A stretch of DNA of 64,000 bases from Gaiellaceae bacterium (GTDB taxonomy: Bacteria; Actinomycetota; Thermoleophilia; Gaiellales; Gaiellaceae), in contig DASRCE010000002.1 of assembly GCA_035653275.1 (NCBI GenBank), positions 13,267 through 77,266 on the forward strand, in the 5' to 3' direction. The notes beneath the pieces are model-generated. The model was given only the letters and a program-made list of their open reading frames with translations, did not search any database and had not been told where the DNA came from. Below, piece by piece: positions 1 to 64,000 of this stretch (within the stretch, counting starts at the first letter, position 1; each line of letters begins with the position of its first letter). The translations under genes and the position numbers were made by a program.

Positions 1-1335
1 GATCGGGCGGTCTTCGAGCAGGGGATCCCGACGCTCGGCATCTGCTACGGCGCGCAGCTGCTCGCACTCGAGCTGGGCGGCCGCGTCGAGAAGACCGGAG
101 CCGGCGAGTACGGGAAGGTGTCGATGCGCGCGCACGGCGACGGGCTCTTCGCGTCGCTGCCGTCGGAGCAGACGGCCTGGATGTCGCACCGCGACACCGT
201 CGTCGCGCCGCCGGCGGGGGCCCGCGTCGTCGCCGAGTCGGAGCACACGCCCGTCGCGGCGTTCGCGGACGACGACCGGAAGCTGTACGGCGTCCAGTTC
301 CACCCGGAGGTCGTGCACACGCCACACGGCCAGCAGGTCCTGAAGAACTTCCTCTACGAGCTCGCCGGCGCGGCGCCAGCGTGGACGCCTGCGGCCGTCA
401 TCGAGGAGCAGGTCGAGCGGATCCGCGCGCAAGTCGGGCGCGAGCGGGTGCTGTGCGCGCTCTCGGGCGGCGTCGACTCGGCGGTCGCCGCGCTTCTCGT
501 GCACAAGGCGGTCGGCGACCAGCTCACGTGCGTCTTCGTCGACCACGGCCTGCTCCGTAAGGGCGAGGCGGAGCAGGTGGTCGAGACGTTCGGCGGCGTC
601 TTCCACGTGCCGCTCGTCCACGTGCAGGCGCAGGAGCGGTTCCTCGCGAGGCTCACGGGAGTCACGGAGCCGGAGGAGAAGCGGAAGATCATCGGCCAGG
701 AGTTCATCCGCGTCTTCGAGGAGGAGGCGCGGAAGCTCGGCGACGTGCGGTGGCTCGTCCAGGGGACGCTCTACTCCGACGTGATCGAGTCGGGCGGCAC
801 GGACGGCGTCGCCGAGACGATCAAGTCGCACCACAACGTCGGCGGGCTGCCCGCGGACATGCGGATGAAGCTCGTCGAGCCGCTCCGGCTCCTGTTCAAG
901 GACGAGGTGCGGCGCGTCGGCGAGGAGCTCGGCATGCCAGAGCGGATGGTCTGGCGGCAGCCGTTCCCCGGGCCGGGGCTCGCGATCCGGATCATCGGCG
1001 AGGTGACCCACGAGCGGCTGGAGACGCTGCGCGAGGCGGACGCGATCCTCCAGGAGGAGGTGCGGAAGGCGGGCCTCTACCGCGAGCTCTGGCAGAGCTT
1101 CTGCGTCCTGCCCGCGATCCGTTCCGTCGGCGTCCAGGGCGACTCGCGCACGTACGGGTACCCGATCGCGATCCGGGCGGTGACGTCGGAGGACGCGATG
1201 ACGGCCGACTGGGCGCGCCTCCCGTACGACCTGATCGAGACGATCGCCTCGCGGGTCGTGAACGAGATCCCGGCCGTGAACCGCGTCGTCCTCGACGTCA
1301 CCTCCAAGCCTCCCGCCACGATCGAGTGGGAGTGA
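1..1335 (+). CDS. guaA: GMP synthase (glutamine-hydrolysing), 5' end outside the window
   Basis: Frame 1 is open from base 1 ([21 protein letters not shown], amidotransferase active-site region). It continues into the ATP-pyrophosphatase motif SGGVDSAV and a C-terminal GMP synthase dimerisation region ending IEWE. Confidence 0.95.
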
Positions 1336-1354
1336 ACGCGGGTGCGTGCCGCTC

Positions 1355-1380
1355 GGCACCGTGCCAAATGGCACCGTGCC
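1355..1380. promoter_or_regulatory. Two tandem copies of the 11-bp palindrome GGCACCGTGCC separated by AAAT; candidate operator
   Basis: GGCACCGTGCC occurs at 1355-1365 and again at 1370-1380, a 15-bp direct repeat with one mismatch. It lies 20 nt upstream of the ATPase start at 1400. Confidence 0.4.
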
Positions 1381-1399
1381 GAATGGTACGATGTAGTCG

Positions 1400-2542
1400 A
1401 TGCCGCACCAGAACCCCTTCCGCTACGGCCACCTCGCCCTCGACGCGGCGTTCACCGACCGCGACCGGGAGGCGCGCGAGCTCGCGCGCGACATGTGGAA
1501 CGGCCAGGACGTCGTCCTCGTCGCTCCGAGGCGGTACGGCAAGTCGTCGCTCGCGTGGCGTGCCGCGAGCGACGTCATCGCGAGGCACGGCATGCGTGTC
1601 GGCTACGTCGACCTCCTCGCAGCGCCGTCGAAGGAGAAGTTCGCCGAGAAGCTCGCCGCCACGATCTACGAGGACGTCGCGCCGCAGCTCGCGCGCGCCC
1701 GCGACCGCGTGACGTCGCTCCTCTCGGGGCTGCGCATCAACCCGTCCGTGACGTTCGACGCGCACGGCGGCGTCTCGTTCTCTTTCGCCGCCGGCCACGC
1801 GTCGCAGGACGTCGACGCGACGCTCGAGCGGCTGTTCGAGCTGCCGGCGCAGCTCGCGGCCGAGCACAAGCTCCGCGTCGCGATCGTATTCGACGAGTTC
1901 CAAGAGCTCGTCGAGCTCGATCCGCGCCTGCCGGCGCTCATGCGCTCGGTCTTCCAGCGTCAACCCGAGGTGGCGCACGTCTACCTCGGAAGCAGGCGGC
2001 ACATGATGGACAAGCTCTTCAACGACGAGCACGAGCCGTTCTGGCGCAGCGCGAAGCAGATGGAGATCGGCCTGATCGACCCCGAGGCGTTCCGGCCGTA
2101 CATCGAGTCGCAGTTCGAGCGGACGGATCGCGGCCTGGCGGCAGGCGTCGCCGACCGTGTGCTCTCCGTCACGCGAGGCCATCCGTATGCGACGCAGGAG
2201 CTGTGTTACTTCGTCTGGGATGCCGTCCCCGAGGGGTTCTCGGCGACGTCGTCGGACGTCGACCGTGCGCTCGAGACCGTCCTCCGATCCGAGCACGCGC
2301 ACTTCTCACGCATCTGGGAGAAGGCCGCCCGCGGGCAGCGCCTCGTCCTGCAGGCGCTCGCGGCGCAGCCGAACGTACCGATCAGCGAGGAGTACCGCCA
2401 CCGGCACGGCCTCCCGCCGGACGCGACGGTGCGCAAGGCGCTGCGGACGCTGGCGGCCGACGAGCTCGTTGCGCGCGACGCCTCCGGGTACCGCATCAGC
2501 GAGCCTTTCCTCGCGGAGTGGATCCTGAGGTTCGAATCGTGA
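1400..2542 (+). CDS. AAA+ ATP-binding protein (archaeal-ATPase/DUF234-like)
   Basis: Walker A APRRYGKSSL, Walker B AIVFDEFQEL, and a C-terminal winged-helix-like tail. Confidence 0.8.
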   Translation: MPHQNPFRYGHLALDAAFTDRDREARELARDMWNGQDVVLVAPRRYGKSSLAWRAASDVIARHGMRVGYVDLLAAPSKEKFAEKLAATIYEDVAPQLARARDRVTSLLSGLRINPSVTFDAHGGVSFSFAAGHASQDVDATLERLFELPAQLAAEHKLRVAIVFDEFQELVELDPRLPALMRSVFQRQPEVAHVYLGSRRHMMDKLFNDEHEPFWRSAKQMEIGLIDPEAFRPYIESQFERTDRGLAAGVADRVLSVTRGHPYATQELCYFVWDAVPEGFSATSSDVDRALETVLRSEHAHFSRIWEKAARGQRLVLQALAAQPNVPISEEYRHRHGLPPDATVRKALRTLAADELVARDASGYRISEPFLAEWILRFES

Positions 2543-3162
2543 CGCCGTACCGGGTCGAGACCGAGCGCCTCGTCCTCCGTTGCTACGACCTCGAGGACGC
2601 GCCGCTCCTCAAGGACGCCGTGGACCGCAGCCTCGAGCATCTCCGGCCGTGGATGCCGTGGACGCCCGACGAGCCCGAGCCGCTCGACGAGGTGTACGAG
2701 CGGCTGCGCAGCTTCCGCGCCCAGTACGACCGCGACGAGAACTGGGTCATGGGCGTGTTCGCGCGCGACGAGTCGCGGTGCCTCGGCGGCACCGGGCTGC
2801 ACCCGTCCAAGGAGGGCGACGAGGGTCGCGAGATCGGCTACTGGATCGCTGCGGACGCCGTCGGCCAGGGCTACGCGACCGAGCTGGCCGCCGCGCTGAC
2901 GCGGGTCGCGTTCGAGGTGCTCCACCTCGACCGCGTCGTGATCCGCGTCGACCCCGCGAACGTCCGCAGCGACCGCGTCCCGGCGAAGCTCGGCTTCACG
3001 AAGGAGGCGACGCTCCGCCGCCGCCTCCTGTCGAAGCAAGGCTCGGACCTGCGCGACGCGAACATCTGGACGATGTTCCGCTCGGAGCTCGCCGGCTCGC
3101 CGGCGGCGCAGTACGCCTACGTCGCGTACGACGCCCTCGGCCGAGAGCTCGCGCCCGCCTGA
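2539..3162 (+). CDS. GNAT family N-acetyltransferase (RimJ/RimL-like)
   Basis: The GTG start overlaps the upstream stop (GTGA). It has an ERLVLR N-terminus, a GYWI..QGYATE acetyl-CoA-binding region and the GF.KEA motif typical of Acetyltransf_3. Confidence 0.85.
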   Translation: MTPYRVETERLVLRCYDLEDAPLLKDAVDRSLEHLRPWMPWTPDEPEPLDEVYERLRSFRAQYDRDENWVMGVFARDESRCLGGTGLHPSKEGDEGREIGYWIAADAVGQGYATELAAALTRVAFEVLHLDRVVIRVDPANVRSDRVPAKLGFTKEATLRRRLLSKQGSDLRDANIWTMFRSELAGSPAAQYAYVAYDALGRELAPA

Positions 3163-3366
3163 GCGTCACAAAGCTCCCCCTCCGGGCATGTCGTTGCGAG
3201 ACCCGTCCGGTGGCAGCCACCGTCGCGGACCGTCCACAGCGGGGACCTGTCCTCGGGCCCTCCGACGGGCTCAGGGGGACAGGGAGTCGCCGTCCGGCGG
3301 GGCCGAGGGCTGTGGAGGAAACGCAATCGGAGGGACATGTCCGCGTCCCTGTCACGAGCTGCGGCG

Positions 3367-4110
3367 CTACGCGCGGGGCCCGCCTGCGACGTAGACCACC
3401 TGGCCGCTCACGTACGACGCGTCGTCGGAGCAGAGGAACGCGATCGTCGCCGCGACGTCCTCCGGCCGCCCGACGCGGCGCAGCGGCACGTGCTCGGCCG
3501 CCGCCTGCACGAACTGCTCGAACGGCACTCCGACGCGCTCCGCCGTCTGCCTCGTCATGTCCGTTGCGATGAAGCCGGGCGCGACGCAGTTGACGTTGAC
3601 ATTGAACGGACCGAGCTCGATCGCGAGCGTCTTCGTCATCCCCTGCAGGCCCGCCTTCGCCGCCGAGTAGTTCGTCTGCCCGCGGTTCCCGAGCGCCGAG
3701 GTCGACGAGATGAGGACGATCTTTCCGCTCCGCTGCTCGACCATGTGCGCCTGCGCCGCGCGCACCGCGAAGAACGTCCCCTTCAGGTGCGTGTCGACGA
3801 CCGCGTCCCAGTCGTCGTCGGTCATCTTGAAGAGCAGGTTGTCGCGGATGATCCCCGCGCACGTGACGAGGATGTCGAGCGATCCGCCGCGCGACACCGC
3901 GGCCTCGACCGCCGCCTCGACGTCGCCGCGGCTCGTGACGTCGCACCCGACGGCGTGCCCGCCGATCTCCTCGGCCGTCCGCCGCGCGGCCGGCTCGTCG
4001 AAGTCGGCCACGACGACGGTCGCGCCCTCCGACGCGAGCAGGCGCGCCGTGGCCGCGCCGATCCCCTTCGCGCCGCCCGTGACGAGCGCCGTCTTCCCCT
4101 CGAACCTCAT
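3367..4110 (-). CDS. fabG: 3-oxoacyl-ACP reductase type short-chain dehydrogenase
   Basis: TGGAKGIG cofactor motif, NYSAAK catalytic YxxxK motif, 247 aa. Confidence 0.88.
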   Translation of the reverse strand: MRFEGKTALVTGGAKGIGAATARLLASEGATVVVADFDEPAARRTAEEIGGHAVGCDVTSRGDVEAAVEAAVSRGGSLDILVTCAGIIRDNLLFKMTDDDWDAVVDTHLKGTFFAVRAAQAHMVEQRSGKIVLISSTSALGNRGQTNYSAAKAGLQGMTKTLAIELGPFNVNVNCVAPGFIATDMTRQTAERVGVPFEQFVQAAAEHVPLRRVGRPEDVAATIAFLCSDDASYVSGQVVYVAGGPRA

Positions 4111-4139
4111 CGCGCGGCTGACCGTATACGGTCCGTCGC

Positions 4140-4736
4140 ATGGAGCTTCGGGAGATCCTGCGCCGGCGGCGAATGCACCGCACGTTCCTCACGGACCCGC
4201 TGCCGCGCGAGCAGGTCGAGCGGATCGCGCACGTGATCCGCCACGCGCCCTCCGGCGGGTTCAGCCAGGGCGGGAGCATCGTCGTCGTCACCGAGGACGA
4301 AACGCGTGCGGCGATCGCCCGCGCCTTCGGCGACGAGCACTACTCGACCGGCGGGCGCAACTTCATCGCCGACGCGCCGGTCCACATGGTGATCTCGGCG
4401 AACGAGACGCTCTACCACGCGCGCTACAACGAGCCGGACAAGCTGCGCGCGACAGGCGGCGTCGAGGTCACCTGGCCCGTTCCCTACTGGTTCGTCGACG
4501 CGGGAGCGTTGATGATGCTCGTGCTCCTCGCGGCCATCGACGAGGGTCTCGCCGGCGCGTTCGTCGGCCACCCGGACCAGAAGCGGATCTTCGACGAGCT
4601 GCTCGGCCTGCCCGAGGACGTGGTCCCGATCGGGCTCGCGCTGATCGGGAAGCCGGGCGGGAGCCCGCCCGTCGGATCGCGGCTCAGCTCGCGCCGGCGG
4701 CCGCTCCCCGAGGTGGTCCGCTGGCAGCGATGGTGA
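4140..4736 (+). CDS. Nitroreductase family protein
   Basis: N-terminal RRRRMHRTF and a HAPSGG motif typical of the nitroreductase fold; 198 aa. Confidence 0.8.
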   Translation: MELREILRRRRMHRTFLTDPLPREQVERIAHVIRHAPSGGFSQGGSIVVVTEDETRAAIARAFGDEHYSTGGRNFIADAPVHMVISANETLYHARYNEPDKLRATGGVEVTWPVPYWFVDAGALMMLVLLAAIDEGLAGAFVGHPDQKRIFDELLGLPEDVVPIGLALIGKPGGSPPVGSRLSSRRRPLPEVVRWQRW

Positions 4737-5757
4737 CGCGCGGGTAACGCGCGCGCACCTCGTCGACAAACGCCGCCAGCCGGTCGGCGATCGCCGCGTC
4801 CTCGATCTCCAGGACGTTCTCGGCGTTCTTCTCGCCGCTCCGCGACAGGTTGAACGAGCCGACGAACACCGTGTCGTCGCAGACGCACACCTTGGCGTGC
4901 ATGAAGTCGTGCACGGTGCCGCTGCCGTACGGCGTCGACTCCTTGCCCGTGAACGGCCCCGCCATCACCTGCTCGAGGAGGGGCAGCTTCCACGCCGCGT
5001 TTCCGTTCTCGGACCACTGGTGGACGACCTCGCGCACCTGCGTCGCGTCCACGCAGCCGGCGAGGTCGACGCTCCCGTCGGAGATCACCTGCGCGAGCGT
5101 CCCCAGCACCGGCCCGGTCGTGATCACCGGAGAGCAGATCCGGACGCGCCGGCGTGCGCGCCGGATGATCTTCGCGATCCGCGACGAGAGGTCCTCGCCG
5201 TGGCCGGGCGTGAACCAGGCTCGCACGCCGTCGTCCCAGCGCGGATCGACGAAGCCGCTCTTCATCACGTCGCCGGTCGACCAGAGCTGGTCGAAGTCGA
5301 TCCCGTACGCCTTCGCGATCGCCGGCGAGTGCACGACGGCGACGACGTTCTCCTGCCGCGACCAGGAGTCGTTCGTCCAGTTCATCGACCCGGTCCAGAC
5401 CGCTTCGCCGTCGCGGACGACGTACTTGTGGTGCATCAGGTCGGGCACGCCGGCGATCGGCTTTCCCTGGACGGGGAGCGACGCGATCAGCTGGACGTCC
5501 GGCTCCGGCGGCGGCGGCACCGGAACCGGGTTCGCGTGGTCGAGGTTGTATGCAAGGCGGATCCGGACGCCGCGTTCCGCCGCGCCGCGCAGCGACGCGA
5601 CCACGACGTCACGCGCCTCGTCCGAGAGGTTGAAGTCGTACTGCGCGAGGTCGAGAGTCTGCGTCGCGGGGTCGAGGAACGCCGCCACCATGCGCGCGAC
5701 GTCCGCCGGCTGCTGGCCGCCGTCCGTCAGAGTGCGGATCTCGATGCGCTCGCTCAT
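4684..5757 (-). CDS. Phospholipase D-like protein with two HKD motifs
   Basis: HHKYVVRDGEAVWTGSMNWTNDS and HAKVCVCDDTVFVGSFNLSRSG in one 357-aa polypeptide. Confidence 0.85.
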   Translation of the reverse strand: MSERIEIRTLTDGGQQPADVARMVAAFLDPATQTLDLAQYDFNLSDEARDVVVASLRGAAERGVRIRLAYNLDHANPVPVPPPPEPDVQLIASLPVQGKPIAGVPDLMHHKYVVRDGEAVWTGSMNWTNDSWSRQENVVAVVHSPAIAKAYGIDFDQLWSTGDVMKSGFVDPRWDDGVRAWFTPGHGEDLSSRIAKIIRRARRRVRICSPVITTGPVLGTLAQVISDGSVDLAGCVDATQVREVVHQWSENGNAAWKLPLLEQVMAGPFTGKESTPYGSGTVHDFMHAKVCVCDDTVFVGSFNLSRSGEKNAENVLEIEDAAIADRLAAFVDEVRARYPRVTIAASGPPRGAAAGAS

Positions 5758-6265
5758 CGACCGGCTCGCGATTGCCCGGATCGGGCAGACGACGAACTTC
5801 TACCGCGACGGCGCCGGTGCCGCGCTCCGGCGCGCACGGCTCGCCGCGTACCTCGATGCGCGCCGCCGCGCGTCGCTGCTGCTCGTCGGCGAGGCGCCCG
5901 GCTATCGCGGCACCCGGGTCTCGGGGATTCCCTTCACCTCGGAGCGCCAGCTCACCGGCGCGGGGCCCGCGGAGGCGACGGCGACGATCGTCCACCGCGT
6001 TCTCGCCGAGCTGGGCGTCGCCGAGGACGTCCTGCTCTGGAACGTGGTGCCGACGCATCCCGGCACGGAGCGCTCGAACCGTCCGCCGTCGCGCGCGGAG
6101 GTGGCGCAGGGGCGTGCGTTCGCGGAGGAGCTCGCGTGCGGCCGGCGCGTGATCGCCGTCGGCCGCGTCGCGGGCGCCGCGCTCGGCGTCGACGCGGTGC
6201 GCCACCCGTCGCACGGCGGCGCCGCAGCGTTCGCCGCCGGGTTGCGTGCTCTAATCCTCCGATGA
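5744..6265 (+). CDS. Uracil-DNA glycosylase superfamily protein
   Basis: Motif A GEAPGYRG and motif B HPSHGG. The ATG at 5744 is chosen within the long ORF 4850..6265 and overlaps the divergent PLD start by 14 nt. Confidence 0.72.
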   Translation: MRSLIDRLAIARIGQTTNFYRDGAGAALRRARLAAYLDARRRASLLLVGEAPGYRGTRVSGIPFTSERQLTGAGPAEATATIVHRVLAELGVAEDVLLWNVVPTHPGTERSNRPPSRAEVAQGRAFAEELACGRRVIAVGRVAGAALGVDAVRHPSHGGAAAFAAGLRALILR

Positions 6266-7479
6266 CGGACGTCCGCCGGAACGCGCTCCTGCTCGCGCTC
6301 GGGCTCGTGTTCCAGTCGGGGATGATCCAGCTCGCGGTCGCTCTCGGCACGGTGACGATCGTCGCCGTGACGGGCGTCCACAGCATCCTCGGGCTCGGCC
6401 CGGCGGTGTTCCTCGTCGCGGGGGCGCTCGCGGTCGGCCCCGCCGGACGGCTCTCGGACCGGGTCGGCCGGATGCCGGTGATCCGCGGCGGCTACCTCCT
6501 CGGGATCGCGGGCCCGGCGGTCACGGCCGCGGGCTGCGCCTGGCGCCAGGGGGTCCTCGTCTTCCTCGGCCTCGGCCTCTGCGGCGCCGCGCAGACGATC
6601 GTGCTCCTCTCGCGCGCGGCCGCCGCGGAGATGTTCCCGCCCGAGCGCCGCGCGCGCGGCATGTCGATCGTCCTGTTCGCCGTCGTTTCGGGAGCGATCT
6701 GGGGGCCGCTCGTGTTCGGGCCGATGTTCTCCGGACGCGCGCTCGACGCGCACGACCTCACGCTGCCGTGGCTCGCTGCGACGCTCTTCACGACGGCCGG
6801 GTTCCTCGTCTCGCTCGGCGTGCGGCGCGACCCGCGTGACCTGTCGCACGCGTACGTCGCGCCGACGGCGACGAGCCCGCTCCGCGACATCCTGCGGCGT
6901 CCGGGCGTCGCGCCGGCGATGACGGCGGCGGTGGCGAGCTTCGCGCTGATGGCGGGGGTCATGAACCTGGCGGGCTACGTGGCCGTCGGCCACCACCACG
7001 CGCACGGCAGCGTGTTCACGATCATCAGCCTGCACATCGTCGGGATGTACGGGCTCGTGCTCGTCGTCGGGGACGCGATCGACCGCATCGGGCGCCGCCG
7101 CGCAATGGTGCTCGGGCTGGGTGCGATCGCGCTCGCGAACGCCGGCCTCGCCTGGTTCGCCTCGATCGCCGGCATGAGCCTCTGCATGTTCGTGCTCGGC
7201 CTCGGCTGGTGTCTCGCGTACGTCGCCGCGACGACGGAGCTCGTCGACCTCGCCGGGCCCGAGGAGCGCGGCCGTCTCGTCGGCCTCTCAGACCTCCTGT
7301 CGAGCTTCGGTGGCGCCGCTCTGGCGCTCTTCGGCGGCGTCGTCTACACCGGCGCGGGCGGCTCCGTGCCGCTCGCCGGGCTCGCCACCGGCCTCGCCGT
7401 CCTCGCCTCCGCCTGGGTCGCGGGGAACCCTGCTACCATTGCCGCCCGCGGATCCCGTGCGGTCCGCGTTTCTCCGTGA
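6262..7479 (+). CDS. MFS transporter
   Basis: About 12 hydrophobic helices and a [12 protein letters not shown] loop motif. ATGA overlap with the upstream gene. Confidence 0.85.
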
Positions 7480-7907
7480 TGAAGACGTACAGCGCCAAAC
7501 CCGGCGAGATTCAGCGCGACTGGGTCCTCGTCGACGCCGACGGCAAGACGCTCGGCCGCCTCGCGACGGTGATCGCCGACCGTCTCCGCGGCAAGGGCAA
7601 GCCTGCATTCACGCCGCACGTCGACACCGGCGACTTCGTCGTCGTCGTGAACGCGGAGAAGATCGCGGTCACCGGGAAGAAGCTCGACGAGAAGGTGTAC
7701 TACTCGCACTCGGGGTACCCGGGCGGGCTGCGCGCGCGGACGCTGCGCGTGGAGCTCGAGCGGCGGCCGACGGAGGTGCTGCGGAGGGCCGTGAAGGGGA
7801 TGCTCCCGCGCAACAAGCTCGGGCGCGCCCAGCTCACCAAGCTCAAGATCTACGCCGGCCCGGATCACCCGCACGAGGCCCAGGCGCCGACCCCGCTCGA
7901 GGTGTGA
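7479..7907 (+). CDS. rplM: 50S ribosomal protein L13
   Basis: [20 protein letters not shown]...; TGATG 1-nt overlap with the MFS gene. Confidence 0.97.
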
Positions 7908-8308
7908 TGACGACCCCCGCTCCTGCCCAGTACCTCGGCACGGGGAAGCGCAAGACGTCTGTCGCACGCGTGATCCTGCGGCCCGGCGCCGGCGCCACGT
8001 GGGTGAACGGGAAGACGCTCGAGGAGTATTTCCCGCGGCTGCAGCATCGCGTGCACGCGCTCTCGCCGCTGAAGACGGCAGGCCTCGAGGGGCAGTACGA
8101 CCTGCGCGTGCGCGTCCACGGCGGCGGCCCGTCGGGGCAGGCGGGCGCGGTGCGGCATGGGATCGCGCGGGCCCTCGTCGAGGTGAATCCCGAGCTCCGC
8201 GTCCCGCTCAAGCGGGCGGGGTTCCTCACGCGCGACGCGCGGGAGGTCGAGCGCAAGAAGGCCGGCCTCCACAAGGCCCGGAAGGCGCCGCAGTTCAGCA
8301 AGCGCTAG
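7907..8308 (+). CDS. rpsI: 30S ribosomal protein S9
   Basis: [12 protein letters not shown] ... [17 protein letters not shown]; TGATG overlap with rplM. Confidence 0.97.
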
Positions 8309-8319
8309 CGTCTCGCGCG

Positions 8320-9585
8320 GTGGCGCGCAGGTACTTCGGCACCGACGGTGTCCGTGGGATCGTCGGCGAGTTCCTCACGCCCGAGCTCGTCGAGCGCCTC
8401 GGCCGCGCCGCTGCGACGTGGACGGGGGCGGCCAAGGTCTTCGTCGGCCGCGACACGCGCGCGTCGGGCGTCGAGCTGGAGCAGGCGTTCGCCCGCGGCG
8501 TCGTCTCCGTCGGCGGCGACTGCATCCTCGGCGGCGTGCTGCCGACGCCGGCGGTCGCGCTGCTCGCCCTCGACCTCGGCGTCGTCATCTCGGCGTCGCA
8601 CAACCCGCCCGAGTACAACGGCGTCAAGTTCTTCGACTCGAAGGGGCGGAAGCTCTCGGACCAGTCGGAGGAGCAGATCGAGGAGCTGCTGGTCGCGTCG
8701 CCGGGAATCGACCAGGGGCGGATCGAGCATGTCGAGGTCGCGACGGACTCGTACCTGACGCACATCCTCGAGCGCTTCGGCGCCGACCTGAACGGGCTCC
8801 GGATCGTCGTCGACTGCGCGAACGGCGCGTACGCCGGACTCGCCCCCACCGCGTTCGAGCGGTGCGGCGCGCAGGTGCACGCGATCGGCGACGCGCCCGA
8901 CGGCGCGAACATCAACGTCGGCTGCGGCGCGACGGACCTCGAGCTGCTGCAGCGGACCGTGATCGAGCTTGGCTACGACCTCGGTGTTGCGTTCGACGGC
9001 GACGGAGACCGCATGCTCGCGGTGGACGAGCGCGGTGCAGTCGTCGACGGCGACCAGATCGTCGCGATCCTCGCGCTCGACCAGCAGGTCGACCAGGTCG
9101 CCGTCACCGTGATGACGAACCTCGGCTTCCACGCGCTGATGGCGGAGCACGGCGTCCGCGTGCACACCACCGACGTCGGCGACCGGTACGTCCTCGAAGC
9201 GCTGCATCGCGAGAACGCCGTCCTCGGCGGCGAGCAGTCGGGCCACATCATCTTCCTCCGCGACCACGTGACCGGCGACGGGCTCGCCGCCGGCCTCCTT
9301 CTCTGCGGCGCGCTCGAAGGGCGGCCGCTGAGCGAGGCGGCGGCCGTGATGCCGCGCTTCCCTCAGGTGAAGGAAAACGTGCGGGTCGTGCAGAAGGAGC
9401 TGTCTCCTACGATCGAGACGGAGGTGGAACGGCTGAACGAGGAGCTCGGCGGGAGCGGCCGCGTGCTGGTGCGGCCGTCGGGCACGGAGCCCTTGATCCG
9501 CGTGCTGGCGGAGGCGCAGAATCCCTCAGTCGCGCAGGAGGCCTGTGCTAGCATCGCCTCCCTCGTTCGGCGAGAGCTCGGCTGA
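8320..9585 (+). CDS. glmM: Phosphoglucosamine mutase
   Basis: FGTDGVRG N-terminus and active-site SASHNPPEYNGVKF. GTG start chosen at 8320. Confidence 0.95.
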   Translation: MARRYFGTDGVRGIVGEFLTPELVERLGRAAATWTGAAKVFVGRDTRASGVELEQAFARGVVSVGGDCILGGVLPTPAVALLALDLGVVISASHNPPEYNGVKFFDSKGRKLSDQSEEQIEELLVASPGIDQGRIEHVEVATDSYLTHILERFGADLNGLRIVVDCANGAYAGLAPTAFERCGAQVHAIGDAPDGANINVGCGATDLELLQRTVIELGYDLGVAFDGDGDRMLAVDERGAVVDGDQIVAILALDQQVDQVAVTVMTNLGFHALMAEHGVRVHTTDVGDRYVLEALHRENAVLGGEQSGHIIFLRDHVTGDGLAAGLLLCGALEGRPLSEAAAVMPRFPQVKENVRVVQKELSPTIETEVERLNEELGGSGRVLVRPSGTEPLIRVLAEAQNPSVAQEACASIASLVRRELG

Positions 9586-9627
9586 TCCGTCCCGACGAGG
9601 GGGCGGAGCCCACAGCCGAGCTTTGCT

Positions 9628-9639
9628 GTTTCCGGAAAC
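9628..9639. promoter_or_regulatory. Perfect 12-bp palindrome GTTTCCGGAAAC just upstream of the glmS Shine-Dalgarno
   Basis: Read directly from the sequence; about 22 nt before the glmS GTG start at 9661. Confidence 0.3.
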
Positions 9640-9660
9640 CGCGGAAGGAGGGCCGGAGAA

Positions 9661-11490
9661 GTGTGCGGGATCATCGGGTACGTCGGGGACCGGCCGTCCA
9701 AGCCGCTTCTCCTGCAGGGCCTGAGGCGGCTCGAGTACCGCGGGTACGACTCGGCGGGGATCGCGCTGCTCGAGGACGACGGGCTGCGCTACACGCGCGC
9801 CGTCGGCCCGCTCGACAACCTCGTCGCGGCCGCCGGCCCCGACGGATCCACCGCGACCACCGGCCTCGGCCACACGCGCTGGGCGACGCACGGCGCCGTC
9901 ACAGAGGAGAACGCGCATCCGCTCACCGCCTGCGACGCAGGCAAGCTCGCCATCGTCCTCAACGGGATCGTCGAGAACTACCGGGAGCTCCGCGAGGAGC
10001 TCCTCGCGAGCGGGCACTCCTTCACCTCCGAGACCGACGCCGAGACGATCGTGCACCTGCTCGAGGAGGCGTACGACGGCGACCTCGTGAGCGCCGTGCG
10101 CGACGTGTTCCCCCGGCTCGAGGGCCACTTCACCTTCGTCGTCATCCACTGCGACCACCCGGGCCACCTCGTCGGCGTGCGCCACCAGACGCCGATGGTC
10201 GTCGGCCTCGGCGACGGCGAGAACTTCCTCGCCTCGAACCTGGCGGCGTTCCTCGCGGAGACGCGCCGCGTGCAGTTCCCGAACGACGGCGAGATCGTCT
10301 CGATCACGCCGGACGGCGTCGAGATCGTCGACGTGCAGACGGGCGAGCACGTGGAGCACGACGTCGTCGAGATCGACTGGGACGACGACGCGGCCGAGCG
10401 GTCCGGCTACGAGACGTTCATGCTGAAGGAGATCTACGAGCAGCCGGAAGGCGTCGCGGAGACGATCGGCGACCGCGTTCGCCACGGCCACCTCGTGCTC
10501 GACGGCCTCGGCATGACCGAGGAGGAGCTGAGAGACCTGCGGCGGATCGTGATCGTCGCGTGCGGCACCTCCTACCACGCCGGCGTCGTCGGCCGCTACG
10601 CGATCGAGGAATGGGGGCGCGTGCCCGTCGAGCCGGACGTCGCGAGCGAGTGGATCTACCGCAACCCGGTCATCGACCCGGGCACGCTCGTGATCGGCAT
10701 CTCGCAGTCGGGAGAGACGCGGGACACGATCCAGGCGATGAAGCTCGCGCGCGAGCGCGGTGCGCGCACGGTCGCGATCACGAACATGATGGGTTCGCAG
10801 ATCACGCGCGAGGTCGACTCCGTCCTGTTCACGCGCACCGGGCTGGAGGTCGGCGTCGCCGCTTCGAAGACGTTCACCGCCCAGGCGGCGCTGCTGTTCC
10901 TGATCGGGCTCAAGCTCGCGCAGTGCCGCGGGACGCTGCCGCCGGAGGAGATCGAGTTCATCCTCGACGAGGTCTACGACCTGCCGGAGAAGATGCAGCG
11001 GTTCCTCGACGGCGACCACCCGATCGACGAGATCGCGCAGCGGTTTCACGACCGTCCGTTCTTCCTCTACCTCGGCCGCCACATCGGGCTCCCGGTCGCG
11101 CTCGAGGGCGCGCTGAAGCTGAAGGAGATCTCGTACATCCCCACGGAGGCGTACTCCGCCGGCGAGATGAAGCACGGCCCGATCGCGCTGCTCGAGGAGG
11201 GGACGCCGGTCGTCGTGGTCGCGACGCGGATCCACGTCTACGACAAGATCGTGTCGAACATCCAGGAGACTCGTGCGCGCGGCGCGCACGTGATCGCGAT
11301 CGCCACGGACGGCAACGAGGACATCCAGCACCACGCCGACGACGTGATCTACGTGCCGAAGTCGCCGGCGTTCATCCAGGCCGCGCTCGCGATCCTGCCG
11401 CTGCAGCTGCTCGCCTACCGCATCGCGCGTCTACGCGGCCTGAACGTCGATCAGCCGCGCAACCTGGCGAAGACCGTCACGGTCGAGTAG
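9661..11490 (+). CDS. glmS: Glutamine--fructose-6-phosphate aminotransferase
   Basis: MCGIIGYVG N-terminal nucleophile, two SIS domains, and a C-terminal KTVTVE. Confidence 0.97.
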   Translation: MCGIIGYVGDRPSKPLLLQGLRRLEYRGYDSAGIALLEDDGLRYTRAVGPLDNLVAAAGPDGSTATTGLGHTRWATHGAVTEENAHPLTACDAGKLAIVLNGIVENYRELREELLASGHSFTSETDAETIVHLLEEAYDGDLVSAVRDVFPRLEGHFTFVVIHCDHPGHLVGVRHQTPMVVGLGDGENFLASNLAAFLAETRRVQFPNDGEIVSITPDGVEIVDVQTGEHVEHDVVEIDWDDDAAERSGYETFMLKEIYEQPEGVAETIGDRVRHGHLVLDGLGMTEEELRDLRRIVIVACGTSYHAGVVGRYAIEEWGRVPVEPDVASEWIYRNPVIDPGTLVIGISQSGETRDTIQAMKLARERGARTVAITNMMGSQITREVDSVLFTRTGLEVGVAASKTFTAQAALLFLIGLKLAQCRGTLPPEEIEFILDEVYDLPEKMQRFLDGDHPIDEIAQRFHDRPFFLYLGRHIGLPVALEGALKLKEISYIPTEAYSAGEMKHGPIALLEEGTPVVVVATRIHVYDKIVSNIQETRARGAHVIAIATDGNEDIQHHADDVIYVPKSPAFIQAALAILPLQLLAYRIARLRGLNVDQPRNLAKTVTVE

Positions 11491-11524
11491 CTGCGGCGTC
11501 CAACGCGGCCGGGTGACACAAGGT

Positions 11525-12436
11525 CTACCGCCGTGTGGCCGCCACCGCCGTTTCTACGAAGGCGCGGGCCGCCGGCGAGTGGTAGCGGTCGCGGTGGCGC
11601 GCGATCGCGATCACGCGGGGCGGCACCTCGTCGCCGAGCTCGCGTACGACGACCCGCGGGTCCGCCTCGTCCACCGTCAGCCGGGGCAGGATCGCGTTCC
11701 CGATCCCCGCTGCGACGAGGCCCTGCACGGTCGGGTTGTCGTCCGTCCGGAACGCGAACCGCGGCTCGACCCCGGCGCCGCGCAGCGCGGCCTCGACCGG
11801 CTCGAGCGACCGGTCGCTCCGGAACCCGATCAGCGGCTGCGTGCCGATCTCCGCGAGCGACGGAAGGCGGCCCGCTGTTGCGAACGGTGACTCCGCGGCG
11901 ACCACGAGCACGTACGGGTCGCGCAGGAGCTCGTTCGTCTCGAGCGGCGCGGCGTCCACGGGGAGCAGCACGAAGCCGACGTCGAACTCACCACGCTCGA
12001 GCGCGCGCTCGACGTCCTCGTCGTCGAGCTCTCCCAGCACGAGGTCGATGGCCGGCCACGTCGAGCTGAACCTGCGCATCACCTCGGGCAGGACGCGCGC
12101 CCCGACCGACTGGAAGGTGCCGACGCGGAGGGTGCCGGCCTCGCCTGACCGCAGGGCGTGCAGGTCGGCCTGCGCCGCCTGGAGCCGCGACATGATCGAC
12201 TCGGCGTGGCGGAGGAGCAGCCGGCCCGCTTCCGTGAGCGACACCGGCCGGGGGCCGCCCGGCCGCTCCACGAGCCGCTCCCCGACGATCCGCTCCAGCG
12301 TCGCGATCTGCTGGCTCACGGCCGACTGCGTGTACCCGAGCCGCGCCGCCGCGCGGCCGAAGGAGCCCTCGGCGGCGAGCGCCTGCAGGGCGGCGAAGTG
12401 CCGCAGCTCGACTCCCAGCCATTCATCACGCTTCAT
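11525..12436 (-). CDS. LysR family transcriptional regulator
   Basis: HTH LRHFAALQALAAEGSFGRAAARLGYTQSAVSQQIATLE. Start taken at MKRDEW (12436); the 5' extension in the ORF track runs through an AT-rich promoter-like stretch. Confidence 0.85.
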   Translation of the reverse strand: MKRDEWLGVELRHFAALQALAAEGSFGRAAARLGYTQSAVSQQIATLERIVGERLVERPGGPRPVSLTEAGRLLLRHAESIMSRLQAAQADLHALRSGEAGTLRVGTFQSVGARVLPEVMRRFSSTWPAIDLVLGELDDEDVERALERGEFDVGFVLLPVDAAPLETNELLRDPYVLVVAAESPFATAGRLPSLAEIGTQPLIGFRSDRSLEPVEAALRGAGVEPRFAFRTDDNPTVQGLVAAGIGNAILPRLTVDEADPRVVVRELGDEVPPRVIAIARHRDRYHSPAARAFVETAVAATRR

Positions 12437-12496
12437 GATCAACATCAACATTATCTCCATTTGTGCTGATAGTCCCTGCTCAGGCACGCTTGGCTC

Positions 12497-12598
12497 ATGG
12501 CCGGAATCGCCATCCTCGTCGGCTTCGTCGCCGTCTGCGTCCTCGCCGCGTGCTTCGGCAAGGACTCTCGCTTCGACCGTCCCGGTCGGCAGCTCTAG
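12497..12598 (+). CDS. Candidate 33-aa small lipoprotein or membrane peptide (MAGIAILVGFVAVCVLAACFGKDSRFDRPGRQL)
   Basis: Not in the ORF track because it is too short. Third codon positions are strongly G/C, there is a hydrophobic helix, and LAAC is lipobox-like. It lies between the LysR gene and the permease. No clear SD. Confidence 0.3.
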   Translation: MAGIAILVGFVAVCVLAACFGKDSRFDRPGRQL

Positions 12599-12620
12599 AC
12601 ACACCTGCTACTCAGGTCCC

Positions 12621-13880
12621 ATGTGGATCTGGGACGGGCTCGCGAACGCGCTCCGCATGGCGTGGGAGGTGTGGTGGGCGCTCGTGCTCGGCTTCGCGCT
12701 TTCCGGCGTCGTCCAGGCGTGGGTGCCGCGGGAGCGTCTGCGGGCGGCGCTCGGCGGGCGCGGCGTCCGCGAAGCGGCGCTCGCGACCGGGCTCGGCGCC
12801 GCTTCGTCGTCGTGCTCGTACGCCGCGATCGCGATCGCGAAGTCGCTGTTCGAGAAGGGCGCCAGCCTCGCGTCCGCGATGGCGTTCCAGTTCGCGTCGA
12901 CGAACCTCGTGTTCGAGCTCGGGATCGTGCTCTGGCTCTTCGTCGGGTGGCGGTTCACGCTCGCCGAGTTCGTGGGCGGCCTCCTGTTGATCGCGGCGAT
13001 GTGGCTCGCGCTGCACCTGCTCGTTTCGCGCGAGCGCGAGGAGCAGGTGCGCGTGTTGGCGGCCGAGGCCGACACGGGTCACGTCCATCCGACGGCGGCG
13101 TCCGATCTCCCGCTCCGGCGCAAGCTCGTGTCGCTGCAGGCGTGGTCGGACGTCGCCCACAACTTCCGCGGCGACTGGCAGATGCTCTGGAAGGAGATCG
13201 GCGCGGGCTTCCTGATCGCCGGCTACGTCTCGCTGCTCCCGCGCGGCTTCTTCAACGGGCTCTTCGTGACGCACGCGGCGAGCCCGCTCAGGCTCCTCGA
13301 GAACGTCGTCGTCGGCCCCGTCGTCGCGGCACTCGCCTTCGTCTGCTCGATCGGGAACGTGCCGCTCGCGGCCGTCCTCTGGGCCGGCGGCATCTCCTTC
13401 TCGGGCGTGATCGCGTTCCTGTTCGCCGACCTGCTGATCCCGCCGATCGTCGCGTACTACCGCAAGGTGTACGGCGGCCGGTTCGCGGCGCTGCTCGTCG
13501 CGGTGATGTTCGGCGCGACCGTTGCCGCGGCGCTTGCGGTCGACGGCCTGTTCTCGCTCGCCGGCCTCGTCCCGTCGCACCGGCCCGCGATCGCGTCGAT
13601 CGCGGATCGCCCCGTGACGTGGAACTACACGTCGATCCTCGACATCCTCTTCGCGCTCGTGTTCGTGGCGCTGATCGCCCTGACGGTGAGGCGCGGCGCG
13701 CGCGACCCCGTCTGCGGGATGACCGTGGACCGGCACGCCGGGAAGCCGACGTCGGTCTACGCCGGCCGGAAGTGGTTCTTCTGCGGCCAGGGTTGCAAGA
13801 AGCGCTTCGACGCCGACCCGGCGGCGTTCAGCTCGCGCTCGCGCGCCGCTGCCAGCGCTCCGCCCACGTCTCACGGGTGA
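12621..13880 (+). CDS. Permease (ArsP/DUF318-like) fused to a C-terminal YHS/TRASH metal-binding domain
   Basis: Multi-pass membrane region with SSSCSYAAIA; C-terminal DPVCGMTVD...FFCGQGCKKRFDADP. Confidence 0.8.
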   Translation: MWIWDGLANALRMAWEVWWALVLGFALSGVVQAWVPRERLRAALGGRGVREAALATGLGAASSSCSYAAIAIAKSLFEKGASLASAMAFQFASTNLVFELGIVLWLFVGWRFTLAEFVGGLLLIAAMWLALHLLVSREREEQVRVLAAEADTGHVHPTAASDLPLRRKLVSLQAWSDVAHNFRGDWQMLWKEIGAGFLIAGYVSLLPRGFFNGLFVTHAASPLRLLENVVVGPVVAALAFVCSIGNVPLAAVLWAGGISFSGVIAFLFADLLIPPIVAYYRKVYGGRFAALLVAVMFGATVAAALAVDGLFSLAGLVPSHRPAIASIADRPVTWNYTSILDILFALVFVALIALTVRRGARDPVCGMTVDRHAGKPTSVYAGRKWFFCGQGCKKRFDADPAAFSSRSRAAASAPPTSHG

Positions 13881-14376
13881 GACCCGAGACGATCGCGCGG
13901 CGGACGAGCCGGCCGCCGCGGTCGCGGCCGAGGAGATGGACGCGGAGCGGCGTGTCGCCCAGCGGAAGCTCGAGCGACGTGGCATCGGCGGGGAGCTCCG
14001 CCGTCTCGCGCACCTCGTAGTCGCTGCGCGGGTCGGGCCGCTCGCTGATCCGGGCCTCCCAGGCCGCGACCTTCGGCTCGCGCGTCCACGCCAGCGCGGT
14101 GCCTTCGCCGCGGCGGACGTCCATGTTGCCGGTGACGGTCGGCCGCGTTTTCAGGAGCGGCCGCCGCGACGCGACACGCGCCGCCGGCGCGGGACGTGCG
14201 GGTGCGACCGCGGCCCGCGCGCGGTGCACCGCGCCGATGCGCTCGAGCCGCCGCAGCGCGTCGCGCTGGTCGCCGCCGAGGGCGCGGATGCGGTCGCGCA
14301 GCTCCTTCCAGTCGGGCGACCCGCCGGCCGCCACCAGGGCGCGTGCCTCGTCGATGATCGCGTCTGCGACGCTCAC
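13828..14376 (-). CDS. Hypothetical protein, translationally coupled to arfB
   Basis: GTG at 14376 overlaps the arfB stop (GTGA). 182 aa with high GC3 and no family recognised. Confidence 0.5.
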   Translation of the reverse strand: MSVADAIIDEARALVAAGGSPDWKELRDRIRALGGDQRDALRRLERIGAVHRARAAVAPARPAPAARVASRRPLLKTRPTVTGNMDVRRGEGTALAWTREPKVAAWEARISERPDPRSDYEVRETAELPADATSLELPLGDTPLRVHLLGRDRGGRLVRRAIVSGLTRETWAERWQRRASAS

Positions 14377-14756
14377 TCTTCCACCGTACGCCGCAGCCGC
14401 TTCGTCTCGCCGCGCCGCCGCTTCTCCTCGAGACGCTGCTCCCGGGCGGCCGCGGGCGGCCTCGTCCGCTTGCGCTTGCGCGGCACGCGGACGGCGGCGC
14501 GCAGCTGCTCGACGATCCGGTCCGCTGCGAGCTCGCGGTTCCGGAGCTGCGACCGCTCGTCCTGCGCGACCGCGCGCACGACGGGCCCGAGCTTCGCGAG
14601 CACGCGCGCACGCTCTGCGTCCGACAGTCCTGCTGACTCGGCGACGTCGAACAATGCGTCCGCGCGCGTCGACGTCTTCTGCGCGTGCTGCCCGCCCGGG
14701 CCGCTCGAGCGCGAGAAGCGGAACGCGATCTCCGACCGAATAGACTCGACGTCCAT
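14373..14756 (-). CDS. arfB: Peptidyl-tRNA hydrolase ArfB (alternative ribosome-rescue factor, GGQ domain)
   Basis: SGPGGQHAQKTST GGQ motif plus a basic C-terminal tail KRKRTRPPAAAREQRLEEKRRRGETKRLRR. AGGAGA lies 9 nt upstream of the ATG. Confidence 0.85.
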   Translation of the reverse strand: MDVESIRSEIAFRFSRSSGPGGQHAQKTSTRADALFDVAESAGLSDAERARVLAKLGPVVRAVAQDERSQLRNRELAADRIVEQLRAAVRVPRKRKRTRPPAAAREQRLEEKRRRGETKRLRRTVEE

Positions 14757-15531
14757 GGCGGCCATTCTCCTGGACGTCGACGGCGTCCTGCACGTGTCCG
14801 GAACGCCCATCGCCGGAGCGGCCGCCGCCGTCCGCCGGCTGCGCGAGCAGGGGCATCGCCTGCGGTTCGTGACGAACTCGACGACCCGCTCGCGCGCGCA
14901 GCTCGCGGCCGACCTGCGGGGGATGGGAATCGAGCTCGACGAGAGCGAGCTGCAGACGACGGGCGTCGTCGCCGCGCGTGCGCTCGCCGGCCGCCGCGTG
15001 CTGGCGCTGGTGATGCCGGGTCTCCTCGACGACCTCGACGGCCTGCAGCTCGTAGGCATGAACGTCGACGCGGTTCTCATCGGAGGCGCCGACGAGGGCG
15101 AGGAGACGGGCCGCATCTTCTCCTACCTCAACCTCAACCGCGCCTTCCACGAGCTCGAAGCGGGCGCCGAGCTCTACTGCCTGCACAAGAACCGCTGGTG
15201 GCAGACGGCGGACGGCGCGCGGCTGGACGCGGGCGCGTTCGTCGCCGGCCTCGAATACGCCGCGGAGACGGAGGCGACGGTGCTGGGGAAGCCGTCCACC
15301 GCCTACTTCGAGGCCGCGCTGGCGGCGCTCGACGCCGACGCCGCGCTGGCGTGGATGGTCGGCGACGATCTCGAGGGCGACGCCGTCGGCGCGCACAAGC
15401 ACGGTATCCGGTCGATCCTCGTGCGGACGGGGAAGTTCAGGCCGGACGACGTCGAGCGCTCCTCCGTCCAGCCCGACGGGATCATCTCCTCGATCGCGCA
15501 GCTCCCGGACTGGCTCGAAGCGAACGCCTGA
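14755..15531 (+). CDS. HAD-superfamily hydrolase, subfamily IIA (NagD-like)
   Basis: MAAILLDVDGVLH (DxDG motif I), FVTNSTT, GKPS, and GDDLEGD motif IV. Confidence 0.85.
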   Translation: MAAILLDVDGVLHVSGTPIAGAAAAVRRLREQGHRLRFVTNSTTRSRAQLAADLRGMGIELDESELQTTGVVAARALAGRRVLALVMPGLLDDLDGLQLVGMNVDAVLIGGADEGEETGRIFSYLNLNRAFHELEAGAELYCLHKNRWWQTADGARLDAGAFVAGLEYAAETEATVLGKPSTAYFEAALAALDADAALAWMVGDDLEGDAVGAHKHGIRSILVRTGKFRPDDVERSSVQPDGIISSIAQLPDWLEANA

Positions 15532-15893
15532 TGCGCGTGGGGGTGGACCTGATCGAGATCGCGCGGATTCGCCGCGCCCTCGAGCGCCACGGCGACTCGT
15601 TCAAGGAGCGCTGCTTCACGGAGGCGGAGCGCGCGTACTGCGACGCGAAGCCGAACCCGCCGCAGCACTACGCGGGGCGCTTCGCGGCGAAGGAGGCCGT
15701 CGGGAAGGCGCTCGGCTCCGGCGTCTACTTCACCTGGAAGGAGATCGAGGTCCGCGGGCGTCCGAAGCCCGGCGTGTACCTGAGCGGCCGCACCGCGGCG
15801 TGGGCGCAGAGAGTCGGCGCGGCGTCGATCGAGCTCTCGATGACGCACTCGCGCGAGCTCGCCGCCGCGGTGGCGGTCGCGCTGCCCGCATGA
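15531..15893 (+). CDS. acpS: Holo-ACP synthase
   Basis: GVDLIEIARI, FAAKEAVGKALG; TGATG overlap with the HAD gene. Confidence 0.93.
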   Translation: MRVGVDLIEIARIRRALERHGDSFKERCFTEAERAYCDAKPNPPQHYAGRFAAKEAVGKALGSGVYFTWKEIEVRGRPKPGVYLSGRTAAWAQRVGAASIELSMTHSRELAAAVAVALPA

Positions 15894-17293
15894 GGCTCGA
15901 GCCGCTCCTCACGGCCGACGAGACGCGGCGGGCGGAGGAGGCGCACCAGGGGTCGCTGGGCGAGCTGATGGAGCGCGCCGGGACGGCTGTCGCCGATCTC
16001 GTCCTGCGCGAGTTCCCCGGCAGCGTCACCGTCGTGTGCGGCAAGGGCAACAACGGCGGCGACGGAAAGGTGTGCGCCCGCGTGCTGCGCGACGCGGGCC
16101 GCGAGGTGCGGGTCGTCGACGGGGTCGGCGACCTCGGCGCGCCCGACGTCGTCGTCGACGCACTCCTCGGCATCGGCCTGAGGGACGCGCCGCGCGAGGA
16201 CGTCGCGCGGATGATCGACCGCGTCAACGCGAGCGGCCGCCCGGTCGTCGCCGTCGACGTCCCGTCGGGCGTCAACGCGTCCACCGGTGAGGTACCCGGC
16301 GCCGCCGTCCGCGCCGTGTCGACGGTGACGTTCGGCGCCGCGAAGGTCGGCCTCGCCGTCGCGCCCGGGCGCTTCCACGCCGGGCGCGTCCACGTGGCGC
16401 CGATCGGGCTGCGGCCGCGCGAGCACGAGCACGCGCTCGTGCCGGCGTCGGTCCTGCTCGACGTGCCGAGCAAGACCGCGACGTCGACGAAGTACTCCGC
16501 CGGCTCCGTCCTCGTCGTCGGCGGCTCGCGCGGCCTCACCGGCGCGCCAATGCTCGCGGCGCTCGCTGCGTTCCGCGCCGACGCCGGGTACGTGGCGGTG
16601 GCGGCGCCGGAGTCGACGCTGCCGGTGCTCGAGTCGAGGCTGCTCGAGGCGGTCAAGCGGCCGCTGCCCGAGGACGCGGGCGGCCGGCTGCTGCCGCGCG
16701 CCGCCGACGCGATCGTCGAAGCGGCGGAGCGGGCGGACGCGGTCGCGCTGGGGCCCGGCCTCGGACGGAGCGAGGGGACGGTCGAGCTCGTGCGGATCGT
16801 GCTCGAGCGCGTCGGCCTGCCGGTCGTGCTCGACGCCGACGCGCTCTGGCAGCTCGCCCCGTTCTCGCGCGCGGCCCCGACCGTGCTGACTCCGCACAGC
16901 GGCGAGCTCGCGCGCCTGCTCGGGACGGAGGCACGCGAGGTCGACGCGCACCGGCTCGACACCGTGCGGCGGGCAGCGTCGCGCTACGGCGCGGTCGTGT
17001 TGCTGAAGGGCGCCGACACGCTCGTGGCGGCACCCCGCGAAGGCGTCCTCGTCGCCGCCTACGGGACGCCGGCGCTCGCGACCGCCGGCTCGGGCGACGT
17101 CCTCACCGGCATCCTCGCCGCGTTCCTGGCGAAGGGCATGGACGCTCGGCTCGCAGCGGCGGCCGCGGCGGTCGCGCACGGCGTCGCCGCGGAGCTCCTC
17201 GAGCCGCAACGCGGCGTGGTGGCGTCCGACCTGCTGCCGGCGCTGCAGCGCGCGCTCGCAGGGCACGGTCTCCAGCGCGCACCCCTTCAGTGA
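15890..17293 (+). CDS. nnr: Bifunctional NAD(P)H-hydrate repair enzyme (epimerase/dehydratase)
   Basis: The YjeF_N motif GKGNNGGDG and the C-terminal carbohydrate-kinase motif GSGDVLTG are both present. ATGA overlap with acpS. Confidence 0.92.
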   Translation: MRLEPLLTADETRRAEEAHQGSLGELMERAGTAVADLVLREFPGSVTVVCGKGNNGGDGKVCARVLRDAGREVRVVDGVGDLGAPDVVVDALLGIGLRDAPREDVARMIDRVNASGRPVVAVDVPSGVNASTGEVPGAAVRAVSTVTFGAAKVGLAVAPGRFHAGRVHVAPIGLRPREHEHALVPASVLLDVPSKTATSTKYSAGSVLVVGGSRGLTGAPMLAALAAFRADAGYVAVAAPESTLPVLESRLLEAVKRPLPEDAGGRLLPRAADAIVEAAERADAVALGPGLGRSEGTVELVRIVLERVGLPVVLDADALWQLAPFSRAAPTVLTPHSGELARLLGTEAREVDAHRLDTVRRAASRYGAVVLLKGADTLVAAPREGVLVAAYGTPALATAGSGDVLTGILAAFLAKGMDARLAAAAAAVAHGVAAELLEPQRGVVASDLLPALQRALAGHGLQRAPLQ

Positions 17294-18306
17294 GATCGGA
17301 CGTCCGGATCGACCTCGGCGCGCTGCGGCGCAACGCGCGGACGCTCCTCCGCGCGCTCGACGGCGCCGAGCTGTGGGCGGTGGTCAAGGCCGACGCGTAC
17401 GGCCACGGCGCGGCCGACTGCGCGGCGGCGGCCCTCGATGCCGGTGCTGCGGCGGTCTGCGTCGCGACGGTCGACGAGGCGCTCGCCCTTCGCGCGCGCG
17501 TGCCGGCCGCGCGCCTCGTCGTGCTCGGCCCGGCCGCCGACGAGGAGATCGCCGCCGCGCGCGCGGCGCGCCTCGAGCTCGTCGTCTCCGGCGGTGCGAT
17601 CCCGGAGGACGTCCCGGTGCACCTGAAGCTAGACACCGGCATGGGACGCTGGGGCACGTCGGAGCTGCCGTCGCCGGCACGCAAGGTCGTCGGCGTGATG
17701 ACGCACCTCGCGACCGCCGACAGCGACCCCGCGTTCGCGCGCGCCCAGCTGCAGCGGTTCCGGGAGGCGACCGACCACCTCGCGCACCTCCTGCGCCACG
17801 CCGCGAACAGCGCCGCCGCGCTGCGGCTGCCCGAGTCGCGCCTCGACGCGGCACGCTGCGGGATCGCGCTCTACGGCCTCTCGCCGTTCGGGACCGACCC
17901 TGCGGAGGACGGCCTCGAGCCGGTGCTCGCGTGGCACAGCGAGCTCGCGCTCTGCAAGCGCCTGCGGCCCGGCGACTCGACGGGGTACGGCCGTCGCTTC
18001 GTCGCAAGGGATGAGACGTGGGTCGGCATCGTCCCGGTCGGCTACGCCGACGGCTTTCGCCGCGACCTCACCGGAACGCACGTCCTCGTCGAGGGAGAGC
18101 GGCGGCGCGTCGTGGGAACGGTCTCGATGGACTCGTTCGCGGTCGAGCTCGACCGCGAGCGGCCCGCGGGAACGGCCGTGACGATCGTCGGCGGGGGGCT
18201 GCTGCTGGAGGAGCACGCGCGCGCCGCCGGCACGATCACCTACGAGCTCGCATCGCGCATCGAGACGAGCCCGGAGCGCGCGCGCAGGGTGGTGGTCGAG
18301 ACGTGA
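17290..18306 (+). CDS. alr: Alanine racemase
   Basis: VVKADAYGHG PLP-lysine motif; GTGA overlap with nnr. Confidence 0.95.
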   Translation: MRSDVRIDLGALRRNARTLLRALDGAELWAVVKADAYGHGAADCAAAALDAGAAAVCVATVDEALALRARVPAARLVVLGPAADEEIAAARAARLELVVSGGAIPEDVPVHLKLDTGMGRWGTSELPSPARKVVGVMTHLATADSDPAFARAQLQRFREATDHLAHLLRHAANSAAALRLPESRLDAARCGIALYGLSPFGTDPAEDGLEPVLAWHSELALCKRLRPGDSTGYGRRFVARDETWVGIVPVGYADGFRRDLTGTHVLVEGERRRVVGTVSMDSFAVELDRERPAGTAVTIVGGGLLLEEHARAAGTITYELASRIETSPERARRVVVET

Positions 18307-18968
18307 CCCACGCCGACCGCCGCGCCGCGCTGCAGGCGGCGCGCGCCGCCGGGCTGCAGGCGCTGCTCGAGGACGTGCTGCCGCTCCGCGGCGACGAGCG
18401 CGTGCTCGACGTCGGTGCGGGCGTCGGCGCCTTCGGGTTCGCCGTCGCGCCGCGCGTCGCCGAGGTGGTGGCGGTCGAGCGCGACGAGGAGCTCGCCGCG
18501 CCGGCCCGCGCTGACGCGCCGGCGAACGTCAAGGTCGTCGTCGGCGACGGCGAGCACCTCGACCTCGAGCCGTTCTCGTTCGACGTCGCCGCCTGCGTGC
18601 GTGTGCTCCACCACACGCCGCGCCCGGAGCTGATGGTCGCGGGGCTCGTGCGGATGACACGGCCGGGCGGCACGATCGTGGTCGCCGACCAGCTCGCGCC
18701 GGTCGACCCCCTCGCGGCGTTCGAGCTCAACCGCTTCGAGCGCGCACGCGACCCGTCGACGACGCGGGTCCTGTCCGACGGCGACCTGCGCGGCCTGTTC
18801 GACGCGAACGGCCTCGTCCTGCGCCAACAGCGGGTGGTGCGCGAACCACGCGACCTCGAGTCGTACCTCGACCTCGCCGGCTGCGAGGGCCCGGAGCGCG
18901 AGCGCGCACGTGCGCTCGTCCCTAGGGGCTACGAAGGCGTCGTCGGCTGGTACGTCCTCTCGCGCTAG
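18303..18968 (+). CDS. Class I SAM-dependent methyltransferase
   Basis: VLDVGAGVGAFG motif I; GTGA overlap with alr. Confidence 0.8.
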   Translation: MTHADRRAALQAARAAGLQALLEDVLPLRGDERVLDVGAGVGAFGFAVAPRVAEVVAVERDEELAAPARADAPANVKVVVGDGEHLDLEPFSFDVAACVRVLHHTPRPELMVAGLVRMTRPGGTIVVADQLAPVDPLAAFELNRFERARDPSTTRVLSDGDLRGLFDANGLVLRQQRVVREPRDLESYLDLAGCEGPERERARALVPRGYEGVVGWYVLSR

Positions 18969-19644
18969 CGACCAGTCCCGGCACCAGCGCCTGTGCCCAC
19001 GCTCCCGGCCGGTACCACCGCGGCACGAATACCTCGCCCTTGCCGGAGTCGACTGCGGCCAAAGCCCGCTCGGCGACGAGCTCGGGCCGTGCGACGAGCC
19101 CGTAGAGCGGGCGGGGGATGCGGCCGCGCTGCGGGAAGCCCGGCGTCTCGACGAATCCCGGATTCACCGTGTGCACTGCGATGCCGCGCGGCGCGAGCTC
19201 GACCGCGAGCGACCGCGAGAAGGCGAGCTGCGCGTGCTTCGACGCCGAGTACGGACCTCCGGCGACGGTCCCCGCGACGGAGACGACGTTCACGACGTGG
19301 GAGCCGCGCCCGAGGCCGGGCAGGAACGCAAGGGTCGTCCATACCGAGCCGAGGTAGTTGACGCGCGTCACCTCCTCGATCCGCTCCGGCGTCGCCGTCA
19401 GGAACGAACCTCGGGCGGGGATCCCGGCGTTGTTGACGAGCAGGTCGATCACCGGGTGGCGTTCCAGCACACGCGCGGCTACCGCGTCGACCTCGTGCCG
19501 GTCGCCGACGTCGCACGCCTCGTGCTCGTGGGCGCCCGACCTCGAGCGGGAGAGGCCGACCACATGGGTTCGGCGCGCTGCGAGCGCGCGCACGAGCGCC
19601 GCGCCGATGCCCGACGAGGCGCCGGTGACGACCGCTACCCGCAG
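18922..19644 (-). CDS. Short-chain dehydrogenase/reductase; start uncertain (CTG 19644 or GTG 19743)
   Basis: VAVVTGASSGIG, NNAG and YSASK motifs. No ATG or GTG lies within 30 codons upstream of the glycine-rich motif. Confidence 0.75.
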   Translation of the reverse strand: MRVAVVTGASSGIGAALVRALAARRTHVVGLSRSRSGAHEHEACDVGDRHEVDAVAARVLERHPVIDLLVNNAGIPARGSFLTATPERIEEVTRVNYLGSVWTTLAFLPGLGRGSHVVNVVSVAGTVAGGPYSASKHAQLAFSRSLAVELAPRGIAVHTVNPGFVETPGFPQRGRIPRPLYGLVARPELVAERALAAVDSGKGEVFVPRWYRPGAWAQALVPGLVASARGRTSRRRLRSP

Positions 19645-22600
19645 ACCCTGACGAGCTGGGTCGCGGCCGCGGTGCGACCCGCGGCGTCCGTGACGGTCGC
19701 GACCAGCCGGTGGCGCCCCGCCGTCAGCTTCGTCGTCCGCCACGCGTGGGAGTAGACACCGGAGCGGCCCGACCTGTCGACTCCGATCCTCCTGCCGTCG
19801 ACGGCGAAGGCGACGCCGCGCACCTTGCTCGTCGACTCCGCGACGACGAGCAGCTCGTCGCGAGCGCGCACGCACGCGCGCGCGGCGGGTGCGATCCAGG
19901 ACACGGTCGGCCCGTTCACCACGGTCAGTCGCACGCGCTCGAAGGTCGTGTTCGGGTAGATCTGGTCGCCGAAGGTGTTGATGTTCTTCGCCTCCTGGTA
20001 GTCGGAGGCCCGGAGCGTGAGGGGTGTCCGGCCGGCGCTGAACGCGGGCGCGGCGCGCGGGATGCCGAAGACGGCGAGGCCGGTGCCGGGGTCGTAGGCG
20101 GACGCCCCCACGAGCGCGTGGTCGTAGTTGATGACGAGCGACAGCGGGTCGACCCCCGACTGCGCGTCGACCGCCTGCGCGACGACCAGCGGGCGGCCGG
20201 CGCTGATGCGCGTGGTCAGGATCCGCACCGCCGGGCCGGTCAGGTCGTCGACCCAGGCGTTCAGCAGGTACCTCCCCTTCTGCGAACGGCCGGTGAACGG
20301 ATCGGCGCGCGAGTCGACGGCGACGTAGAACGTCTGCAGCCTCGGGAACTGGACGCCGGCCGCACCGATGTCGAGGTTCGAGTCGAACGTGAGCGGGTTG
20401 ACGTCGGTCGGGATGCCGGCGTACCCCTGGACGTCGTTCTCGTCCTTCGACCCGAGCACGAACGGGTCGACGACGGCGCCCGCCGTCTCGGCCAGCACCG
20501 AGACGCCGAAGTTGACGATCGGGCGGTCGACGGTGAAGGAGTACAGCGTCTCGGAGCCGTCCTCGTTCATCGGCGCGCCGACGTACCCCGGCGGCGGCCC
20601 GAACGGCTCCGCCGGGCAGCAGTAGACGGAGACGCGGTTCGGCCCCTTCGCCGTGTCGCCCACCTGGAGCTTCGAGAGCGGAACGTCCGGGACGTTCGCG
20701 AGCGCCGGCCGCTCGACGAGGAACGCGTACGGGATCCGGCGCACGACGCCGTCGCCCGTCACGGTGACGAAGCCGTAGTTCTCGCCGGTGGCGGCGTCGG
20801 CCGCCGCGGTGACCGTTACCGGAACGCCGACGAAGCCGCCGGGCGCGACCGAGACCGTCGGCGGCACGTCGATCACGACGCCGTTCGTCTGCGCCTGCGG
20901 CGCGACCGAGACCGTCCAGGTGCCCGCGCCGTCGCCGGCGTCGGCGATCGTGAACAGCAGCGACTTCCGCTGCGCGCCGTGCGACACGTCGATACGCTGG
21001 AACGAGAGCGACTCGGGGTCGGTGAAGATCTTCGGGTCGTCGGCTGCGAGGACGTTCGTGAGCCCCGCTCCCTCGAGCAGCACCGACGCCTCCTGCGTGC
21101 GCGCGGTGTCCTGCCAGGCGGGGCCGGCGGTCGACATCAGCGCCGACTTCACCTCGGGCGCCGTCCAGCTCGGATGCCGCTCCAGGAGCAGGGCGGCCGC
21201 GCCGGCGACGTGCGGCGTCGCCATCGACGTGCCCGCGAACACGGAGAAGGTCGAGCCGGTCGTGAGCGGCGGCGTCGACGAGAGCACGTCGAGGCCCGGC
21301 GCGGCGATGTCGGGCTTCAGGAACCAGCCGAAGTCGGTCGGGCCGGCGGACGAGAAGCTGGTGATGATCCCGCTGCGTCCCGTCGGGATCTCCTCGATGC
21401 CGCTCGACACGCGGATGGTCGCCTGGCCGCCGTTCTGCGCCATGTACGCGCGGAGCTGCGCGCCGTCGAGGTCGGCGATCATCCCGGCCGGGATCTGGAG
21501 GCGGATCGGGATCGGGTTCGCCTCGCCGAACCGGTTGTCGACGAGGATGATCCCGATCGCGCCGCCGAGCTGCGCGCGCGCCGCCTTCGACGCGAAGGTG
21601 CAGTCGCCGCGCGAGACGAGCAGGATCTTCCCCTTCACCGACCCGCTCGGCAGCGTCCCGATCGCGGTGTTCGGCTCGCTCGCCGATCCGCACAGGTGCG
21701 ACTCGACGGGCTTGCCGTCGGTGCCCATGATCGACGAGACGTCGACGATCGTCTGGTCCGCCGTCGCCCACGCCGTCGGCAGCTTCGCGCCGCCGGCGCC
21801 CTGGATCGGCACGGCGCCCAGCGCCGGCGGCCCGTTCACGACCGAGAGGGCCGGCGCGAAGACGTGCGCGTTCGAGGTCGCGGCCACCGAGATCGCGTCG
21901 GGCGCCACGCCCGGCGACCCTGCCGTCCCGAAGCCGAAGTCCTCGCGGTCGTTGCCCGCCGCGACGACGGGGACGACTCCCGCCAGCGAGACGTTGTGGA
22001 TCGTCTCGAACATCGCGTCGTTCGCGGGATCGGTCTGCGGGCCGCCGCCCGAGAAGTTGATGACGTTCATCCCGTCGGCGACCGCGGCCTCGAACGCGGC
22101 GACGATCTCCGGCGTGTTCGCCTCGTGCCCGAGCGGCGTCGGGACCGTGAAGACGCGGTAGTTCCCGATCCACGCCTTCGGCGCGACGCCCGAGAGGTTC
22201 GCCACCGCGGGATGGTCGAGCCCCGCGGGCGCGTTGGTCCCCTCGTCGCCGGCGGCGATGCCTGCGACGTGCGTCCCGTGCGGCTCCGTCGGATCGAACG
22301 CGTCGGTGCTGTGGCGGTCGCGGGGGTATCCGGGGAAGACCTTCGCGACGATCACCTTCGGCGTCGTCAGCTTGCCGTCGCCCTTCGGGAAGCCCGGCGG
22401 GTACTGGAACCCGGCCGGGTTCAGGAAGGGGCTCGTCGGGTCGACGCCGGTGTCGACGACCGCGATCTTGATGCCCTGACCCTTGTCTCCCGTCGCCGCC
22501 TCGAGCTCGGGAGCGTGGATGACCGACGGGCCACGGTCCATGGTCGAGAAGTACGAGAGGCTCGGGTACACCTTCGTGACGCCGCGCACGCGCAGCAGCC

Positions 22601-23015
22601 GCGGCAGCGAGCGCTCCGGGAGCTGCACCGCGAAGCCGTCCAGCACGATGCCGTAACGCTCCTGGACCTGCGCCTGCGGGATCGCTTGCCGGACGGCCGC
22701 GGCCACCGCGTTCTGGCGCGCACGCAGCCCCGCGAGGTAGGCCTGAGCCGACGCGGTGTGCACGTTCAGCCGCTGCGTCACCGCTGCGGACGCGAGCGCG
22801 CGGTCGGCGTTCCAGGCCGCGAGCGGCGGCGACGCGAGCCGCACGATCACGCGCGTAAGGCCGCGGCTCTGGCCGCGCGGGATGACGAGGTCGCCTGCGC
22901 GCACCCGGCCGAGCCCGGCCTCGCGGGTCTCGCGCCGAATCGGTGTGAGCTTCGCCGAAGCGGCGGCGGTGACGACGAGCGCGGCCGCCGCGGTCAGGAG
23001 CACGGAACGGCGCAA
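19635..23015 (-). CDS. Secreted S8 (subtilisin-like) serine peptidase with a PA-domain insert and C-terminal Ig-like region
   Basis: Catalytic triad contexts VVDTGVD, HGTHVAG and GTSMATPHVAGAAALL. PA-like segment GKILLVSRGDCTFASKA. Signal peptide RRSVLLTAAAALVVTAAASA with a likely TTG start at 23015. Confidence 0.85.
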   Translation of the reverse strand: MRRSVLLTAAAALVVTAAASAKLTPIRRETREAGLGRVRAGDLVIPRGQSRGLTRVIVRLASPPLAAWNADRALASAAVTQRLNVHTASAQAYLAGLRARQNAVAAAVRQAIPQAQVQERYGIVLDGFAVQLPERSLPRLLRVRGVTKVYPSLSYFSTMDRGPSVIHAPELEAATGDKGQGIKIAVVDTGVDPTSPFLNPAGFQYPPGFPKGDGKLTTPKVIVAKVFPGYPRDRHSTDAFDPTEPHGTHVAGIAAGDEGTNAPAGLDHPAVANLSGVAPKAWIGNYRVFTVPTPLGHEANTPEIVAAFEAAVADGMNVINFSGGGPQTDPANDAMFETIHNVSLAGVVPVVAAGNDREDFGFGTAGSPGVAPDAISVAATSNAHVFAPALSVVNGPPALGAVPIQGAGGAKLPTAWATADQTIVDVSSIMGTDGKPVESHLCGSASEPNTAIGTLPSGSVKGKILLVSRGDCTFASKAARAQLGGAIGIILVDNRFGEANPIPIRLQIPAGMIADLDGAQLRAYMAQNGGQATIRVSSGIEEIPTGRSGIITSFSSAGPTDFGWFLKPDIAAPGLDVLSSTPPLTTGSTFSVFAGTSMATPHVAGAAALLLERHPSWTAPEVKSALMSTAGPAWQDTARTQEASVLLEGAGLTNVLAADDPKIFTDPESLSFQRIDVSHGAQRKSLLFTIADAGDGAGTWTVSVAPQAQTNGVVIDVPPTVSVAPGGFVGVPVTVTAAADAATGENYGFVTVTGDGVVRRIPYAFLVERPALANVPDVPLSKLQVGDTAKGPNRVSVYCCPAEPFGPPPGYVGAPMNEDGSETLYSFTVDRPIVNFGVSVLAETAGAVVDPFVLGSKDENDVQGYAGIPTDVNPLTFDSNLDIGAAGVQFPRLQTFYVAVDSRADPFTGRSQKGRYLLNAWVDDLTGPAVRILTTRISAGRPLVVAQAVDAQSGVDPLSLVINYDHALVGASAYDPGTGLAVFGIPRAAPAFSAGRTPLTLRASDYQEAKNINTFGDQIYPNTTFERVRLTVVNGPTVSWIAPAARACVRARDELLVVAESTSKVRGVAFAVDGRRIGVDRSGRSGVYSHAWRTTKLTAGRHRLVATVTDAAGRTAAATQLVRVCG

Positions 23016-23055
23016 GGTCCCGCACAGTATCCGAAGGCGGTTAGCATCGCCTGCG

Positions 23056-23826
23056 ATGTTCGCCGGCAAGCGCGCACTCGTCCTCGGCGTCGCGAACCGG
23101 CGCTCGATCGCGTGGGCGATCGCGCGCCGGCTCGCCGAAGGCGGCGCGCAGATCGCGTTCACGTTCCAGGGAGAGCGCATCGAGAAGAACGTGCGTGAGC
23201 TGGCGGAGTCCGTGTCGAGCCCGCTCGTGACGGAGCTCGACGTCCGCGAGGACGCCGCGATCGAGCGCGTGTTCTCGGAGACGGCGTCGGTGTTCGGTGG
23301 GCAGCTCGACATCCTCGTTCACTCCGTCGCGTTCGCGGCCGCCGAGGACCTCGAGGGACGCTTCACCGATACGCCCCGCGACCGGTTCTGGATGGCGCTC
23401 GACGTCAGCGCGTACTCATTGGTCGCGACGGCGCGCGCCGCCGAGCCGCTGCTGGAGGCCGCAGGTGGCGGGTCGATCGTGACGATGACGTACCTCGGCG
23501 GCGAGCGCGCCGTGCCGCACTACAACGTGATGGGGGTGGCGAAGGCGACGCTCGACTCGTCGGTGAAGTACCTCGCGTGGGACCTCGGGCAGAAGAACAT
23601 CCGCGTGAACGCCATCTCGGCGGGGCCGGTGCGCACGCTCGCCGCCCGCTCGATCGCAGGCTTTCCGACGATGGAGTCGATCGTCGAGGAGCGGGCGCCG
23701 CTCCATCGCCACATCGACGCCGACGACGTCGGCGCGGCGGCGGCGTTCCTGCTCTCGGACGACGCCCGCAACGTGACGGGTACGACGCTGTACGTCGACA
23801 GCGGGTACCACTCGATGGGCATGTGA
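23056..23826 (+). CDS. fabI: Enoyl-ACP reductase (NADH)
   Basis: GKRALVLGVANRRSIAW, and the YNVMGVAKATLDSSVKYLA catalytic Y/K region. Confidence 0.93.
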   Translation: MFAGKRALVLGVANRRSIAWAIARRLAEGGAQIAFTFQGERIEKNVRELAESVSSPLVTELDVREDAAIERVFSETASVFGGQLDILVHSVAFAAAEDLEGRFTDTPRDRFWMALDVSAYSLVATARAAEPLLEAAGGGSIVTMTYLGGERAVPHYNVMGVAKATLDSSVKYLAWDLGQKNIRVNAISAGPVRTLAARSIAGFPTMESIVEERAPLHRHIDADDVGAAAAFLLSDDARNVTGTTLYVDSGYHSMGM

Positions 23827-23872
23827 GGCACGTTCGATCGCTTCTGCGTAGCAGAACTGCTACCTTGCTCCG

Positions 23873-24118
23873 GTGACGATCATTCCGCAGAAGGAGCTCC
23901 GCAACAACGTCAGCGACGTGCTCAGACGGGCGGAGGCCGGCGAGGAGTTCACGATCACGGTCGCGGGCCGGCCGGTCGCCGGGCTTGGACCGGTCGCTCG
24001 CCGTCACTGGGTCGGCTACGACAGGATCCGAGAGATATTCGCCGGGCCGGCTGATCCAGCCTGGAGAACGGACGTCGAGCTGTTGGACGGCGTCGTCGGA
24101 GATCCCTGGCGGGGCTGA
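23873..24118 (+). CDS. Type II antitoxin, Phd/YefM family
   Basis: PQKELRNNVSDVLRRAEAGEEFTITVAGRPVA; 81 aa; immediately upstream of a PIN toxin. Confidence 0.85.
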   Translation: MTIIPQKELRNNVSDVLRRAEAGEEFTITVAGRPVAGLGPVARRHWVGYDRIREIFAGPADPAWRTDVELLDGVVGDPWRG

Positions 24119-24498
24119 CGCGCGCGGTCCTCGACACGAGTGTCCTGGTCGCCACCGACGTGGGACGCCTCGAAGGCGACCTTGCCGTAAGCGTTGCCTC
24201 GCTTGCGGAGCTGCACTTCGGGGCCCTCGTCACGGACGACGAGCCGATCCGGGCGGAGCGGCTGCGCCGATTGGCGCTCGTCGAGCATCTATTCGACGCG
24301 CTTCCGATCGACGTGAGCGTCGCCCGCAGCTACGGCCACCTCGCGGCCACCGCCGCCCGCGCCGGCCGAAGGCCCCGCTCGCGGGTGATGGATCTGTTGA
24401 TCGCTGCGACCGCGCACGCGCACGACGCGGTCCTCTACTCGCGAAACCCCCGCGACCTGCGGGCCGTCGAGCACCTGCTCGAGATCCGACCCGTCTGA
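24115..24498 (+). CDS. vapC: VapC-type PIN-domain toxin, apparent CTG start overlapping the antitoxin stop
   Basis: TRAVLDTSVLV carries the first PIN acidic residue. It lies upstream of the first GTG (24160), and the only in-frame start-like codons after the upstream stop are CTG. Confidence 0.8.
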   Translation: MTRAVLDTSVLVATDVGRLEGDLAVSVASLAELHFGALVTDDEPIRAERLRRLALVEHLFDALPIDVSVARSYGHLAATAARAGRRPRSRVMDLLIAATAHAHDAVLYSRNPRDLRAVEHLLEIRPV

Positions 24499-24502
24499 CC
24501 CC

Positions 24503-25942
24503 GTGGCCTTCCGGCTCGCTCCCGCGCGTCGCCCGGCCGTGAGCGACGGCGCGATGATCGCGACCAGCCACGTGCTCGCGACGCGCGCGGGCGTTCGCAT
24601 CTTCGAGCTCGGGGGGAACGCCGCCGACGCGGTGCTCGCGGCCGCCGCCGTGCTGTGCGTCGTCGAGCCGATGTCGACCGGCGTCGGCGGCGACGCGTTC
24701 GCGCTCGTCTGGCACGACGGCCGGGTCGCAGGGCTGGACGCCGCGGGTCCCGCACCGGCGGACGCCGCGCCCACCGCGCCGGTCGCCGAGGCGGGGCCGC
24801 GGTCGGTCACCGTTCCGGGCGCGGTCGCCGGCTGGGCCGAGCTCGCCGAGCGGTTCGGGCGCCTCGGGCTCGACCGGTGCCTCGCCGACGCGATCGACGT
24901 GGCGGCGCGCGGCGCCCCGGTCGCTCCGCGCGCCGCCTCGGCGTGGACGGCGGGCACCCCGTGCCCTCCCGAGCTCGGCCCGCGCGCGCCGAACGTCGGC
25001 GACCGCGTCGCCTTCCCCGAGCTCGCCGCGACGCTCCGCCGCATCGCGGAGGACGGGCCCGCTGCCGTGTACTCGGGTGCCGTGGCGCGGGCGATCGCGT
25101 CCGCTTCCTGGCTGACCGAGGGCGACCTCGAGCGGTATGCGCCGCGCTGGGTCGAGCCGCTCCGCCGGCGCTATCGCGACGCCGAGGTCCTCGAGCTGCC
25201 GCCGCCCACGCAGGGCGTGGCCGCGCTCGAGGGCCTCGGGCTGCTGGAGCTCGGCTCGCCCGACCTGGCATCGCAGGTGGAGTGCGTGGCGCTCGCGCTG
25301 GAGGACGCGTTCGCGTACGTGCGCGACGGCGCCGACGTCGCGTTCCTGATCGACGACGCTGCCCTGCGGCGCCGCCGCGCGGCGCGCACCGCCGCTGTGG
25401 GCGGCGGGACCGACGACACCGTCTACCTCTGCGCCGTCGACGGCGACGGCCTCGCCGTCTCGTTCATCCAGAGCCTCTATCAGTCGTTCGGCTCGGGCGT
25501 CGTCGCGCCCGAGACCGGCATCGTCCTGCAGAACCGCGGCGCGTGCTTCGCCGTCGACGGCGCCGTCACACCGGGCCGCCGTCCGTACCACACGATCATC
25601 CCGGGGCTTCTCCTCCGCGGCACGGAGCTGCTCGGGCTGTTCGGCGTCGTCGGCGGGTTCATGCAGGCGCAGGCGCACGTCCAGCTCGTCTCGGGGCTCG
25701 TCGACGAGGGGCTGGACCCCCAGGCGGCGCTCGACCGCCCGCGCTTTCGCCTCGAGGGCGGGGCGGTTCGCCTGGAGGAGGGGCTCTGGGATCGCGCGGA
25801 CGAGCTGCAGCGGCTCGGGCACCGCGTCGAGCGGGCGACGGAGCCGCTCCAGTTCGGCGCCGGGCAGGCGATCGTCCGGCGCGGCGGCGTGCTCTACGGC
25901 GGCACCGATGCGCGCGCCGACGGCGCCGTCGGCGTGGCGTGA
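24503..25942 (+). CDS. Gamma-glutamyltransferase family protein
   Basis: GGNAADA, TGVGGDAF, and the autoprocessing region GGGTDDTVYLCAVD. Confidence 0.88.
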   Translation: MAFRLAPARRPAVSDGAMIATSHVLATRAGVRIFELGGNAADAVLAAAAVLCVVEPMSTGVGGDAFALVWHDGRVAGLDAAGPAPADAAPTAPVAEAGPRSVTVPGAVAGWAELAERFGRLGLDRCLADAIDVAARGAPVAPRAASAWTAGTPCPPELGPRAPNVGDRVAFPELAATLRRIAEDGPAAVYSGAVARAIASASWLTEGDLERYAPRWVEPLRRRYRDAEVLELPPPTQGVAALEGLGLLELGSPDLASQVECVALALEDAFAYVRDGADVAFLIDDAALRRRRAARTAAVGGGTDDTVYLCAVDGDGLAVSFIQSLYQSFGSGVVAPETGIVLQNRGACFAVDGAVTPGRRPYHTIIPGLLLRGTELLGLFGVVGGFMQAQAHVQLVSGLVDEGLDPQAALDRPRFRLEGGAVRLEEGLWDRADELQRLGHRVERATEPLQFGAGQAIVRRGGVLYGGTDARADGAVGVA

Positions 25943-25957
25943 CCGCGCTTCCCGCGG

Positions 25958-27022
25958 TCAGGCGATCTCGGCGACGAGCGACTCCACGTTCACGGCGTAC
26001 ACCTTGACCGGAACGCTCTTGCCCTTCACCTGCAGCTCGCCGTGCGGCTCCACGGCGATCTCGCGGTCGAGCCCGTTGCGCGTGTGCTCGTCGATCAGGA
26101 TCGGGCGGCCGAGCTGCTTCGTGTGCGCCTCGAGGCGCGCGGCGACGTTGACCGTGTCGCCGACGCAGGTGTACGTCGCGCGCTGCTGCGTGCCCGTGTA
26201 ACCCGCGACGACCTTCCCCGAGGCGATGCCGACGCCGATCTGGATCTGCACCTTGTCGCGCGCAGCCTGCTCGTCGTTGAAGAGGCGGATCAGCTCGACC
26301 ATCTGGCAGGCGGCGAGCACCGCTCGCTGCCGGTGGTCGTCGCGCGGCAGGGGGGCTCCGAAGATCGCCATCAGGCCGTCGCCGACCATCTGGTTCACGA
26401 TCCCGCCTTCGCCGCCGATCGCGTCCATCATCAGCGTGTAGTAGTCGTTCAGGAGCTCGATCGTCTCCGACGGCTCGCGCGCTTCCGCGATCGACGTGAA
26501 CGAGCGGATGTCGCAGAACAGCGCGGTCGCGTCGACGTGCTTGCCGCCGAGCGAGAACCCGGAGGTGAGGAGGTCGTCCGCCACCTCCTTCGTCGCGAAC
26601 TTGCTGATCAGCTCGCGCTGCTGGTCGCGCAGCCGCTTCTTCTCGAGGCTCGCGCTGATGCGAGCGTTCAGCAGGACCGGGTTGATCGGCTTCGTCAGGT
26701 AGTCCTCGGCGCCCATCTCGACGCACTTGACGACGCTGTCGAGCTCGTCGAGCGCCGACGTCACGATCACCGGGATGTCGCGCAGGCGCGGGTCGAGCTT
26801 CATCTCGGCGAGCACTCCGTACCCGTCGAGCTCGGGCATCACGACGTCCAGCAGGAGCAGGTCGAAGTGGTCGCGGCGCAGAAGGTCGAGCGCGTCGCGG
26901 CCGTGCTCGGCGAACACGACCGTGTGACCCTGGCGCTCGACGCCGCGGCCGAGGAGGAGCCGGTTCACGCGGTTGTCGTCGGCGATCAGGATCGTCCCCG
27001 GCGCGGCGCCGGCTGCGCTCAA
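25958..27022 (-). CDS. Response-regulator receiver fused to a class III adenylate/guanylate cyclase
   Basis: REC domain: ILIADDN...LLLLDVVMPELDG...KP. Cyclase domain: ATALFCDIRSFTS...VNQMVGDGLMAIFGAP...YTCVGDTVNVAARLE. TTG start in a TTGA overlap with the kinase stop. Confidence 0.88.
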   Translation of the reverse strand: MSAAGAAPGTILIADDNRVNRLLLGRGVERQGHTVVFAEHGRDALDLLRRDHFDLLLLDVVMPELDGYGVLAEMKLDPRLRDIPVIVTSALDELDSVVKCVEMGAEDYLTKPINPVLLNARISASLEKKRLRDQQRELISKFATKEVADDLLTSGFSLGGKHVDATALFCDIRSFTSIAEAREPSETIELLNDYYTLMMDAIGGEGGIVNQMVGDGLMAIFGAPLPRDDHRQRAVLAACQMVELIRLFNDEQAARDKVQIQIGVGIASGKVVAGYTGTQQRATYTCVGDTVNVAARLEAHTKQLGRPILIDEHTRNGLDREIAVEPHGELQVKGKSVPVKVYAVNVESLVAEIA

Positions 27023-30000
27023 CGCGGAACCCCCGGACGCAGTGCCGCGAGTGCGTTCTCGAGCGTCTCGTACTCCTGCTCGATGCGCGCGACGACGCCC
27101 GCCGCTCCGTCGAGGCGGCCCTCCCTGGCGCGCTGCTCGAGCTCGCGGCACAGCTCGGTGAACTCGCCCGCCCCGAGCGTGGCGCCGTTCGACTTCAGCG
27201 TGTGCGCCGCGCGCCGGAGCTCGTCGGTGCCGTGGTCGTCGAGCGAGCGTCTGAGCGTCGCGAGCAAGTTCGGCGCGTCCGCCAGGAACGCGTCGATCAC
27301 CTCGGTCAGGAACTCGTCGCCGCCGAGGTCTCGGAGTGTGGAGAGGGCGCCTTCGTCGAGACGGCCGTCGGCGGGCGCTCCCGTGACCGGTCTCGCCCGG
27401 TCCAGCGCCTCGGCCAGCTCGTCGGGCCGGATCGGCTTCGCCACGTAGTCGTCCATGCCCGCCGCGAAGCACGCCTCCCGGTCCTCCGGGAGCGCGTTCG
27501 CCGTCATCGCGATGATGCGCGGCCGGGTCTCGGGCGGCCAGCGGTCGCAGATCCGGCGGGACGCGTCGAGCCCGTCGAGCTCCGGCATCTGCACGTCCAT
27601 CAGCACCACGTCGTAGCGCTGCCGCTCGAGCGCCTCGAGCGCCTCGACCCCGTTCCAGGCGACGTCGGCGCGATACCCGAGGCGATCGAGGAGCCGGAGC
27701 GCGACCTTCTGGTTCACCGCGTTGTCCTCGGCGAGCAGGATGCGCAGCGGCGACGCCGCCGGCTTGGCTTCCGCGACGGGCTCGCCGGGCTCCGGCTCCG
27801 GCAGGTGCTCCGCGAGCGCCTTCACGAGCGCGTTGTAGAGCTGCGAGGCCCTGACGGGCTTCGCGAGCTGCACCTCGAACGCCCCCGACGACTGGGCCTG
27901 CGGCAGCCGCCCGAGCGAGGTCAGGAGGACGAGCGGGAGCTCGCGCGCGTCGCGGTGCTTCCGGATCGCGTGCGCGAGGGTGAGCCCGTCCATCTCCGGC
28001 ATCATCATGTCGAGCACCGCGACGTCGAACTTCTCGCCCCGCTCGATCGACGCCAGCGCCTCGACGGGCGACGCGATCGCCACCGGCTCCATGCGCCAGG
28101 CGCGCGCGTGCCGCGTGACGATCTCGCGATTCGTCGCGTTGTCGTCCACGACGAGCACCCGCTTGCCTTCGAGCTGGGGCGCGTCGCCTTCCTCGATCCG
28201 GGCCGGCACCTTCGCCTCCTTCGCCGTCAGCTCGATGTGGAACGTCGAGCCCTCGCCTTCCGTGCTCTCGACCCACATCGCGCCGCCCATCAGCTCGACG
28301 AGCCGCTTCGAGATGGCGAGCCCGAGCCCGGTGCCGCCGTACCGGCGCGTCGTGGACGTGTCGACCTGGCTGAAGGACGTGAACAGCCGGCCCATCCGGT
28401 CCTCCGGGATCCCGATGCCGGTGTCGCGGACGGCGACGTGCAGCCGGCAGGCGTTCTTCTGCGCCGGCTCGGCGTCGACGGTGACGACGACCTCGCCCTG
28501 CTCGGTGAACTTGACGGCGTTCGAGAGCAGGTTGAGCAGGACCTGCCGCAGGCGCGCTGCGTCGCCGACGATTCCCGCCGGCGCGCCCTCGTCGACGAGC
28601 AGCCCCAGCTCGATCTCCTTCTCCCATGCGCGCGGCGCGACGATCTCCAGCGCTCCCTCGATGCACTCGCGGATGTCGACGGGCTCCTTCTCCAGCTCGA
28701 GCTTGCCGGCCTCGATCTTGGAGTAGTCGAGGATGTCGTCGATCACGTGCAGGAGCGCGTCGCCGCTCGACCGGACGACCTCGGCGAACTCGCGCTGCTC
28801 GGGCGTCAGGTCGGTGTCGAGCAGGAGGCCGGTCATCCCGATGACGGCGTTCATCGGCGTCCGGATCTCGTGGCTCATGGTGGCGAGGAACGCGCTCTTC
28901 GCCTGCGTCGCCGCCTCCGCCTCCTCGCGTGCGCGCTGCAGCTCGGTGATGTCGTGGTAGATCGCGTAGAAGCCGACGTGCTCGCCGTCGAAGTGGAGCG
29001 GAACGAGCATCAGCTCGACGTCGACGAGCGTGCCGTCCTTGCGCTCGCGCTGCGCGATGCGCTGCGCGCGCCCGTACTCGAGCGCCTCGCGCGTGAGCTC
29101 GCGGCCTTCCTCCCGATGCCCCTGGTGGAAGACGAGGTCGTCGATCGTGTGGCCCAGCGCCTCGTCCGCCGAGTACCCGAAGAGCTCGGCGGCCGCGGGG
29201 TTCCACCCCGTGACGCGCTCGTCCGCGTCCATCACGACGACCGCGACGGGGCTGACGCCGACGAGCGACTCGAAGAACTGCTTCTGGCGGCGGATCTCGG
29301 CGTGCGTGCGCGCGTTCTGGATCGCGACGCCGACGTTCGCCGCGATCGTCGCGAGCAAGCCGGTCTCCGCCTCGCCGAAGCGACCCTCCTCGTGGATGCT
29401 CTGCACGCTGATCACCCCGATCGCGAGCTCGCCGACGAGGATCGGGACGCCCAGGTACGAGCGCGACGGCGTCCCGACGCCTGCCCGCCCCTCGTACTGC
29501 TCCGCCCGGTTGAGCAGGAGCGGCTCGCGCGACTCGAGAATCTGCGAGGTGAGGCCCTCGCCGTACCGGAGCGGAGGCTCCTGCCGGCGCTCTCCGGCCT
29601 CGTGGTAGTAGACGAAGTCGATGCGCCCAGCCGCCGCGTCGTGCAGCGCGACGTATGCGATGTCGGCGCCGAACGTCTCGCGCACCCGCTCGCCGACCAG
29701 CTCGATCAGCGCGTCGAGCTCGAGCTGCGAGGCGAGCGCCTGCCCGACGCGGTTGACCGTCGCGAGCTCGGCTACGCGCTGCCGCGTCTCGTGGACGAGT
29801 CGCGCGTTGTCGAGCGCGACGCTGAGGCTGCCCGCGAGCGTGGTCAGCAGCCGTTCGTCCGCCTGCGTGAAGGCGTGAGTCCTGTCGACGTTCTGGAGCG
29901 ACACGACTCCGGTCGCGCGCCCTCCGACGAGGAGGGGGACGAAGAGGGCCGACTTGATCGGCTCACCGCTCAGCACGTACGGGTTGCCGTAGCGCTCCGC

Positions 30001-32352
30001 GACCTCCGGCACCGAGTCCTCGATCATCAGCGGCTCCCGCGTCTCCATCACGTGCTTCCGGAAGCCGATCAGCGGAATCGGGGCCTCCTCCAGCCGCTCG
30101 CCGCGCTCGATCACGTACGGGAACGTGAGGACCTCGGCCTGCTCGTCGTAGACGGAGATGCTCACGACCTGCGCGTCGAAGACCTCCTGCAGCTTGTCGC
30201 CGACGAGGTCGTAGATCGCCTGCGGGTCGAGCTCGCCGGCGATCGCGGCCTGGACGCTGTTGATGAGCGCGAGCTCGGCGTTCCGCTGGCGCGTCTCGTG
30301 CACCAGCCGCGCGTTCTCGAGCGCGACGCTGAGGCTGCCGGCGAGCGTGGTCAGCAGGCGCTGGTCAGCGTCGCTGAAGGCGTGCGTCCTGTCGAGGTTC
30401 TGGAGCGAGATCACGCCCGTCGCGCGGCCGCTGACGATGAGCGGGACGAAGAGATCCGACTTCGCCGGCTCGCCCGTCAGCACATACGGGTTGCCGTAGC
30501 GCTCCGACTCCTCGGGTGTGACCTCCGGGACCATCAGCGGCTCCCTCGTCTCCATGACGTGCTTGCGGAAGCCGATCAGCGGGATCGGCTCGTCGGGGAA
30601 CCGGATGCCGCGCTCGATCGCGTACGGGAAGTGGATCAGGCCCGACGGCTCGTCGTAGATGCCGATGTCCACCACCTGCGCGTCGAAGACCTCCTGGATC
30701 CGGTCGCCGACGAGGTCGTAGATCGCCTGCGCGTCGAGCTCTCCCGCGATCGCGGCCTGGACGCTGTTGATCAGCGCCAGCTCGGCGTTCCGCTGCTGCG
30801 TCTCCTGCACGAGGCGGGCGTTCTCGAGCGCCGCGCTGATGCCGCCGGCGAGCGTCATGAGCAGGCGCTGGTCGGAGTCGCTGAACGCGTGCTCTCGGTC
30901 GACGTTCTGCAGCGAGATCACGCCCGACGGACGGCCGCCGGTGAAGAGCGGGACGAACAGAACGGATTTCGGCACCTCGCCGACGAGCGACATCGGGTTC
31001 CCGTACCGCTCCGCCGCCTCGGTGACGTTCTCGTTGACGAGCAGCGGCTGCCCCGTCTCGAGCACGTGCTTGCGGAACCCGACCACCGGCATCGGCTCGA
31101 CGGCGAAGCGCTCGCCACGCTCCACCAGGTACGGGAAGCTGAGGAGGCCGCTCGCCTCGTCGTAGGCCGAGATGCTGACCGCCTGCGCGTCGTAGACCTC
31201 GGCGACCTTCTCGCCGACGATCTCGTAGATGGCCTGCGGGTCGAGCTGTCCGGCAACCGCGGACTGGACGGTGTTGATGAGCGCGAGCTCGGCGTTCCGC
31301 TGCCGCGTCTCGTGGACGAGTCGCGCGTTCTCGAGCGCGACGCTGAGGCTCTGCGCGAGTGTCTCGAGCAGCTGCTGGTCGGACGCCGCGAACGCGTGCT
31401 CGCGGTCGATGTTCTGCAGCGAGATCACGCCGGTCGCCTTGCCGCCGGCGACGAGCGGCACGTACAGGACCGACTTCGGCATCTCGCCCTGCAACACCGG
31501 GTTGCCGTACCTCTCCGCTGCGCCTGCGACGTCCTCGTCGAGCAGGAGCGTCTCGCGCGTCTCGATCACGTGCCGCCGGAACCCGATCAGCTCGATCGGC
31601 TCGTCGGGGAAGCGGACGCCGCGCTCGATCGTGTACGGGAAGTGCAGGAGCGCGGTCGCCTCGTCGTAGATGCCGATGTCGACGACCTGCGCGTCGAAGA
31701 CCTCCTGGAGCTTGTCCCCGACGACGTCGTAGATCGCCTGCAGCTCGAGCTCGCCGGCGAGCGCCTCCTGCACGCTGTTGATGAGCGCGAGCTCTGCGTT
31801 GCGCTGCCGCGTCTCCTCGATGGCGCGCGCGCGCGAGAGGGCTGCGCCGACGTGCTGCCCCACGAACGCGAGGAGCTCCTTGTCCTGCTCCGTGTACTGG
31901 ACGTCCTTCGTGTACGACTGCACGACGAGGACGCCGACGGTCCGCCCCTCGGCCTTGAGCGGCACGCCGAGCCATGTCGCCTCGGCGCTCGTCACGCCGA
32001 GGAGCGCGACCTCGCCCGCGTCGATCAGCTCGAAGATCCGAGCCGACGTGAGGAGCTGCGGCTCGCCGGTGCGGAGGACATACGCGGTCGTGCCGCGCGC
32101 TTCCCCGGTGCCGAGCGCGTCCCAGCGGTTCGGGGCCGGAGGGTCCAAGTCCGACTCGTCGACGTAGTACGGGTAGCTGATGAGCTGCCGCTCCTCGTCG
32201 TAGAGCGCGATGTAGAAGTTCTCGGCGTACATCAGCTCGCCCACGACGGAGTGGACCGCCCGGTAGAACTCCTGCATGTTCTGCGCGGCGCTCGCCAGCT
32301 CCGCGATCCGGAAGAGGGCGCGCTGAACCTGCTCGGACGATGGGGCCGGCAT
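27019..32352 (-). CDS. Hybrid sensor histidine kinase: 6 GAF, PAS, HisKA, HATPase, 2 REC, Hpt (1777 aa)
   Basis: H-box SHEIRTPMNAV, N/G boxes NAVKFT and DTGIGI..GGTGLGLAI, two receivers with DD/D/T/K, and Hpt HTLKSNGATLG. Confidence 0.92.
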   Translation of the reverse strand: MPAPSSEQVQRALFRIAELASAAQNMQEFYRAVHSVVGELMYAENFYIALYDEERQLISYPYYVDESDLDPPAPNRWDALGTGEARGTTAYVLRTGEPQLLTSARIFELIDAGEVALLGVTSAEATWLGVPLKAEGRTVGVLVVQSYTKDVQYTEQDKELLAFVGQHVGAALSRARAIEETRQRNAELALINSVQEALAGELELQAIYDVVGDKLQEVFDAQVVDIGIYDEATALLHFPYTIERGVRFPDEPIELIGFRRHVIETRETLLLDEDVAGAAERYGNPVLQGEMPKSVLYVPLVAGGKATGVISLQNIDREHAFAASDQQLLETLAQSLSVALENARLVHETRQRNAELALINTVQSAVAGQLDPQAIYEIVGEKVAEVYDAQAVSISAYDEASGLLSFPYLVERGERFAVEPMPVVGFRKHVLETGQPLLVNENVTEAAERYGNPMSLVGEVPKSVLFVPLFTGGRPSGVISLQNVDREHAFSDSDQRLLMTLAGGISAALENARLVQETQQRNAELALINSVQAAIAGELDAQAIYDLVGDRIQEVFDAQVVDIGIYDEPSGLIHFPYAIERGIRFPDEPIPLIGFRKHVMETREPLMVPEVTPEESERYGNPYVLTGEPAKSDLFVPLIVSGRATGVISLQNLDRTHAFSDADQRLLTTLAGSLSVALENARLVHETRQRNAELALINSVQAAIAGELDPQAIYDLVGDKLQEVFDAQVVSISVYDEQAEVLTFPYVIERGERLEEAPIPLIGFRKHVMETREPLMIEDSVPEVAERYGNPYVLSGEPIKSALFVPLLVGGRATGVVSLQNVDRTHAFTQADERLLTTLAGSLSVALDNARLVHETRQRVAELATVNRVGQALASQLELDALIELVGERVRETFGADIAYVALHDAAAGRIDFVYYHEAGERRQEPPLRYGEGLTSQILESREPLLLNRAEQYEGRAGVGTPSRSYLGVPILVGELAIGVISVQSIHEEGRFGEAETGLLATIAANVGVAIQNARTHAEIRRQKQFFESLVGVSPVAVVVMDADERVTGWNPAAAELFGYSADEALGHTIDDLVFHQGHREEGRELTREALEYGRAQRIAQRERKDGTLVDVELMLVPLHFDGEHVGFYAIYHDITELQRAREEAEAATQAKSAFLATMSHEIRTPMNAVIGMTGLLLDTDLTPEQREFAEVVRSSGDALLHVIDDILDYSKIEAGKLELEKEPVDIRECIEGALEIVAPRAWEKEIELGLLVDEGAPAGIVGDAARLRQVLLNLLSNAVKFTEQGEVVVTVDAEPAQKNACRLHVAVRDTGIGIPEDRMGRLFTSFSQVDTSTTRRYGGTGLGLAISKRLVELMGGAMWVESTEGEGSTFHIELTAKEAKVPARIEEGDAPQLEGKRVLVVDDNATNREIVTRHARAWRMEPVAIASPVEALASIERGEKFDVAVLDMMMPEMDGLTLAHAIRKHRDARELPLVLLTSLGRLPQAQSSGAFEVQLAKPVRASQLYNALVKALAEHLPEPEPGEPVAEAKPAASPLRILLAEDNAVNQKVALRLLDRLGYRADVAWNGVEALEALERQRYDVVLMDVQMPELDGLDASRRICDRWPPETRPRIIAMTANALPEDREACFAAGMDDYVAKPIRPDELAEALDRARPVTGAPADGRLDEGALSTLRDLGGDEFLTEVIDAFLADAPNLLATLRRSLDDHGTDELRRAAHTLKSNGATLGAGEFTELCRELEQRAREGRLDGAAGVVARIEQEYETLENALAALRPGVPR
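29785..31812. repeat. Four tandem ~507-bp (169-codon) in-frame repeats encoding paralogous GAF modules
   Basis: The DNA block encoding LSVALENARLVHETRQRNAELALIN recurs near 29790, 30296, 30802 and 31308. Confidence 0.8.
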
Positions 32353-32395
32353 CGCCGCTCCAGTATCCGTGGCTGCGGCCCGAAGGTCTAGATCA

Positions 32396-32425
32396 GGTAC
32401 CAGGTACCGGTGGGTACCTGGTACC
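32396..32425. repeat. Perfect 13-bp inverted repeat GGTACCAGGTACC-ggtg-GGTACCTGGTACC (four GGTACC cores)
   Basis: Read directly from the sequence. It lies between the stop of the membrane-protein gene (32431) and the kinase start (32352). Confidence 0.6.
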
Positions 32426-32430
32426 GGGCT

Positions 32431-33018
32431 CTACGCGAACGGCTTGGTGACCATGTCGAGCACGACGAGCATCAGGACGGCGACGTCGAAGCGCGCGATC
32501 AGCATGATGCGGTCGATCAGCGCCAGCGTCTCCGGATGCGTCGGCCCCTTCTCGGCCGCCGCGGCGTCGATCTTCTTCGCCATCGGCGAGAGGAGGGCCA
32601 CGCCGACGACGAACGTCGTGGCGTAGCCGACGAGGCCCGCCACGATCCAGAAGTGCCCCCACCCGAGGTCGGTGTTGATCATCATCGCGATCCCCATCAG
32701 GAACGTGACGAGCCCGACGGGTGCGAACACCTTCTCGCCCATGAAGGCCGCCTGCTTGGCGACGGTGACGATCCCTTCCGGATCGCGCGCGTTCTGCGCC
32801 CGGATCGCGTGGATCATGATCGACACGCCGCCGCCGACCCAGATCACGGCGAACAGGACGTGGACGGCTTTGAAGAGCGAGTACCAGTTGTTCGGCAGGA
32901 AGGTCGAGCTCGAGAACGCGAAGATCAGGCCGACGATTACGACGCCGGCGAGGATTGCGTACGTGAGCGTGTTCGAACGGCGCGCGTCGGCGACGGCACC
33001 GGTGGCAGGTGTGTCCAT
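32431..33018 (-). CDS. Integral membrane protein, four predicted TM helices (DUF2269-like, tentative)
   Basis: Start taken at MDTPATG (33018). Hydrophobic segments with a conserved-looking FKAVHVLFAVIWVGG. Confidence 0.7.
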   Translation of the reverse strand: MDTPATGAVADARRSNTLTYAILAGVVIVGLIFAFSSSTFLPNNWYSLFKAVHVLFAVIWVGGGVSIMIHAIRAQNARDPEGIVTVAKQAAFMGEKVFAPVGLVTFLMGIAMMINTDLGWGHFWIVAGLVGYATTFVVGVALLSPMAKKIDAAAAEKGPTHPETLALIDRIMLIARFDVAVLMLVVLDMVTKPFA

Positions 33019-33035
33019 GACCTGATCGAAACAGG

Positions 33036-33506
33036 TCAGGGCGTTGCTTTCAAGGCACGCGCTGCGGCGAGCCACTCGTCCACGTCCGGCACCTCACCCG
33101 ACTCGTACGCCCAGGCGTTCCGGATCGTCCCGTCCTCGCCGACGAGGAAGGCGGCTCGCCTCGCGACGTCGCGGAGGCCCCGGTGCTCGAATGCGATCTG
33201 GAAGCCGTGAACGGCCTCCGCGTTGAAGTCGGACAGCAGGCCGAAGTTCAGATCGAGCGCCTGCGTCCACGCGACGTGCGTCCACGGGGAGTCGCGCGAG
33301 ATGCCGACCGGCTGCACCCCGGCCTCGTCGAACTCGGCTCTCCTGTCACGCAGGAGCTCCATCTCGTTCGTTCAGGTCGAGGACCAGTCGAAGAGGTAGA
33401 AAACGAGCAGCTTCGGCCCGTCCTCGAGCAGCTCGGCGAACGTGACGGCCTCGTTCGGACCGAGGAAGACCGTCGCCTCGGGGACGCGTGCGCCTGCTTC
33501 GAGCAC
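33036..33506 (-). CDS. Peroxiredoxin (Bcp/AhpC-TSA family) with an in-frame TGA at the peroxidatic-Cys position; candidate selenoprotein
   Basis: GTG at 33506, 44 sense codons, TGA at 33374..33372, then the 108-aa ORF from the track in the same frame. The motif FYLFDWSST[TGA]TNE aligns with the family motif D-x-T/S-x-x-C-T-x-E. Total of 156 codons is typical Prx size. Confidence 0.65.
33329..33371 (-). promoter_or_regulatory. SECIS-like hairpin immediately 3' of the in-frame UGA
   Basis: In the mRNA, UGA is followed by 11 nt and then GGAGCUCCUG-CGUGA-CAGGAGAGCC. This gives a 6-bp apical stem, a 2x2 internal loop, 2 further bp, and GU in the loop. An optional outer helix is CGAAC/GUUCG. Confidence 0.5.
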
Positions 33507-33515
33507 GGCTCGACT

Positions 33516-34601
33516 CTAACCCGGGCAGCACCACCGGCCGCCGATCTCGGCAGAGCCGGCGAACTGCGAGCGGATGTTGGCGACCGCGTGCGCGGCCGAG
33601 CCGTGGAGGAACACCCACTGGTCGGCCGCCGGCCACTCGACGACCAGCCACCGCCCGTCGGGCGACCACGCGACGTCGCCGAAGCTGCCCGGGCCGGCGA
33701 GCACCAGGCGGCCGTGGCCCGGGCGGTCGACGTCGACGACGTACACCTCGCTGCGCCCGCCGCTCCGCACCCGCACGGCGAGCCGGTGCGAGCGCGGCGC
33801 GAAAGAGCCGGGCAGGAACCGCGCGCCGAGCATCGAGATCGTCCGCCGCTCCCGCCCGTTCCCGTCGAGGACGACGATGGCGCCGCGCGAGACGACGGCG
33901 AGGTACCGGCCGTCGCCCGACCACTCGAGCGCGGTCGGAGCGACCCAGACGCGGCGGCGCCAGACGAGCGGGCCGTCGTCGTGGCGGAGCACGACCGCGC
34001 CGTCCGCCACGTAGGCGAGCGTGTGCAGGCGCGCGGGATCCCAGGCCGCCGGCACGGCGCCGCCGCGGCGGTCGAGCAGGTGGTCGCCCGTGCCGTCGCC
34101 CCCCACCACGCGCAGCCCGCCGGGCGTGTCATAGGCGATCCGCGTGTCCGTCAGCGTCCCCTCCCAGCGCGGCGCGCGCGGGTGGCGGCGGGCGAGCGAC
34201 CAGCGGAGCTGCCCCGTCGGCGTCAGCGCGGCCAGCTCGGTCGGCGTGGTGGCGACGACGTAGAGGCCGTGCGGCGACCACTGGGCGTCGGAGTAGTCCC
34301 CGAGGTTGCGCTTGAGCCCGTTCGGCTGGACGACGAAGACGCGGCCATCCGAGACGACGAGGAGCCGGCCGCTGCCCGGCAGCGAGAACAGAGCCGGCGC
34401 CGCGTGCTCGACGCCGACCGCCTCGCGCACCTGCCGGAACACGGCGCGGCCGGAAGGGGAGAGCGCCGCTCCGACCAGGACGGCCGCGGCCGCGACCGCT
34501 GCGGCCGGCACGAGCCGCGACCGCGCCCGGCGAGGGGCGGTCGGCGGCCGCTCCTCGTACGCGCGGCGCACGACCTCCCAGGCGCGATCCTCGGGAGTCA
34601 C
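33516..34601 (-). CDS. Single-pass membrane protein with extracytoplasmic beta-propeller-like domain; anti-sigma candidate by position
   Basis: GTGA overlap with the ECF sigma stop, TM segment LVPAAAVAAAAVLVGAAL, and repeated WSPDG/DGRYL-type motifs. No ZAS motif. Confidence 0.7.
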   Translation of the reverse strand: MTPEDRAWEVVRRAYEERPPTAPRRARSRLVPAAAVAAAAVLVGAALSPSGRAVFRQVREAVGVEHAAPALFSLPGSGRLLVVSDGRVFVVQPNGLKRNLGDYSDAQWSPHGLYVVATTPTELAALTPTGQLRWSLARRHPRAPRWEGTLTDTRIAYDTPGGLRVVGGDGTGDHLLDRRGGAVPAAWDPARLHTLAYVADGAVVLRHDDGPLVWRRRVWVAPTALEWSGDGRYLAVVSRGAIVVLDGNGRERRTISMLGARFLPGSFAPRSHRLAVRVRSGGRSEVYVVDVDRPGHGRLVLAGPGSFGDVAWSPDGRWLVVEWPAADQWVFLHGSAAHAVANIRSQFAGSAEIGGRWCCPG

Positions 34602-35095
34602 GACACCGTCCCCTTCATCCGGTCGAGGCCGCGACGGAGGCGCGAGTTGACGGTCCCGCGCGGCAGCCCGAGGAGCTCCGCGATCTCGCCGGGCGTGTAC
34701 TCGAGCACGTAGCGGAGGACGATCACCGCCCGGTGCTCCGCCGGCAGGTCCGCGATCCGCGCGAACGCTTCCCCGTCGGGCTCGGGGACGGCCGGCGCGG
34801 GCAGGTGCTCTCCCAGCTCGACCTCGGCGCGGAGGCGGCGCGCGCGCGTCCAGTCGATCGCGCGGTTGACGACGATGCGGTGGAGCCACGGCCCGAACGG
34901 CCGGCGGCGGTCGAAGCGGTCGAGGTTGCGGACTGCGGCGAGGAACGCCTCCTGCGCGATGTCCTCGGCGGCCGCGGCGTCGCCGGTGACGAGCCGCGCG
35001 GCGCGGTAGGCCCGGGGCCAGTGCTCGCGGAAGAGCCGCTCGAGGTCCTCGACCGATCCTCTCTGGGCACCGCGGATCCAGGCGCGCTCCGCCAC
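34598..35095 (-). CDS. ECF-type RNA polymerase sigma factor
   Basis: Region 2 DIAQEAFLAAVRNLDRFD..FGPWLHRIVVNRAID and region 4 GEIAELLGLPRGTVNSRLRRG. GTG start at 35095. Confidence 0.9.
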   Translation of the reverse strand: MAERAWIRGAQRGSVEDLERLFREHWPRAYRAARLVTGDAAAAEDIAQEAFLAAVRNLDRFDRRRPFGPWLHRIVVNRAIDWTRARRLRAEVELGEHLPAPAVPEPDGEAFARIADLPAEHRAVIVLRYVLEYTPGEIAELLGLPRGTVNSRLRRGLDRMKGTVS

Positions 35096-35149
35096 ACGAG
35101 AGCCGTACGAGCGCGGGACCTCGCGAGGTCCCGCCGCCGTATCGTCGGT

Positions 35150-36244
35150 ATGCGACGCCTCGCGCTGCTGCTCGTCCTCTGCGCGCTCGCGCTCCCGGCC
35201 TCGTCGCGCGCCGCCGCCTGCTCTCCGCTGAACTGCGCGCCGAGCCAGTTCGCGCTCGCCCACGGCACGATGCTCGCCGTTCGCGGCGACGCCTACAAGC
35301 CGCTGCGCGTGATCGACCTGCGGAGCGGCCGGACGCTGTGGCGGCTGCCGCCGGGAGTCGTGACGGGCGACGTGCTCGTGCACGCGGACGGCGACCTCGT
35401 GACCTGGTTCGACGCGGCGCGGGGGCCGCGGATCGGCGACGCGATCCTGCAGCAGCACGCGCGGTACTCGCTCGTCGGGACGTCGCAGGACGCGCAGACG
35501 GCGGTGCTCGCGCGCACACAGCACGGCTCGACGACCTTCGCCCTCGTCACCCGGACGGACCAGCGGCTCGTGCGGCTCGCCGGCCGCGAGTGGCAGTTCG
35601 ACGCGCTGAACGGCCGCTACCTGTACCTGATCCGGACGCTGGAGTACGGCTACCAGGTCCGCCTCTACGACCTCGCGACGGACACGCTGCGGCGGCAGCC
35701 GCTCAAGGACCCGCACGAGAGCGCGCTCATCCAGGGCATCCCGTTCGCGCGTGCGTCGTCGCCCGACGGGCGGTACCTGTTCACGCTCTACGTCGGCTCG
35801 AACGGAAACGCGATGGTGCACGAGCTCGACACCGCCGCCGGCTCCGCCCATTGCGTCGACCTGCCCGGCGACGGCGACTTCAACGCCGCGATCACGTGGG
35901 CGCTCGTCCCGGACGCGAACGGCGGCACGTTGTGGGCGGTCAGCGTCGGCTACGGCCGCGTCGTCGCCGTCGACGTCGCGGCGCACGCCGTGCGGTCGCG
36001 CTACTCGTTCCAGCGCGCGACGTGGACGTCGAACGCCGGCGTCGCGGCGCTCGCGCCCGACGGGGAGCACATCGCGGTGACCGACGCGCAACACACCTGG
36101 TTCGTGAACCTCGCCGACGGGAGGGTGCGCCGCGGCCCGAGCCACGTCGCGATCGCGCTCGGCTTCTCGCCCGACGACCGCCGGCTCTGGGTGGTCGGCG
36201 AGCGGAGCCGCGTCAGCGCGCTGCCGGTGCGCTGGGCGCGCTGA
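35150..36244 (+). CDS. Secreted beta-propeller-like protein
   Basis: Signal peptide MRRLALLLVLCALALPASSRAAA and SPDGRYLF/APDGEHI repeat motifs. Divergent from the ECF sigma gene. Confidence 0.7.
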   Translation: MRRLALLLVLCALALPASSRAAACSPLNCAPSQFALAHGTMLAVRGDAYKPLRVIDLRSGRTLWRLPPGVVTGDVLVHADGDLVTWFDAARGPRIGDAILQQHARYSLVGTSQDAQTAVLARTQHGSTTFALVTRTDQRLVRLAGREWQFDALNGRYLYLIRTLEYGYQVRLYDLATDTLRRQPLKDPHESALIQGIPFARASSPDGRYLFTLYVGSNGNAMVHELDTAAGSAHCVDLPGDGDFNAAITWALVPDANGGTLWAVSVGYGRVVAVDVAAHAVRSRYSFQRATWTSNAGVAALAPDGEHIAVTDAQHTWFVNLADGRVRRGPSHVAIALGFSPDDRRLWVVGERSRVSALPVRWAR

Positions 36245-37439
36245 CGGCGGCCTCGGTCGCCTCGGCGATCTCGCGGACGACCTCGACGATGTCGCGGTTC
36301 GCGTTCCACACGCGGAGCTGCCGGTCGGACCCGTTGCCGCGCGCCAGGATCTCGCGCACCCCTTCCAGCTCCCGCTCCGACCCGAGCTCGCGCGCGTGCG
36401 GCTCGACGTCGCGCAGCGTCCGGCGGACCAGCTGTGCAACGGGGACGCGGTTGCGGCGACCGGTCGCGAGGTCCATCACCGGCGCCTCCAGGCCGTAGCG
36501 CGCCGCGAGCCACTTGTTCTCGGTGGTCAGCAGCCGGTGCCAGCTCGGGATCTCCTTCCCGGCGTCGTAGAGCTCGCAGTACATCTTCACGATCGCCTGG
36601 AAGTACGCCGTGATCGCGATCACGTCCTCGAGCCGCGTCACGGCGTCGCAGACGCGCATCTCGAGCGTCCCGAGCCGCGGGTGCGGCCTGATGTCCCACC
36701 AGATGTGCGTGTAGTCGGCGATGCAGCCGGTGCGCTCGAGCTGGCCGACCACCTCGGCGTAGTCGGCGTAGTCCTTGAACCGCGGCGGCGGGCCCGAGCG
36801 CGGGAACGCCGCGAACACCATCTGCCTGCTCGACGAGAGGCCGGTCGGCTCGCCGCGCCAGAACGGCGACGACGCGGAGAGCGCGAGCATCTGCGGCAGG
36901 TGCACCAGCAGGCCGTTCATCACCTGGATCGCCTTCTCGGGATCGTCGACGGCGACGTGCATGTGCATCCCGAAGATCAGCTCGCGCCGGGCGACGTACT
37001 GCAGCTGGTCGACCAGGTTCCGGTAGCGGTCGCGCGCGGTGATCCGCTGGCGCTCGAACAGCGAGAAGGGGTGCGTGCCCGCCGAGCCGAAGCGGCACCC
37101 CTGGTTGCGCGCGATCTCGGCGACGTACCCGCGGAGCTGCGCGAGCGACCGCATCACGTCCGACGGCGTCCGGCACACCGGCGTCGTGACCTCGAGCACC
37201 GACTGCATCAGCTCGGCGTTGATCCGCGCCTCGTGCTCGCCGCGCTCGACCGCGGCCAGCACCGAGTCGATGTGCTGCACGAGGTCCCACGTCTCCGGGT
37301 CGAGCAGCATGTACTCCTCCTCGACGCCGAGCGTGTACGGGTCGCCTTGCCCGAACGAGTGGTCGAGGACGCTGGCCTCGCCGACGCGCTCCGCGACCGA
37401 TCCCTTGCCCGTGATCGAGGACGGGTAGATCTGCTTCAC
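36213..37439 (-). CDS. ybdK: Carboxylate-amine ligase (GCS2/YbdK family)
   Basis: LGVEEEYMLLD, HMHVAV, and the WWDIRPHPRLGTLEMRVCD motifs. GTGA overlap with ridA. Confidence 0.88.
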   Translation of the reverse strand: MKQIYPSSITGKGSVAERVGEASVLDHSFGQGDPYTLGVEEEYMLLDPETWDLVQHIDSVLAAVERGEHEARINAELMQSVLEVTTPVCRTPSDVMRSLAQLRGYVAEIARNQGCRFGSAGTHPFSLFERQRITARDRYRNLVDQLQYVARRELIFGMHMHVAVDDPEKAIQVMNGLLVHLPQMLALSASSPFWRGEPTGLSSSRQMVFAAFPRSGPPPRFKDYADYAEVVGQLERTGCIADYTHIWWDIRPHPRLGTLEMRVCDAVTRLEDVIAITAYFQAIVKMYCELYDAGKEIPSWHRLLTTENKWLAARYGLEAPVMDLATGRRNRVPVAQLVRRTLRDVEPHARELGSERELEGVREILARGNGSDRQLRVWNANRDIVEVVREIAEATEAAVSAPSAPAAR

Positions 37440-37822
37440 GGCGGAAGTATCACCGCTTCCGCTTCGATCTCGACCAGCCAGCGCGGGTCGAGGAGCGCGA
37501 CGACGACGCCCGTCGTGGCCGGTCGCACGTGCGCGAACGCCTCGGCGTGCGCGCGGCCGACGTCGTCGATCAGCGAGGCGTCCGTGACGTAGATGCGCGT
37601 CCGGACGACGTCTTCCATGCGTGCGCCCGCCTCGCGGAGCGCCCGCTCGATTCGCTCGAGGCAGACGCGCGCCTGCTCGTACGGCCCTGAAGGCGGGTCG
37701 GCGTCGTCCTGCATGATCGGCGCCGTACCCGAGACGCAGACGCGGTCGCCGACCCGCACCGCCCGCGAGTAGCCGAAGCGCGCCTCGAGCGACGTGCCGC
37801 TGGATAACGTTCTGCGTTCCAT
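37436..37822 (-). CDS. RidA/YjgF family protein
   Basis: 128 aa with SGT...RVCVSGT...RIYVTD...VEIEAEA. Confidence 0.88.
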   Translation of the reverse strand: MERRTLSSGTSLEARFGYSRAVRVGDRVCVSGTAPIMQDDADPPSGPYEQARVCLERIERALREAGARMEDVVRTRIYVTDASLIDDVGRAHAEAFAHVRPATTGVVVALLDPRWLVEIEAEAVILPP

Positions 37823-37843
37823 GCGTCGCTAGTCTCGCCGCTC

Positions 37844-38638
37844 GTGGACGCGCTGCGCCAGGTCGACGCATGGCACTGCGACCACGCGGCCGTGGCCGTC
37901 ACCGGCGCGGCCGAGGCCTCGTACGGCGAGACGGCGCGGCGGTTCCCGTGGGCGTCGGTGACGAAGCTGGCGACTGCCGTCGCGATGCTGGTCGCGGCCG
38001 AGGAGGGCATCGTCGACCTCGACGAGCCGGCCGGGCCGCCGGGCTCGACGTTCCGGCACCTGCTCGCGCACGCGTCGGGGCTGCCGTTCGAGCGCGGCGC
38101 GCCGATCGCGCGGCCTGGCACGCGGCGCGTGTACTCGAACTACGGCTTCGAGGTCGCGGCGGGCCTCGTCGAGGAGCGCGCGGAGATGCCGTTCGCGGAG
38201 TACTTCGCGCACGTCTGGCGAGGGACGTCCGCCGTGCTGCGGGGCTCGGCGGGCTCGGGCGCCGAAGGAACGCTCGACGACCTCCTCGTCGTCGCCCGCG
38301 AGCTGCGGGAGCCGACGCGTGTGGCGCGCGAGACGCTCGACGAGGCGCGAACCGTCCAGTTCCCGGGCCTCGCCGGCGTGCTGCCCGGCTTCGGCCGTCA
38401 GGACCCGAACGACTGGGGGCTCGGCCTCGAGCTTCGCGATGCGAAGTCGCCGCACTGGACCGGCACGCGCAACTCGTCCGCCACGTACGGGCACTTCGGC
38501 CGGAGCGGGACGCTCCTCTGGGTCGACCCCGAGGCGGACGTCGCGCTCGCGTGCCTCACGGACCGCGCCTTCGGCGAGTGGGCAGCGGCGGCGTGGCCGC
38601 GGCTCGCCGACTCAGTGCTCGAGGAACTCGAGCAGTAG
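37844..38638 (+). CDS. Serine hydrolase (beta-lactamase family)
   Basis: SVTK (SxxK), YSNYG, HFGRSG. Confidence 0.85.
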   Translation: MDALRQVDAWHCDHAAVAVTGAAEASYGETARRFPWASVTKLATAVAMLVAAEEGIVDLDEPAGPPGSTFRHLLAHASGLPFERGAPIARPGTRRVYSNYGFEVAAGLVEERAEMPFAEYFAHVWRGTSAVLRGSAGSGAEGTLDDLLVVARELREPTRVARETLDEARTVQFPGLAGVLPGFGRQDPNDWGLGLELRDAKSPHWTGTRNSSATYGHFGRSGTLLWVDPEADVALACLTDRAFGEWAAAAWPRLADSVLEELEQ

Positions 38639-39187
38639 CGCGTTCAGCTCGTCCGGCGCGTCGAGGCCCACGAGATGCCCCGCCCCCGGCACGGTGACGA
38701 GCTCCGCGTGCGGGATCTCCTCGGCGAGATGTAGCGCGATGGCGCGAAAGTCGGCCTTGTCGTCCTCGCCGACGACGACGAGCGCCGGAATCCCGAGAGA
38801 CGCCAGGGGCGACAGCTCCGGCCATCGCACCTCCGGCTCCTCGTGCGCGGACTGCAGCTCGAAGGCCCGCCTCTGCTGCGGCCGCACCTCGTCGTGGTGC
38901 TCCGGCCGCACCCAGAAGTCGTGGTTCACCTGCGTCGCGCGCTCCAGGTCGCCGTCGTCGAACGCCCACTCCGCGACCATCCCGCCGAACGAGTTGCCGA
39001 CGAGCGCGGCCGGCAGGTACGAGGCGACGGTCTCCACGTACGAGAACGGCTCCGTGGGGAGCGGCGTTCGGCCCCAGCCGGGGAGGTCGGGCGCGACGAC
39101 CTCGAAACGCGGCGAGAGCGCGTCCACCTGGCGCCGCCACAGGCGCGAGTCGCCGAGCGCCGAGTGGAGGAGGACGACTCTGGTCAT
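38612..39187 (-). CDS. Alpha/beta hydrolase
   Basis: GNSFGG nucleophile elbow and a C-terminal GAGHLV. ATGA overlap with the upstream lipid kinase. Confidence 0.85.
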   Translation of the reverse strand: MTRVVLLHSALGDSRLWRRQVDALSPRFEVVAPDLPGWGRTPLPTEPFSYVETVASYLPAALVGNSFGGMVAEWAFDDGDLERATQVNHDFWVRPEHHDEVRPQQRRAFELQSAHEEPEVRWPELSPLASLGIPALVVVGEDDKADFRAIALHLAEEIPHAELVTVPGAGHLVGLDAPDELNALLLEFLEH

Positions 39188-40023
39188 CTCGCCGGCAGCA
39201 GGATACGGAGCGCGCGCGGCTCGATCCGGAACTCGAGCGGCGTGGCCAGCACCTCCGGCTCGCCGTCGACGGCGGCCGAGAGCCGGTGCGAGCCGGCGTC
39301 GATCCGCAGGCTCTCGCAGCTGCGCTCGGCCCATCCCGACCGCAGCACTCCCGTCGCCGCGTAGACGTGGAGCAGGCCCTCGTCGAGCCGCGCGCGCTCG
39401 CCGAGCGAAAGGACGCTCAGCTCGTAGCGGTTGTTCGCGACCAGCACGACATGCGCGCGCACCGGCACGCCGTCGAGCGTGATCGTCGTCTCGCGGTGGC
39501 TCGCGACGGCGGCGAGGGCGCGGACGCGCGCGAGCGCGTTGCGGCGGCGCCGGTGGTGCTCGCGGCGATGCACGAGGCCTGCGTACACGCCGAGCGACAC
39601 GTTGTTGAGGAAGACGCGGTCGTTCACGCGTCCGACGTCGATCCGGCGCTCGACCCCGCCGTCGAACGCCGCCAGCGCGGCCGCCGGGTCGCGGCGGTCC
39701 AGCCCGAGATCCCGGGCGAAGTGGTTGCGCGTCCCGTACGGGACGCAGACGAGCGGCAGCCCGCGCTCGATCGCCACGGCCGCGACGGCCGCCAGGGAGC
39801 CGTCGCCACCCGCCATCCCGAGAACGCCGGCGTCGGAAGTCCGGGCGACCTCGCCGGCGTCCTCGTCCGGCGCGAGCGCGTGGGTCGCGATCCCGCGCGC
39901 CGCCGCGGCCTCGAGGAGCGCGTCCGAGCCCCCGTTCCCGGACCGCGGGTTCACGAGCAGGAGCGGTGGGCTTTCCCTGCCCGGAAGATGGGCCGAACGG
40001 CTCATGCGCGACGTCCGGCGCAC
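39184..40023 (-). CDS. Diacylglycerol kinase family lipid kinase (YegS/BmrU-like); start 40023 or 40005
   Basis: GGDGS and GTRNHFARDLG motifs. Confidence 0.85.
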   Translation of the reverse strand: MRRTSRMSRSAHLPGRESPPLLLVNPRSGNGGSDALLEAAAARGIATHALAPDEDAGEVARTSDAGVLGMAGGDGSLAAVAAVAIERGLPLVCVPYGTRNHFARDLGLDRRDPAAALAAFDGGVERRIDVGRVNDRVFLNNVSLGVYAGLVHRREHHRRRRNALARVRALAAVASHRETTITLDGVPVRAHVVLVANNRYELSVLSLGERARLDEGLLHVYAATGVLRSGWAERSCESLRIDAGSHRLSAAVDGEPEVLATPLEFRIEPRALRILLPAR

Positions 40024-40039
40024 CGCCGATCATCCTGAC

Positions 40040-40189
40040 ATGGACGACCGCGGCATCCTCCACCGCATCGAGGACGACCTCTGCGAGACGTGGGTCGAGG
40101 ACCTGGCGGCGCACGGCGTGCAGTCGATCGAGGCGTATCTGGCGAAGCACCTCGCCTTCCTGACGTACCTCGACGACGCATCTTCCTAG
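40040..40189 (+). CDS. Small hypothetical protein (49 aa, or 61 aa from the ATG at 40004)
   Basis: Strong GC3 bias: MDDRGILHRIEDDLCETWVEDLAAHGVQSIEAYLAKHLAFLTYLDDASS. No family recognised. Confidence 0.45.
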   Translation: MDDRGILHRIEDDLCETWVEDLAAHGVQSIEAYLAKHLAFLTYLDDASS

Positions 40190-40222
40190 TTTCGAGCCGC
40201 GAGCGGCGGGAACCCGGCCCGC

Positions 40223-40756
40223 GTGGCCGAGTTCAAGCCGACCTACCTCGTTCGGGGGTTGCCGGGGCATCCGCTCCATCCTCCACTGACCGACGCCACC
40301 ATCGGTGCGTACACGTTCGCGACCGTCGCCGCGATCCTGTCCGAGGCGGGGGTGGCCGAGCACGGCTTCGCCCAGGCGTGGTGGCTCGGGCTGGTGGTCG
40401 CCCTCGTGTCGACCGTCCTGACGGCGGCCGCCGGGCTTCTCGACTGGCTCACGATCACGTGGGGGAGCGAGCTCTGGAAGACCGCGACCGCGCATGCGCT
40501 CGCGAACGTCACCGCCGGCGTCCTCTTCCTGCTCGCGGCGGTGTTCGGGCACGGCGGTTACGTCGACCGCTCCGTCACGACCGGGGGGTTCGTCCTGACG
40601 CTGCTCGGCTTCGTCGTCCTGGCCGTCGGCGGCTGGCTCGGCGGCGCGATCACGTACGTGCACGGGATGCGCGTGCTGAGCCTCGTCGATGAGCCGGCGG
40701 CGAAGGCCGCGGCGCCGGTCCCGTCGGACGAGAAGGTCGCGGCCGCGAAGGGTTGA
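40223..40756 (+). CDS. DUF2231 domain membrane protein
   Basis: HPLHPPLTDATIG N-terminal motif and four TM helices. Confidence 0.8.
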   Translation: MAEFKPTYLVRGLPGHPLHPPLTDATIGAYTFATVAAILSEAGVAEHGFAQAWWLGLVVALVSTVLTAAAGLLDWLTITWGSELWKTATAHALANVTAGVLFLLAAVFGHGGYVDRSVTTGGFVLTLLGFVVLAVGGWLGGAITYVHGMRVLSLVDEPAAKAAAPVPSDEKVAAAKG

Positions 40757-40762
40757 CGGGGG

Positions 40763-41077
40763 CTACGCCTCCGCCAGCCCCAGAGCCCTCTCGAGCGAGC
40801 CCTTGGGCATCGCCCCTACGGCCGACGCCTGCGGCTGCCCGTTCTCGAACAGCACCATGAACGGGATCGACGCCACGCCGTAGCGCTGCGCGAGGTCCTG
40901 GTGCTCGTCGATGTTCACCTTGACGAGCTTCACCTGATGCTCGTCGGCGATCCGGTCGAGGACGGGCGACACCGCATGACACGGCCCGCACCACTCGGCC
41001 CAGAAGTCGACGATCACCTTGCCGTCTTCCTGCAGGACCTCGATCTCGAACGTCTCGCTGGTTGCAATGGTCGCCAC
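40763..41077 (-). CDS. trxA: Thioredoxin
   Basis: WAEWCGPC active site; 104 aa; GTG start preceded by AAAGGAAG. Confidence 0.95.
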   Translation of the reverse strand: MATIATSETFEIEVLQEDGKVIVDFWAEWCGPCHAVSPVLDRIADEHQVKLVKVNIDEHQDLAQRYGVASIPFMVLFENGQPQASAVGAMPKGSLERALGLAEA

Positions 41078-41117
41078 TGTCTTCCTTTCGGTCAGTCGTT
41101 CTCCAGGATCAAAACGC

Positions 41118-41145
41118 GCGAGCGGGGTCGGTTCTTCCCGCTCGC
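41118..41145. promoter_or_regulatory. 9-bp GC-rich hairpin GCGAGCGGG-N10-CCCGCTCGC in the trxA/ileS divergent region
   Basis: Read directly from the sequence; ends 15 nt before the ileS-like ATG at 41161. Confidence 0.4.
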
Positions 41146-41160
41146 TACTCTCACCAAGCC

Positions 41161-44199
<3,039 letters not shown>

Positions 44200-44205
44200 G
44201 CCGCG

Positions 44206-45189
44206 TCAGTTTTGCCGCTCGGCGAGCGCGAGCTCGCGGCGCAGCTCGACCGGGAGGCGGAACTCGACGTCCTCCTCGACGAGCCGGTACGGCTCGATGT
44301 CGTCGACACCGCGTGCGCGAAACCATTCGCACACCCGCTGGACGAGCTTCTCCGGTGCCGACGCGCCGCTCGTGATCCCGACCACCTCGACACCGTCGGT
44401 CCACGACTCGTCGATCTCGCTCTCGTCGTCGATCAGGTACGCCGAGATGCCGCCCGCGCGCGCGACCTCGACGAGGCGGTTCGAGTTCGACGAGTTGCGA
44501 GACCCGATCACGAGCAGCAGGTCGATCTCCGCGAGCATCTCCTTCACCGCCCACTGGCGGTTGGAGGTCGCGTAGCAGATGTCCTCCTTCTTCGGCGCGC
44601 GGATCTCGGGGAACCGCGCGCGGAGCGCGGCGATGATCTCGGCCGTCTCGTCGACCGACAAGGTGGTCTGCGTGATGTACGCCAGCTTCGTCCCAGCGGG
44701 GAACTCGAGCCGCTCGACGTCGCCGGACGACTCGACGAGCACGATCCGGTCCGGCGCCTCGCCCATCGTGCCGATCACCTCCTCGTGGCCGCCGTGGCCG
44801 ATCAGCACGATCGTGTAGCCGTCGGCCGCGTACCGCCGCGCCTGCACGTGCACCTTCGTCACGAGCGGGCAGGTGGCGTCGATCGTGCTGAGCCGGCGCG
44901 CTGCGGCGTTGTCGTAGACGGCCGGCGCGACGCCGTGCGCGGAGAAGACGACCGTGGCGCCCTCCGGCACCTCGGTCTCCTCGTCGACGAAGATCGCCCC
45001 CAGCGCCTCCAGGTCGCGGACGACGTGCAGGTTGTGGACGATCTGCTTCCGGACGTACACCGGCCGGCCGTAGAGCGAGAGCGCCTTCTCGACCGTCTCG
45101 ACCGCGCGCTCGACCCCGGCGCAGTAGCCGCGGGGCGACGCGAGCAGCACCTTCCGCACCACGGCGCCAGGGTAGACGGTGTCAGACAC
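44206..45189 (-). CDS. ispH: 4-hydroxy-3-methylbut-2-enyl diphosphate reductase
   Basis: LASPRGYCAGVERAV, VHN, TCPLVTKVH, and the SSNSNRL motifs. GTG start at 45189. Confidence 0.95.
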   Translation of the reverse strand: MSDTVYPGAVVRKVLLASPRGYCAGVERAVETVEKALSLYGRPVYVRKQIVHNLHVVRDLEALGAIFVDEETEVPEGATVVFSAHGVAPAVYDNAAARRLSTIDATCPLVTKVHVQARRYAADGYTIVLIGHGGHEEVIGTMGEAPDRIVLVESSGDVERLEFPAGTKLAYITQTTLSVDETAEIIAALRARFPEIRAPKKEDICYATSNRQWAVKEMLAEIDLLLVIGSRNSSNSNRLVEVARAGGISAYLIDDESEIDESWTDGVEVVGITSGASAPEKLVQRVCEWFRARGVDDIEPYRLVEEDVEFRLPVELRRELALAERQN

Positions 45190-45206
45190 TCTTGGTGTCT
45201 GACACC
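45178..45206 (-). promoter_or_regulatory. 12-bp perfect hairpin pairing the ispH 5' UTR with its start codon and first four codons
   Basis: GGTGTCAGACAC (45178-45189, the coding start) is complementary to GTGTCTGACACC (45195-45206), with a 5-nt loop. Confidence 0.5.
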
Positions 45207-45215
45207 GGGAACCGA

Positions 45216-45265
45216 CACGAAGAAGCCCGCTGCTCGGGGGGTCGTCGCAGCGGGCTTCTGTCGTG
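45216..45265. other. Strong 13-bp (extendable to 18-bp) GC-rich hairpin with a 13-nt loop in the ispH leader region
   Basis: AGAAGCCCGCTGC (45221-45233) pairs with GCAGCGGGCTTCT (45247-45259). Flanking CACGA/TCGTG extends the stem. No U-tract on either strand. Confidence 0.5.
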
Positions 45266-45437
45266 ATCGCTCACCGCGGCATGGCCAGGAACGCGCGCCG
45301 CGGTTCGCATCGCCCAGTGCGCGGGACGCTACCGACGCGCGTTCGCGTCCGGAATAGGCCGAGCGGCCCATCTTTGAAAGAAGGGCGCGTACGCATCCCG
45401 CGGAATACCATTCGAGCACCTCGGACGGGGGAGCCCA

Positions 45438-48400
45438 GTGAGCGACGCAACCCAGGCGGTCCTCTTCAACGGCTTGCCGCTGCTGCTCCTCGCCGCCGCG
45501 TACGCGGCGGTGACCGGCGCCGTGCTGCCGGTGCTGTGGCGCGACCGCGCGACGGCGCACCCGCTCGACTGGGCGATCGTGCTGGTGTTCCCGGGGATCG
45601 CGATCGCGGCCGGGATCTTCGGGGTGCTCGTGATCCACGAGCGGCGGCCGTTCGGCGGCCACACGTGGATCTCGTTCGCCGCCTCGCTCGTCGCGCTCGC
45701 CCCGGTCGTGCCGATCCTCCTCCGGTGGCGTGAGCGGGCATTCGTCGCACGCGGCGTGAGCCGCTCCCTGGACGCCGAGGAGCGCGCGTCGACGCGCGAT
45801 CGCGAGATCGCGGCCGTCTCGCAGATCTCCGCCGCGCTGGCCCGTGCGCGCTCGCCGCTCGAGGTCGCGCGCCCGTTGACGGCCCACGTCGCGCGGCTGC
45901 TCGGGGTCGGCTTCGTCGGAATCGCCGTCGTCGACGACGACGGGGCGGAAGCCGAGGGTCTCTACGCGCTCGCGCACGGCGAGGAAGCGGGATGGTGGAC
46001 GGGCATCCGGACCGACCTACGCCACGAGCCGTCCGGCATCGCGAGCGCGTACTTCGACGCGGCGCCCGTGACCGTCTACGACGTGTCGAGCTCGCCGCTC
46101 GTGAGCGCGCGGCTGGCGAAGCTCGTCGGTGCCTACAGCGGCGCCTGGGTCCCGATGATCGCGGAGGAGCGCGTCGTCGCCGTACTCGCGCTCGCGTCGA
46201 CCGACGACAAGCGCACGTTCGCGAACGACGAGCTGTCGCTGTTGCAGGCGGTCGCCGCCGAGGGCGCGCTGGCGCTCGAGCGGCTGCGTTCGGCCAGCGC
46301 GCTCTCCGACGCGCTTCAGCGCGAGCAACGTGCGGCGGAGATCGTCCGCCGCGTGCGCGCGGAGCTCGAGCCCGACGACGTCGTGCGCGTCGCGCGCGAC
46401 GAGCTTCGTGCTGCGTTGAGGCTCGACGCCGTCGCCGTCGACGTCTCCGGCGGCGAGGCGGTCGTCGACGCGCGGCGGGCTCTCCCGCTGACGAGCGACG
46501 AGCAGCACCTCGTCGAGACGGTGCGGTACGAGGTCGGCGCGGCCGTGCGCACGGCGGGGCTCCTCGCCGAGAACCGCCGCCGGCTGGCGCAGCAGGCGGC
46601 GCTGCTTCACGCAGCACAGGTGGTGACGAGCGAGCTCGAGCTCGACGCCGTTCTCGACCGGCTCGTGGAGGAGGTGACGAAGCTGCTGGACGCAGACGCG
46701 GCCGACTGCTACCTCCTCGACCGCGAGCGGAACGTCCTCCGCTGCGCGGCGGTGTACGGGCTCTCGCCGGAGCTCGTGGGGTTCGAGTTCACGCCGGAGC
46801 ACGGCGTGGCGGGCGCGGCGATCGTCGCGATGCGCCCCGTCGCCGTCGACGACTACCAGACGATCGCGGCGCCGGTACCGAACACCGCGTACGAGGGCTT
46901 CTCGCGCGCCCTCGTGGCGCCGATGGTCTGGTCGGGCGAGACGCTGGGCGTGATCGGCGTCGGCGTGCACAACGCGTCGCGGTCCTTCGACGACCGCGAC
47001 GAGGAGCTGCTCGACGCGTTCGCGTCCCTCGCGTCGCTCGCCCTCCGCAACGCCGAGAGCTTCGAAGAGCGCTCGCGCCAGGCGCGCGTGCAGCGCGGCT
47101 TCTACCGCATCGCGTCGCTGCTCGGGGAGCCGCTGTCGTTGGCGGAGGCGTACGACGCGGCCGCGCAGGCCGCCGCCGAGGCGCTCGGCGCGGACTTCGC
47201 GGCCGTCGTCGCCCAGGGCGCCGGCGGCCTCGCGGTCGTCGGCGGCTACGAGCTGCCGCCGGAGGTGCGCGGGCTGCCGATCGCGCGCGCGCTCCTCGAC
47301 GCGGCCGAGGACGGGCACGTTCTCGCTGCGCCTTCGGTCGCCGGCGACGAGCGCTTCGCCGAGGCGTGGCCGGACGTGCCGTTCGCGTCGCTGCTCGCGA
47401 TCCCGGTGCGCGAGCAGGCCGGGCTCGTGCTCGTCTTCTTCAGCGAGGAGCGCAGGTTCGTCCGCGACGACCTCGAGCTCGCGCAGCATCTCGCGGGCGC
47501 GGCACGAGGCGCTCTCGAGCGGAGCCGGTTGTTCGAGGGGGAACGGACGGCGCGCTCGCTCTCGCAGCAGCTGGCGCGCACGGGCAGCCTGCTCGCCACC
47601 GAGCTGGACCCGGCCGCCGTGCTCGAGGCGGTCGTGTCGGAGGCCGCGGAGCTCCTGCACGCGGACGCGGCGGCGCTCGCGTCGCAGGACGAGGACGAGC
47701 TCGTGATCACGGCGGCCGTCGGAGACGGGGCCGACGAGGCGCTCGGCGTGCGTACGTCTGCGACGGCGTGGCCCGCGGGGGACGTCGTGCAGTCGCGGGC
47801 GCCGGTGGCCTACGACGACGCGACGCAGCACGAGACGCTCGCGGAGTCGGACGTCTTCCTCGCGGCCGGTCACGTCGCCTACCTCGGCGTCCCGCTCCGC
47901 GCCCGCGAGGGCGGCACCCACGGTGTCCTGTCGGTGTACACGCGCAACGCGCGCGCGTGGCGCGACGAGGAGATCGAGGCGCTGGTCGCGCTCGCGGCGA
48001 ACGCGTCCGTGGCGCTGACGAACGCCGAGCTGTACCAGCGCGTCGCGCTCGAGCGCGAGCAGAGCGTCGCGATCCTCGCGAACATCGCCGACGGGATCGT
48101 CGCGGTGGACCGCGACGGCCACGTCGTGCTGTGGAACCGAGCAGCCGAGGAGATCACCGGCGTCCCGGCAGTCGAGGCGATCGGACGCACGCCGTCGCAG
48201 GTTCTGCAGCGCGAGCTCCAGTCGGAGCTCGGAGGGACGAACCGGCTCGTCGCGATCTCGCGCGGCGGCGAGGACGTCTGGCTGTCGCTCTCGGAGGCGG
48301 TCATGCGCGACCCGAGCGGCGCGGTGGCGGGTCGTATCTTCGCCTTCCGTGACATCTCGGCCGAGCACGCCGTGGAGCAGATGAAGTCCGACTTCGTCTC

Positions 48401-49049
48401 GACCGTCTCGCTCGAGCTGCGCACGCCGCTGACGTCGATCTACGGGTTCGCGCAGACGCTGCTCCGCGACGACGTCGCGTTCTCCGACATCGAGCGCAAG
48501 ACGTTCCTCGAGTTCATCGCGCGCGAGTCGGAGCGCCTGACGACGATCGTCGACGCGCTCCTCAACGCGGCCCGCCTCGACACCGGCGACCTCGCGGTGT
48601 CGCTCGAGCCGACCGACGTCGCTGCGGTCGTCGCCGACGTCGCCGCGAACGCCTCCGCGTCGCCGAACGGTCACCGGTTCGTCACCGAGGTGAACGGCGA
48701 CGACTGCCGCGCGCAGGCGGACCCGGAGAAGCTCCGACAGGTCCTCGACCAGCTCGTGTCGAACGCCGTCAAGTACTCGCCGGAAGGCGGGACGGTGACG
48801 ATCTCGGCGACGCGGCGCGCTGACGCAGTCGAGGTCGCGGTCGCGGACGAGGGCGTCGGGATCCCGCCGTCGGAGCGCGACCGGATCTTCTCGAAGTTCT
48901 ACAAGGCGGGCGGCGGGCCCGGGACCGGGCTGGGCCTGTTCATCGCGCGCGGGCTCGTGCGGGAGATGGGCGGCCGGATGTGGGTGGAGTCGCAGGAGGG
49001 CACCGGCTCGCGCTTCGCGTTCGAGCTTCCGCCCGCGGAGGATGTGTGA
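45438..49049 (+). CDS. Membrane-anchored multi-GAF/PAS sensor kinase homologue lacking the H-box histidine
   Basis: N-terminal TM helices, about 4-5 GAF-like regions and one PAS domain. The HisKA block reads FVSTVSLELRTPLTSIYGF, where Leu codon CTC replaces the phospho-acceptor His. N, G1, F and G2 boxes are intact. Confidence 0.9.
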   Translation: MSDATQAVLFNGLPLLLLAAAYAAVTGAVLPVLWRDRATAHPLDWAIVLVFPGIAIAAGIFGVLVIHERRPFGGHTWISFAASLVALAPVVPILLRWRERAFVARGVSRSLDAEERASTRDREIAAVSQISAALARARSPLEVARPLTAHVARLLGVGFVGIAVVDDDGAEAEGLYALAHGEEAGWWTGIRTDLRHEPSGIASAYFDAAPVTVYDVSSSPLVSARLAKLVGAYSGAWVPMIAEERVVAVLALASTDDKRTFANDELSLLQAVAAEGALALERLRSASALSDALQREQRAAEIVRRVRAELEPDDVVRVARDELRAALRLDAVAVDVSGGEAVVDARRALPLTSDEQHLVETVRYEVGAAVRTAGLLAENRRRLAQQAALLHAAQVVTSELELDAVLDRLVEEVTKLLDADAADCYLLDRERNVLRCAAVYGLSPELVGFEFTPEHGVAGAAIVAMRPVAVDDYQTIAAPVPNTAYEGFSRALVAPMVWSGETLGVIGVGVHNASRSFDDRDEELLDAFASLASLALRNAESFEERSRQARVQRGFYRIASLLGEPLSLAEAYDAAAQAAAEALGADFAAVVAQGAGGLAVVGGYELPPEVRGLPIARALLDAAEDGHVLAAPSVAGDERFAEAWPDVPFASLLAIPVREQAGLVLVFFSEERRFVRDDLELAQHLAGAARGALERSRLFEGERTARSLSQQLARTGSLLATELDPAAVLEAVVSEAAELLHADAAALASQDEDELVITAAVGDGADEALGVRTSATAWPAGDVVQSRAPVAYDDATQHETLAESDVFLAAGHVAYLGVPLRAREGGTHGVLSVYTRNARAWRDEEIEALVALAANASVALTNAELYQRVALEREQSVAILANIADGIVAVDRDGHVVLWNRAAEEITGVPAVEAIGRTPSQVLQRELQSELGGTNRLVAISRGGEDVWLSLSEAVMRDPSGAVAGRIFAFRDISAEHAVEQMKSDFVSTVSLELRTPLTSIYGFAQTLLRDDVAFSDIERKTFLEFIARESERLTTIVDALLNAARLDTGDLAVSLEPTDVAAVVADVAANASASPNGHRFVTEVNGDDCRAQADPEKLRQVLDQLVSNAVKYSPEGGTVTISATRRADAVEVAVADEGVGIPPSERDRIFSKFYKAGGGPGTGLGLFIARGLVREMGGRMWVESQEGTGSRFAFELPPAEDV

Positions 49050-49080
49050 GGTTCCCCGCCTGCGAGGGATAAGAGGGCGA

Positions 49081-49530
49081 ATGGGAACGAACGCGACGCG
49101 TGTTCTCGTCATCGACGACGAGGCGCCGATCCGCTTGCTCTGCCGCGTGAACCTCGAGGCGGAGGGGATGGACGTGCTCGAGGCCGCCGACGGCCCGAGC
49201 GGGCTCGAGAAGGCACGCGCCGAGACGCCCGACGTCGTCCTCCTGGACGTGATGATGCCCGGCCTCGACGGCTGGCGCGTCGCAGAGGAGCTGCTCGACG
49301 ACCCGCGCACGGAGTCGATCCCGATCGTCTTCCTGACGGCGCGTGCGGAGCTGCGCGACCGCGCGCGCGGCATCGATCTCGGCGGCGTCGACTACGTGAC
49401 GAAGCCGTTCAACCCCGTCGAGCTCGCGCCGCTCGTCCGCGACCTCCTCGACCGGGTCGCGCGCGGCGAGCGGGACGCGCTGCGTCGCGAGAAGCTCACC
49501 GAGCTCCGCGCGCTCCTCGACCGCGAATGA
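49081..49530 (+). CDS. Single-domain response regulator (CheY-like receiver)
   Basis: VLVIDDE, LLDVMMPGLDG, FLTA, and KPF. AAGAGGG SD lies upstream of the ATG. Confidence 0.9.
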   Translation: MGTNATRVLVIDDEAPIRLLCRVNLEAEGMDVLEAADGPSGLEKARAETPDVVLLDVMMPGLDGWRVAEELLDDPRTESIPIVFLTARAELRDRARGIDLGGVDYVTKPFNPVELAPLVRDLLDRVARGERDALRREKLTELRALLDRE

Positions 49531-49534
49531 GCGC

Positions 49535-50479
49535 TCAGCGCGCCGTCTGAGCGAGCGCGATCGCGGCGAGCACGACCGCTGCGCCGACGAGCTGCAGGCC
49601 GTCGAGGGACTCCTTCAACCACGCCCAGCCGACGAGCGCGCCGACGACCGGCTCGAGCATCGCGACGATCCCGGCCGTGGTCGCGCTGATGTGCCGCAGC
49701 GCGCTCACGAGCAGGAAGAACGGCACGATCGTGCCGAGCACGACCATCCAGAGGGCGAGCAGCCAGACCGGCAGGTGGTGCGACGCGAGGCTGCCGCCGA
49801 GGCTCGCCTGGGCGGTGAGGGCGCTGCGCGGGAACGACCACCACGGGACGACGATCGCCCAGAAGAGCGATGCGAAGAGGAAGCCCCACGCGAGCAGCGA
49901 GACGGCGTCGCGCCCGCCGACGACGTGCTCGGCGAGCAGGACGTACAGCGCGTACGTGAACGCGCCGCCGAGCGCGAACAGCAGTCCGGCGGTCGAGAGC
50001 GACGCGCCGCCGAACACGTTCACGATCAGCGCGAGCCCTGCGAGCGCGAGGGCCAGCGCGACCCAGAGCCGCCGGCGCACGGCGGTGTGCTGGACGAACC
50101 GCGCCCAGAGCGCGACGAGGAGCGGCGCGAGGTACTGGACGAGCAGCGCGATCCCGATCGCCAGGCGGTGGATCGCCAGGAAGTAGAAGAACTGCACGAA
50201 CGCGAGACCGCCCATGCCGAACGCGACCAGGTACGGGAGCTCGCGCCGCGTCAGGCGGAGCCGCCCCGGCGCCGTCGCCGCGAGGATCGCCACCAGGCCG
50301 GCGGCGGCGCCGAGCGAGCGCACCTGCGCCAGACGCTCCGACGAGAGACCGGCTGCGAGGATCGTCTTCGAGACGCCGCCGTTCACGCCCCAGAGGACTG
50401 CGGCGACCGCAGCCATCAGGTAGCCGAGCCTCGGACGCCTGCGGCGTGCGGGCTCGACGGGAAAGGCTGCTTCGCTCAC
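49535..50479 (-). CDS. EamA/DMT family transporter
   Basis: Ten hydrophobic helices and two EamA-like halves. Confidence 0.85.
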   Translation of the reverse strand: MSEAAFPVEPARRRRPRLGYLMAAVAAVLWGVNGGVSKTILAAGLSSERLAQVRSLGAAAGLVAILAATAPGRLRLTRRELPYLVAFGMGGLAFVQFFYFLAIHRLAIGIALLVQYLAPLLVALWARFVQHTAVRRRLWVALALALAGLALIVNVFGGASLSTAGLLFALGGAFTYALYVLLAEHVVGGRDAVSLLAWGFLFASLFWAIVVPWWSFPRSALTAQASLGGSLASHHLPVWLLALWMVVLGTIVPFFLLVSALRHISATTAGIVAMLEPVVGALVGWAWLKESLDGLQLVGAAVVLAAIALAQTAR

Positions 50480-50544
50480 GGGCGGTATGCATACCGTTCG
50501 CCGGCGTCGCCTCGACGTGCGGGCGCGCGCCTACACTGCGGGCA

Positions 50545-50619
50545 CGGGACGTAGCTCAGCCTGGTCAGAGCGCCGCCTTTGGGAGGCGGAAGCCGTCGGT
50601 TCGAATCCGACCGTCCCGA
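50545..50619 (+). tRNA. tRNA-Pro (anticodon UGG)
   Basis: Hand-folded cloverleaf: acceptor CGGGACG/CGTCCCG, anticodon loop TTTGGGA, T-loop GTCGGTTCGAATCCGAC, discriminator A. Confidence 0.9.
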
Positions 50620-50631
50620 CTCGAAGAGCGG

Positions 50632-51843
50632 TCAGAGAAGCCAGTCGCCGCCGCGAAGGATCGGTACCGCTTCGCCCGACGTGCTGACTCCGTCGACCTC
50701 GAGGTCGCTCGAGCCGATCATGAAGTCGGTGTGGATCGACGAGTGGTTGACACCGCGCGCCGAGCGCTCGTCGGGGCCCAGCTCGCCCGCCCACGGCACC
50801 GCCTGCACGACGGCGGCGCCCAGCGCGATGTGCGACGAGGCGTTCTCGTCGAACAGCGTGTCGTAGAAGACGATCCCGGTCTCACCGACGGCCGAACGCC
50901 CGTCGACGAGGGCGACCTCGCCGAGCCGGGCAGCGCCGTCGTCGGTCGCGACGTGCGTCCGCATCACGTCCTCGCCCGACGCCGCGCGGACCTCGACGGC
51001 GCGTCCTCCCTCGAACCGCACCTCCAGATCGCGGACGATGTTGCCCTGGATCTGCAGCGGCAGCGTCGACCTGACCGTCCCGTCGACGCGCCTCGAGTCC
51101 GGGCTCGTGAAGACCTCCTCGGTCGGCATGTTGGCGACGTGGTCGATCCCGTTCGAGCGGTCGAGGGCCGCGAGCCACTCGCCCTCGGGGTGCAGCCCGA
51201 TCACGAGGTCGGTGCCGGGGCCGCGGTACCGGAGGTGGTCGAACCGACGCTCGCTGAGCGCGTGTGCGCGCGCCTGGAGGCGCTCGATGTGCTCCCGCCA
51301 CGCGCGGACCGGATCCGGCGCGTCGAGTCGCACGGCGTGCGCGACGGCCTCCCAGAGGCGACCGACGTCGGGGTCCCCGAATACCGCCTCGGCCCAGCCC
51401 TCGTTCGGATAGGCGACGATCGTCCAGTTGCAGAGGCCGTCGGTGAGCCTCAGGGAAGCCTCGGCGACGGCGCGCATGCGCGACCGGGCGACACGGGAGC
51501 CGTCGAGGTCGGCGTAGAGCTCCGGTTCGGGGTTTCCGGTGATCGCGAGCAGTGCCCCGCCGGTGCGTCCGAGCTCGTCGAGGCGCTGGACGAGCCACGG
51601 CGGTGAGAACCCGAGCGCGTCGTCGTCGGCGTTCTCGATGTGGGCGCGCCGGACGTGCTGGTCGGAGTAGAGGACGTCGACGTATCGCGCGCCGGCGGCG
51701 TACGCCTGGCGTGCGATCTCGCGCGCGAACGGCGCGTGCTCGAGGAGCGCGTTCACGGCGAGCGTCTGCCCGGGCTGGAGGTTCAGCCCCACCTCGACCG
51801 CGAGGCGCGCGTACTGCTCAAGGCGCTTGTCGACTTCAGGCAC
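50632..51843 (-). CDS. M29 family aminopeptidase (AmpS/PepS-like)
   Basis: NMPTEEVFTSP, the DENASSHIALG motif and HTDFMIG. GTG start at 51843 avoids overlap with the divergent lipoprotein gene. Confidence 0.85.
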   Translation of the reverse strand: MPEVDKRLEQYARLAVEVGLNLQPGQTLAVNALLEHAPFAREIARQAYAAGARYVDVLYSDQHVRRAHIENADDDALGFSPPWLVQRLDELGRTGGALLAITGNPEPELYADLDGSRVARSRMRAVAEASLRLTDGLCNWTIVAYPNEGWAEAVFGDPDVGRLWEAVAHAVRLDAPDPVRAWREHIERLQARAHALSERRFDHLRYRGPGTDLVIGLHPEGEWLAALDRSNGIDHVANMPTEEVFTSPDSRRVDGTVRSTLPLQIQGNIVRDLEVRFEGGRAVEVRAASGEDVMRTHVATDDGAARLGEVALVDGRSAVGETGIVFYDTLFDENASSHIALGAAVVQAVPWAGELGPDERSARGVNHSSIHTDFMIGSSDLEVDGVSTSGEAVPILRGGDWLL

Positions 51844-51904
51844 CGCCGCGGAACGATAACCGTCCGTGCTCGGGCCGCCGGGCCCCTCCGTACACTCCCA
51901 CGCC

Positions 51905-52294
51905 GTGAAGCCCGTGGTCGTCGCGATCCTCCTCGTGCTCCTTGTCGCGAGCTGCGGCAAGGGCAGTGTCAGGCTCTACACCGCGGCCGCGACGAAGGCG
52001 TGCCTGGAGAAGGCCGGTTTCCGGCCCAGGCCGGTCCCGACTACGGCCGATTTCGTCGCGAACTCCGCGACCGGAGGGGCGTTCCGCGTCGCGCTGCCCG
52101 GCAACAGCGTCACCGTCTCGTTCGGCGAGACGTTGACCGACGCCGACAACATCGACGACGCCTACCACCGCTTCCGCGCGAAGAACGTCGGCATCGAGGA
52201 CATCCTCCGCCGGAACCAGAACGCGATCATGCTCTGGCGCGTCCACCCGCAGGACGCAGACCTCGCGACGATCACGAACTGCCTCAAGAGCTAG
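51905..52294 (+). CDS. Small lipoprotein, function unknown
   Basis: Signal peptide with lipobox VKPVVVAILLVLLVASC. GTG start at 51905, alternative ATG at 51866. Confidence 0.7.
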   Translation: MKPVVVAILLVLLVASCGKGSVRLYTAAATKACLEKAGFRPRPVPTTADFVANSATGGAFRVALPGNSVTVSFGETLTDADNIDDAYHRFRAKNVGIEDILRRNQNAIMLWRVHPQDADLATITNCLKS

Positions 52295-53055
52295 TCGAGG
52301 GCGCCCTCTTCCGCCAGGAATCGGCGGAACCAGAGCAGGAAGACGACGAACAGGACGACCGCCTGCTCGCCGGCCATCGTGACGCCGGCGATCTGCTGGT
52401 CGGCGAGCGGGCTGAGGCCCCAGAGCCGCGGCCGCGCGTCGACGTAGTAGTCGTAGACCGGCTTCGGGAGGAGCGCGAGCAGCAGGCCTAGCGGCGAGGC
52501 GAGGACGAACGCCGAGAACGCGTAAGCCGCACGCCTGCCGGACGCCAGTCGGCGCGGGACGTCCTGCAGAAGCGGCCACCAGACGAGGAGCCCGGTGCCG
52601 AAGTAGCACGCATGCTCGAGGTGGATCAGCCACGACTGGTGCTCGAGCGCGTAGTCGTAGACCGGGGGCACGTGCCACGCGAAGTAGTCGGCGAGCCAGA
52701 GCGGCAGCGCGACGGCGGGATGGACCGCGACCCTCCACGCGCGGACACGTGCGGCCGCTGCGGCCATCGGCCGCGAGATGCCCAGCACCGCGAGCATGGG
52801 CGCCCACTCGGCGAGGATCACGTTCTGCAGCAGGTGCGCCGTCAGGAGGTTGTGGAGCCCGAGGTGGTGGAGCGGCGTCCAGAAGGCGACCGCCAGCAGC
52901 GCCATGGAGGAGGCGAAGCAGGCGAGCCGCCAGCGCGGCGGCGGTTCCGTACGCCCGATCGCGAACAGGTAGAGGAGGACGAGCGCCGGGATGACGACCG
53001 TCGTGTCGACATCCGCCTGCCACGCGTACGGCGAATGCGTGTGCGCGATCAGCAC
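52291..53055 (-). CDS. ctaG: Cytochrome c oxidase assembly factor CtaG (caa3 type membrane protein)
   Basis: Multi-TM protein with HHLGLHNLLTAHLLQN and HLEHACYF motifs. GTG start at 53055. Confidence 0.78.
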   Translation of the reverse strand: MLIAHTHSPYAWQADVDTTVVIPALVLLYLFAIGRTEPPPRWRLACFASSMALLAVAFWTPLHHLGLHNLLTAHLLQNVILAEWAPMLAVLGISRPMAAAAARVRAWRVAVHPAVALPLWLADYFAWHVPPVYDYALEHQSWLIHLEHACYFGTGLLVWWPLLQDVPRRLASGRRAAYAFSAFVLASPLGLLLALLPKPVYDYYVDARPRLWGLSPLADQQIAGVTMAGEQAVVLFVVFLLWFRRFLAEEGALD

Positions 53056-53071
53056 GAGCCGACTGCATATC

Positions 53072-53746
53072 TCAGTCGAGCCACTCCGGCCGGTCGAACC
53101 CGCCGAGCTCCTGGATCGACCCGTAGATCGTCTGCACGATCTCGGTGCTATGGACGACGAGCGCGCACGTCCCGTACGGCAGCTTGTTCTGCCGGTTCTT
53201 CTGGCTGTACTTCGAGTACCGGTTGACCGTGCTCTTGCGCAGGCACGCGCGAGGTAGCCCCAACCGCCGGAGCCAGAAGTCTTCGATCTCGCGCTGTCGC
53301 GCGATGTGGTCGGCGAAGAGATTGCACGCCACGCGGATGCGCTCATCCGCGACGTCGAAGTACCGGCGCAGCACGCCGAGGAAGTACGCCAGCATCTGTG
53401 GGTCGGAGTTCGTGAGCTTCAGGGCGTTTCGGCGCTTTGCGCCCTCGGCCCAGTAGAGGGCACAGGCAGCGGCGTACGACGCGTCGGCAGCGCCGAGCAG
53501 CCGTCGGCCGCGCGTCTGGTATTCGAGCCTGGTTGCGCGCGCCCTCGCCGCCTTCCGCTCTCCGGCGACGATCGGCCCCAGCCGCGCGCGCTCGATGAGC
53601 CGCGCGCGCTGGGCCGGTTGGAGCTCGATGTCCCGCACCCAGGTGCTCACCGACGCTCGGGACACGCCGAGAGCGCACTCGATCTCCTTGACGGACCATC
53701 CCTCGGCACGAAGCTCCCGCGCCGCTTCACGCTCTGCCGTTTTCAT
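53072..53746 (-). CDS. HTH-domain protein with a possible LAGLIDADG-like homing-endonuclease fold
   Basis: The N-terminus has the resolvase-type HTH GWSVKEIECALGVSRASVSTWVRDI. A later LYWAEGAK...LTNSDPQMLAYFLGVLRRYF segment resembles single-motif LAGLIDADG proteins. The ORF-track N-terminal extension would run through tRNA-Gly. Confidence 0.6.
   Translation of the reverse strand: MKTAEREAARELRAEGWSVKEIECALGVSRASVSTWVRDIELQPAQRARLIERARLGPIVAGERKAARARATRLEYQTRGRRLLGAADASYAAACALYWAEGAKRRNALKLTNSDPQMLAYFLGVLRRYFDVADERIRVACNLFADHIARQREIEDFWLRRLGLPRACLRKSTVNRYSKYSQKNRQNKLPYGTCALVVHSTEIVQTIYGSIQELGGFDRPEWLD
53084..53104. repeat. Partial copy of the tRNA-Gly T-arm/3' region
   Basis: CCGGCCGG--TCGAACC at 53086-53100 compared with CCGGCCGGAGTCGAACC at 53790-53806 (15 of 17 with a 2-nt gap). 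Confidence 0.35.
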
Positions 53747-53785
53747 CTCAGACAACGGTAGCGGCGCGAGCGGACGGAGCTCCAG

Positions 53786-53856
53786 AGCGCCCGGCCGGAG
53801 TCGAACCGGCGACCAGAGGGTGGAATCCTCTCGTGATACCGCTTCACCACGGGCGC
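53786..53856 (-). tRNA. tRNA-Gly (anticodon UCC)
   Basis: Hand-folded cloverleaf: GCGCCCG/CGGGCGC acceptor, anticodon loop ATTCCAC, T-arm GCCGGTTCGACTCCGGC, discriminator U. Confidence 0.9.
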
Positions 53857-54020
53857 GCGGTGGCGTCAGCGTAGCCCACGTCGCGTCGTGCGGAACAACG
53901 GAGTCCGGCACGTGGAGCGCGGTGGGGATGAAGCGTTACAAACTTGTCTGCCGCACCGTCGCGCGGCCGTAGCTGCCGCACTTCACGCGGCCTTCACGGC
54001 GGGTCCGGCATCGTGCCGCC

Positions 54021-56096
54021 GTGACGCTCTCGCCGGTACGGCGGCCGCAACGTCGTCGTCGCCGCGGATGGCGGCTCGCGCCCGCCGCCGCCGTCGTGCT
54101 CGCGGCGCTCGCGCTCGGGGCCCTCGAGCACCACTCGCACCACGCGGGCACGCCGGCGACTCCACCGAAGCAGACGGCCACGAAGCCGATCCGCCTGCGG
54201 GTTCCGCCGCGGCCGGAGCGGCTGGCCGAGCGCGCGACGGGAACACTGGCCGAGCCCGTCCAGGATGCTGCCGCGACGCGCGTGCCCGGAGGCGTCATGC
54301 TCCTCGGCGGCCTGACGGCCGCGGATCAGTCTCGAACCGACGTGAGGATCGCCACCGCGTCCGGCGACCGAGCGGCCGGAACGCTGCCGACGGCGCTCCA
54401 CGACACCGCGGCCGTGACGATCGGCGGCGCCGTCTACCTCTTCGGCGGCGGGACCGGCGCGAACACGCAGAGCGACGCCGTCGTCCGCGTTCCGCAGCGC
54501 GGCGGCACCGCGACGGTCGTCGGCCGGCTGCCCGCGCCGAGCTCCGACCAGGCGGCGGCCGCCCTCGGCGGCACGGCCTACGTCGTCGGCGGGTACACGG
54601 GCACGCGGTGGCTCGACACGATCGTCGCCTGGCGACCCGGCGGCCCGGCGCGCGTCGTCGCGCATCTGCCCCAGCCGGTGCGGTACGCGGCCGTCGCGGC
54701 CACGGGGTCGACGGTCGTGATCGCGGGCGGCTCGCTCGAGAACGGCACGGCGAGTCGGGCCGTCCTCGCATATCGCCCCGGCGCGCCGCGTGTGACGCGG
54801 ATCGGGAGCCTGCCGGCCGCGACGACGCATGCTGCGGCCGCAGCGCTTGGCGCCATCGTCTACGTGATCGGGGGCCGCGGCGCCGCCGTCGACACGCCGA
54901 CCGCGCGCATCGTCGCCGTGGACGTCGCACGCCGCCGCGTGCGCGCAGCCGGAACGCTGGCCTCGCCGCGGTCGGACCTCGCCGCCGTCACGGTGGGGAA
55001 GTCGATCCTCGTCGCCGGAGGCCGGGGCGTCGGCGGCGCCGAGTCCGGACTGAGCGAGCTTGCGCCGGCCGCCTCCGTTGCCCCCGCCGCTCTCGACGTG
55101 CGAAACGTCTACGCAGCCGACACTCCGCGCGACCTCACCGGTGCTGCGCGGTTCGCGAAGCCGCTCGTCTACGTGCCGAACAGCGAGAGCGACACGGTCG
55201 ACGTGATCGACCCACGGACCTACCGCATCGTCGAGCACTTCGCCGTGGGCGGCCTGCCGCAGCACGTCGTGCCGGCGTGGAACCTGCGCACGCTCTACGT
55301 CACGAACGACACGGGCAACAGCCTGACGACGATCGATCCGCGAACCGGCCGGCCCGGTCGCACGATCCCCGTCGAGGATCCGTACAACATGTACTTCACC
55401 CCGAACGGCCGCTATGCGATCGTGGTCGCAGAGCGGTTGCAGCGGCTCGACTTCCGAGACGCGCACACCTTTGCGCTCCGGCACTCGCTCGTCGTGCCGT
55501 GTCGAGGCGTCGACCACATGGACTTCACCGCCGACGGCCGGTACCTGCTCGCGAGCTGCGAGTTCTCGGGGCAGATGGTGGTTGTGAACGTGCCGCGGCA
55601 GCGCGTCGTCCGCGTGCTCTCGCTGCCGTCCGGCCCCGGCGCGATGCCGCAGGACGTGAAGCTGTCGCCGGACGGCCGCATCTTCTACGTCGCCGACATG
55701 CACGGCGGCGGTGTCTGGGAGATCGACGCGCGCACGTTTCGCGTCCTGCGTTTCCAGCCGACGGGCGCGGGCGCGCACGGGTTGTACCCGAGCCGCGACG
55801 CCCGGTTCCTGTACGTGAGCAACCGCACCGCCGGCACCGTCTCCGTGATCCGCTTCGCGACGCGGCGTATCGTCGCGACGTGGACGATTCCCGGCGGCAC
55901 GCCGGACATGGGCGGCGTCTCGGCCGACGGGAAGGTGCTCTGGCTGTCCGGGCGCTATCGCGCCGAGGTGTACGCGATCTCGACGCGGACCGGAAAGCTG
56001 CTCGCGCGAATCCCGGTCGGCGCAGGGCCGCACGGCCTCTGCGTCTGGCCGCAGCCGGGCCGCTACTCGCTCGGCCACACCGGCATCCTGCGCTAG
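54021..56096 (+). CDS. Membrane-anchored or secreted protein with an N-terminal Kelch-like propeller and C-terminal YVTN-type beta-propeller repeats
   Basis: Repeated GG.VYL/VV.GG Kelch-like blades, then LYVTN, FYVAD, LYVSN and SADGK repeats. Confidence 0.8.
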   Translation: MTLSPVRRPQRRRRRGWRLAPAAAVVLAALALGALEHHSHHAGTPATPPKQTATKPIRLRVPPRPERLAERATGTLAEPVQDAAATRVPGGVMLLGGLTAADQSRTDVRIATASGDRAAGTLPTALHDTAAVTIGGAVYLFGGGTGANTQSDAVVRVPQRGGTATVVGRLPAPSSDQAAAALGGTAYVVGGYTGTRWLDTIVAWRPGGPARVVAHLPQPVRYAAVAATGSTVVIAGGSLENGTASRAVLAYRPGAPRVTRIGSLPAATTHAAAAALGAIVYVIGGRGAAVDTPTARIVAVDVARRRVRAAGTLASPRSDLAAVTVGKSILVAGGRGVGGAESGLSELAPAASVAPAALDVRNVYAADTPRDLTGAARFAKPLVYVPNSESDTVDVIDPRTYRIVEHFAVGGLPQHVVPAWNLRTLYVTNDTGNSLTTIDPRTGRPGRTIPVEDPYNMYFTPNGRYAIVVAERLQRLDFRDAHTFALRHSLVVPCRGVDHMDFTADGRYLLASCEFSGQMVVVNVPRQRVVRVLSLPSGPGAMPQDVKLSPDGRIFYVADMHGGGVWEIDARTFRVLRFQPTGAGAHGLYPSRDARFLYVSNRTAGTVSVIRFATRRIVATWTIPGGTPDMGGVSADGKVLWLSGRYRAEVYAISTRTGKLLARIPVGAGPHGLCVWPQPGRYSLGHTGILR

Positions 56097-56365
56097 CCGT
56101 TCTCGTCCTCGCGGCGGCGCTCGCGGGGTGCGGCGGCGGCGGCACATCGGGTCGCGCGCTCTTCGCGAAGGACTGCGCGCGCTGCCACTCGCTCGTCGGT
56201 CACGAGGTCGGTGCGCCCGGCGGCGACCTCCTCCTCGCTCACCTCAGCGTGAGCGACCTCGCGAGCTTCGCCCGCGCGATGCCCGTGCGCCCACCGCTCA
56301 CGAACGACGAGGCGCAGGCCGTCGCCCGCTACGTCCACGCGGCCGCCCAGCATGCAAAACCGTAA
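56039..56365 (+). CDS. Lipoprotein c-type cytochrome; start uncertain (no ATG/GTG/TTG available, CTG at 56039 or 56045)
   Basis: Lipobox LAAALAGC, heme motif CARCH, and a distal Met region ARAMPV. Overlaps the 3' end of the propeller gene in another frame. Confidence 0.65.
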   Translation: MRLAAAGPLLARPHRHPALAVLVLAAALAGCGGGGTSGRALFAKDCARCHSLVGHEVGAPGGDLLLAHLSVSDLASFARAMPVRPPLTNDEAQAVARYVHAAAQHAKP

Positions 56366-56382
56366 GGGCCGGACGAACCGCT

Positions 56383-56679
56383 CTAGCGGCGCCGGTCCGC
56401 GAACGGCTCGAGGTCGTGCGCGTTGAGGCCGATCTCGCCGGACTCGAGGGCCCCCTTGACCTCGCGCGCGAGCTGGCGCCCCTCGGAATCCTGGTCGGGG
56501 TCGAGCACCGTCGACACGCTGGCGACCACCGCGTTCCCCTCGTGCAGCTGGATGTCGACGGTCGTGAGCTGCGACTTGTCGTCGATGTAGGCGTCGTCGG
56601 GCACCCCGACCCAGACAGTGATCGAGCCGCCGCTCGGAAGAGCCGCGTGCTCGATCGCGGGTGACGTTCGCAGGCTCAC
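56383..56679 (-). CDS. Small hypothetical protein (98 aa)
   Basis: GTG start, high GC3, divergent from the AI-2E transporter gene. Confidence 0.45.
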   Translation of the reverse strand: MSLRTSPAIEHAALPSGGSITVWVGVPDDAYIDDKSQLTTVDIQLHEGNAVVASVSTVLDPDQDSEGRQLAREVKGALESGEIGLNAHDLEPFADRRR

Positions 56680-56722
56680 CGCGGCACCGTACAACGTCCG
56701 GCCTCGCGGCGATCCTGGGTAC

Positions 56723-57817
56723 GTGACGCCGGAGCGCGTGGTCGACCTGCGTCCCCGCACGATCCTGCGGGTCCTGCTGATCGTCCTCGCCGTCGCGATC
56801 GCGCTCGAGGTGATCTGGATCGCACGGCATGTGCTCGCGTGGGTCGTGATCGCGCTGTTCCTCGCGCTCGCGCTCGACCCGCTCGTCGGCTGGATCGAGC
56901 GCAGGGGACGCATCGCGCGCGGGCCCGCGATCGCGCTCGCGTACCTGATCGCGCTGCTCGTCGTCGCCGGCGTCGGAGCGAGCTTCGTCCCGAAGCTCGT
57001 GAGCGAGGTGAACGGCTTCGTCGACGCGCTGCCGGGCTACGTCCACGACCTCACGCACGGTCGCGGACGGCTCGGGTTCCTCGAGACGAAGTACCACGTC
57101 GTCGAGAAGGTGCGCGAGCAGGTGCGCTCCGGCGGCGCGAAGAAGGTGCTCGGGCTCTCCGGCGCCGCTCTCTCGATCACCAAGAGCGTCATCACGATCA
57201 TCGCGGCGACGATCACGATCGTCTTCCTGACGTTCTTCATGCTCCTCGAGGGACGCGACTGGGTCGAGCGCATCTACGGCCTGTTTCCCGAGGAGTCGCG
57301 TCCCCGCTGGCGGCGCGTCGGCTCCGACATCTACCGCACGGTCGGCGGCTACGTGACGGGGAACATCCTGATCAGCCTCATCGCCGGCGGGTCGATCACG
57401 ATCGTCCTGCTGATCATGGGCGTGCCGTACGCGGTGGCGCTCGGGCTCGTCGTCGCGTTCCTCGACCTGATCCCGCTCGCCGGCGCGACGGTCGCCGGGA
57501 TCGTCGTCTGCGTCGTGGCGTTCCTGCACTCCGTGCCGGCCGGCGTCGTCGTCCTCGTCTTCTTCGTCGTCTACCAGCAGATCGAGAACCACTTCCTGCA
57601 GCCGGTCATCTACGGCCGCACGGTTCAGCTCTCCCCGCTGGCGGTGCTCGTCTCGGTGCTCGTCGGCGCCGAGCTGGCGGGCATTCTCGGCGCGCTCGCC
57701 GCGATCCCCGTGGCCGGAACGCTGCAGGTGATCGTCCGCGACCAGCTCGCCGCTCGTCGCGGTGTCCTCGTCCACGAAACGGTTGCTCGCGCTGCACCCG
57801 AACCGCAGGGACGTTAG
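56723..57817 (+). CDS. AI-2E family transporter (UPF0118/PerM-like)
   Basis: Multi-TM protein with LDLIPLAGATVAG and YQQIENHFLQP motifs. Confidence 0.88.
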   Translation: MTPERVVDLRPRTILRVLLIVLAVAIALEVIWIARHVLAWVVIALFLALALDPLVGWIERRGRIARGPAIALAYLIALLVVAGVGASFVPKLVSEVNGFVDALPGYVHDLTHGRGRLGFLETKYHVVEKVREQVRSGGAKKVLGLSGAALSITKSVITIIAATITIVFLTFFMLLEGRDWVERIYGLFPEESRPRWRRVGSDIYRTVGGYVTGNILISLIAGGSITIVLLIMGVPYAVALGLVVAFLDLIPLAGATVAGIVVCVVAFLHSVPAGVVVLVFFVVYQQIENHFLQPVIYGRTVQLSPLAVLVSVLVGAELAGILGALAAIPVAGTLQVIVRDQLAARRGVLVHETVARAAPEPQGR

Positions 57818-57925
57818 GCTTGCGCCCTCGCTAACCCCCCGCTCCCTCGAACGAGGGGGCTGCGGCCCCCCGAATCACTCGAATGGCCCATGGCGTGTAA
57901 CCGCGGACCAATCGAACCTACGTCT

Positions 57926-58474
57926 ATGCGAACCCGTGCGGTGAAGGGGCTCGTGACGTTGGCGTGCGCGGCCGCGCTCGCCGTCGCCGTCACGCCGATC
58001 GCGCTTTCCTCGACCTCGTCGTCCGAACGTGCACATGCATCCGTCGCCGCGCTCGAAACCGGCGTCTTGGACGAGCTGAACGAAGTGCGGGCGGATCACG
58101 GCCTGCCGGCGCTGCGCGACAACCCCGCGCTGTCGGCGGCGGCGACGCAGCACTCGCGCGAGATGGGTCTCGACGGATACTTCGACCACGACTCCGCGAA
58201 CGGCTCCGCGTTCTGGGCCCGGATCGCGCACTGGTATTCGCGCATCGGCTTCTCGCAGTGGTCGGTCGGGGAGAACCTGCTTTGGTCGTCGCCGGACGTT
58301 GCCCCTTCGGCGGCGATCAGCATCTGGATGCACTCGCCTGTTCACCGCGCGAACATCCTCGACGCCCGCTGGCGGGAGGTCGGGATCGGCGCGGTGCACT
58401 TCGACGGGGCGGGCGGCGCGTTCGGCGGCCGCGCCGTGACGATCGTCACCGCCGACTTCGGCGTCCGTCGCTGA
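57926..58474 (+). CDS. Secreted CAP/SCP domain protein
   Basis: Signal peptide; NEVRADHGLPAL, HSREM, FDHDS, GENL, and HRANIL motifs. Confidence 0.85.
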   Translation: MRTRAVKGLVTLACAAALAVAVTPIALSSTSSSERAHASVAALETGVLDELNEVRADHGLPALRDNPALSAAATQHSREMGLDGYFDHDSANGSAFWARIAHWYSRIGFSQWSVGENLLWSSPDVAPSAAISIWMHSPVHRANILDARWREVGIGAVHFDGAGGAFGGRAVTIVTADFGVRR

Positions 58475-58498
58475 GCGGCGATACCGTTCCCTCGTAGC

Positions 58499-58570
58499 GC
58501 GCCCGTAGCTCAGCGGAAGAGCGGCGGCCTTCTAAGCCGTTGGTCGGGGGTTCGAATCCTCCCGGGCGCA
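58499..58570 (+). tRNA. tRNA-Arg (anticodon UCU)
   Basis: Hand-folded cloverleaf with anticodon loop CTTCTAA and discriminator A. Confidence 0.88.
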
Positions 58571-58665
58571 TCGCGGCGCCGGACGAAGCAGTCGCGGCGG
58601 GCGTTTCCGCTCGGCGCCTCCCGGCGATCCTCCTTCGACGGAACACCACTCCACGAGGAGGACGA

Positions 58666-59250
58666 ATGGCCGAACGCACGCTGCAAGGAAAGAAGGTCGC
58701 GATCCTCGCGGCCGACATGGTCGAGCGGGTCGAGCTGGTCGAGCCCCGGAAGGCGCTCGAGGAGGCCGGCGCCGAGACCCACCTGATCGCGCTCGAGCCG
58801 GGGGAGATCCAGGCGTTCAACCACTTCGACCCCGCGGACAAGCAGAAGGTCGACCGCGCCGTCGAAGAGGTCGACGCCTCCGATTACGACGCGCTGATGA
58901 TCCCCGGCGGCGTCGGCAACCCGGACCAGCTGCGCGGGGACGAGAACGTCGTCGCGTTCGTGCGCGACTTCTTCGAGAGCGGGAAGCCCGTGGCCGCGAT
59001 CTGCCATGCGCCGTGGGTCCTCGTCGAGGCGGACGTCGTGCGCGGGCGCAAGCTGACGTCGTGGCCGACGCTCCAGACCGACATCCGCAACGCCGGCGGG
59101 AACTGGGTCGACGAGGAAGTGGTCGTCGACCAGGGGCTCGTCACGAGCCGGAAGCCCGACGACATCCCCGCGTTCAACGAGAAGATGGTCGAGGAGTTCG
59201 CCGAAGGCGTCCACGCGCGGCAGCGCGAGAAGACCGAGGCCGCGTCCTGA
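58666..59250 (+). CDS. DJ-1/PfpI family protein
   Basis: AAICHAPW nucleophile-elbow Cys; AGGAGGA SD. Confidence 0.9.
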   Translation: MAERTLQGKKVAILAADMVERVELVEPRKALEEAGAETHLIALEPGEIQAFNHFDPADKQKVDRAVEEVDASDYDALMIPGGVGNPDQLRGDENVVAFVRDFFESGKPVAAICHAPWVLVEADVVRGRKLTSWPTLQTDIRNAGGNWVDEEVVVDQGLVTSRKPDDIPAFNEKMVEEFAEGVHARQREKTEAAS

Positions 59251-59897
59251 GCGCGGCGGCGCTGCTCGATCTCGACGGGACGCTCGTCGACGCGAGCTAC
59301 CAGCACGCGTTCGCGTGGTACCGGGCGTTCCGCCGGTTCGACGTCGTCGTGCCGATGTGGCGGGTCCACCGCCACATCGGCATGGGCGGCGACCAGCTCG
59401 TCGCCGCCGTGGCGGGCGAGGAGGTCGAGGAGCGGCTCGGCGACCGGCTGCGGGAGGCGTGCGACGAGGAGTTCAAGAAGCTGCGCGACGAATGTGCGCC
59501 GCTCGAAGGCGCTCACGAGCTCTGCGTCGAGCTCAAGCGCCGCGGCCGGGTCGTGGTCCTCGCATCCTCCTCGCGGCAGGACGACCTCGACCACTTTCTC
59601 GACGTCCTCGAAGTGCGGGACGTCGTGGACGGGTGGACGACGGCCGACGACGTCGAGCGCACGAAACCGCACCCGGACGTCGTCGCGGTCGCCCTGGAGA
59701 AGGCGGGGACGTCGGAGGCGGTGATGCTCGGCGACTCGCGCTGGGACGTCGAGTCCGCCGCGAGGGCAGGCCTGGACACCATCTGCGTGATCACCGGCGG
59801 CTGGTCGGAGCAGGAGCTGCGCGACGCGGGCGCGCGCTGCGTCTTCGACTCGCTCGTCGCGCTGCGCGAGCGCCTCGACGAGACGCCGCTACGATGA
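59247..59897 (+). CDS. HAD family hydrolase, apparent CTG start in a CTGA overlap
   Basis: SAAALLDLDGTLVD motif I follows the CTG directly. No ATG, GTG or TTG is in frame upstream. Also has a KPHPD motif and a GDSRWD motif. Confidence 0.78.
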   Translation: MSAAALLDLDGTLVDASYQHAFAWYRAFRRFDVVVPMWRVHRHIGMGGDQLVAAVAGEEVEERLGDRLREACDEEFKKLRDECAPLEGAHELCVELKRRGRVVVLASSSRQDDLDHFLDVLEVRDVVDGWTTADDVERTKPHPDVVAVALEKAGTSEAVMLGDSRWDVESAARAGLDTICVITGGWSEQELRDAGARCVFDSLVALRERLDETPLR

Positions 59898-59906
59898 GCT
59901 GCGCAC

Positions 59907-59980
59907 GGTGGCAGTAGCTCAGCTGGTAGAGCCCCGGGTTGTGGTCCCGGTGGTCGTGGGTTCGAGTCCCATCTGCCACC
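59907..59980 (+). tRNA. tRNA-His (anticodon GUG) with encoded G-1
   Basis: The extra 5' G pairs with discriminator C. Anticodon loop is TTGTGGT. Confidence 0.9.
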
Positions 59981-60053
59981 CCTGACGACCGACGACACGG
60001 CGTCGAGGCCACCGCCTCGATCCGCCGGAGGCGCCGCTACCCTTGCACGGCAC

Positions 60054-60125
60054 GGCCCCGTAGCTCAGAGGACAGAGCGGGAGCCTTCGAAGCTCCGTGC
60101 GTAGGTTCGATTCCTACCGGGGCCA
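60054..60125 (+). tRNA. tRNA-Arg (anticodon UCG)
   Basis: Hand-folded cloverleaf: GGCCCCG/CGGGGCC acceptor, anticodon stem GGAGC/GCTCC, loop CTTCGAA. Confidence 0.8.
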
Positions 60126-60186
60126 TCGCATCGCCGCCGAAGACGGGATTTGCAGCGGTTGTCAGGTGTCGTAGGCTCGGAGCGGC

Positions 60187-63100
60187 ATGCAGTGCGCGAG
60201 TTGCGGCACCGAGAACGCGGCCGGCAAGAAGTTCTGCGTCGAATGCGGCGCTTCGCTCGCCCGTGCGTGCGAGCGCTGCGGGGCCCCGCTCGGGCCCGCC
60301 GAGAAGTTCTGCGGTGAGTGCGGGGCGGCCGTCGCGGCAGCGGGTCAGCCGCATCGTGCGCCGCCGGCTCCGCCCGCCGCCGCGCCCGAGCCGGCGACGG
60401 AGCGTCGGCTCGTCTCGATCCTGTTCGCCGACCTCGTCGGCTTCACTCCGCTCGCCGAGTCGCGCGACGCGGAGGAGGTGCGCGAGCTGCTCTCCCGCTA
60501 CTTCGACACGTGCCGACGCCTGATCGACGTCTACGGCGGGACCGTCGAGAAGTTCATCGGCGACGCGGTGATGGCGGTGTGGGGCACGCCGGTCGCGACG
60601 GAGGACGACGCCGAGCGGGCCGTCCGGGCGGCGCTCGACCTCGTTGCGGCGGTGGCGGCGCTCGGCCGGGAAGTGGGGGCAGAGAGCCTGCGGGCGCGGG
60701 CCGGCGTCCTCACGGGCGAGGCGGCCGTGAACCTCGCGGCCGTCGGCGAGGGGATGGTCGCCGGCGACCTCGTCAACACGGCATCACGTGTGCAGTCGGT
60801 GGCGGAGCCGGGCACCGTTCTCGTGGGCGAGGCGACGCGCCGCGCCACACAGCGCGCGATCGCGTACGAGGAAGCGGGCGCGTTCCAGCTCAAGGGCAAG
60901 GAGGGGGAGACGCCGTTGTGGCGCGCGCTGCGCGTCGTCTCCGGGCGCGGCGGCGAGCTTCGGTCGCAGGGGCTCGAAGCGCCGTTCGTCGGCCGCGAGC
61001 GCGAGCTCCGCCAGATCAAGGAGCTGTTCCACGTGTGCGCCGACGAGCGCCGGGCGCAGCTCGTGTCCGTCACCGGCGTGGCGGGCACCGGCAAGTCGCG
61101 GCTCTCGTGGGAGTTCTACAAGTACTTCGACGGGATCGCCGACACGGTCTACTGGCACCGCGGCCGCTGCCTCGCGTACGGCGACGGCGTGACGTACTGG
61201 GCGCTCGCCGACATGGTGCGGATGCGCTGCCGGATCGCCGAGGACGAGCAGGCCGAGACGGCGCTGCCGAAGCTCCAGGCCGTCCTCGAAGAGCACATCC
61301 TCGACCCCGACGAGCGCGCGTACGTGGAGCCGCGGCTCGCACAGCTCGTCGGGCTCGCCGGGCACGAGCCGCGCGAGCGGCGAGACCTGTTCGCAGCCTG
61401 GCGCCTCTTCTTCGAGCGCCTCGCGGAGACCTATCCCACCGTGCTCGCTTTCGAGGACATGCAATGGGCGGACGCGAGCCTGCTCGACTTCATCGAGCAC
61501 CTGCTCGAGTGGTCGCGCAACTACCCGCTGTACGTGATCGCGCTCGCGCGCCCGGAGCTCCTCGAGCGCCGGCCGACGTGGGGCGCGGGACTCCGTAACT
61601 TCACGTCGCTGTACCTCGAGCCCCTGCCGCGCGACGCGATGGAAGCGGTGCTCGACGGCCTCGTGCCGGGACTGCCGGAGTCGCTTCGAGAGCAGATCTT
61701 GGCGCGGGCCGAGGGGGTGCCGCTGTACGCGGTCGAGACGGTTCGCATGCTGCTCGACCGCGGGCTCGTGGTGGAGGACGGTCCTGCGTACCGCGTCGTC
61801 GGCGAGGTCGCGTCGCTCGACGTCCCGGAGACCCTGCAGGCGCTCGTCGCCGCGCGGCTCGATGGGCTCTCGCCCGACGAGCGGCGGCTCCTTCAGGACG
61901 CGTCCGTCCTCGGAAAGACGTTCACGTCGGCGGCGCTCGCGGCGCTGGCGGGGCGCGAGGCGCACGAGATCGAGCCCGCGCTGACCTCGTTCGTCCGCAA
62001 GGAGCTGCTCAACGTCCAGCTCGACCCGCGCTCACCGGAGCACGGTCAGTTCGGCTTCTTGCAGGACATCGTCCGGCGCGTCGCCTACGAGACGCTGCCG
62101 CGGCGCGAGCGGCGCGCGAAGCACCTCGCCGCGGCCGAGCACCTGGCGTCGACCCACGGTGAGGACGAGGTGGCAGAGGTCGTGGCCTCGCATCTCGTCG
62201 AGGCGTACCGGCTCGAGCCGGACGCCGACGACGCGGCCGTGCTCCGGATGCGCGCCTTCTCGGCGATGCTCCGCGCCGGTGAGCGCGCCGCGTCGCTGGG
62301 CGCCGCGCTCGAGGCGAAGCGGTACTTCGTGCAGGCAGCGGAGCTCGCGGCCGGGCCCGAGGAGCGCGCGCAGGCGCTCGCGCGGGCGGGTGAGACGGCA
62401 CTGCAGGGCGGCGACCTCGTGGCGGCGGAAGCGCTGCTCGAACAGGCGAGCGAGCTCCACGAGCAGGTGGGCGACGTGCACGCGGCGGCCCGCGTCGCGG
62501 TCAATCTGGCTGAGATCGACGCGACGCTCGGGCGTGTCGAGGAGTCGCTCGACCGCATGGAGCGGGCCTATGCGCGCGTCTCGGACGACGAGGCTGACGC
62601 AGACGTCGCGTATCTCCTCGCCGGGCTCGGCACGGCGCACTTCTTCGCGGGACACCGCGACCGCGCCGCCGAGTTCACGGAGCGGGCGCTCGACGTCGCC
62701 GAGGCGCTGAAGCTGCCCGACGTGCTGTGTCGCGGCTGGAACACGAAGGCGCTTCTCGTCGCGCCGCGGCGCCCGCAGGAGGCGAACGCGCTGTACAGGC
62801 TGGTCCTCGACACGGCCACTGCGCATCAGCTCGACGAGCGCGCAGCGATGACCTGCGGCAACCTCTCCGACAGCTGCTTCCGCGAGGACGACTACACGGA
62901 GTCGCTCGTGTACCTCCAGCGCTCGCTCGACCTCGCCCGCAGGAAGGGCGACCGCTTCGCGGAGTGGTTTGCGCTCAGCGAGCTGAGCTATGCGCTCACC
63001 ATGCTCGGCCGGTGGGACGAGGCGGTCGCCCGGCTTGCCGAGGTGCCCGAGGAGCAGCTCGGCTCGAACACCCTGCTCGGAAGCCCGCTGAACGGCGTCC

Positions 63101-63723
63101 TCGAGATCCACGTGCATCGAGGCGACGTCGCCGCGGCCCGGCGGCTGCTGGCGCGCTACGACGAGCTCGCCCGCTCCGGGGACGTGCAGCTCGAGACGTG
63201 CTACCTCTCGGCGCTCGCGGCTGTGCGGCTCGCCGACGGCGATCTGGGCGGCGCGCTCGCTGCGGCGGAGCGCGCGGTCGACGCCGAGGAGACGTTCGGG
63301 CTCGCGTTCCAGGGGATCAAGCAGGCGCTCGTGCACGCCCTCGAAGCCGCGGCCCGGCTGGGAGACCGCGACGAGATCGAGACGCTCCTGCGGCGGATCG
63401 AGCGCCTGCCGCCCGGGCTCCGCCCGCCCTTCCTCGCCGCGAACGTCCACCGGTTCCGCGCGCGCCTCGCCGGCGACGACGCCGGGGCCGACGGAGAGCT
63501 CGACGCCGCGGCGTCCGCGCTCGGCGACCTCGGCTTCCCGTTCCACCTCGCGGTCGTGCAGCTCGAGCACGCGGAGTGGCTTGCGCGGCACGAGCGTCCG
63601 GGGGAGGCGGAGCCGCTCGTGGCCGAGGCCGAGGCGACGTTCGAGGCGCTGCGCGCAAGTCCGTGGGCAGAGCGCGCCGCCGCCCTCGGCCGCGTCGTGG
63701 CACGCGCCGGGCTACCCGCCTGA
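60187..63723 (+). CDS. Double zinc-ribbon / class III cyclase / AAA(STAND) ATPase / TPR signalling protein
   Basis: CxxC pairs in CASCG..CVECG..CERCG..CGECG. Cyclase block ILFADLVGFT...FIGDAVMAVWG. P-loop GVAGTGKSRL, followed by a long TPR-like tail. Confidence 0.88.
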   Translation: MQCASCGTENAAGKKFCVECGASLARACERCGAPLGPAEKFCGECGAAVAAAGQPHRAPPAPPAAAPEPATERRLVSILFADLVGFTPLAESRDAEEVRELLSRYFDTCRRLIDVYGGTVEKFIGDAVMAVWGTPVATEDDAERAVRAALDLVAAVAALGREVGAESLRARAGVLTGEAAVNLAAVGEGMVAGDLVNTASRVQSVAEPGTVLVGEATRRATQRAIAYEEAGAFQLKGKEGETPLWRALRVVSGRGGELRSQGLEAPFVGRERELRQIKELFHVCADERRAQLVSVTGVAGTGKSRLSWEFYKYFDGIADTVYWHRGRCLAYGDGVTYWALADMVRMRCRIAEDEQAETALPKLQAVLEEHILDPDERAYVEPRLAQLVGLAGHEPRERRDLFAAWRLFFERLAETYPTVLAFEDMQWADASLLDFIEHLLEWSRNYPLYVIALARPELLERRPTWGAGLRNFTSLYLEPLPRDAMEAVLDGLVPGLPESLREQILARAEGVPLYAVETVRMLLDRGLVVEDGPAYRVVGEVASLDVPETLQALVAARLDGLSPDERRLLQDASVLGKTFTSAALAALAGREAHEIEPALTSFVRKELLNVQLDPRSPEHGQFGFLQDIVRRVAYETLPRRERRAKHLAAAEHLASTHGEDEVAEVVASHLVEAYRLEPDADDAAVLRMRAFSAMLRAGERAASLGAALEAKRYFVQAAELAAGPEERAQALARAGETALQGGDLVAAEALLEQASELHEQVGDVHAAARVAVNLAEIDATLGRVEESLDRMERAYARVSDDEADADVAYLLAGLGTAHFFAGHRDRAAEFTERALDVAEALKLPDVLCRGWNTKALLVAPRRPQEANALYRLVLDTATAHQLDERAAMTCGNLSDSCFREDDYTESLVYLQRSLDLARRKGDRFAEWFALSELSYALTMLGRWDEAVARLAEVPEEQLGSNTLLGSPLNGVLEIHVHRGDVAAARRLLARYDELARSGDVQLETCYLSALAAVRLADGDLGGALAAAERAVDAEETFGLAFQGIKQALVHALEAAARLGDRDEIETLLRRIERLPPGLRPPFLAANVHRFRARLAGDDAGADGELDAAASALGDLGFPFHLAVVQLEHAEWLARHERPGEAEPLVAEAEATFEALRASPWAERAAALGRVVARAGLPA

Positions 63724-63774
63724 GGGAGGCATATCCCCCTTTAGAGGCCGCGCCTCGCTGCCGATGTTAAGCAC

Positions 63775-64000
63775 GTGTTGACCGGAAGGCGGGCATCGCA
63801 GCCGTTCACGCGTGAGGCGGGCTTCACGCTGATCGAGTTGCTGGTGGTGATCGTGATCGTCGGGATCCTGTTGGCGATCGCGGTGCCGTCCTATCTGGGC
63901 TTCAAGGATCGGGCGAACCAGAAGGCGGCCGACGCGGACATTCGGGCGGCCTTGCCGTCGATCGAGGCGCTCTATGCCGACCGGGGCAGCTACAGCAGCT
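63775..64000 (+). CDS. Type IV pilin-like protein with prepilin N-terminal methylation motif, 3' end outside the window
   Basis: Leader ...REAG followed by the FTLIELLVVIVIVGILLAIAVPSY motif. Confidence 0.8.
   Translation, partial: MLTGRRASQPFTREAGFTLIELLVVIVIVGILLAIAVPSYLGFKDRANQKAADADIRAALPSIEALYADRGSYSS

Follow-up and report, generated by a model that had tools for sequence, protein, structure and literature searches.

The analysed window, a 64,000-nucleotide stretch of DNA from an uncultured soil actinobacterium of the Gaiellaceae, carries two overlapping genes on the minus strand, to which all coordinates below refer. The first (27019..32352), taken from the list of open reading frames and its translation, starts with an ATG preceded at 6 nt by a GGAG Shine-Dalgarno motif and encodes a hybrid sensor histidine kinase of 1777 aa. 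The second (25958..27022), translated from a TTG start and assigned by Pfam, encodes a 354-aa protein with a receiver and a class III nucleotidyl cyclase domain (REC-cyclase). The stop codon of the kinase and the start codon of the cyclase overlap in the tetranucleotide TTGA (27019..27022), which we read directly on the minus strand at the site where a sequence-only reading of this DNA had placed it. The TTG start is supported by orthologous loci, in which the same position holds GTG (69 loci) or ATG (5 loci), again overlapping the kinase stop by 4 nt; this overlap is found in 74 of 75 scorable junctions of orthologous Gaiellaceae loci.

The kinase and REC-cyclase genes are linked in about 75 Gaiellaceae loci, which are close kin (79–86% identity) and count as non-independent events. 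The pairing stays unbroken while the flanking genes vary among loci; here, the neighbours encode a DUF2269 protein and a gamma-glutamyltranspeptidase. Species genomes yielded 152 relatives, from which the best 80 of 152 loci were kept, and metagenomes add thousands of REC-cyclase orthologues, which are annotated as 'adenylate cyclase'. The E-values of the domains and the conservation of the pair lie far beyond chance. We consider it probable that the pair forms a translationally coupled two-gene signalling operon, in which a large cytoplasmic kinase would relay phosphate in four steps to a cyclic-nucleotide enzyme; this judgement covers the operon and the full scheme jointly.

Domain organisation of the kinase and the REC-cyclase

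The kinase is predicted from its hydropathy to be soluble, with no transmembrane segment. The Pfam search bore out the 1777-aa domain set given by the sequence-only reading, including six GAF domains and an Hpt domain: GAF or GAF_2 matches fall in six stretches (E 4e-93) and Response_reg matches in two. The GAF array begins with an N-type unit 1 (aa 8–183; 31804..32331), which is 28–30% identical to the other units and groups with the first units of orthologues in a clade of its own. It is followed by the internal-type units 2–5 (aa 184–858; 29779..31803), four modules of 504–507 nt that are 65–79% identical in protein and 67–76% in DNA, and that are joined by conserved linker helices in the predicted model (pLDDT 93). 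The C-type unit 6 (aa 859–1022; 29287..29778) adjoins the PAS domain (aa 1027–1139; 28936..29274; Pfam). Orthologues contain 4–11 GAF units, made up of one N-type, one C-type and 2–9 interchangeable internal modules, and this N-type/C-type/variable internal organisation is new in the present analysis. Residues 1–1022 of the kinase contain no Cys, and a bilin-binding GAF of the phytochrome or cyanobacteriochrome kind was rejected for lack of a chromophore-binding Cys in this region.

The catalytic core consists of a HisKA (DHp) domain (aa 1151–1216; 28705..28902; Pfam 5e-21) with the phospho-acceptor His1161 (28870–28872) and a HATPase_c domain (aa 1263–1377; 28222..28566; Pfam 2e-32) with N, G1 and G2 boxes. 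Every one of the 59 orthologues that align at His1161 has this residue (60 rows, one gap), and the set of His1161, Asn1278 and Asp1310 is conserved in 59 of 60. Two Pfam receivers follow. Receiver 1 (aa 1397–1513; 27814..28164), with Asp1448 at 28009–28011, keeps its DD-D-T-K set in 59 of 60 orthologues. Receiver 2 (aa 1538–1650; 27403..27741), with Asp1586 at 27595–27597, is better conserved, its full set of acidic pocket, acceptor Asp, Thr/Ser and Lys being kept in 60 of 60. The chain ends in an Hpt domain (aa 1684–1767; 27052..27303; Pfam E 1.8e-15), whose His1717 (27202–27204) sits in the motif HTLKSNG; this histidine and Lys1720, three residues on, are invariant in 60 of 60 orthologues. 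With its H-box, ATP boxes, internal receiver and an Hpt carrying both His and Lys, the protein is an unorthodox hybrid kinase.

The REC-cyclase opens with a Pfam receiver (aa 11–122; 26657..26992), whose acceptor Asp59 lies at 26846–26848 and whose residues D15, D16, D59, T88 and K111 are invariant in 80 sequences. The linker between the receiver and the cyclase domain (aa 123–163; 26534..26656) aligns with the helical segment that leads into the cyclase of 6FHT, a phytochrome-Cya2 chimera, and is probably helical and transducer-like. The catalytic domain (Pfam Guanylate_cyc; aa 164–343; 25994..26533) carries the metal-binding Asp171 and Asp215 and the transition-state pair Asn292/Arg296, all invariant in 80 orthologues and in four distant relatives. 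These two metal Asp residues and the Asn/Arg pair identify a class III nucleotidyl cyclase, and a receiver with an intact acceptor Asp lying directly N-terminal to it is the CyaC-type arrangement.

Substrate pair of the cyclase and possible ligands of the GAF array

The sequence-only reading had proposed to decide between cAMP and cGMP by looking for Lys/Asp or Glu/Cys at the substrate-specifying positions; the pair found, Gln211 (26390–26392) and Thr285 (26168–26170), is neither. In the alignment, Gln211 occupies the position that is Lys in OaPAC and Glu in Cya2, and Thr285 coincides with the OaPAC Thr. Position 211 varies among the 80 orthologues (Q in 73, H in 3, S in 2 and L in 2) and is Ala or Gly in the relatives at 44% identity. 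The canonical class IIIa/IIIb adenylate cyclase signature was rejected because Gln replaces Lys, though Thr285 is class IIIb-like; the guanylate cyclase signature (Glu with Cys, Gly, Ser or Ala) was rejected as well, since the pair is Gln/Thr and Ala stands in place of the Tyr of Cya2. The most likely product is cAMP, favoured by the class IIIb Thr, by the Ala rather than a GC-favouring Tyr three residues after Asn, and by the absence of Glu. This assignment is weak, as Gln occupies the Lys position, drifts among orthologues and gives way to Ala or Gly in the 44% relatives.

Replacement of the adenine-selecting Lys by Gln makes a relaxed or different specificity a real possibility. The relay could operate as described while the Gln/Thr cyclase makes chiefly cGMP, both purine cyclic nucleotides or another cyclic nucleotide, an outcome that we regard as rather unlikely. 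The missing Lys is kept by 8 of 12 paralogous cyclases of the same genome, and the Gln/Thr pair persists among representatives at identities as low as about 48%. Furthermore, Gln/Thr defines one of four large REC-cyclase groups (K/D 21, K/T 19, Q/T 18 and E/G 13), and a Cya2-like E/G pair is present in sister architectures. A guanylate cyclase side activity also accompanies the Gln/Asn pair of M. tuberculosis Rv0386. The closest solved catalytic domain is that of the guanylate cyclase Cya2 (2W01, E 2e-28), but Ala stands where Cya2 has the Tyr that raises its GC activity (PMC4215837), the first substrate position lacks Glu, and Thr at the second position is a class IIIb adenylate cyclase hallmark, though one shared by some guanylate cyclases (PMC4215837). 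Pyrimidine specificity finds little favour, as the PycC models, at 85 bits, do not surpass the generic Pfam model (93 bits); a Pycsar system was rejected on the same score and for want of an effector gene next to the pair.

In the preferred reading, with cAMP as the most likely product, the GAF array would read a cytoplasmic ligand or state. It is improbable, by comparison, that the system forms a closed loop in which at least one GAF module binds the cAMP or cGMP made by the cyclase and thereby adjusts the kinase, the array acting as a cooperative cNMP sensor. Units 2–5 read N-[L/I/V]-x5-F-x3-D-[Q/E]; in units 1 and 6 the motif has diverged further. The NKFDE signature of cNMP-binding GAFs (as defined in PMC11977230), put forward by the sequence-only reading as a check on such feedback, lacks its basic residue in all six units: the position is aliphatic (L/I/V) or Tyr, and the Asn is missing as well from units 1 and 6. 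In PDE2 GAF-B, mutation of any NKFDE residue abolishes cGMP binding (PMC11977230). A loop draws some support from the GAF of Lcd1, a cAMP receptor (PMC8846402): its cAMP-bound structure (5W10) is the second-best solved relative of an internal GAF by sequence (E 1e-5) and the first by fold in a comparison based on the predicted model (E 1.9e-11, TM 0.72–0.74), and its N-basic-x5-F-x3-D spacing is that of the modules here. However, other GAF folds come near or score above on TM, namely PtsP (0.77–0.79), PDE2A and the heme-binding DosS. Polar core residues show above 90% conservation in an alignment of 76 GAF units, of which 74 are internal modules, and this speaks for a genuine ligand site; a GAF-containing kinase adjoins the REC-cyclase in 4 of 4 distant relatives examined. 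On the other side, GAF domains are very widespread sensors, most of which bind no cNMP; a relay of this design also leads to a cyclase from CHASE8-HAMP or PAS inputs that include no GAF; and the genome encodes CAP-type cNMP-binding proteins as the usual recipients of such nucleotides. A still bolder and very doubtful extension would treat the array as an adjustable sensor, in which the 2–9 same-type internal GAFs, gained and lost between species, each bind one and the same small ligand, possibly the product of the partner cyclase, and module number sets the cooperativity or threshold of a self-contained feedback oscillator or switch; in addition, the product of the Gln/Thr clade might differ from plain cAMP.

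A putative four-step relay ending on the cyclase

A His-Asp-His-Asp transfer ending on the REC-cyclase, the layout that the sequence-only reading had implied, is well supported and emerges as a strong inference from the invariant phospho-sites, the gene overlap and the distribution of Hpt domains. The Hpt of the kinase is the only one found in the 1.5-Mb partial Gaiellaceae genome, which is about 60% complete and contains 14–15 cyclase domains. In G003, G009 and G023, relatives at 44% identity from the same genus-level group, a stand-alone Hpt gene directly adjoins the REC-cyclase together with a GAF/PAS kinase. Unrelated representatives carry the parts in one chain, as HK-REC-Hpt-REC-cyclase (P0129) or REC-Hpt-REC-cyclase (P0146), and P0212 likewise contains an Hpt-REC-cyclase fusion.

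The arrangement in which the genes are linked but the Hpt serves another regulator, with the REC-cyclase phosphorylated directly by the DHp histidine or acting as a phosphate sink, appears very unlikely. In its favour, direct His-to-Asp transfer is used by CyaC, the Hpt is missing from relatives with the order HK-REC-REC-REC-cyclase (P0151 and P0153) and from the G028 locus, ATPase-less HisKA modules precede the REC-cyclase in P0123, P0154, P0173 and P0177, and other Hpt partners may be unseen in so incomplete a genome. Against it stand the position of the Hpt, which in about 75 loci is fused to the kinase and directly precedes the start of the REC-cyclase, and the adjoining Hpt genes and Hpt-REC-cyclase fusions described above.

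For the relay ending on the cyclase, we propose the following course. The soluble, presumably dimeric kinase would read its cytoplasmic input through the six GAF domains and the single PAS domain, and the conserved helices between modules would transmit it to the DHp/ATPase core. Autophosphorylation on His1161 would be followed by transfer to an internal receiver, most likely to Asp1586 of Receiver 2; Asp1448 of Receiver 1 may serve as a second acceptor or a sink. The phosphate would then pass to His1717 of the C-terminal Hpt and from there to Asp59 of the separately encoded REC-cyclase. Acting via the linker, the phosphorylated receiver may rearrange the class III cyclase homodimer and thereby switch cyclic-nucleotide synthesis, with activation the likelier direction by analogy with CyaC.

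Receiver-controlled cyclases and Hpt relays are textbook elements. The relay-to-cyclase design is built of familiar parts, is common in soil bacteria and follows ordinary two-component logic; to our knowledge, the literature searched holds no biochemical study of a His-Asp-His-Asp relay that ends on a nucleotide cyclase. The metagenomic orthologues and the relatives in species genomes show how abundant the cassette is among soil Actinomycetota, and this indicates that it is probably a major route of cyclic-nucleotide signalling in uncultured soil bacteria. Its points of note are the Gln/Thr substrate pair and a GAF module number that changes quickly between species.

Comparison with known relays, cyclases and GAF receptors

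Our comparison reveals that the pair shares with CyaC of Spirulina (Arthrospira) platensis and Anabaena, a REC-GAF-GAF-HisKA-HATPase-REC-class IIIb adenylate cyclase, the GAF sensors, the histidine kinase and the placement of a receiver immediately ahead of a class III cyclase whose second substrate position is Thr. In CyaC, phosphorylation of this proximal receiver activates the cyclase (summarised in PMC3009899). The differences are that CyaC is one polypeptide with direct His-to-Asp transfer, whereas here two overlapping genes are used and two further receivers plus an Hpt stand between kinase and cyclase; that CyaC has two GAFs and the present kinase six; and that the adenine-selecting Lys is Gln here.

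BarA, ArcB, TorS and EvgS share with the kinase the domain order HisKA-HATPase-REC-Hpt and a complete set of phospho-sites, and TorS, BarA and ArcB are the best NCBIfam matches of the kinase. Orthology with these three was rejected, as the scores fall far below the equivalog cut-offs (TorS 468.5 vs 676.5, BarA 426.8 vs 890, ArcB 400.3 vs 838). Unlike kinases of the BarA, ArcB, TorS and EvgS type, the present one is cytoplasmic, has a poly-GAF input and two tandem receivers, and its partner regulator is an enzyme instead of a DNA-binding protein. The Dictyostelium system of DhkA/B/C, the Hpt protein RdeA and RegA, a REC-cAMP phosphodiesterase, is a His-Asp-His-Asp relay whose final receiver likewise controls an enzyme of cAMP metabolism; it differs in serving cAMP breakdown and not synthesis, in being eukaryotic and in having unlinked genes.

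Among cyclases, Synechocystis Cya2 (2W01) shares the metal Asp and Asn/Arg set with the cyclase here, while its substrate pair is Glu/Gly with a GC-enhancing Tyr (PMC4215837), compared with Gln/Thr and Ala in the present enzyme. Among GAF receptors, the best fold match is the Leptospira interrogans Lcd1 GAF (5W10; 23–26% identity), which shares the N..F...D spacing and has Arg where the internal modules have Leu, Ile or Val; in Lcd1, one GAF controls a GGDEF domain.

Organization and linkage of the kinase–cyclase gene pair

The kinase gene occupies positions 27019–32352 of the minus strand and encodes, from an ATG preceded 6 nt upstream by GGAG, a protein of 1777 residues in whose full sequence no transmembrane segment was found. 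Pfam assigns to it six GAF stretches (GAF_2, E 4e-93), a PAS domain (residues 1027–1139), HisKA (residues 1151–1216), HATPase_c (residues 1263–1377), two receivers and a C-terminal Hpt domain (residues 1684–1767), the same layout that the sequence-only reading had described. The overlap reported there is likewise present: positions 27022–27019 of the minus strand read TTGA, combining the TGA stop of the kinase with a TTG, and translation from this TTG yields a 354-residue protein with a receiver (residues 11–122) and a class III cyclase domain (residues 164–343, Pfam).

The window has a G+C content of ~72% and belongs to a 1.5-Mb MAG that is roughly 60% complete. The closest public loci to the gene pair come from soil Gaiellaceae/Gaiellales MAGs (Thermoleophilia, Actinomycetota), and metagenomic orthologues of the cyclase protein number in the thousands at 80–89% identity, annotated merely as ‘adenylate cyclase’. 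The kinase–cyclase system is common in soil bacteria.

Linkage was assessed at the orthologous loci of the best 80 of 152 relatives (79–86% identity). A recognizable Hpt-type C-terminus lies upstream of the cyclase gene at 75 of the 80 loci, a count that overstates independence because the loci are close kin. The 4-nt overlap is kept at 74 of 75 scorable loci (GTGA at 69, ATGA at 5), and the upstream frame, where long enough, reads PAS-HK-REC-REC-Hpt at 57–90% identity. By comparison, the genes flanking the pair, which in the window are a DUF2269 membrane protein gene upstream and a convergent gamma-glutamyltranspeptidase gene downstream, are not conserved across these loci. The conserved unit is therefore the pair itself. 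The DUF2269, peroxiredoxin, gamma-glutamyltranspeptidase and SDR (22756–23826) genes were considered as further members and rejected, as none is consistently linked to the pair. At loci L020, L026, L030, L036, L054, L056 and L057 and others from long-read MAGs, the kinase frame is shortened to open frames of 80–1100 residues or to arrays beginning with an internal-type GAF, likely reflecting single-base frameshift errors in assemblies of a repeat-rich gene and not real truncations.

Promoter and terminator scans returned nothing usable. A perfect 13-bp inverted repeat with GGTACC cores and no T-tract (32396–32425) is located between the DUF2269 gene stop and the kinase start, ~44 nt 5’ of the kinase ATG; it may form a terminator hairpin or serve as an operator. 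A 7-bp G+C-rich hairpin (GACCGCG/CGCGGTC, 5-nt loop; 25940–25960) occupies the 15-nt gap separating the convergent cyclase and gamma-glutamyltranspeptidase stops, and is possibly a bidirectional terminator. Elsewhere in the window, a large plus-strand ORF of ~1220 residues with coding-type GC3 spans 45378–49049.

Proposed phosphorelay from the Hpt domain to the cyclase receiver

The predicted phosphotransfer sites of the kinase, His1161, Asp1448 (REC1), Asp1586 (REC2) and His1717 (Hpt), are conserved together with the accessory receiver residues in 59–60 of 60 kinases, and both internal receivers look competent. Asp1586 of REC2 would be the likelier relay site toward the Hpt domain, since REC2 is better conserved than REC1 and lies directly N-terminal to Hpt. 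In the receiver of the cyclase protein, Asp15, Asp16, Asp59, Thr88 and Lys111 are invariant among 80 sequences. The partial genome contains a single Hpt domain, that of the kinase itself, together with 14–15 cyclase domains and 3–4 CAP-type cNMP-binding domains.

Homologues at 44% identity within the same genus-level group present the Hpt domain as a separate gene in three genomes. In G003, genes for Hpt (183 residues), the REC-cyclase and a PAS-GAF-PAS kinase follow one another on one strand; G009 shows the mirror image; and in G023, Hpt followed by a PAS-GAFx4-HK-REC-REC kinase is divergent from the REC-cyclase. Among the 50%-identity cluster representatives, the whole relay is fused into single chains, as in P0129 (HisKA-HATPase-REC-Hpt-REC-cyclase) and P0212 (CHASE8-HAMP-HK-REC-Hpt(x4)-REC-cyclase, with four Hpt stretches), while P0146 reads REC-Hpt-REC-cyclase. 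In four further representatives (P0123, P0154, P0173 and P0177), the REC-cyclase is preceded at the N-terminus by a single HisKA (DHp) module or by two, with no ATPase domain, and these modules may serve as built-in phosphotransfer units; P0123 is 63% identical to the window cyclase and retains its Gln/Thr substrate pair. These fusions and neighborhoods, in their varied arrangements, provide the best non-experimental evidence that Hpt feeds the cyclase receiver. Together with the conserved sites and the gene overlap, they make the proposed His-Asp-His-Asp phosphorelay ending on the cyclase well supported by inference.

The variable GAF array and its ligand

The six GAF units fall into three types. 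Unit 1 is 28–30% identical to the rest and unit 6 is 37–38% identical to units 2–5, which share 65–79% protein and 67–76% DNA identity among themselves with a period of 504–507 nt. In a tree of the GAF units of 12 kinases, N-type and C-type units each form a clade, and the internal units of all genomes mix in a third. Complete arrays were taken to be those that begin with an N-type unit and end with a C-type one, a filter that drops frames probably cut by assembly frameshifts (architectures IC, IIC and IIIC, probable long-read errors). The 29 complete kinases contain 4–11 GAFs, that is, 2–9 internal modules, and kinases 92% identical across their C-terminal 750 residues can differ by two modules; a pair at 95% identity with 4 versus 9 GAFs was discarded as an artefact under the same filter. 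Internal modules are strongly conserved: in an alignment of 76 GAF units (74 internal), identity reaches at least 90% in ~55 columns, among them the linker helices and numerous polar residues of the core. The internal module is modeled with long N- and C-terminal helices (pLDDT 93), which would be compatible with an uninterrupted helical spine along the array. The modules are therefore best regarded as functional units subject to gain and loss, and not as repeats in decay or the product of recent amplification. Recent tandem amplification of a 507-nt module was rejected on the DNA and protein divergence of the units, and TRF found no 507-nt array; the module duplications are old, and modules are still being gained and lost.

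The sequence-only reading had also speculated that the cyclase product binds the kinase GAFs and so feeds back on the relay. In favor of this, the cAMP-bound GAF of Lcd1, a cAMP receptor (PMC8846402), is the best relative of the internal module among solved structures, ranking first by fold (E 1.9e-11, TM 0.72–0.74) and second by sequence (E 1e-5). However, the GAFs of PtsP, HD-GYP, PDE2A and DosS score nearly as well, and the NKFDE motif characteristic of GAFs that bind cNMP (PMC11977230) is incomplete throughout: units 2–5 read N-[L/I/V]-x5-F-x3-D-[Q/E], the motif is further degraded in units 1 and 6, and the basic residue is absent from all six. Relay-to-cyclase designs with non-GAF inputs also exist among the cluster representatives. 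In G028, moreover, the neighbor of a REC-cyclase is an MFS transporter that carries a fused CAP-type cNMP-binding domain, the usual kind of cNMP receiver. Product feedback through the GAFs thus appears improbable, a speculative idea that these comparisons weakly disfavor. At that G028 locus (L018, contig C6), the MFS-CAP gene (6658–8298, minus strand) is divergent from the 44%-identity REC-cyclase, which is flanked on its other side by a HAMP-GAF-HK-REC kinase, and its product could be a direct cNMP-gated transporter.

A heme-binding GAF of the DosS type is unlikely: DevS/DosS is the top sequence match of the internal module, a weak one (E 7e-6), but the query contains no His in the segment opposite the His-rich loop of DosS, in an alignment whose residue numbering is not fixed. 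Bilin-binding, phytochrome-type GAFs were rejected, as the entire GAF region lacks Cys.

Cyclase product and comparison with known systems

Among the orthologues, neither the metal ligands Asp171 and Asp215 nor the transition-state residues Asn292 and Arg296 vary. In HMMER alignments with solved structures, Gln211 matches a Lys in the photoactivated adenylate cyclase OaPAC and a Glu in the guanylate cyclase Cya2; the residues aligned with Thr285 are Thr in OaPAC and Gly in Cya2. The check proposed for deciding between cAMP and cGMP, Lys/Asp versus Glu/Cys, therefore returned neither signature: the pair is Gln/Thr, whereas adenylate cyclases carry Lys/Asp, eukaryotic guanylate cyclases Glu/Cys and Cya2 Glu/Gly, with Thr at the second site found in some enzymes of both kinds (PMC4215837). 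A Tyr that raises guanylate cyclase activity in Cya2 (PMC4215837) is replaced by Ala. The first substrate position is Gln in 73 orthologues, His in 3, Ser in 2 and Leu in 2, and is Ala or Gly in the 44% relatives. Among 150 diverse representatives, the commonest pairs are K/D (21), K/T (19), Q/T (18) and E/G (13), and Q/T is kept down to ~48% identity; Lys is retained in 8 of 12 paralogous cyclases of the same genome. We place the protein in a distinct Gln/Thr clade and regard it as a probably active nucleotidyl cyclase, most likely an adenylate cyclase, although its product is not readable from sequence. For comparison, the Mycobacterium tuberculosis cyclase Rv0386 carries a Gln/Asn pair and has guanylate cyclase side activity. 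A Pycsar reading was rejected: the PADLOC PycC matches go no further than the homology shared by class III cyclases in general, and the neighborhood lacks an effector.

The fused P0129 bears a Cya2-like Glu/Gly pair, suggestive of a guanylate cyclase under phosphorelay control. The window contains another class III cyclase domain (~60406–60909, within a plus-strand ORF of ~1180 residues at 60175–63723), in which the canonical Lys occupies the first substrate position. Outside the window, a paralogous domain of the same genome (contig C10, 146247–146759), with a Pfam score under the cut-off, carries Glu at the Lys position and is a candidate guanylate cyclase.

The three-type array, the range of 4–11 GAFs in orthologues, the statistics of the Gln/Thr clade and the Lcd1 fold match are additions of the present analysis. 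No characterized Hpt-to-cyclase relay was found in the open literature searched. The C-terminal domain order of the kinase resembles that of BarA, TorS and ArcB, but the protein scores below every equivalog cut-off for these families. For cyclic-nucleotide degradation, the RdeA-RegA relay of Dictyostelium provides a functional analogue. Among characterized systems, CyaC of cyanobacteria (REC-GAF-GAF-HK-REC-class IIIb cyclase) is the closest; by comparison, the window system is split into two overlapping genes, has REC-REC-Hpt inserted, carries a variable poly-GAF array and replaces the substrate Lys with Gln.

Follow-up and report, generated by a model that had tools for sequence, protein, structure and literature searches.

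An in-frame UGA and a class-specific SECIS-like hairpin point to a selenocysteine form of a BCP/AhpE-like peroxiredoxin in Gaiellaceae

Peroxiredoxin (Prx) is an established family of bacterial selenoproteins with PrxU of Eubacterium acidaminophilum as its prototype (Sohling et al. 2001, as cited in PMC13188914). Twelve Prx selenoproteins were counted in a survey of 2006 and 91, distributed over 78 organisms, in a survey of 2016, and Actinobacteria have already been noted in the survey literature as rich in selenoprotein families. Members of the Prx selenoprotein family (PF00578, T/SxxU) combine an AhpC/TSA fold, in which Sec replaces the peroxidatic Cys within an S/T-x-x-U motif, with a UGA followed by a hairpin inside the coding sequence, and Cys-containing homologues exist. 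The consensus model of the bacterial SECIS element (bSECIS; quoted in PMC13188914) places a hairpin immediately past the in-frame UGA, with an upper stem of 4–16 bp, an apical loop of 3–9 nt carrying G in its first two positions and usually G or U thereafter, a distance of 16–37 nt from the UGA to the apical loop, and a minimum free energy of −7.5 kcal/mol or lower. In a 64-kb stretch of Gaiellaceae DNA (hereafter, the window), we describe a gene that shares all of these family features, with Sec predicted in place of the peroxidatic Cys.

The coordinates of the locus are collected in Table 1. The gene is read as a GTG, 44 sense codons (VLEAG...DWSST), a TGA, 111 sense codons, and a terminal TGA, and the only part of it in the ORF list for the window is a 108-aa piece (33036..33362). 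A sequence-only reading of the window had claimed this start codon, its distance to the upstream stop, the 44 sense codons before a single TGA, and the 108-aa fragment as the sole listed product, and all of these were confirmed on the sequence. The PD40-like gene and the Prx gene probably form one operon; with only 9 nt between the PD40-like gene and the Prx start, and with the PD40-like gene itself overlapping the gene for the ECF sigma factor, the arrangement suggests a stress-responsive operon.

Table 1. Coordinates of the peroxiredoxin locus in the window.
Feature	Position	Strand	Remarks
Recoded peroxiredoxin gene	33036..33506	minus	156 codons, predicted Sec at codon 45, plus terminal TGA (33036..33038)
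GTG start codon	33504..33506	minus	9 nt past the TAG (33516..33518) of the upstream PD40-like gene
In-frame TGA, predicted Sec codon	33372..33374	minus	peroxidatic position; context LFDWSST-U-TNE
Second invariant block, ACC-TGA-ACG-AAC-GA	33364..33377	minus	around the predicted Sec codon; invariant run −3..+10
Invariant 21-nt block, GAGCTCCTGCGTGACAGGAGA	33339..33359	minus	identical in 16/16 of the main TGA class
SECIS-like upper stem-loop, CUCCUG-CGUGA-CAGGAG	33340..33356	minus	6-bp stem, loop CGUGA
Possible lower stem, CGAAC (33366..33370) / GUUCG (33329..33333)	33329..33370	minus	encloses the upper hairpin; weakly supported
PD40/Tricorn-like gene	33516..34601	minus	361 aa; upstream of Prx; synteny in 22/26 loci
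ECF-type sigma-70 factor gene	34598..35095	minus	165 aa; overlaps the PD40-like gene by 4 nt
DUF2269 membrane-protein gene	32431..33018	minus	195 aa; downstream of Prx

With Cys placed at the TGA, the joined product matches Pfam AhpC-TSA (PF00578) over residues 5–130 with E=4.9e-22 and 78.6 bits against a gathering cut-off of 26, and it also matches Pfam Redoxin, in agreement with the earlier proposal that the joined 156-codon product is a peroxiredoxin. The best match among solved structures is the BCP of Aeropyrum pernix (2cx3, BCP/PrxQ; E=1e-20, residues 2–150), with which the positions of the active-site Ser, Cys (TGA here), and Arg all align. The TGA column is occupied by Cys both in 2cx3 and in 11 orthologues, which bears out its placement at the peroxidatic position in the sequence-only reading, and the T/S-x-x-C/U motif is present as W-S-S-T-TGA. 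The segment 'vaRRaaFlv' aligns with 'vaKRavFiv' of 2cx3, and its aligned Arg is presumably the catalytic Arg of peroxiredoxins. The predicted fold is placed by these Pfam and PDB sequence matches. The Pro of PxxxT/SxxC is absent and is replaced by Leu (YLFDWSSTU) in all TGA forms, giving the motif LxxxSxxU as against the PxxxTxxU reported in the review literature for Prx selenoproteins. A coupling of this Leu-for-Pro exchange (position −7) to Sec was considered and rejected; the position is Leu in 26 and Pro in 50 of the Cys-type relatives, and the Leu is not Sec-specific because 26 Cys-type matches read LxxxSxxC.

Unlike PrxU, the window protein is short (156 aa), BCP/AhpE-like, and devoid of any Cys, and it scores only 25.8 bits with the PrxU model NCBIfam NF040737 (cut-off 270). 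It also stays below the BCP/PrxQ cut-offs (PRK09437, 48.3 bits vs 140; PrxQ NF053650, 39.6 vs 260), and none of the NCBIfam models, equivalogs included, reaches its cut-off on this protein. A full-length alignment (residues 2–153 to 2–152, E about 2e-12) was obtained with AhpE of Mycobacterium tuberculosis (Rv2238c), an actinobacterial 1-Cys Prx that resembles the window protein in its size, single catalytic chalcogen residue, lack of a resolving Cys, and actinobacterial host, but that uses Cys and shows only modest sequence similarity. The predicted protein is thus classed as a short BCP/PrxQ- or AhpE-like peroxiredoxin. Whereas 2cx3 has a second Cys five residues past the first (CTKELC), the window Prx has none, and a second Cys at +31 (SPWCH), found in 8 of the 11 Cys forms, is replaced by Thr in the Sec forms. 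As predicted, therefore, the protein has a single catalytic Sec without a resolving Cys, and recycling must come from an external reductant.

The relatives of the gene were collected from one genome per GTDB species, which gave 28 loci from metagenome-assembled genomes (MAGs) of Gaiellaceae/Thermoleophilia, two of these loci being frameshifted and set aside. At the predicted Sec site, the 26 syntenic orthologues analysed carry TGA in 15 cases and TGC/TGT in 11, so that the comparison of relatives proposed with the sequence-only reading shows a codon that is not strain-specific; TGA was additionally found in the window sequence and in four metagenome contigs. The main TGA class consists of 16 sequences (15 MAG loci and the window), and 18 TGA forms entered the hairpin comparison. 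Several more divergent database proteins (about 60% identity) contain '...FDWSSTWTNELELLRDRS...', in which Trp occupies the active site, although their DNA has TGA, which means that the metagenome pipelines had used genetic code 4. The occurrence of TGA in more than half of the orthologues and in this divergent clade therefore rules out both a sequencing error and a nonsense mutation confined to one strain. A GCS2-family gene adjoins the Prx locus in all 26 orthologues, and the full order GCS2 / hypothetical / ECF sigma / PD40-like / Prx / DUF2269 is kept in 22 of them; because of this common neighbourhood, the TGA and Cys forms are regarded as positional orthologues.

Both halves of the gene around the TGA are under purifying selection. 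In the TGA class, dN/dS is 0.27 over the 44 codons upstream of the TGA (dS 0.59) and 0.22 downstream, and in the Cys class it is 0.18 for both parts. The start position of the Prx gene is conserved as GTG or ATG in 26/26 orthologues, whereas 11 of the 16 TGA forms have CTC or CTG in place of the ATG at which the called 108-aa fragment begins, so that the fragment has no conserved start of its own. Among the 22 confident genes of the window, UGA is the commonest stop and ends 15 (the Prx gene included); the recoding is therefore site-specific. A scan for further in-frame TGAs with a coding GC3 signal on both sides gave no other recoded gene in the window, in about 540 kb of relatives' DNA (flanks of the 28 loci), or at the Gaiellaceae selA/selB loci; a candidate at 44197 turned out to be a normal stop codon, beyond which the next gene is read on its antisense strand.

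The RNA downstream of the UGA differs between the two classes. No invariant run in the gene is longer than the GAGCTCCTGCGTGACAGGAGA block, whose first 20 nt are identical in 18/18 TGA forms. The 20-nt core, GAGCTCCTGCGTGACAGGAG, recurs unchanged in the clade at about 60% identity, where the codon after the core is AGC (Ser) instead of the AGA (Arg) of the main class and adds a seventh G-C pair. All of the sampled TGA forms, even those at about 60% protein identity, thus share one primary sequence of the SECIS-like element. The codons neighbouring the invariant blocks vary freely at wobble positions among the 16 sequences of the TGA class, and the synonymous sites of the Thr codons flanking the Sec codon are frozen in the TGA class only. 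Among degenerate codons with an invariant amino acid, 10/10 inside the element are invariant in nucleotide sequence in the TGA class vs 9/62 outside (Fisher p=1.7e-7), whereas the same comparison in the Cys class (2/8 inside vs 13/61 outside) gives no contrast. The Arg codons frozen in the element, CGT, AGG, and AGA, make up 6.8%, 4.9%, and 0.7% of the Arg codons in the confident genes of the window; at the same positions, the Cys class uses CGC or CGG.

The 6-bp upper stem is paired in 18/18 TGA forms (100% of cells), as opposed to 40% of upper-helix cells (the six stem pairs and the flanking 21-39 pair) in the Cys forms, where three stem pairs out of six fail to form in 10–11 of the 11 sequences. 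The hairpin claimed in the sequence-only reading was recovered in its core, but its proposed 10-bp stem resolves into six perfect pairs and, beyond two mismatches, two G-C pairs, and conservation does not extend to the outer pairs; an outer pair at alignment columns 18-42 (G-C and C-G) was not counted, being unpaired in about 40% of the sequences. The conserved-hairpin check suggested at the same time gave a hairpin in all 18 TGA forms and none in the Cys forms apart from a relic in one of them (L023), but no covariation. All six upper-stem pairs are invariant in the 18 sequences, which thus hold no compensatory double changes; there is no covariation because the stem never varies. The fold of the window sequence alone is not significant against shuffles (z=−1.02), and the significance of the hairpin accordingly comes from the comparative data only, so that the RNA evidence lies in its class specificity and frozen synonymous sites. 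The hairpin sequence is unique in the window, with 0.01 matches expected by chance. The possible lower stem has 96.7% of its cells paired, with two one-sided G-U compatible changes and three broken cells; because it overlaps conserved amino acids, which its conservation may merely reflect, and can be formed in part by the Cys forms as well, we place little weight on it.

As claimed in the sequence-only reading, the geometry of the hairpin is that of a bacterial SECIS element, and it agrees with all of the published bSECIS rules: a 5-nt loop on a 6-bp stem, the loop sequence C-G-U-G-A with U after a G at position 2, a UGA-to-loop distance of 21 nt, and −8.7 kcal/mol for the 23-nt core (−18.3 for the UGA plus 60 nt and −7.4 for the bare 17-mer). 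Like the SECIS elements of the E. coli fdhF/fdnG type, it lies inside the coding sequence just past the UGA and has a small apical loop with G then U, but it has no sequence similarity to them. Rfam gave no SECIS or other meaningful match on the element at gathering or permissive thresholds.

The search for Sec machinery, likewise proposed with the sequence-only reading, was successful in part: selA, selB, and tRNA-Sec were found in Gaiellaceae MAGs, whereas selD was not, and the window contains none of these genes. Neither the 64-kb window, whose five tRNAs are all ordinary, nor the 20-kb flanks of the 28 related loci hold selA, selB, selD, or tRNA-Sec. SelA, SelB, and SelD of E. coli K-12 served as queries, the SelA leading to a Tsukamurella plasmid with an actinobacterial sel cluster, and an alignment of four diverse SelA sequences was then used to scan metagenome contigs, giving 80 loci. 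Some of these are Gaiellaceae-like by tetranucleotide signature (r=0.92–0.94) and have selA and selB adjacent, and a database search with one of their SelA proteins returned relatives of up to 96% identity that carry the NCBI name 'L-seryl-tRNA(Sec) selenium transferase [Gaiellaceae bacterium]'; among the matches listed, identity was about 80% or more for all 120 SelA clusters with a computed value. Two contigs, DATKMO010000013.1 (MAG GCA_035541815.1) and a 2.47-Mb MAG contig, both Gaiellaceae-like in composition (r=0.95), carry selA and selB separated by one inserted gene. The respective scores are 523 and 527 bits for selA (cut-off 268), 344 and 330 bits for selB (cut-off 242), and 70 and 68 bits for tRNA-Sec (gathering score 47). 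On both contigs, SelB contains the SelB beta-barrel and third winged-helix domains, and the tRNA-Sec gene lies downstream of selB, by about 5 kb in the former and 85 nt in the latter. Gaiellaceae MAGs thus encode selA, selB, and tRNA-Sec, which to our knowledge serve Sec insertion exclusively. None of the SelA proteins among the matches listed falls in the accession block of HZU19649.1, the record of the window gene, so that the machinery is not tied to the window's own genome. In a tblastn search of seven candidate loci (including L107 and L088) with the Tsukamurella SelD, selD was found only in L038, which is not Gaiellaceae-like, and the gene calls of L118–L122 hold no SelD-type (AIRS) domain.

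From these results we conclude, with a probability of roughly 0.92, that UGA-45 is decoded as selenocysteine by way of the downstream hairpin; the orthologues, the class-specific hairpin, and the sel genes of the lineage thus favour the selenocysteine-type Prx of the sequence-only reading. On the predicted sigma/PD40/Prx/DUF2269 transcript, SelB, loaded with GTP and Sec-tRNA(Sec), would bind the hairpin 21 nt past UGA-45 and, competing with release factor 2, supply Sec to the ribosome; the chain would then extend as far as the genuine stop (33038..33036). The selenolate of the finished enzyme, acting as a peroxidase, would reduce peroxide and be converted to selenenic acid, which may be recycled by an external thiol as the reductant. 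The Sec insertion steps proposed here follow the established bacterial pathway, and no new mechanism is revealed by this gene.

A dead or truncated gene, in which the TGA terminates translation following a nonsense mutation, pseudogenization, or an assembly error, would account for the behaviour of gene callers, which treat the TGA as a stop, and for a window without Sec machinery. It is nevertheless extremely improbable, because the TGA is kept in at least 20 independent assemblies at about 60–88% amino-acid identity to the window protein, with purifying selection on both of its sides, a fragment start missing in most forms, and a TGA-class-specific hairpin frozen at synonymous sites, and the divergence of the TGA forms at other sites excludes a single clonal contaminant as their source. 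The retention of the TGA, the selection on both sides, and the unconserved fragment start together speak decisively against nonsense mutation, sequencing error, and a split gene alike. An enzyme assembled from two polypeptides of 44 and about 108 aa, as the two ORFs of public annotation would imply, is just as hard to credit, since its second piece has no conserved start codon, all of the Cys-type orthologues are single chains, and the catalytic residue would be missing from both pieces.

Programmed read-through with a standard amino acid is a further rival. Here the hairpin would promote the use of a near-cognate tRNA that inserts Trp, Cys, or Arg, or would slow termination, as downstream structures that stimulate read-through are generally known to do in other systems; Sec at position 45 is, moreover, a residue that we infer, and both selD and a link of the machinery to the same genome are missing. 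However, the UGA stands precisely at the position of the catalytic Cys, at which Prx chemistry is possible with Cys or Sec only, the hairpin follows every geometric rule for bSECIS, and the lineage encodes selA, selB, and tRNA-Sec, for which we know of no other purpose, so that read-through of this kind is very improbable. Even less probable is a different role of the hairpin, such as in mRNA stability, attenuation, or as a protein- or DNA-level site, with its position near the TGA being incidental. The absence of covariation and the conservation of the element as sequence are compatible with a sequence-specific reader other than SelB, but the hairpin is present in every TGA form and, among the 11 Cys forms, only as the L023 relic, its position and loop match the bSECIS rules, and it occurs nowhere else in the window.

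When the active-site region is masked, the main Cys clade (bootstrap 87) nests among the Sec forms in neighbour-joining trees, the deep nodes of which are weakly supported; the more distant outgroups are Cys-type. The Cys form L023 falls among the Sec forms in both trees, with weak support, and some Cys-type database matches are scattered likewise. Its hairpin is nearly intact (−7.4 kcal/mol in the SECIS fold vs −8.7 for the Sec forms), as against +2.6 and +4.6 kcal/mol for two Cys forms of the main clade, and looks like the relic of a recent Sec-to-Cys change. These observations suggest that the Sec form arose once and then reverted to Cys at least twice, which is the simplest reading because the SECIS is identical everywhere. 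A broader proposal, which we offer tentatively and consider rather doubtful as a whole, is that Sec is ancestral for the Gaiellaceae orthologue group, with repeated reversion to Cys leaving decaying SECIS relics such as that of L023, and that the SECIS may be read sequence-specifically by the SelB of the lineage; such recognition would explain the identity of about 20 nt across lineages with only about 60% protein identity. If this is true, this Prx could be a principal reason why the full Sec machinery is retained in an abundant family of soil actinobacteria, and its positional orthologues with Sec or Cys would form a natural matched-pair system for what Sec buys a peroxiredoxin.

The remark in the sequence-only reading that Sec-containing Prx proteins occur in a few anaerobes was correct as to the family but understated its spread, in view of the 78 organisms for which Prx selenoproteins were reported in 2016. 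Unlike in the known Prx selenoproteins, the host here belongs to the Gaiellaceae (Thermoleophilia), and what is added to the Sec-peroxiredoxins is this widespread soil lineage together with a Cys-less BCP/AhpE-like subfamily; we found no report in the literature of a BCP/AhpE-type Sec form, nor of Sec use in Gaiellales or Thermoleophilia. The occurrence of Sec and Cys forms at one chromosomal position in close relatives, together with a relic hairpin, offers a clean comparison for Sec/Cys exchange and for the birth and decay of SECIS elements.

The case also exposes a systematic annotation error, in which either the gene is cut short at the UGA or this codon is read as Trp (code 4) or Gly (code 25). 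Of the best 120 database matches, at least 37 are mis-annotated, 30 being truncated at MELLRDR, six having Trp, and one having Gly (code 25), and because of these entries mis-annotation of this Prx is to be regarded as the rule. The earlier expectation that automatic callers would miss or truncate the gene is thus borne out in public annotation, where it is truncated, split, or mistranslated: the NCBI record of the window gene, HZU19649.1, is the 108-aa fragment, and the JGI and ENA annotation gives two ORFs of 44 aa and 108 aa.

The DNA of four metagenome contigs with TGA-type peroxiredoxin genes (L123–L126) reveals TGA where the matching database proteins have Trp at the active site; metagenome gene callers had applied genetic code 4 to this codon. 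Apparently, the caller's choice of genetic code can flip on short, high-GC contigs bearing selenoproteins. In one more database entry, the protein has Gly at the active site instead, which, judging from the protein sequence, would fit genetic code 25.

The window peroxiredoxin contains no Cys residue. At codon +31 (window 33279..33281, 'SPWTH'), all Sec forms have Thr, and a second Cys (SPWCH) is present in 8 of the 11 Cys-type orthologues; this Cys may be a resolving Cys confined to the Cys forms. One Cys-type orthologue (TGC; L023:10130-10197) keeps a near-complete hairpin, CUCCUG-CGCGA-CCGGAG, with an energy of -7.4 kcal/mol in the SECIS fold. Both trees place this orthologue, with weak support, amid TGA forms, and its hairpin looks like a decaying SECIS relic following a Sec-to-Cys change. 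Two orthologues from long-read MAGs, excluded from every orthologue count, are frameshifted, one (L027) after a catalytic site occupied by Cys and the other (L028) disrupted upstream of the site, and may represent either assembly indel errors or true pseudogenes.

Coordinates of the genes and loci discussed (window positions unless a locus is named)
Feature	Position	Strand	Remark
Response-regulator/guanylate-cyclase gene	25958..27022	-	overlaps and follows the 1777-aa GAF gene
1777-aa multi-GAF protein	27019..32352	-	downstream of the peroxiredoxin/DUF2269 genes; tandem GAF domains
GCS2-family (glutamate-cysteine-ligase-like) gene	36213..37439	-	~3 kb upstream of the peroxiredoxin
Thioredoxin gene	40763..41077	-	
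Gaiellaceae selA-selB loci	L118:10001-13907; L122:10001-13478		
Frameshifted orthologues, long-read MAGs	L027:10001-10463; L028:10001-10433		
Code-4 peroxiredoxin genes	L123:87-545; L124:1-459; L125:349-807; L126:55-513		proteins P0071, P0078
Further Trp-type database proteins			P0061, P0082, P0092, P0097

In the Gaiellaceae loci L118 and L122, a gene is inserted between selA and selB; it encodes an O-methyltransferase in the former and a GNAT acetyltransferase in the latter. tRNA-Sec lies downstream of selB, at ~5 kb and 85 nt, respectively, and no selD was found near selA/selB in either locus. Within the 64-kb window, the sole other TGA with apparent coding signal on both sides (44197..44199, plus strand) was rejected as a recoded codon: it genuinely terminates a gene whose last nucleotide is 44199 (stop-to-stop frame 40924..44199), and the 'coding' signal past it comes from the antisense strand of a convergent gene (44206..45270, minus strand).

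The GCS2-family gene upstream of the peroxiredoxin is kept in all 26 orthologue loci (85-91% identity). A link between the reductant system and this gene or the thioredoxin gene is conceivable but purely speculative. On the downstream side, the Pfam matches of the 1777-aa protein comprise four pairs of GAF and GAF_2 along with 17 further entries, and the pair formed by its gene and the response-regulator/guanylate-cyclase gene recurs at only one of the related loci (L014).

What the first reader, a model, noticed from the sequence alone, without database searches (positions are those of the whole stretch)
45438..49530. Multi-GAF sensor kinase whose phospho-acceptor histidine is replaced by leucine, followed by an orphan receiver
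The DHp H-box reads FVSTVSLELRTPLTSIYGF (codons tcg ctc gag ctg cgc near 48408..48425). The invariant SHELRTPL histidine is a Leu here, with CTC one transversion away from CAC. The N, G1, F and G2 ATP-binding boxes (NAVKYSP, DEGVGIP, FSKFYKA, GTGLGLFIARG) look intact. The downstream single-domain receiver retains its Asp pocket. This is either a pseudokinase or scaffold (as DivL-type proteins use a non-His residue), a kinase using another residue, or a strain-specific inactivating mutation or sequencing error.
Basis: partly seen in the sequence, partly recalled or inferred. Interest (0 to 1): 0.6.

Follow-up and report, generated by a model that had tools for sequence, protein, structure and literature searches.

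The report
Sensor kinase family repeatedly losing its histidine
A large membrane sensor of a soil actinobacterium (Gaiellaceae) really lacks the histidine that such kinases phosphorylate, as do about 30 related species, yet its ATP pocket and partner receiver are kept, so it is a working "dead kinase", not an error.

Summary
The 1203-aa ORF at 45438-49049 has three hydrophobic segments, four GAF domains, PAS, HisKA and HATPase_c. Codon 992 (CTC, 48411-48413) puts Leu where WalK and HK853 have the phospho-acceptor His.

It is not an error or a strain mutation. All 119 other database clusters of this protein carry V, L or M. In one-genome-per-species searches, 30 species of the genus form one clade with V/L/I/M/A, sister to 4 species with His (CAC).

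Across the order, the positional orthologue (ispH upstream, receiver downstream) lost His about seven times: aliphatic, Tyr, Arg, Gln three times, Glu. That is 49 of 127 species. Nearly all other related HisKA kinases keep His.

In the His-less lineages the N, G1, F and G2 ATP boxes, the receiver-docking positions and the receiver's Asp pocket stay conserved. All domains remain under purifying selection.

Most likely this is a kinase-dead sensor that still binds nucleotide and acts on the adjacent receiver, which another donor phosphorylates. Here ExxT is kept, so phosphatase action is plausible; DivL-like capture of the phosphorylated receiver is the alternative. No activity was tested. It is a new variant of the known pseudo-histidine-kinase kind, of moderate interest.

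The parts
45438..49049 (+). Gene for the 1203-aa His-less sensor (GTG start; stop TGA 49047-49049)
   Evidence: ORF and translation; domain content; full-length orthologues in relatives' genomes with no internal stops
45456..45728 (+). Three hydrophobic segments (about residues 7-34, 42-68 and 76-97): a membrane anchor without a large outside domain
   Evidence: Kyte-Doolittle scan with a 19-residue window, maxima 2.0-2.7
45849..46280 (+). GAF domain 1 (residues 138-281)
   Evidence: Pfam GAF_2 E=2.3e-10 on residues 100-300
46635..47045 (+). GAF domain 2 (residues 400-536)
   Evidence: Pfam GAF_2 E=1.2e-18
47133..47522 (+). GAF domain 3 (residues 566-695)
   Evidence: Pfam GAF_3 E=1.1e-7
47604..48017 (+). 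GAF domain 4 (residues 723-860)
   Evidence: Pfam GAF_2 E=7.8e-17
48066..48356 (+). PAS domain (residues 877-973); the most conserved part of the protein in the His-less clade
   Evidence: Pfam PAS E=5e-12; lowest dN/dS of all regions, 0.19
48366..48368 (+).
   Evidence: The model shows one continuous helix over 974-1008. H in 20/30 His-less species and 122/133 clusters; R in 74/78 His-bearing orthologues
48381..48587 (+). HisKA (DHp) domain, residues 982-1050, with the H-box
   Evidence: Pfam HisKA E=2.7e-14; alignments to WalK and HK853
48411..48413 (+). CTC codon of Leu992, at the phospho-acceptor position
   Evidence: Sequence; aligned to the acceptor His of solved kinases; codon comparison with orthologues
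48720..49037 (+). HATPase_c (CA) domain, residues 1095-1200, with intact N box (N1109), G1 (D1137xGxG), F (F1151, F1154) and G2 (G1162xGxG)
   Evidence: Pfam E=1.7e-29; these residues are invariant in 133 His-less homologues and kept in the R, Q, E and Y lineages
49081..49530 (+). Single-domain receiver gene. Likely start ATG 49081 behind AGAGGG; the longest ORF starts at 49042 and overlaps the kinase stop
   Evidence: Pfam Response_reg E=8.5e-27; sequence. Conservation among orthologues begins at TRVLVIDDE. Present downstream in 127/127 orthologue loci; quintet DDDTK in 122, DDDSK in 3, EDDTK in 1

Best explanation
This is a functional, naturally kinase-dead member of an otherwise ordinary WalK/HK853-like HisKA sensor family. 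One CAC-to-CTC change at the base of a clade within one Gaiellaceae genus removed the phospho-acceptor His, and later single-base steps gave Val, Ile, Met and Ala. The protein can no longer autophosphorylate at the canonical site or donate phosphate to its receiver. It is still a membrane-anchored, GAF/PAS-regulated dimerisation and nucleotide-binding module that docks the adjacent single-domain receiver. The receiver keeps its full phosphorylation pocket, so another donor (another kinase or a small-molecule phosphodonor) must phosphorylate it. I infer that the His-less sensor acts as a signal-controlled negative or modulating partner. It would either dephosphorylate receiver~P, with bound nucleotide as cofactor (this protein keeps the E993-x-x-T996 phosphatase motif), or simply capture receiver~P, in relatives where Thr996 is Ala. 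Shown here: the loss, its age and recurrence, continued selection, and the intact ATP motifs, docking positions and receiver. Inferred only: the lack of autophosphorylation, nucleotide binding, the phosphatase or capture activity, and the outside phosphodonor.
For: Non-His is fixed. All 119 other clusters have V, L or M. Thirty species form one clade (98/98; 99), sister to 4 His-bearing species of the same genus. These are positional orthologues, with ispH upstream and the receiver downstream. Selection persists: dN/dS for the DHp-CA region is 0.27 among His-less pairs against 0.40 among His pairs, and 0.19-0.41 for every domain. The ATP boxes are invariant. The positions matching the HK853 rewiring set (A268, A271, T275, V294, D297 in the titles of 4jas and 4jau; mapped by hand from the alignment) read S-G-T-Y-S throughout the family and differ in paralogues. 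The receiver differs at only one consistent position between His-less and His-bearing lineages. Published biochemistry shows that HisKA phosphatase needs the T/N at H+4 but only partly the His: CrdA~P half-life is 0.7 min with wild type, 2.6 min with H371A, 47.6 min with N375A and 53.5 min alone (PMC3510030). ADP stimulates the HK853 and EnvZ phosphatases (PMC7005713), which would explain a conserved ATP pocket. DivL is a precedent for a His-less kinase that binds a phosphorylated single-domain receiver (PMC4211667).
Against: Nothing biochemical was measured. Thr996 is Ala in 15 of 30 His-less species and 18 of 133 clusters, so phosphatase action cannot be the function shared by the whole clade. 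In HK853 the His is thought to help activate the water for the phosphatase reaction, and PleC H610A loses both activities. Glu993, needed for kinase but not phosphatase action in CrdS, stays invariant in the 42 His-less Gaiellaceae species, which this model does not explain. No phosphodonor for the receiver was identified. The dN/dS values are rough, because synonymous sites in this GC-rich genome are biased or saturated.
Confidence: 0.55

Rival explanations
1. DivL-type reversed signalling. The DHp-CA core is purely a detector of the phosphorylated receiver, with no catalysis, and the PAS/GAF/membrane part passes that information to another kinase or protein.
For: His, and often Thr996 as well, are lost while the docking positions are kept. 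One related family carries Tyr plus Val/Ile (SYVLRTPL), the same His-to-Tyr change as DivL. DivL 4q20 is a strong sequence and fold match (E 2.2e-33; TM-score normalised to the target 0.82). The partner is a single-domain receiver like DivK. Position 977 at the PAS-DHp junction changes from Arg to His, Tyr or Phe in the two largest His-less clades, hinting at altered PAS-DHp coupling. The PAS domain is the most conserved part.
Against: DivL binds ATP weakly and does not need it. Here every ATP-binding motif is invariant, which a pure binder does not need. No partner kinase is known. This protein itself keeps ExxT.
Confidence: 0.22
2. It is still a kinase, but phosphate goes elsewhere: to His977, to a Ser, Thr or Tyr, or in trans to the His of another protein.
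For: N, G1, F and G2 are fully conserved, and so is Glu993, the kinase-specific acidic residue in CrdS. His977 is enriched in His-less lineages (20/30 aliphatic and 3/7 Tyr, against 2/78 His-bearing).
Against: His977 is absent from 10 of 30 His-less species, and the Arg, Gln and Glu lineages keep Arg there. It lies 15 residues (about 22 A along one helix) from the site the CA domain reaches. There is no other conserved His in the DHp. His-less genomes hold no close His-bearing paralogue with which to form a heterodimer; the next-best hit is at most 48% identical, and 38% in a 96%-complete genome.
Confidence: 0.12
3. A relic on its way to loss. The module is dispensable, and the catalytic residues are decaying without any new function.
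For: His was lost about 7 times, and Thr996 also in 20 of 78 His-bearing orthologues. No orthologue was found at E<=1e-120 in 9 of 26 sampled genomes of the genus (all at least 90% complete) or in whole genera of the family (0/20, 0/23). One relative (G006) has stops in the N-terminal part.
Against: Reading frames of about 1200 codons are intact in dozens of species. dN/dS is no higher than in His-bearing relatives. ATP and docking residues are invariant. The oldest His-less clades span 30 species and 3 genera.
Confidence: 0.08
4. A sequencing or assembly error, or a recent mutation private to this genome.
For: The genome is a 60%-complete metagenome assembly. Logan contigs of the likely source run match exactly on both sides (48074-48404 and 48434-48900), but no listed exact piece spans the codon.
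Against: Twenty-two independent sequences carry Leu and 108 carry Val at this position. In species genomes the codon is CTC in 6 and GTC/GTG in 7 of the 18 sampled from this genus. T-bearing contigs at 48412 occur in all four soil runs laid.
Confidence: 0.01

Closest known systems
DivL of Caulobacter crescentus (pseudo-histidine kinase; PDB 4q20; PMC4211667)
   Same: HisKA/HATPase_c core preceded by PAS. The acceptor His is replaced; the partner is a single-domain receiver; the DHp docking surface is retained. Strong sequence (E 2.2e-33) and fold match. Relatives in a sister family even have Tyr, as in DivL.
   Different: Here the residue is Leu or Val, not Tyr. The ATP-binding motifs are fully conserved, whereas DivL binds ATP weakly. 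The E-x-x-T motif is kept in this protein. The receiver gene is adjacent in the operon. The sensor is membrane-anchored with four GAF domains. There is no CckA/ChpT/CtrA context. It is not an orthologue of DivL.
PsmA of Streptomyces (histidine pseudokinase; PMC12963549)
   Same: An actinobacterial HisKA-like protein with PAS domains. The residue at the His position varies between species (E, D, Q, V, Y), as it does across this family.
   Different: PsmA is a hybrid protein with a long disordered linker and its own receiver. Its ATP motifs are not conserved and its H-box lacks D/ExxT/N. The Gaiellaceae protein keeps all of these and has a separate receiver.
WalK/VicK and HK853-type bifunctional HisKA kinases (PDB 4u7n, 4i5s, 3dge)
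   Same: Best sequence and structure matches, with the same PAS-DHp-CA layout. The H-box flanks read S-x-ELRTPLTS, and the N, G1, F and G2 boxes match. His-bearing orthologues in the same genus look like normal members.
   Different: The defining acceptor His is missing in this protein and its clade. There is no HAMP domain, and the sensor part consists of four GAF domains.
Laboratory K-minus P-plus mutants (CrdS H371A, EnvZ His243 mutants; PMC3510030)
   Same: The His is replaced by a small or aliphatic residue while E-x-x-T/N is kept. Such proteins still dephosphorylate their receiver.
   Different: Those are engineered mutants. This one is a natural state fixed in many species, and half of those species have also lost the Thr.

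Membership tests
HisKA-family sensor histidine kinase (canonical, catalytically active) | DHp domain matching Pfam HisKA | tested here: met
   PF00512 E=2.7e-14, 53.4 bits against a cut-off of 26.9, residues 982-1050
HisKA-family sensor histidine kinase (canonical, catalytically active) | Phospho-acceptor His in the H-box | tested here: not met
   Leu992 aligns with the acceptor His of WalK and with the H260A position of HK853; codon CTC
HisKA-family sensor histidine kinase (canonical, catalytically active) | CA domain with N, G1, F and G2 nucleotide-binding boxes | tested here: met
   PF02518 E=1.7e-29; N1109, D1137/G1139/G1141, F1151/F1154 and G1162/G1164/G1166 are present and invariant in 133 homologues
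HisKA-family sensor histidine kinase (canonical, catalytically active) | ATP-dependent autophosphorylation and transfer to a receiver | not testable with these tools
   Needs purified protein and labelled ATP
Pseudo-histidine kinase, DivL type | Acceptor His naturally replaced, with the replacement conserved among orthologues | tested here: met
   V/L/I/M/A in 30 species and 119 other clusters, forming one clade
Pseudo-histidine kinase, DivL type | Tyr at the acceptor position | tested here: not met
   Leu here. Tyr occurs only in 7 species of another family of the order
Pseudo-histidine kinase, DivL type | Weak or dispensable nucleotide binding | tested here: inconclusive
   At sequence level the opposite holds, since all ATP motifs are invariant. 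Binding itself was not measured
Pseudo-histidine kinase, DivL type | Phospho-specific binding of a single-domain receiver without kinase or phosphatase activity | not testable with these tools
   Only indirect support: the docking positions and the adjacent receiver are conserved
HisKA phosphatase-competent transmitter (E/D-x-x-T/N motif) | Acidic residue at H+1 and Thr/Asn at H+4 | tested here: met
   E993 and T996 are present in this protein. Across the His-less clade, T is Ala in 15/30 species and 18/133 clusters
Receiver domain capable of phosphorylation (adjacent gene) | Active-site quintet DD, D, T/S, K | tested here: met
   D25, D26, D69, T99 and K121; the same quintet in 125 of 127 orthologue loci when T/S is allowed
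PsmA-type histidine pseudokinase | Hybrid architecture (own receiver, long disordered linker), degenerate ATP motifs, H-box without D/ExxT/N | tested here: not met
   No receiver or linker in the 1203-aa protein. ATP motifs and ExxT are intact. PsmA features are taken from PMC12963549

The most novel reading that the evidence does not exclude
The transmitter of this family may work mainly in a nucleotide-dependent but His-independent way. For example, ATP or ADP occupancy of the CA domain could gate capture or dephosphorylation of the receiver, or phosphate could go to a non-His acceptor. Under that reading the acceptor His was already expendable in the ancestor, which would explain why it was lost about seven separate times while the ATP pocket, Glu993 and the docking surface never changed. 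This would be a mode of two-component signalling not covered by the kinase/phosphatase or DivL models.
Probability: 0.13. Interest if true: 0.8.

Novelty: new variant of a known kind. Interest (0 to 1): 0.5.

Why it matters
Few bacterial pseudo-histidine kinases are described in the papers I could search (chiefly DivL and PsmA), and both have poor or degenerate ATP sites. This is a widespread soil-bacterial family in which the same orthologue occurs side by side in four states: His+Thr, His only, Thr only and neither. The ATP pocket, docking surface and partner receiver are held constant throughout. That makes a natural mutant series for asking what a transmitter domain does when it cannot be phosphorylated, and why it still needs nucleotide. 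There is also a practical point: automatic annotation of such genes as active sensor kinases, and wiring diagrams inferred from them, would be wrong for about 39% of the species that carry this module.

Tried and rejected
Read support. Only Logan contigs were available, not raw reads. The H-box region collects thousands-fold depth from unrelated kinases of the soil community, which explains the T>A signal at 48412. The exact-match contigs stop at 48404 and resume at 48434. Direct read support for CTC in this genome is therefore undecided; orthologues settle the question instead.

Alternative acceptor His977. Rejected as a general solution.

Heterodimer with a close His-bearing paralogue. No such paralogue exists in His-less genomes.

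Co-variation of the receiver with His loss. None was found beyond I/L at position 111.

A first regex scan for H-boxes in the genome was too loose and was replaced by hmmalign. Two literature calls failed on term syntax.

dN/dS was computed only pairwise (Nei-Gojobori). No branch model was run, and synonymous sites are GC-biased, so the values show constraint but not its exact strength.
Full report
WHAT IS THERE. The ORF at 45438-49049 (+) encodes 1203 residues. From the N terminus it has three hydrophobic segments within residues 7-97 and then GAF domains at 138-281, 400-536, 566-695 and 723-860. An unassigned stretch lies at 285-400. PAS follows at 877-973, HisKA at 982-1050 and HATPase_c at 1095-1200. 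The H-box DNA reads TCG CTC GAG CTG CGC ACG. In phmmer alignments to solved kinases, Leu992 falls exactly on the acceptor His of WalK, and the HK853 H260A entry has its Ala there. An AlphaFold model of residues 864-1203 (mean pLDDT 81.7) has the usual PAS, two-helix DHp and alpha/beta CA layout. Its best structural matches are WalK/VicK, HK853 and DivL.

Thirty-one bases downstream, an ATG at 49081 behind AGAGGG opens a single receiver domain. The longer ORF from 49042 is less likely, because conservation among orthologues starts only at TRVLVIDDE. The organism is a Gaiellaceae metagenome-assembled genome of 1.5 Mb, 60% complete.

NOT AN ERROR. A search of 5.8 billion proteins returned 119 other clusters at 78-92% identity over the C-terminal third. 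Every one has Val, Leu or Met at this position, and none has His. In one-genome-per-species searches of the order (41 and 301 genomes) I cut out the C-terminal part of 127 orthologue loci and read the residue.

These are positional orthologues. ispH lies divergently upstream wherever enough flank was fetched, in all four families that carry the gene, and a receiver lies downstream in 127 of 127 loci. Within the window's genus, 30 species have V (14), L (13), I, M or A, and 4 species have His. The 30 form one clade (98/98 on 811 columns; 99), sister to the four His-bearing species. The codons fit a single path: CAC in the His-bearing sisters, CTC for Leu, then GTC/GTG, ATC and ATG.

Read-level support in this particular assembly could not be settled. 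Only Logan contigs were available, and the conserved H-box is swamped by other kinases of the soil community. That no longer matters for the question asked.

THE LOSS IS RECURRENT. Outside this genus most Gaiellaceae keep SHELRTPL, with these exceptions:
- one genus has Arg (6 species, SRELRSPL);
- one genus has Gln (3 species);
- two genera each hold one Gln species next to a His-bearing sister (support 99);
- one species has Glu;
- a separate family (three genera, 7 species) has Tyr followed by Val or Ile (SYVLRTPL), the DivL-type substitution.

Parsimony on the 131-row tree needs 7 changes. Forcing all 42 non-His Gaiellaceae rows into one clade costs 130 log-likelihood units (AU p = 5e-5). 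One caveat applies: that group was defined after the trait had been seen. In all, 49 of 127 species (39%) lack His.

This is specific to the family. The other ten HisKA genes found in this genome all have His. Among the 150 best representatives from 1.8 billion proteins, 243 of 250 HisKA hits have His. Of the 7 exceptions, 5 read as this family's own H-box, one is a short spurious hit and one is an unrelated kinase.

WHAT IS KEPT. In the 133 His-less sequences the Mg/ATP-binding Asn1109, the G1 box (D1137, G1139, G1141), the F box (F1151, F1154) and the G2 box (G1162, G1164, G1166) are invariant. The Arg, Gln, Glu and Tyr lineages keep them too, apart from one long-branch genome. The H-box flanks (L994, R995, P997, L998) are likewise invariant, and so are T999, Y1002, G1003, F1004 and T1007.

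The positions that match the HK853 residues rewired in PDB entries 4jas and 4jau (A268, A271, T275, V294, D297; titles, mapped by hand from the alignment) read S-G-T-Y-S in every lineage. The aliphatic clade has in addition Y1026F and S1029R, and the nearest paralogues differ. The receiver keeps DD-D-T/S-K in 125 of 127 loci. It is 82-100% identical to the window's receiver in most His-less Gaiellaceae lineages (73-85% in the Gln lineages), and it differs consistently between His-less and His-bearing lineages at one position only.

Pairwise dN/dS is 0.27 for the DHp-CA region among His-less pairs, against 0.40 among His-bearing pairs. It ranges from 0.19 to 0.41 for every domain, sensor part included. 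These values are rough in a GC-rich genome, but they show no relaxation.

WHAT IS NOT KEPT. Thr996, the H+4 residue that HisKA phosphatase activity needs, is Ala in 15 of 30 His-less species and 18 of 133 clusters. It is Ser, Arg or Gly in the Arg, Gln and Glu lineages, and also Ala in 17 of 78 His-bearing orthologues. The family thus contains all four combinations of His and Thr. The window's protein is of the Leu-E-x-x-Thr type.

His977 (SAEH) sits at the first turn of the DHp helix, which runs unbroken from 974 to 1008. It occupies the place of the Arg found in 74 of 78 His-bearing orthologues. It is His in 20 of 30 His-less species, and Arg or Tyr in the rest. Several of the species that lack it sit unresolved at the base of the clade, so it may have appeared after the loss, though the tree does not resolve this.

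HOW IT MOST LIKELY WORKS. Without the His there is no canonical autophosphorylation and no phosphotransfer. This is inferred from the known chemistry of the family, not measured. The protein is nevertheless maintained as a regulated, nucleotide-binding, receiver-docking module, and its receiver remains phosphorylatable. I therefore think the receiver is phosphorylated by another donor and that this sensor controls it negatively.

Published biochemistry gives two relevant facts. First, a HisKA phosphatase depends on the H+4 Thr/Asn and only partly on the His: the CrdA~P half-life is 0.7 min with wild-type CrdS, 2.6 min with H371A and 47.6 min with N375A (PMC3510030). PleC H610A, however, loses both activities. 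Second, ADP stimulates the HK853 and EnvZ phosphatases (PMC7005713). A phosphatase-only sensor therefore fits this protein and explains the conserved ATP pocket.

It cannot be the whole story, because half of the clade's species lack the Thr. For those, and perhaps for all, DivL-like capture of the phosphorylated receiver is the better model. DivL has no kinase or phosphatase activity and binds DivK~P through the normal docking face (PMC4211667). DivL binds ATP poorly, though, and the other described bacterial pseudokinase, PsmA, has degenerate ATP motifs and no D/ExxT/N (PMC12963549). The strict retention of the ATP site here, and of Glu993 in the 42 His-less Gaiellaceae species, remains unexplained. 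It leaves room for a nucleotide-dependent, His-independent mode.

RIVALS. A relocated acceptor (His977) is unlikely, for the reasons above. Trans-phosphorylation within a heterodimer lacks a partner: the next-best paralogue in His-less genomes is at most 48% identical. A decaying relic is hard to square with intact 1200-codon frames and invariant motifs across dozens of species. Still, the module is clearly dispensable in some lineages, since no orthologue was found at E<=1e-120 in 9 of 26 sampled genomes of the genus.

VERDICT. The thing belongs to the known kind 'pseudo-histidine kinase' but differs from both characterised bacterial examples in three ways: a fully conserved ATP site, a conserved adjacent receiver, and repeated independent loss within one orthologue family. 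It is a possible alternative phosphodonor, and I did not test it.

Noticed in passing
L022, L023, L025, L028, L127-L129 (family f4 of the same order): The orthologue carries Tyr at the acceptor position, with Val or Ile in place of the following Glu (SYVLRTPL). This is the DivL-type His-to-Tyr change, arising by CAC to TAC, independently of the aliphatic clade. L129 is a long branch that has also lost the N-box Asn and the G1 Asp.
   Followed up: partly
L051, L054, L058, L070, L077, L082 (genus g26); L088, L093, L094 (g24); L087 (g14); L064 (g38); L049 (g33): There are further independent replacements of the acceptor His: Arg, Gln (three times) and Glu. Each is combined with Ser, Arg or Gly at H+4. 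In g14 and g38 a His-bearing sister species already lacks the Thr, so loss of Thr may precede loss of His.
   Followed up: partly
window 48366-48368 (His977): The Arg of the PAS-to-DHp junction (D-I-S-x-E-R) is His, Tyr or Phe in the two largest His-less clades (aliphatic and Tyr) but stays Arg in nearly all His-bearing orthologues and in the Arg, Gln and Glu lineages. This may reflect altered PAS-DHp coupling. It remains unexplained.
   Followed up: partly
window 46292-46634 (residues about 285-400): About 115 residues between GAF1 and GAF2 match no Pfam family. This may be a degenerate GAF or a helical linker.
   Followed up: no
window 49042-49083: The longest receiver ORF starts at ATG 49042 and overlaps the kinase stop. 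Conservation and an AGAGGG site point instead to ATG 49081, so annotated N-termini of this receiver probably vary between assemblies.
   Followed up: partly
genomes G014, G022, G117, G156, G217, G237, G245, G278, G294 (same genus); genera g9, g10, g13: No orthologue was found at E<=1e-120 in nine genomes of the genus that are at least 90% complete, nor in whole genera of the family (0/20, 0/23, 0/7). The whole module therefore seems dispensable in some lineages. This holds only for this query and this sample.
   Followed up: no
G006:C5:238774-239697 and L014: In one relative the N-terminal part of the orthologue contains a TGA and a TAG, and the receiver's C-terminus reads out of frame. This is either a decaying copy or an assembly error.
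   Followed up: no
window 48376-48443: In soil metagenome contigs this 70-base H-box stretch collects word depths of 1,300 to 7,200, against tens elsewhere, because hundreds of unrelated kinases share it at 85% likeness. Assemblers break contigs here, a caution for variant calls in this motif.
   Followed up: yes
receiver C-terminus, window about 49450-49527: The receiver has a charged helical tail of about 25 residues (RGERDALRREKLTELRALLDRE) in this genus and, in diverged form, in family f4. In the f2/f3 loci examined the receiver alignment ends before this tail.
   Followed up: no
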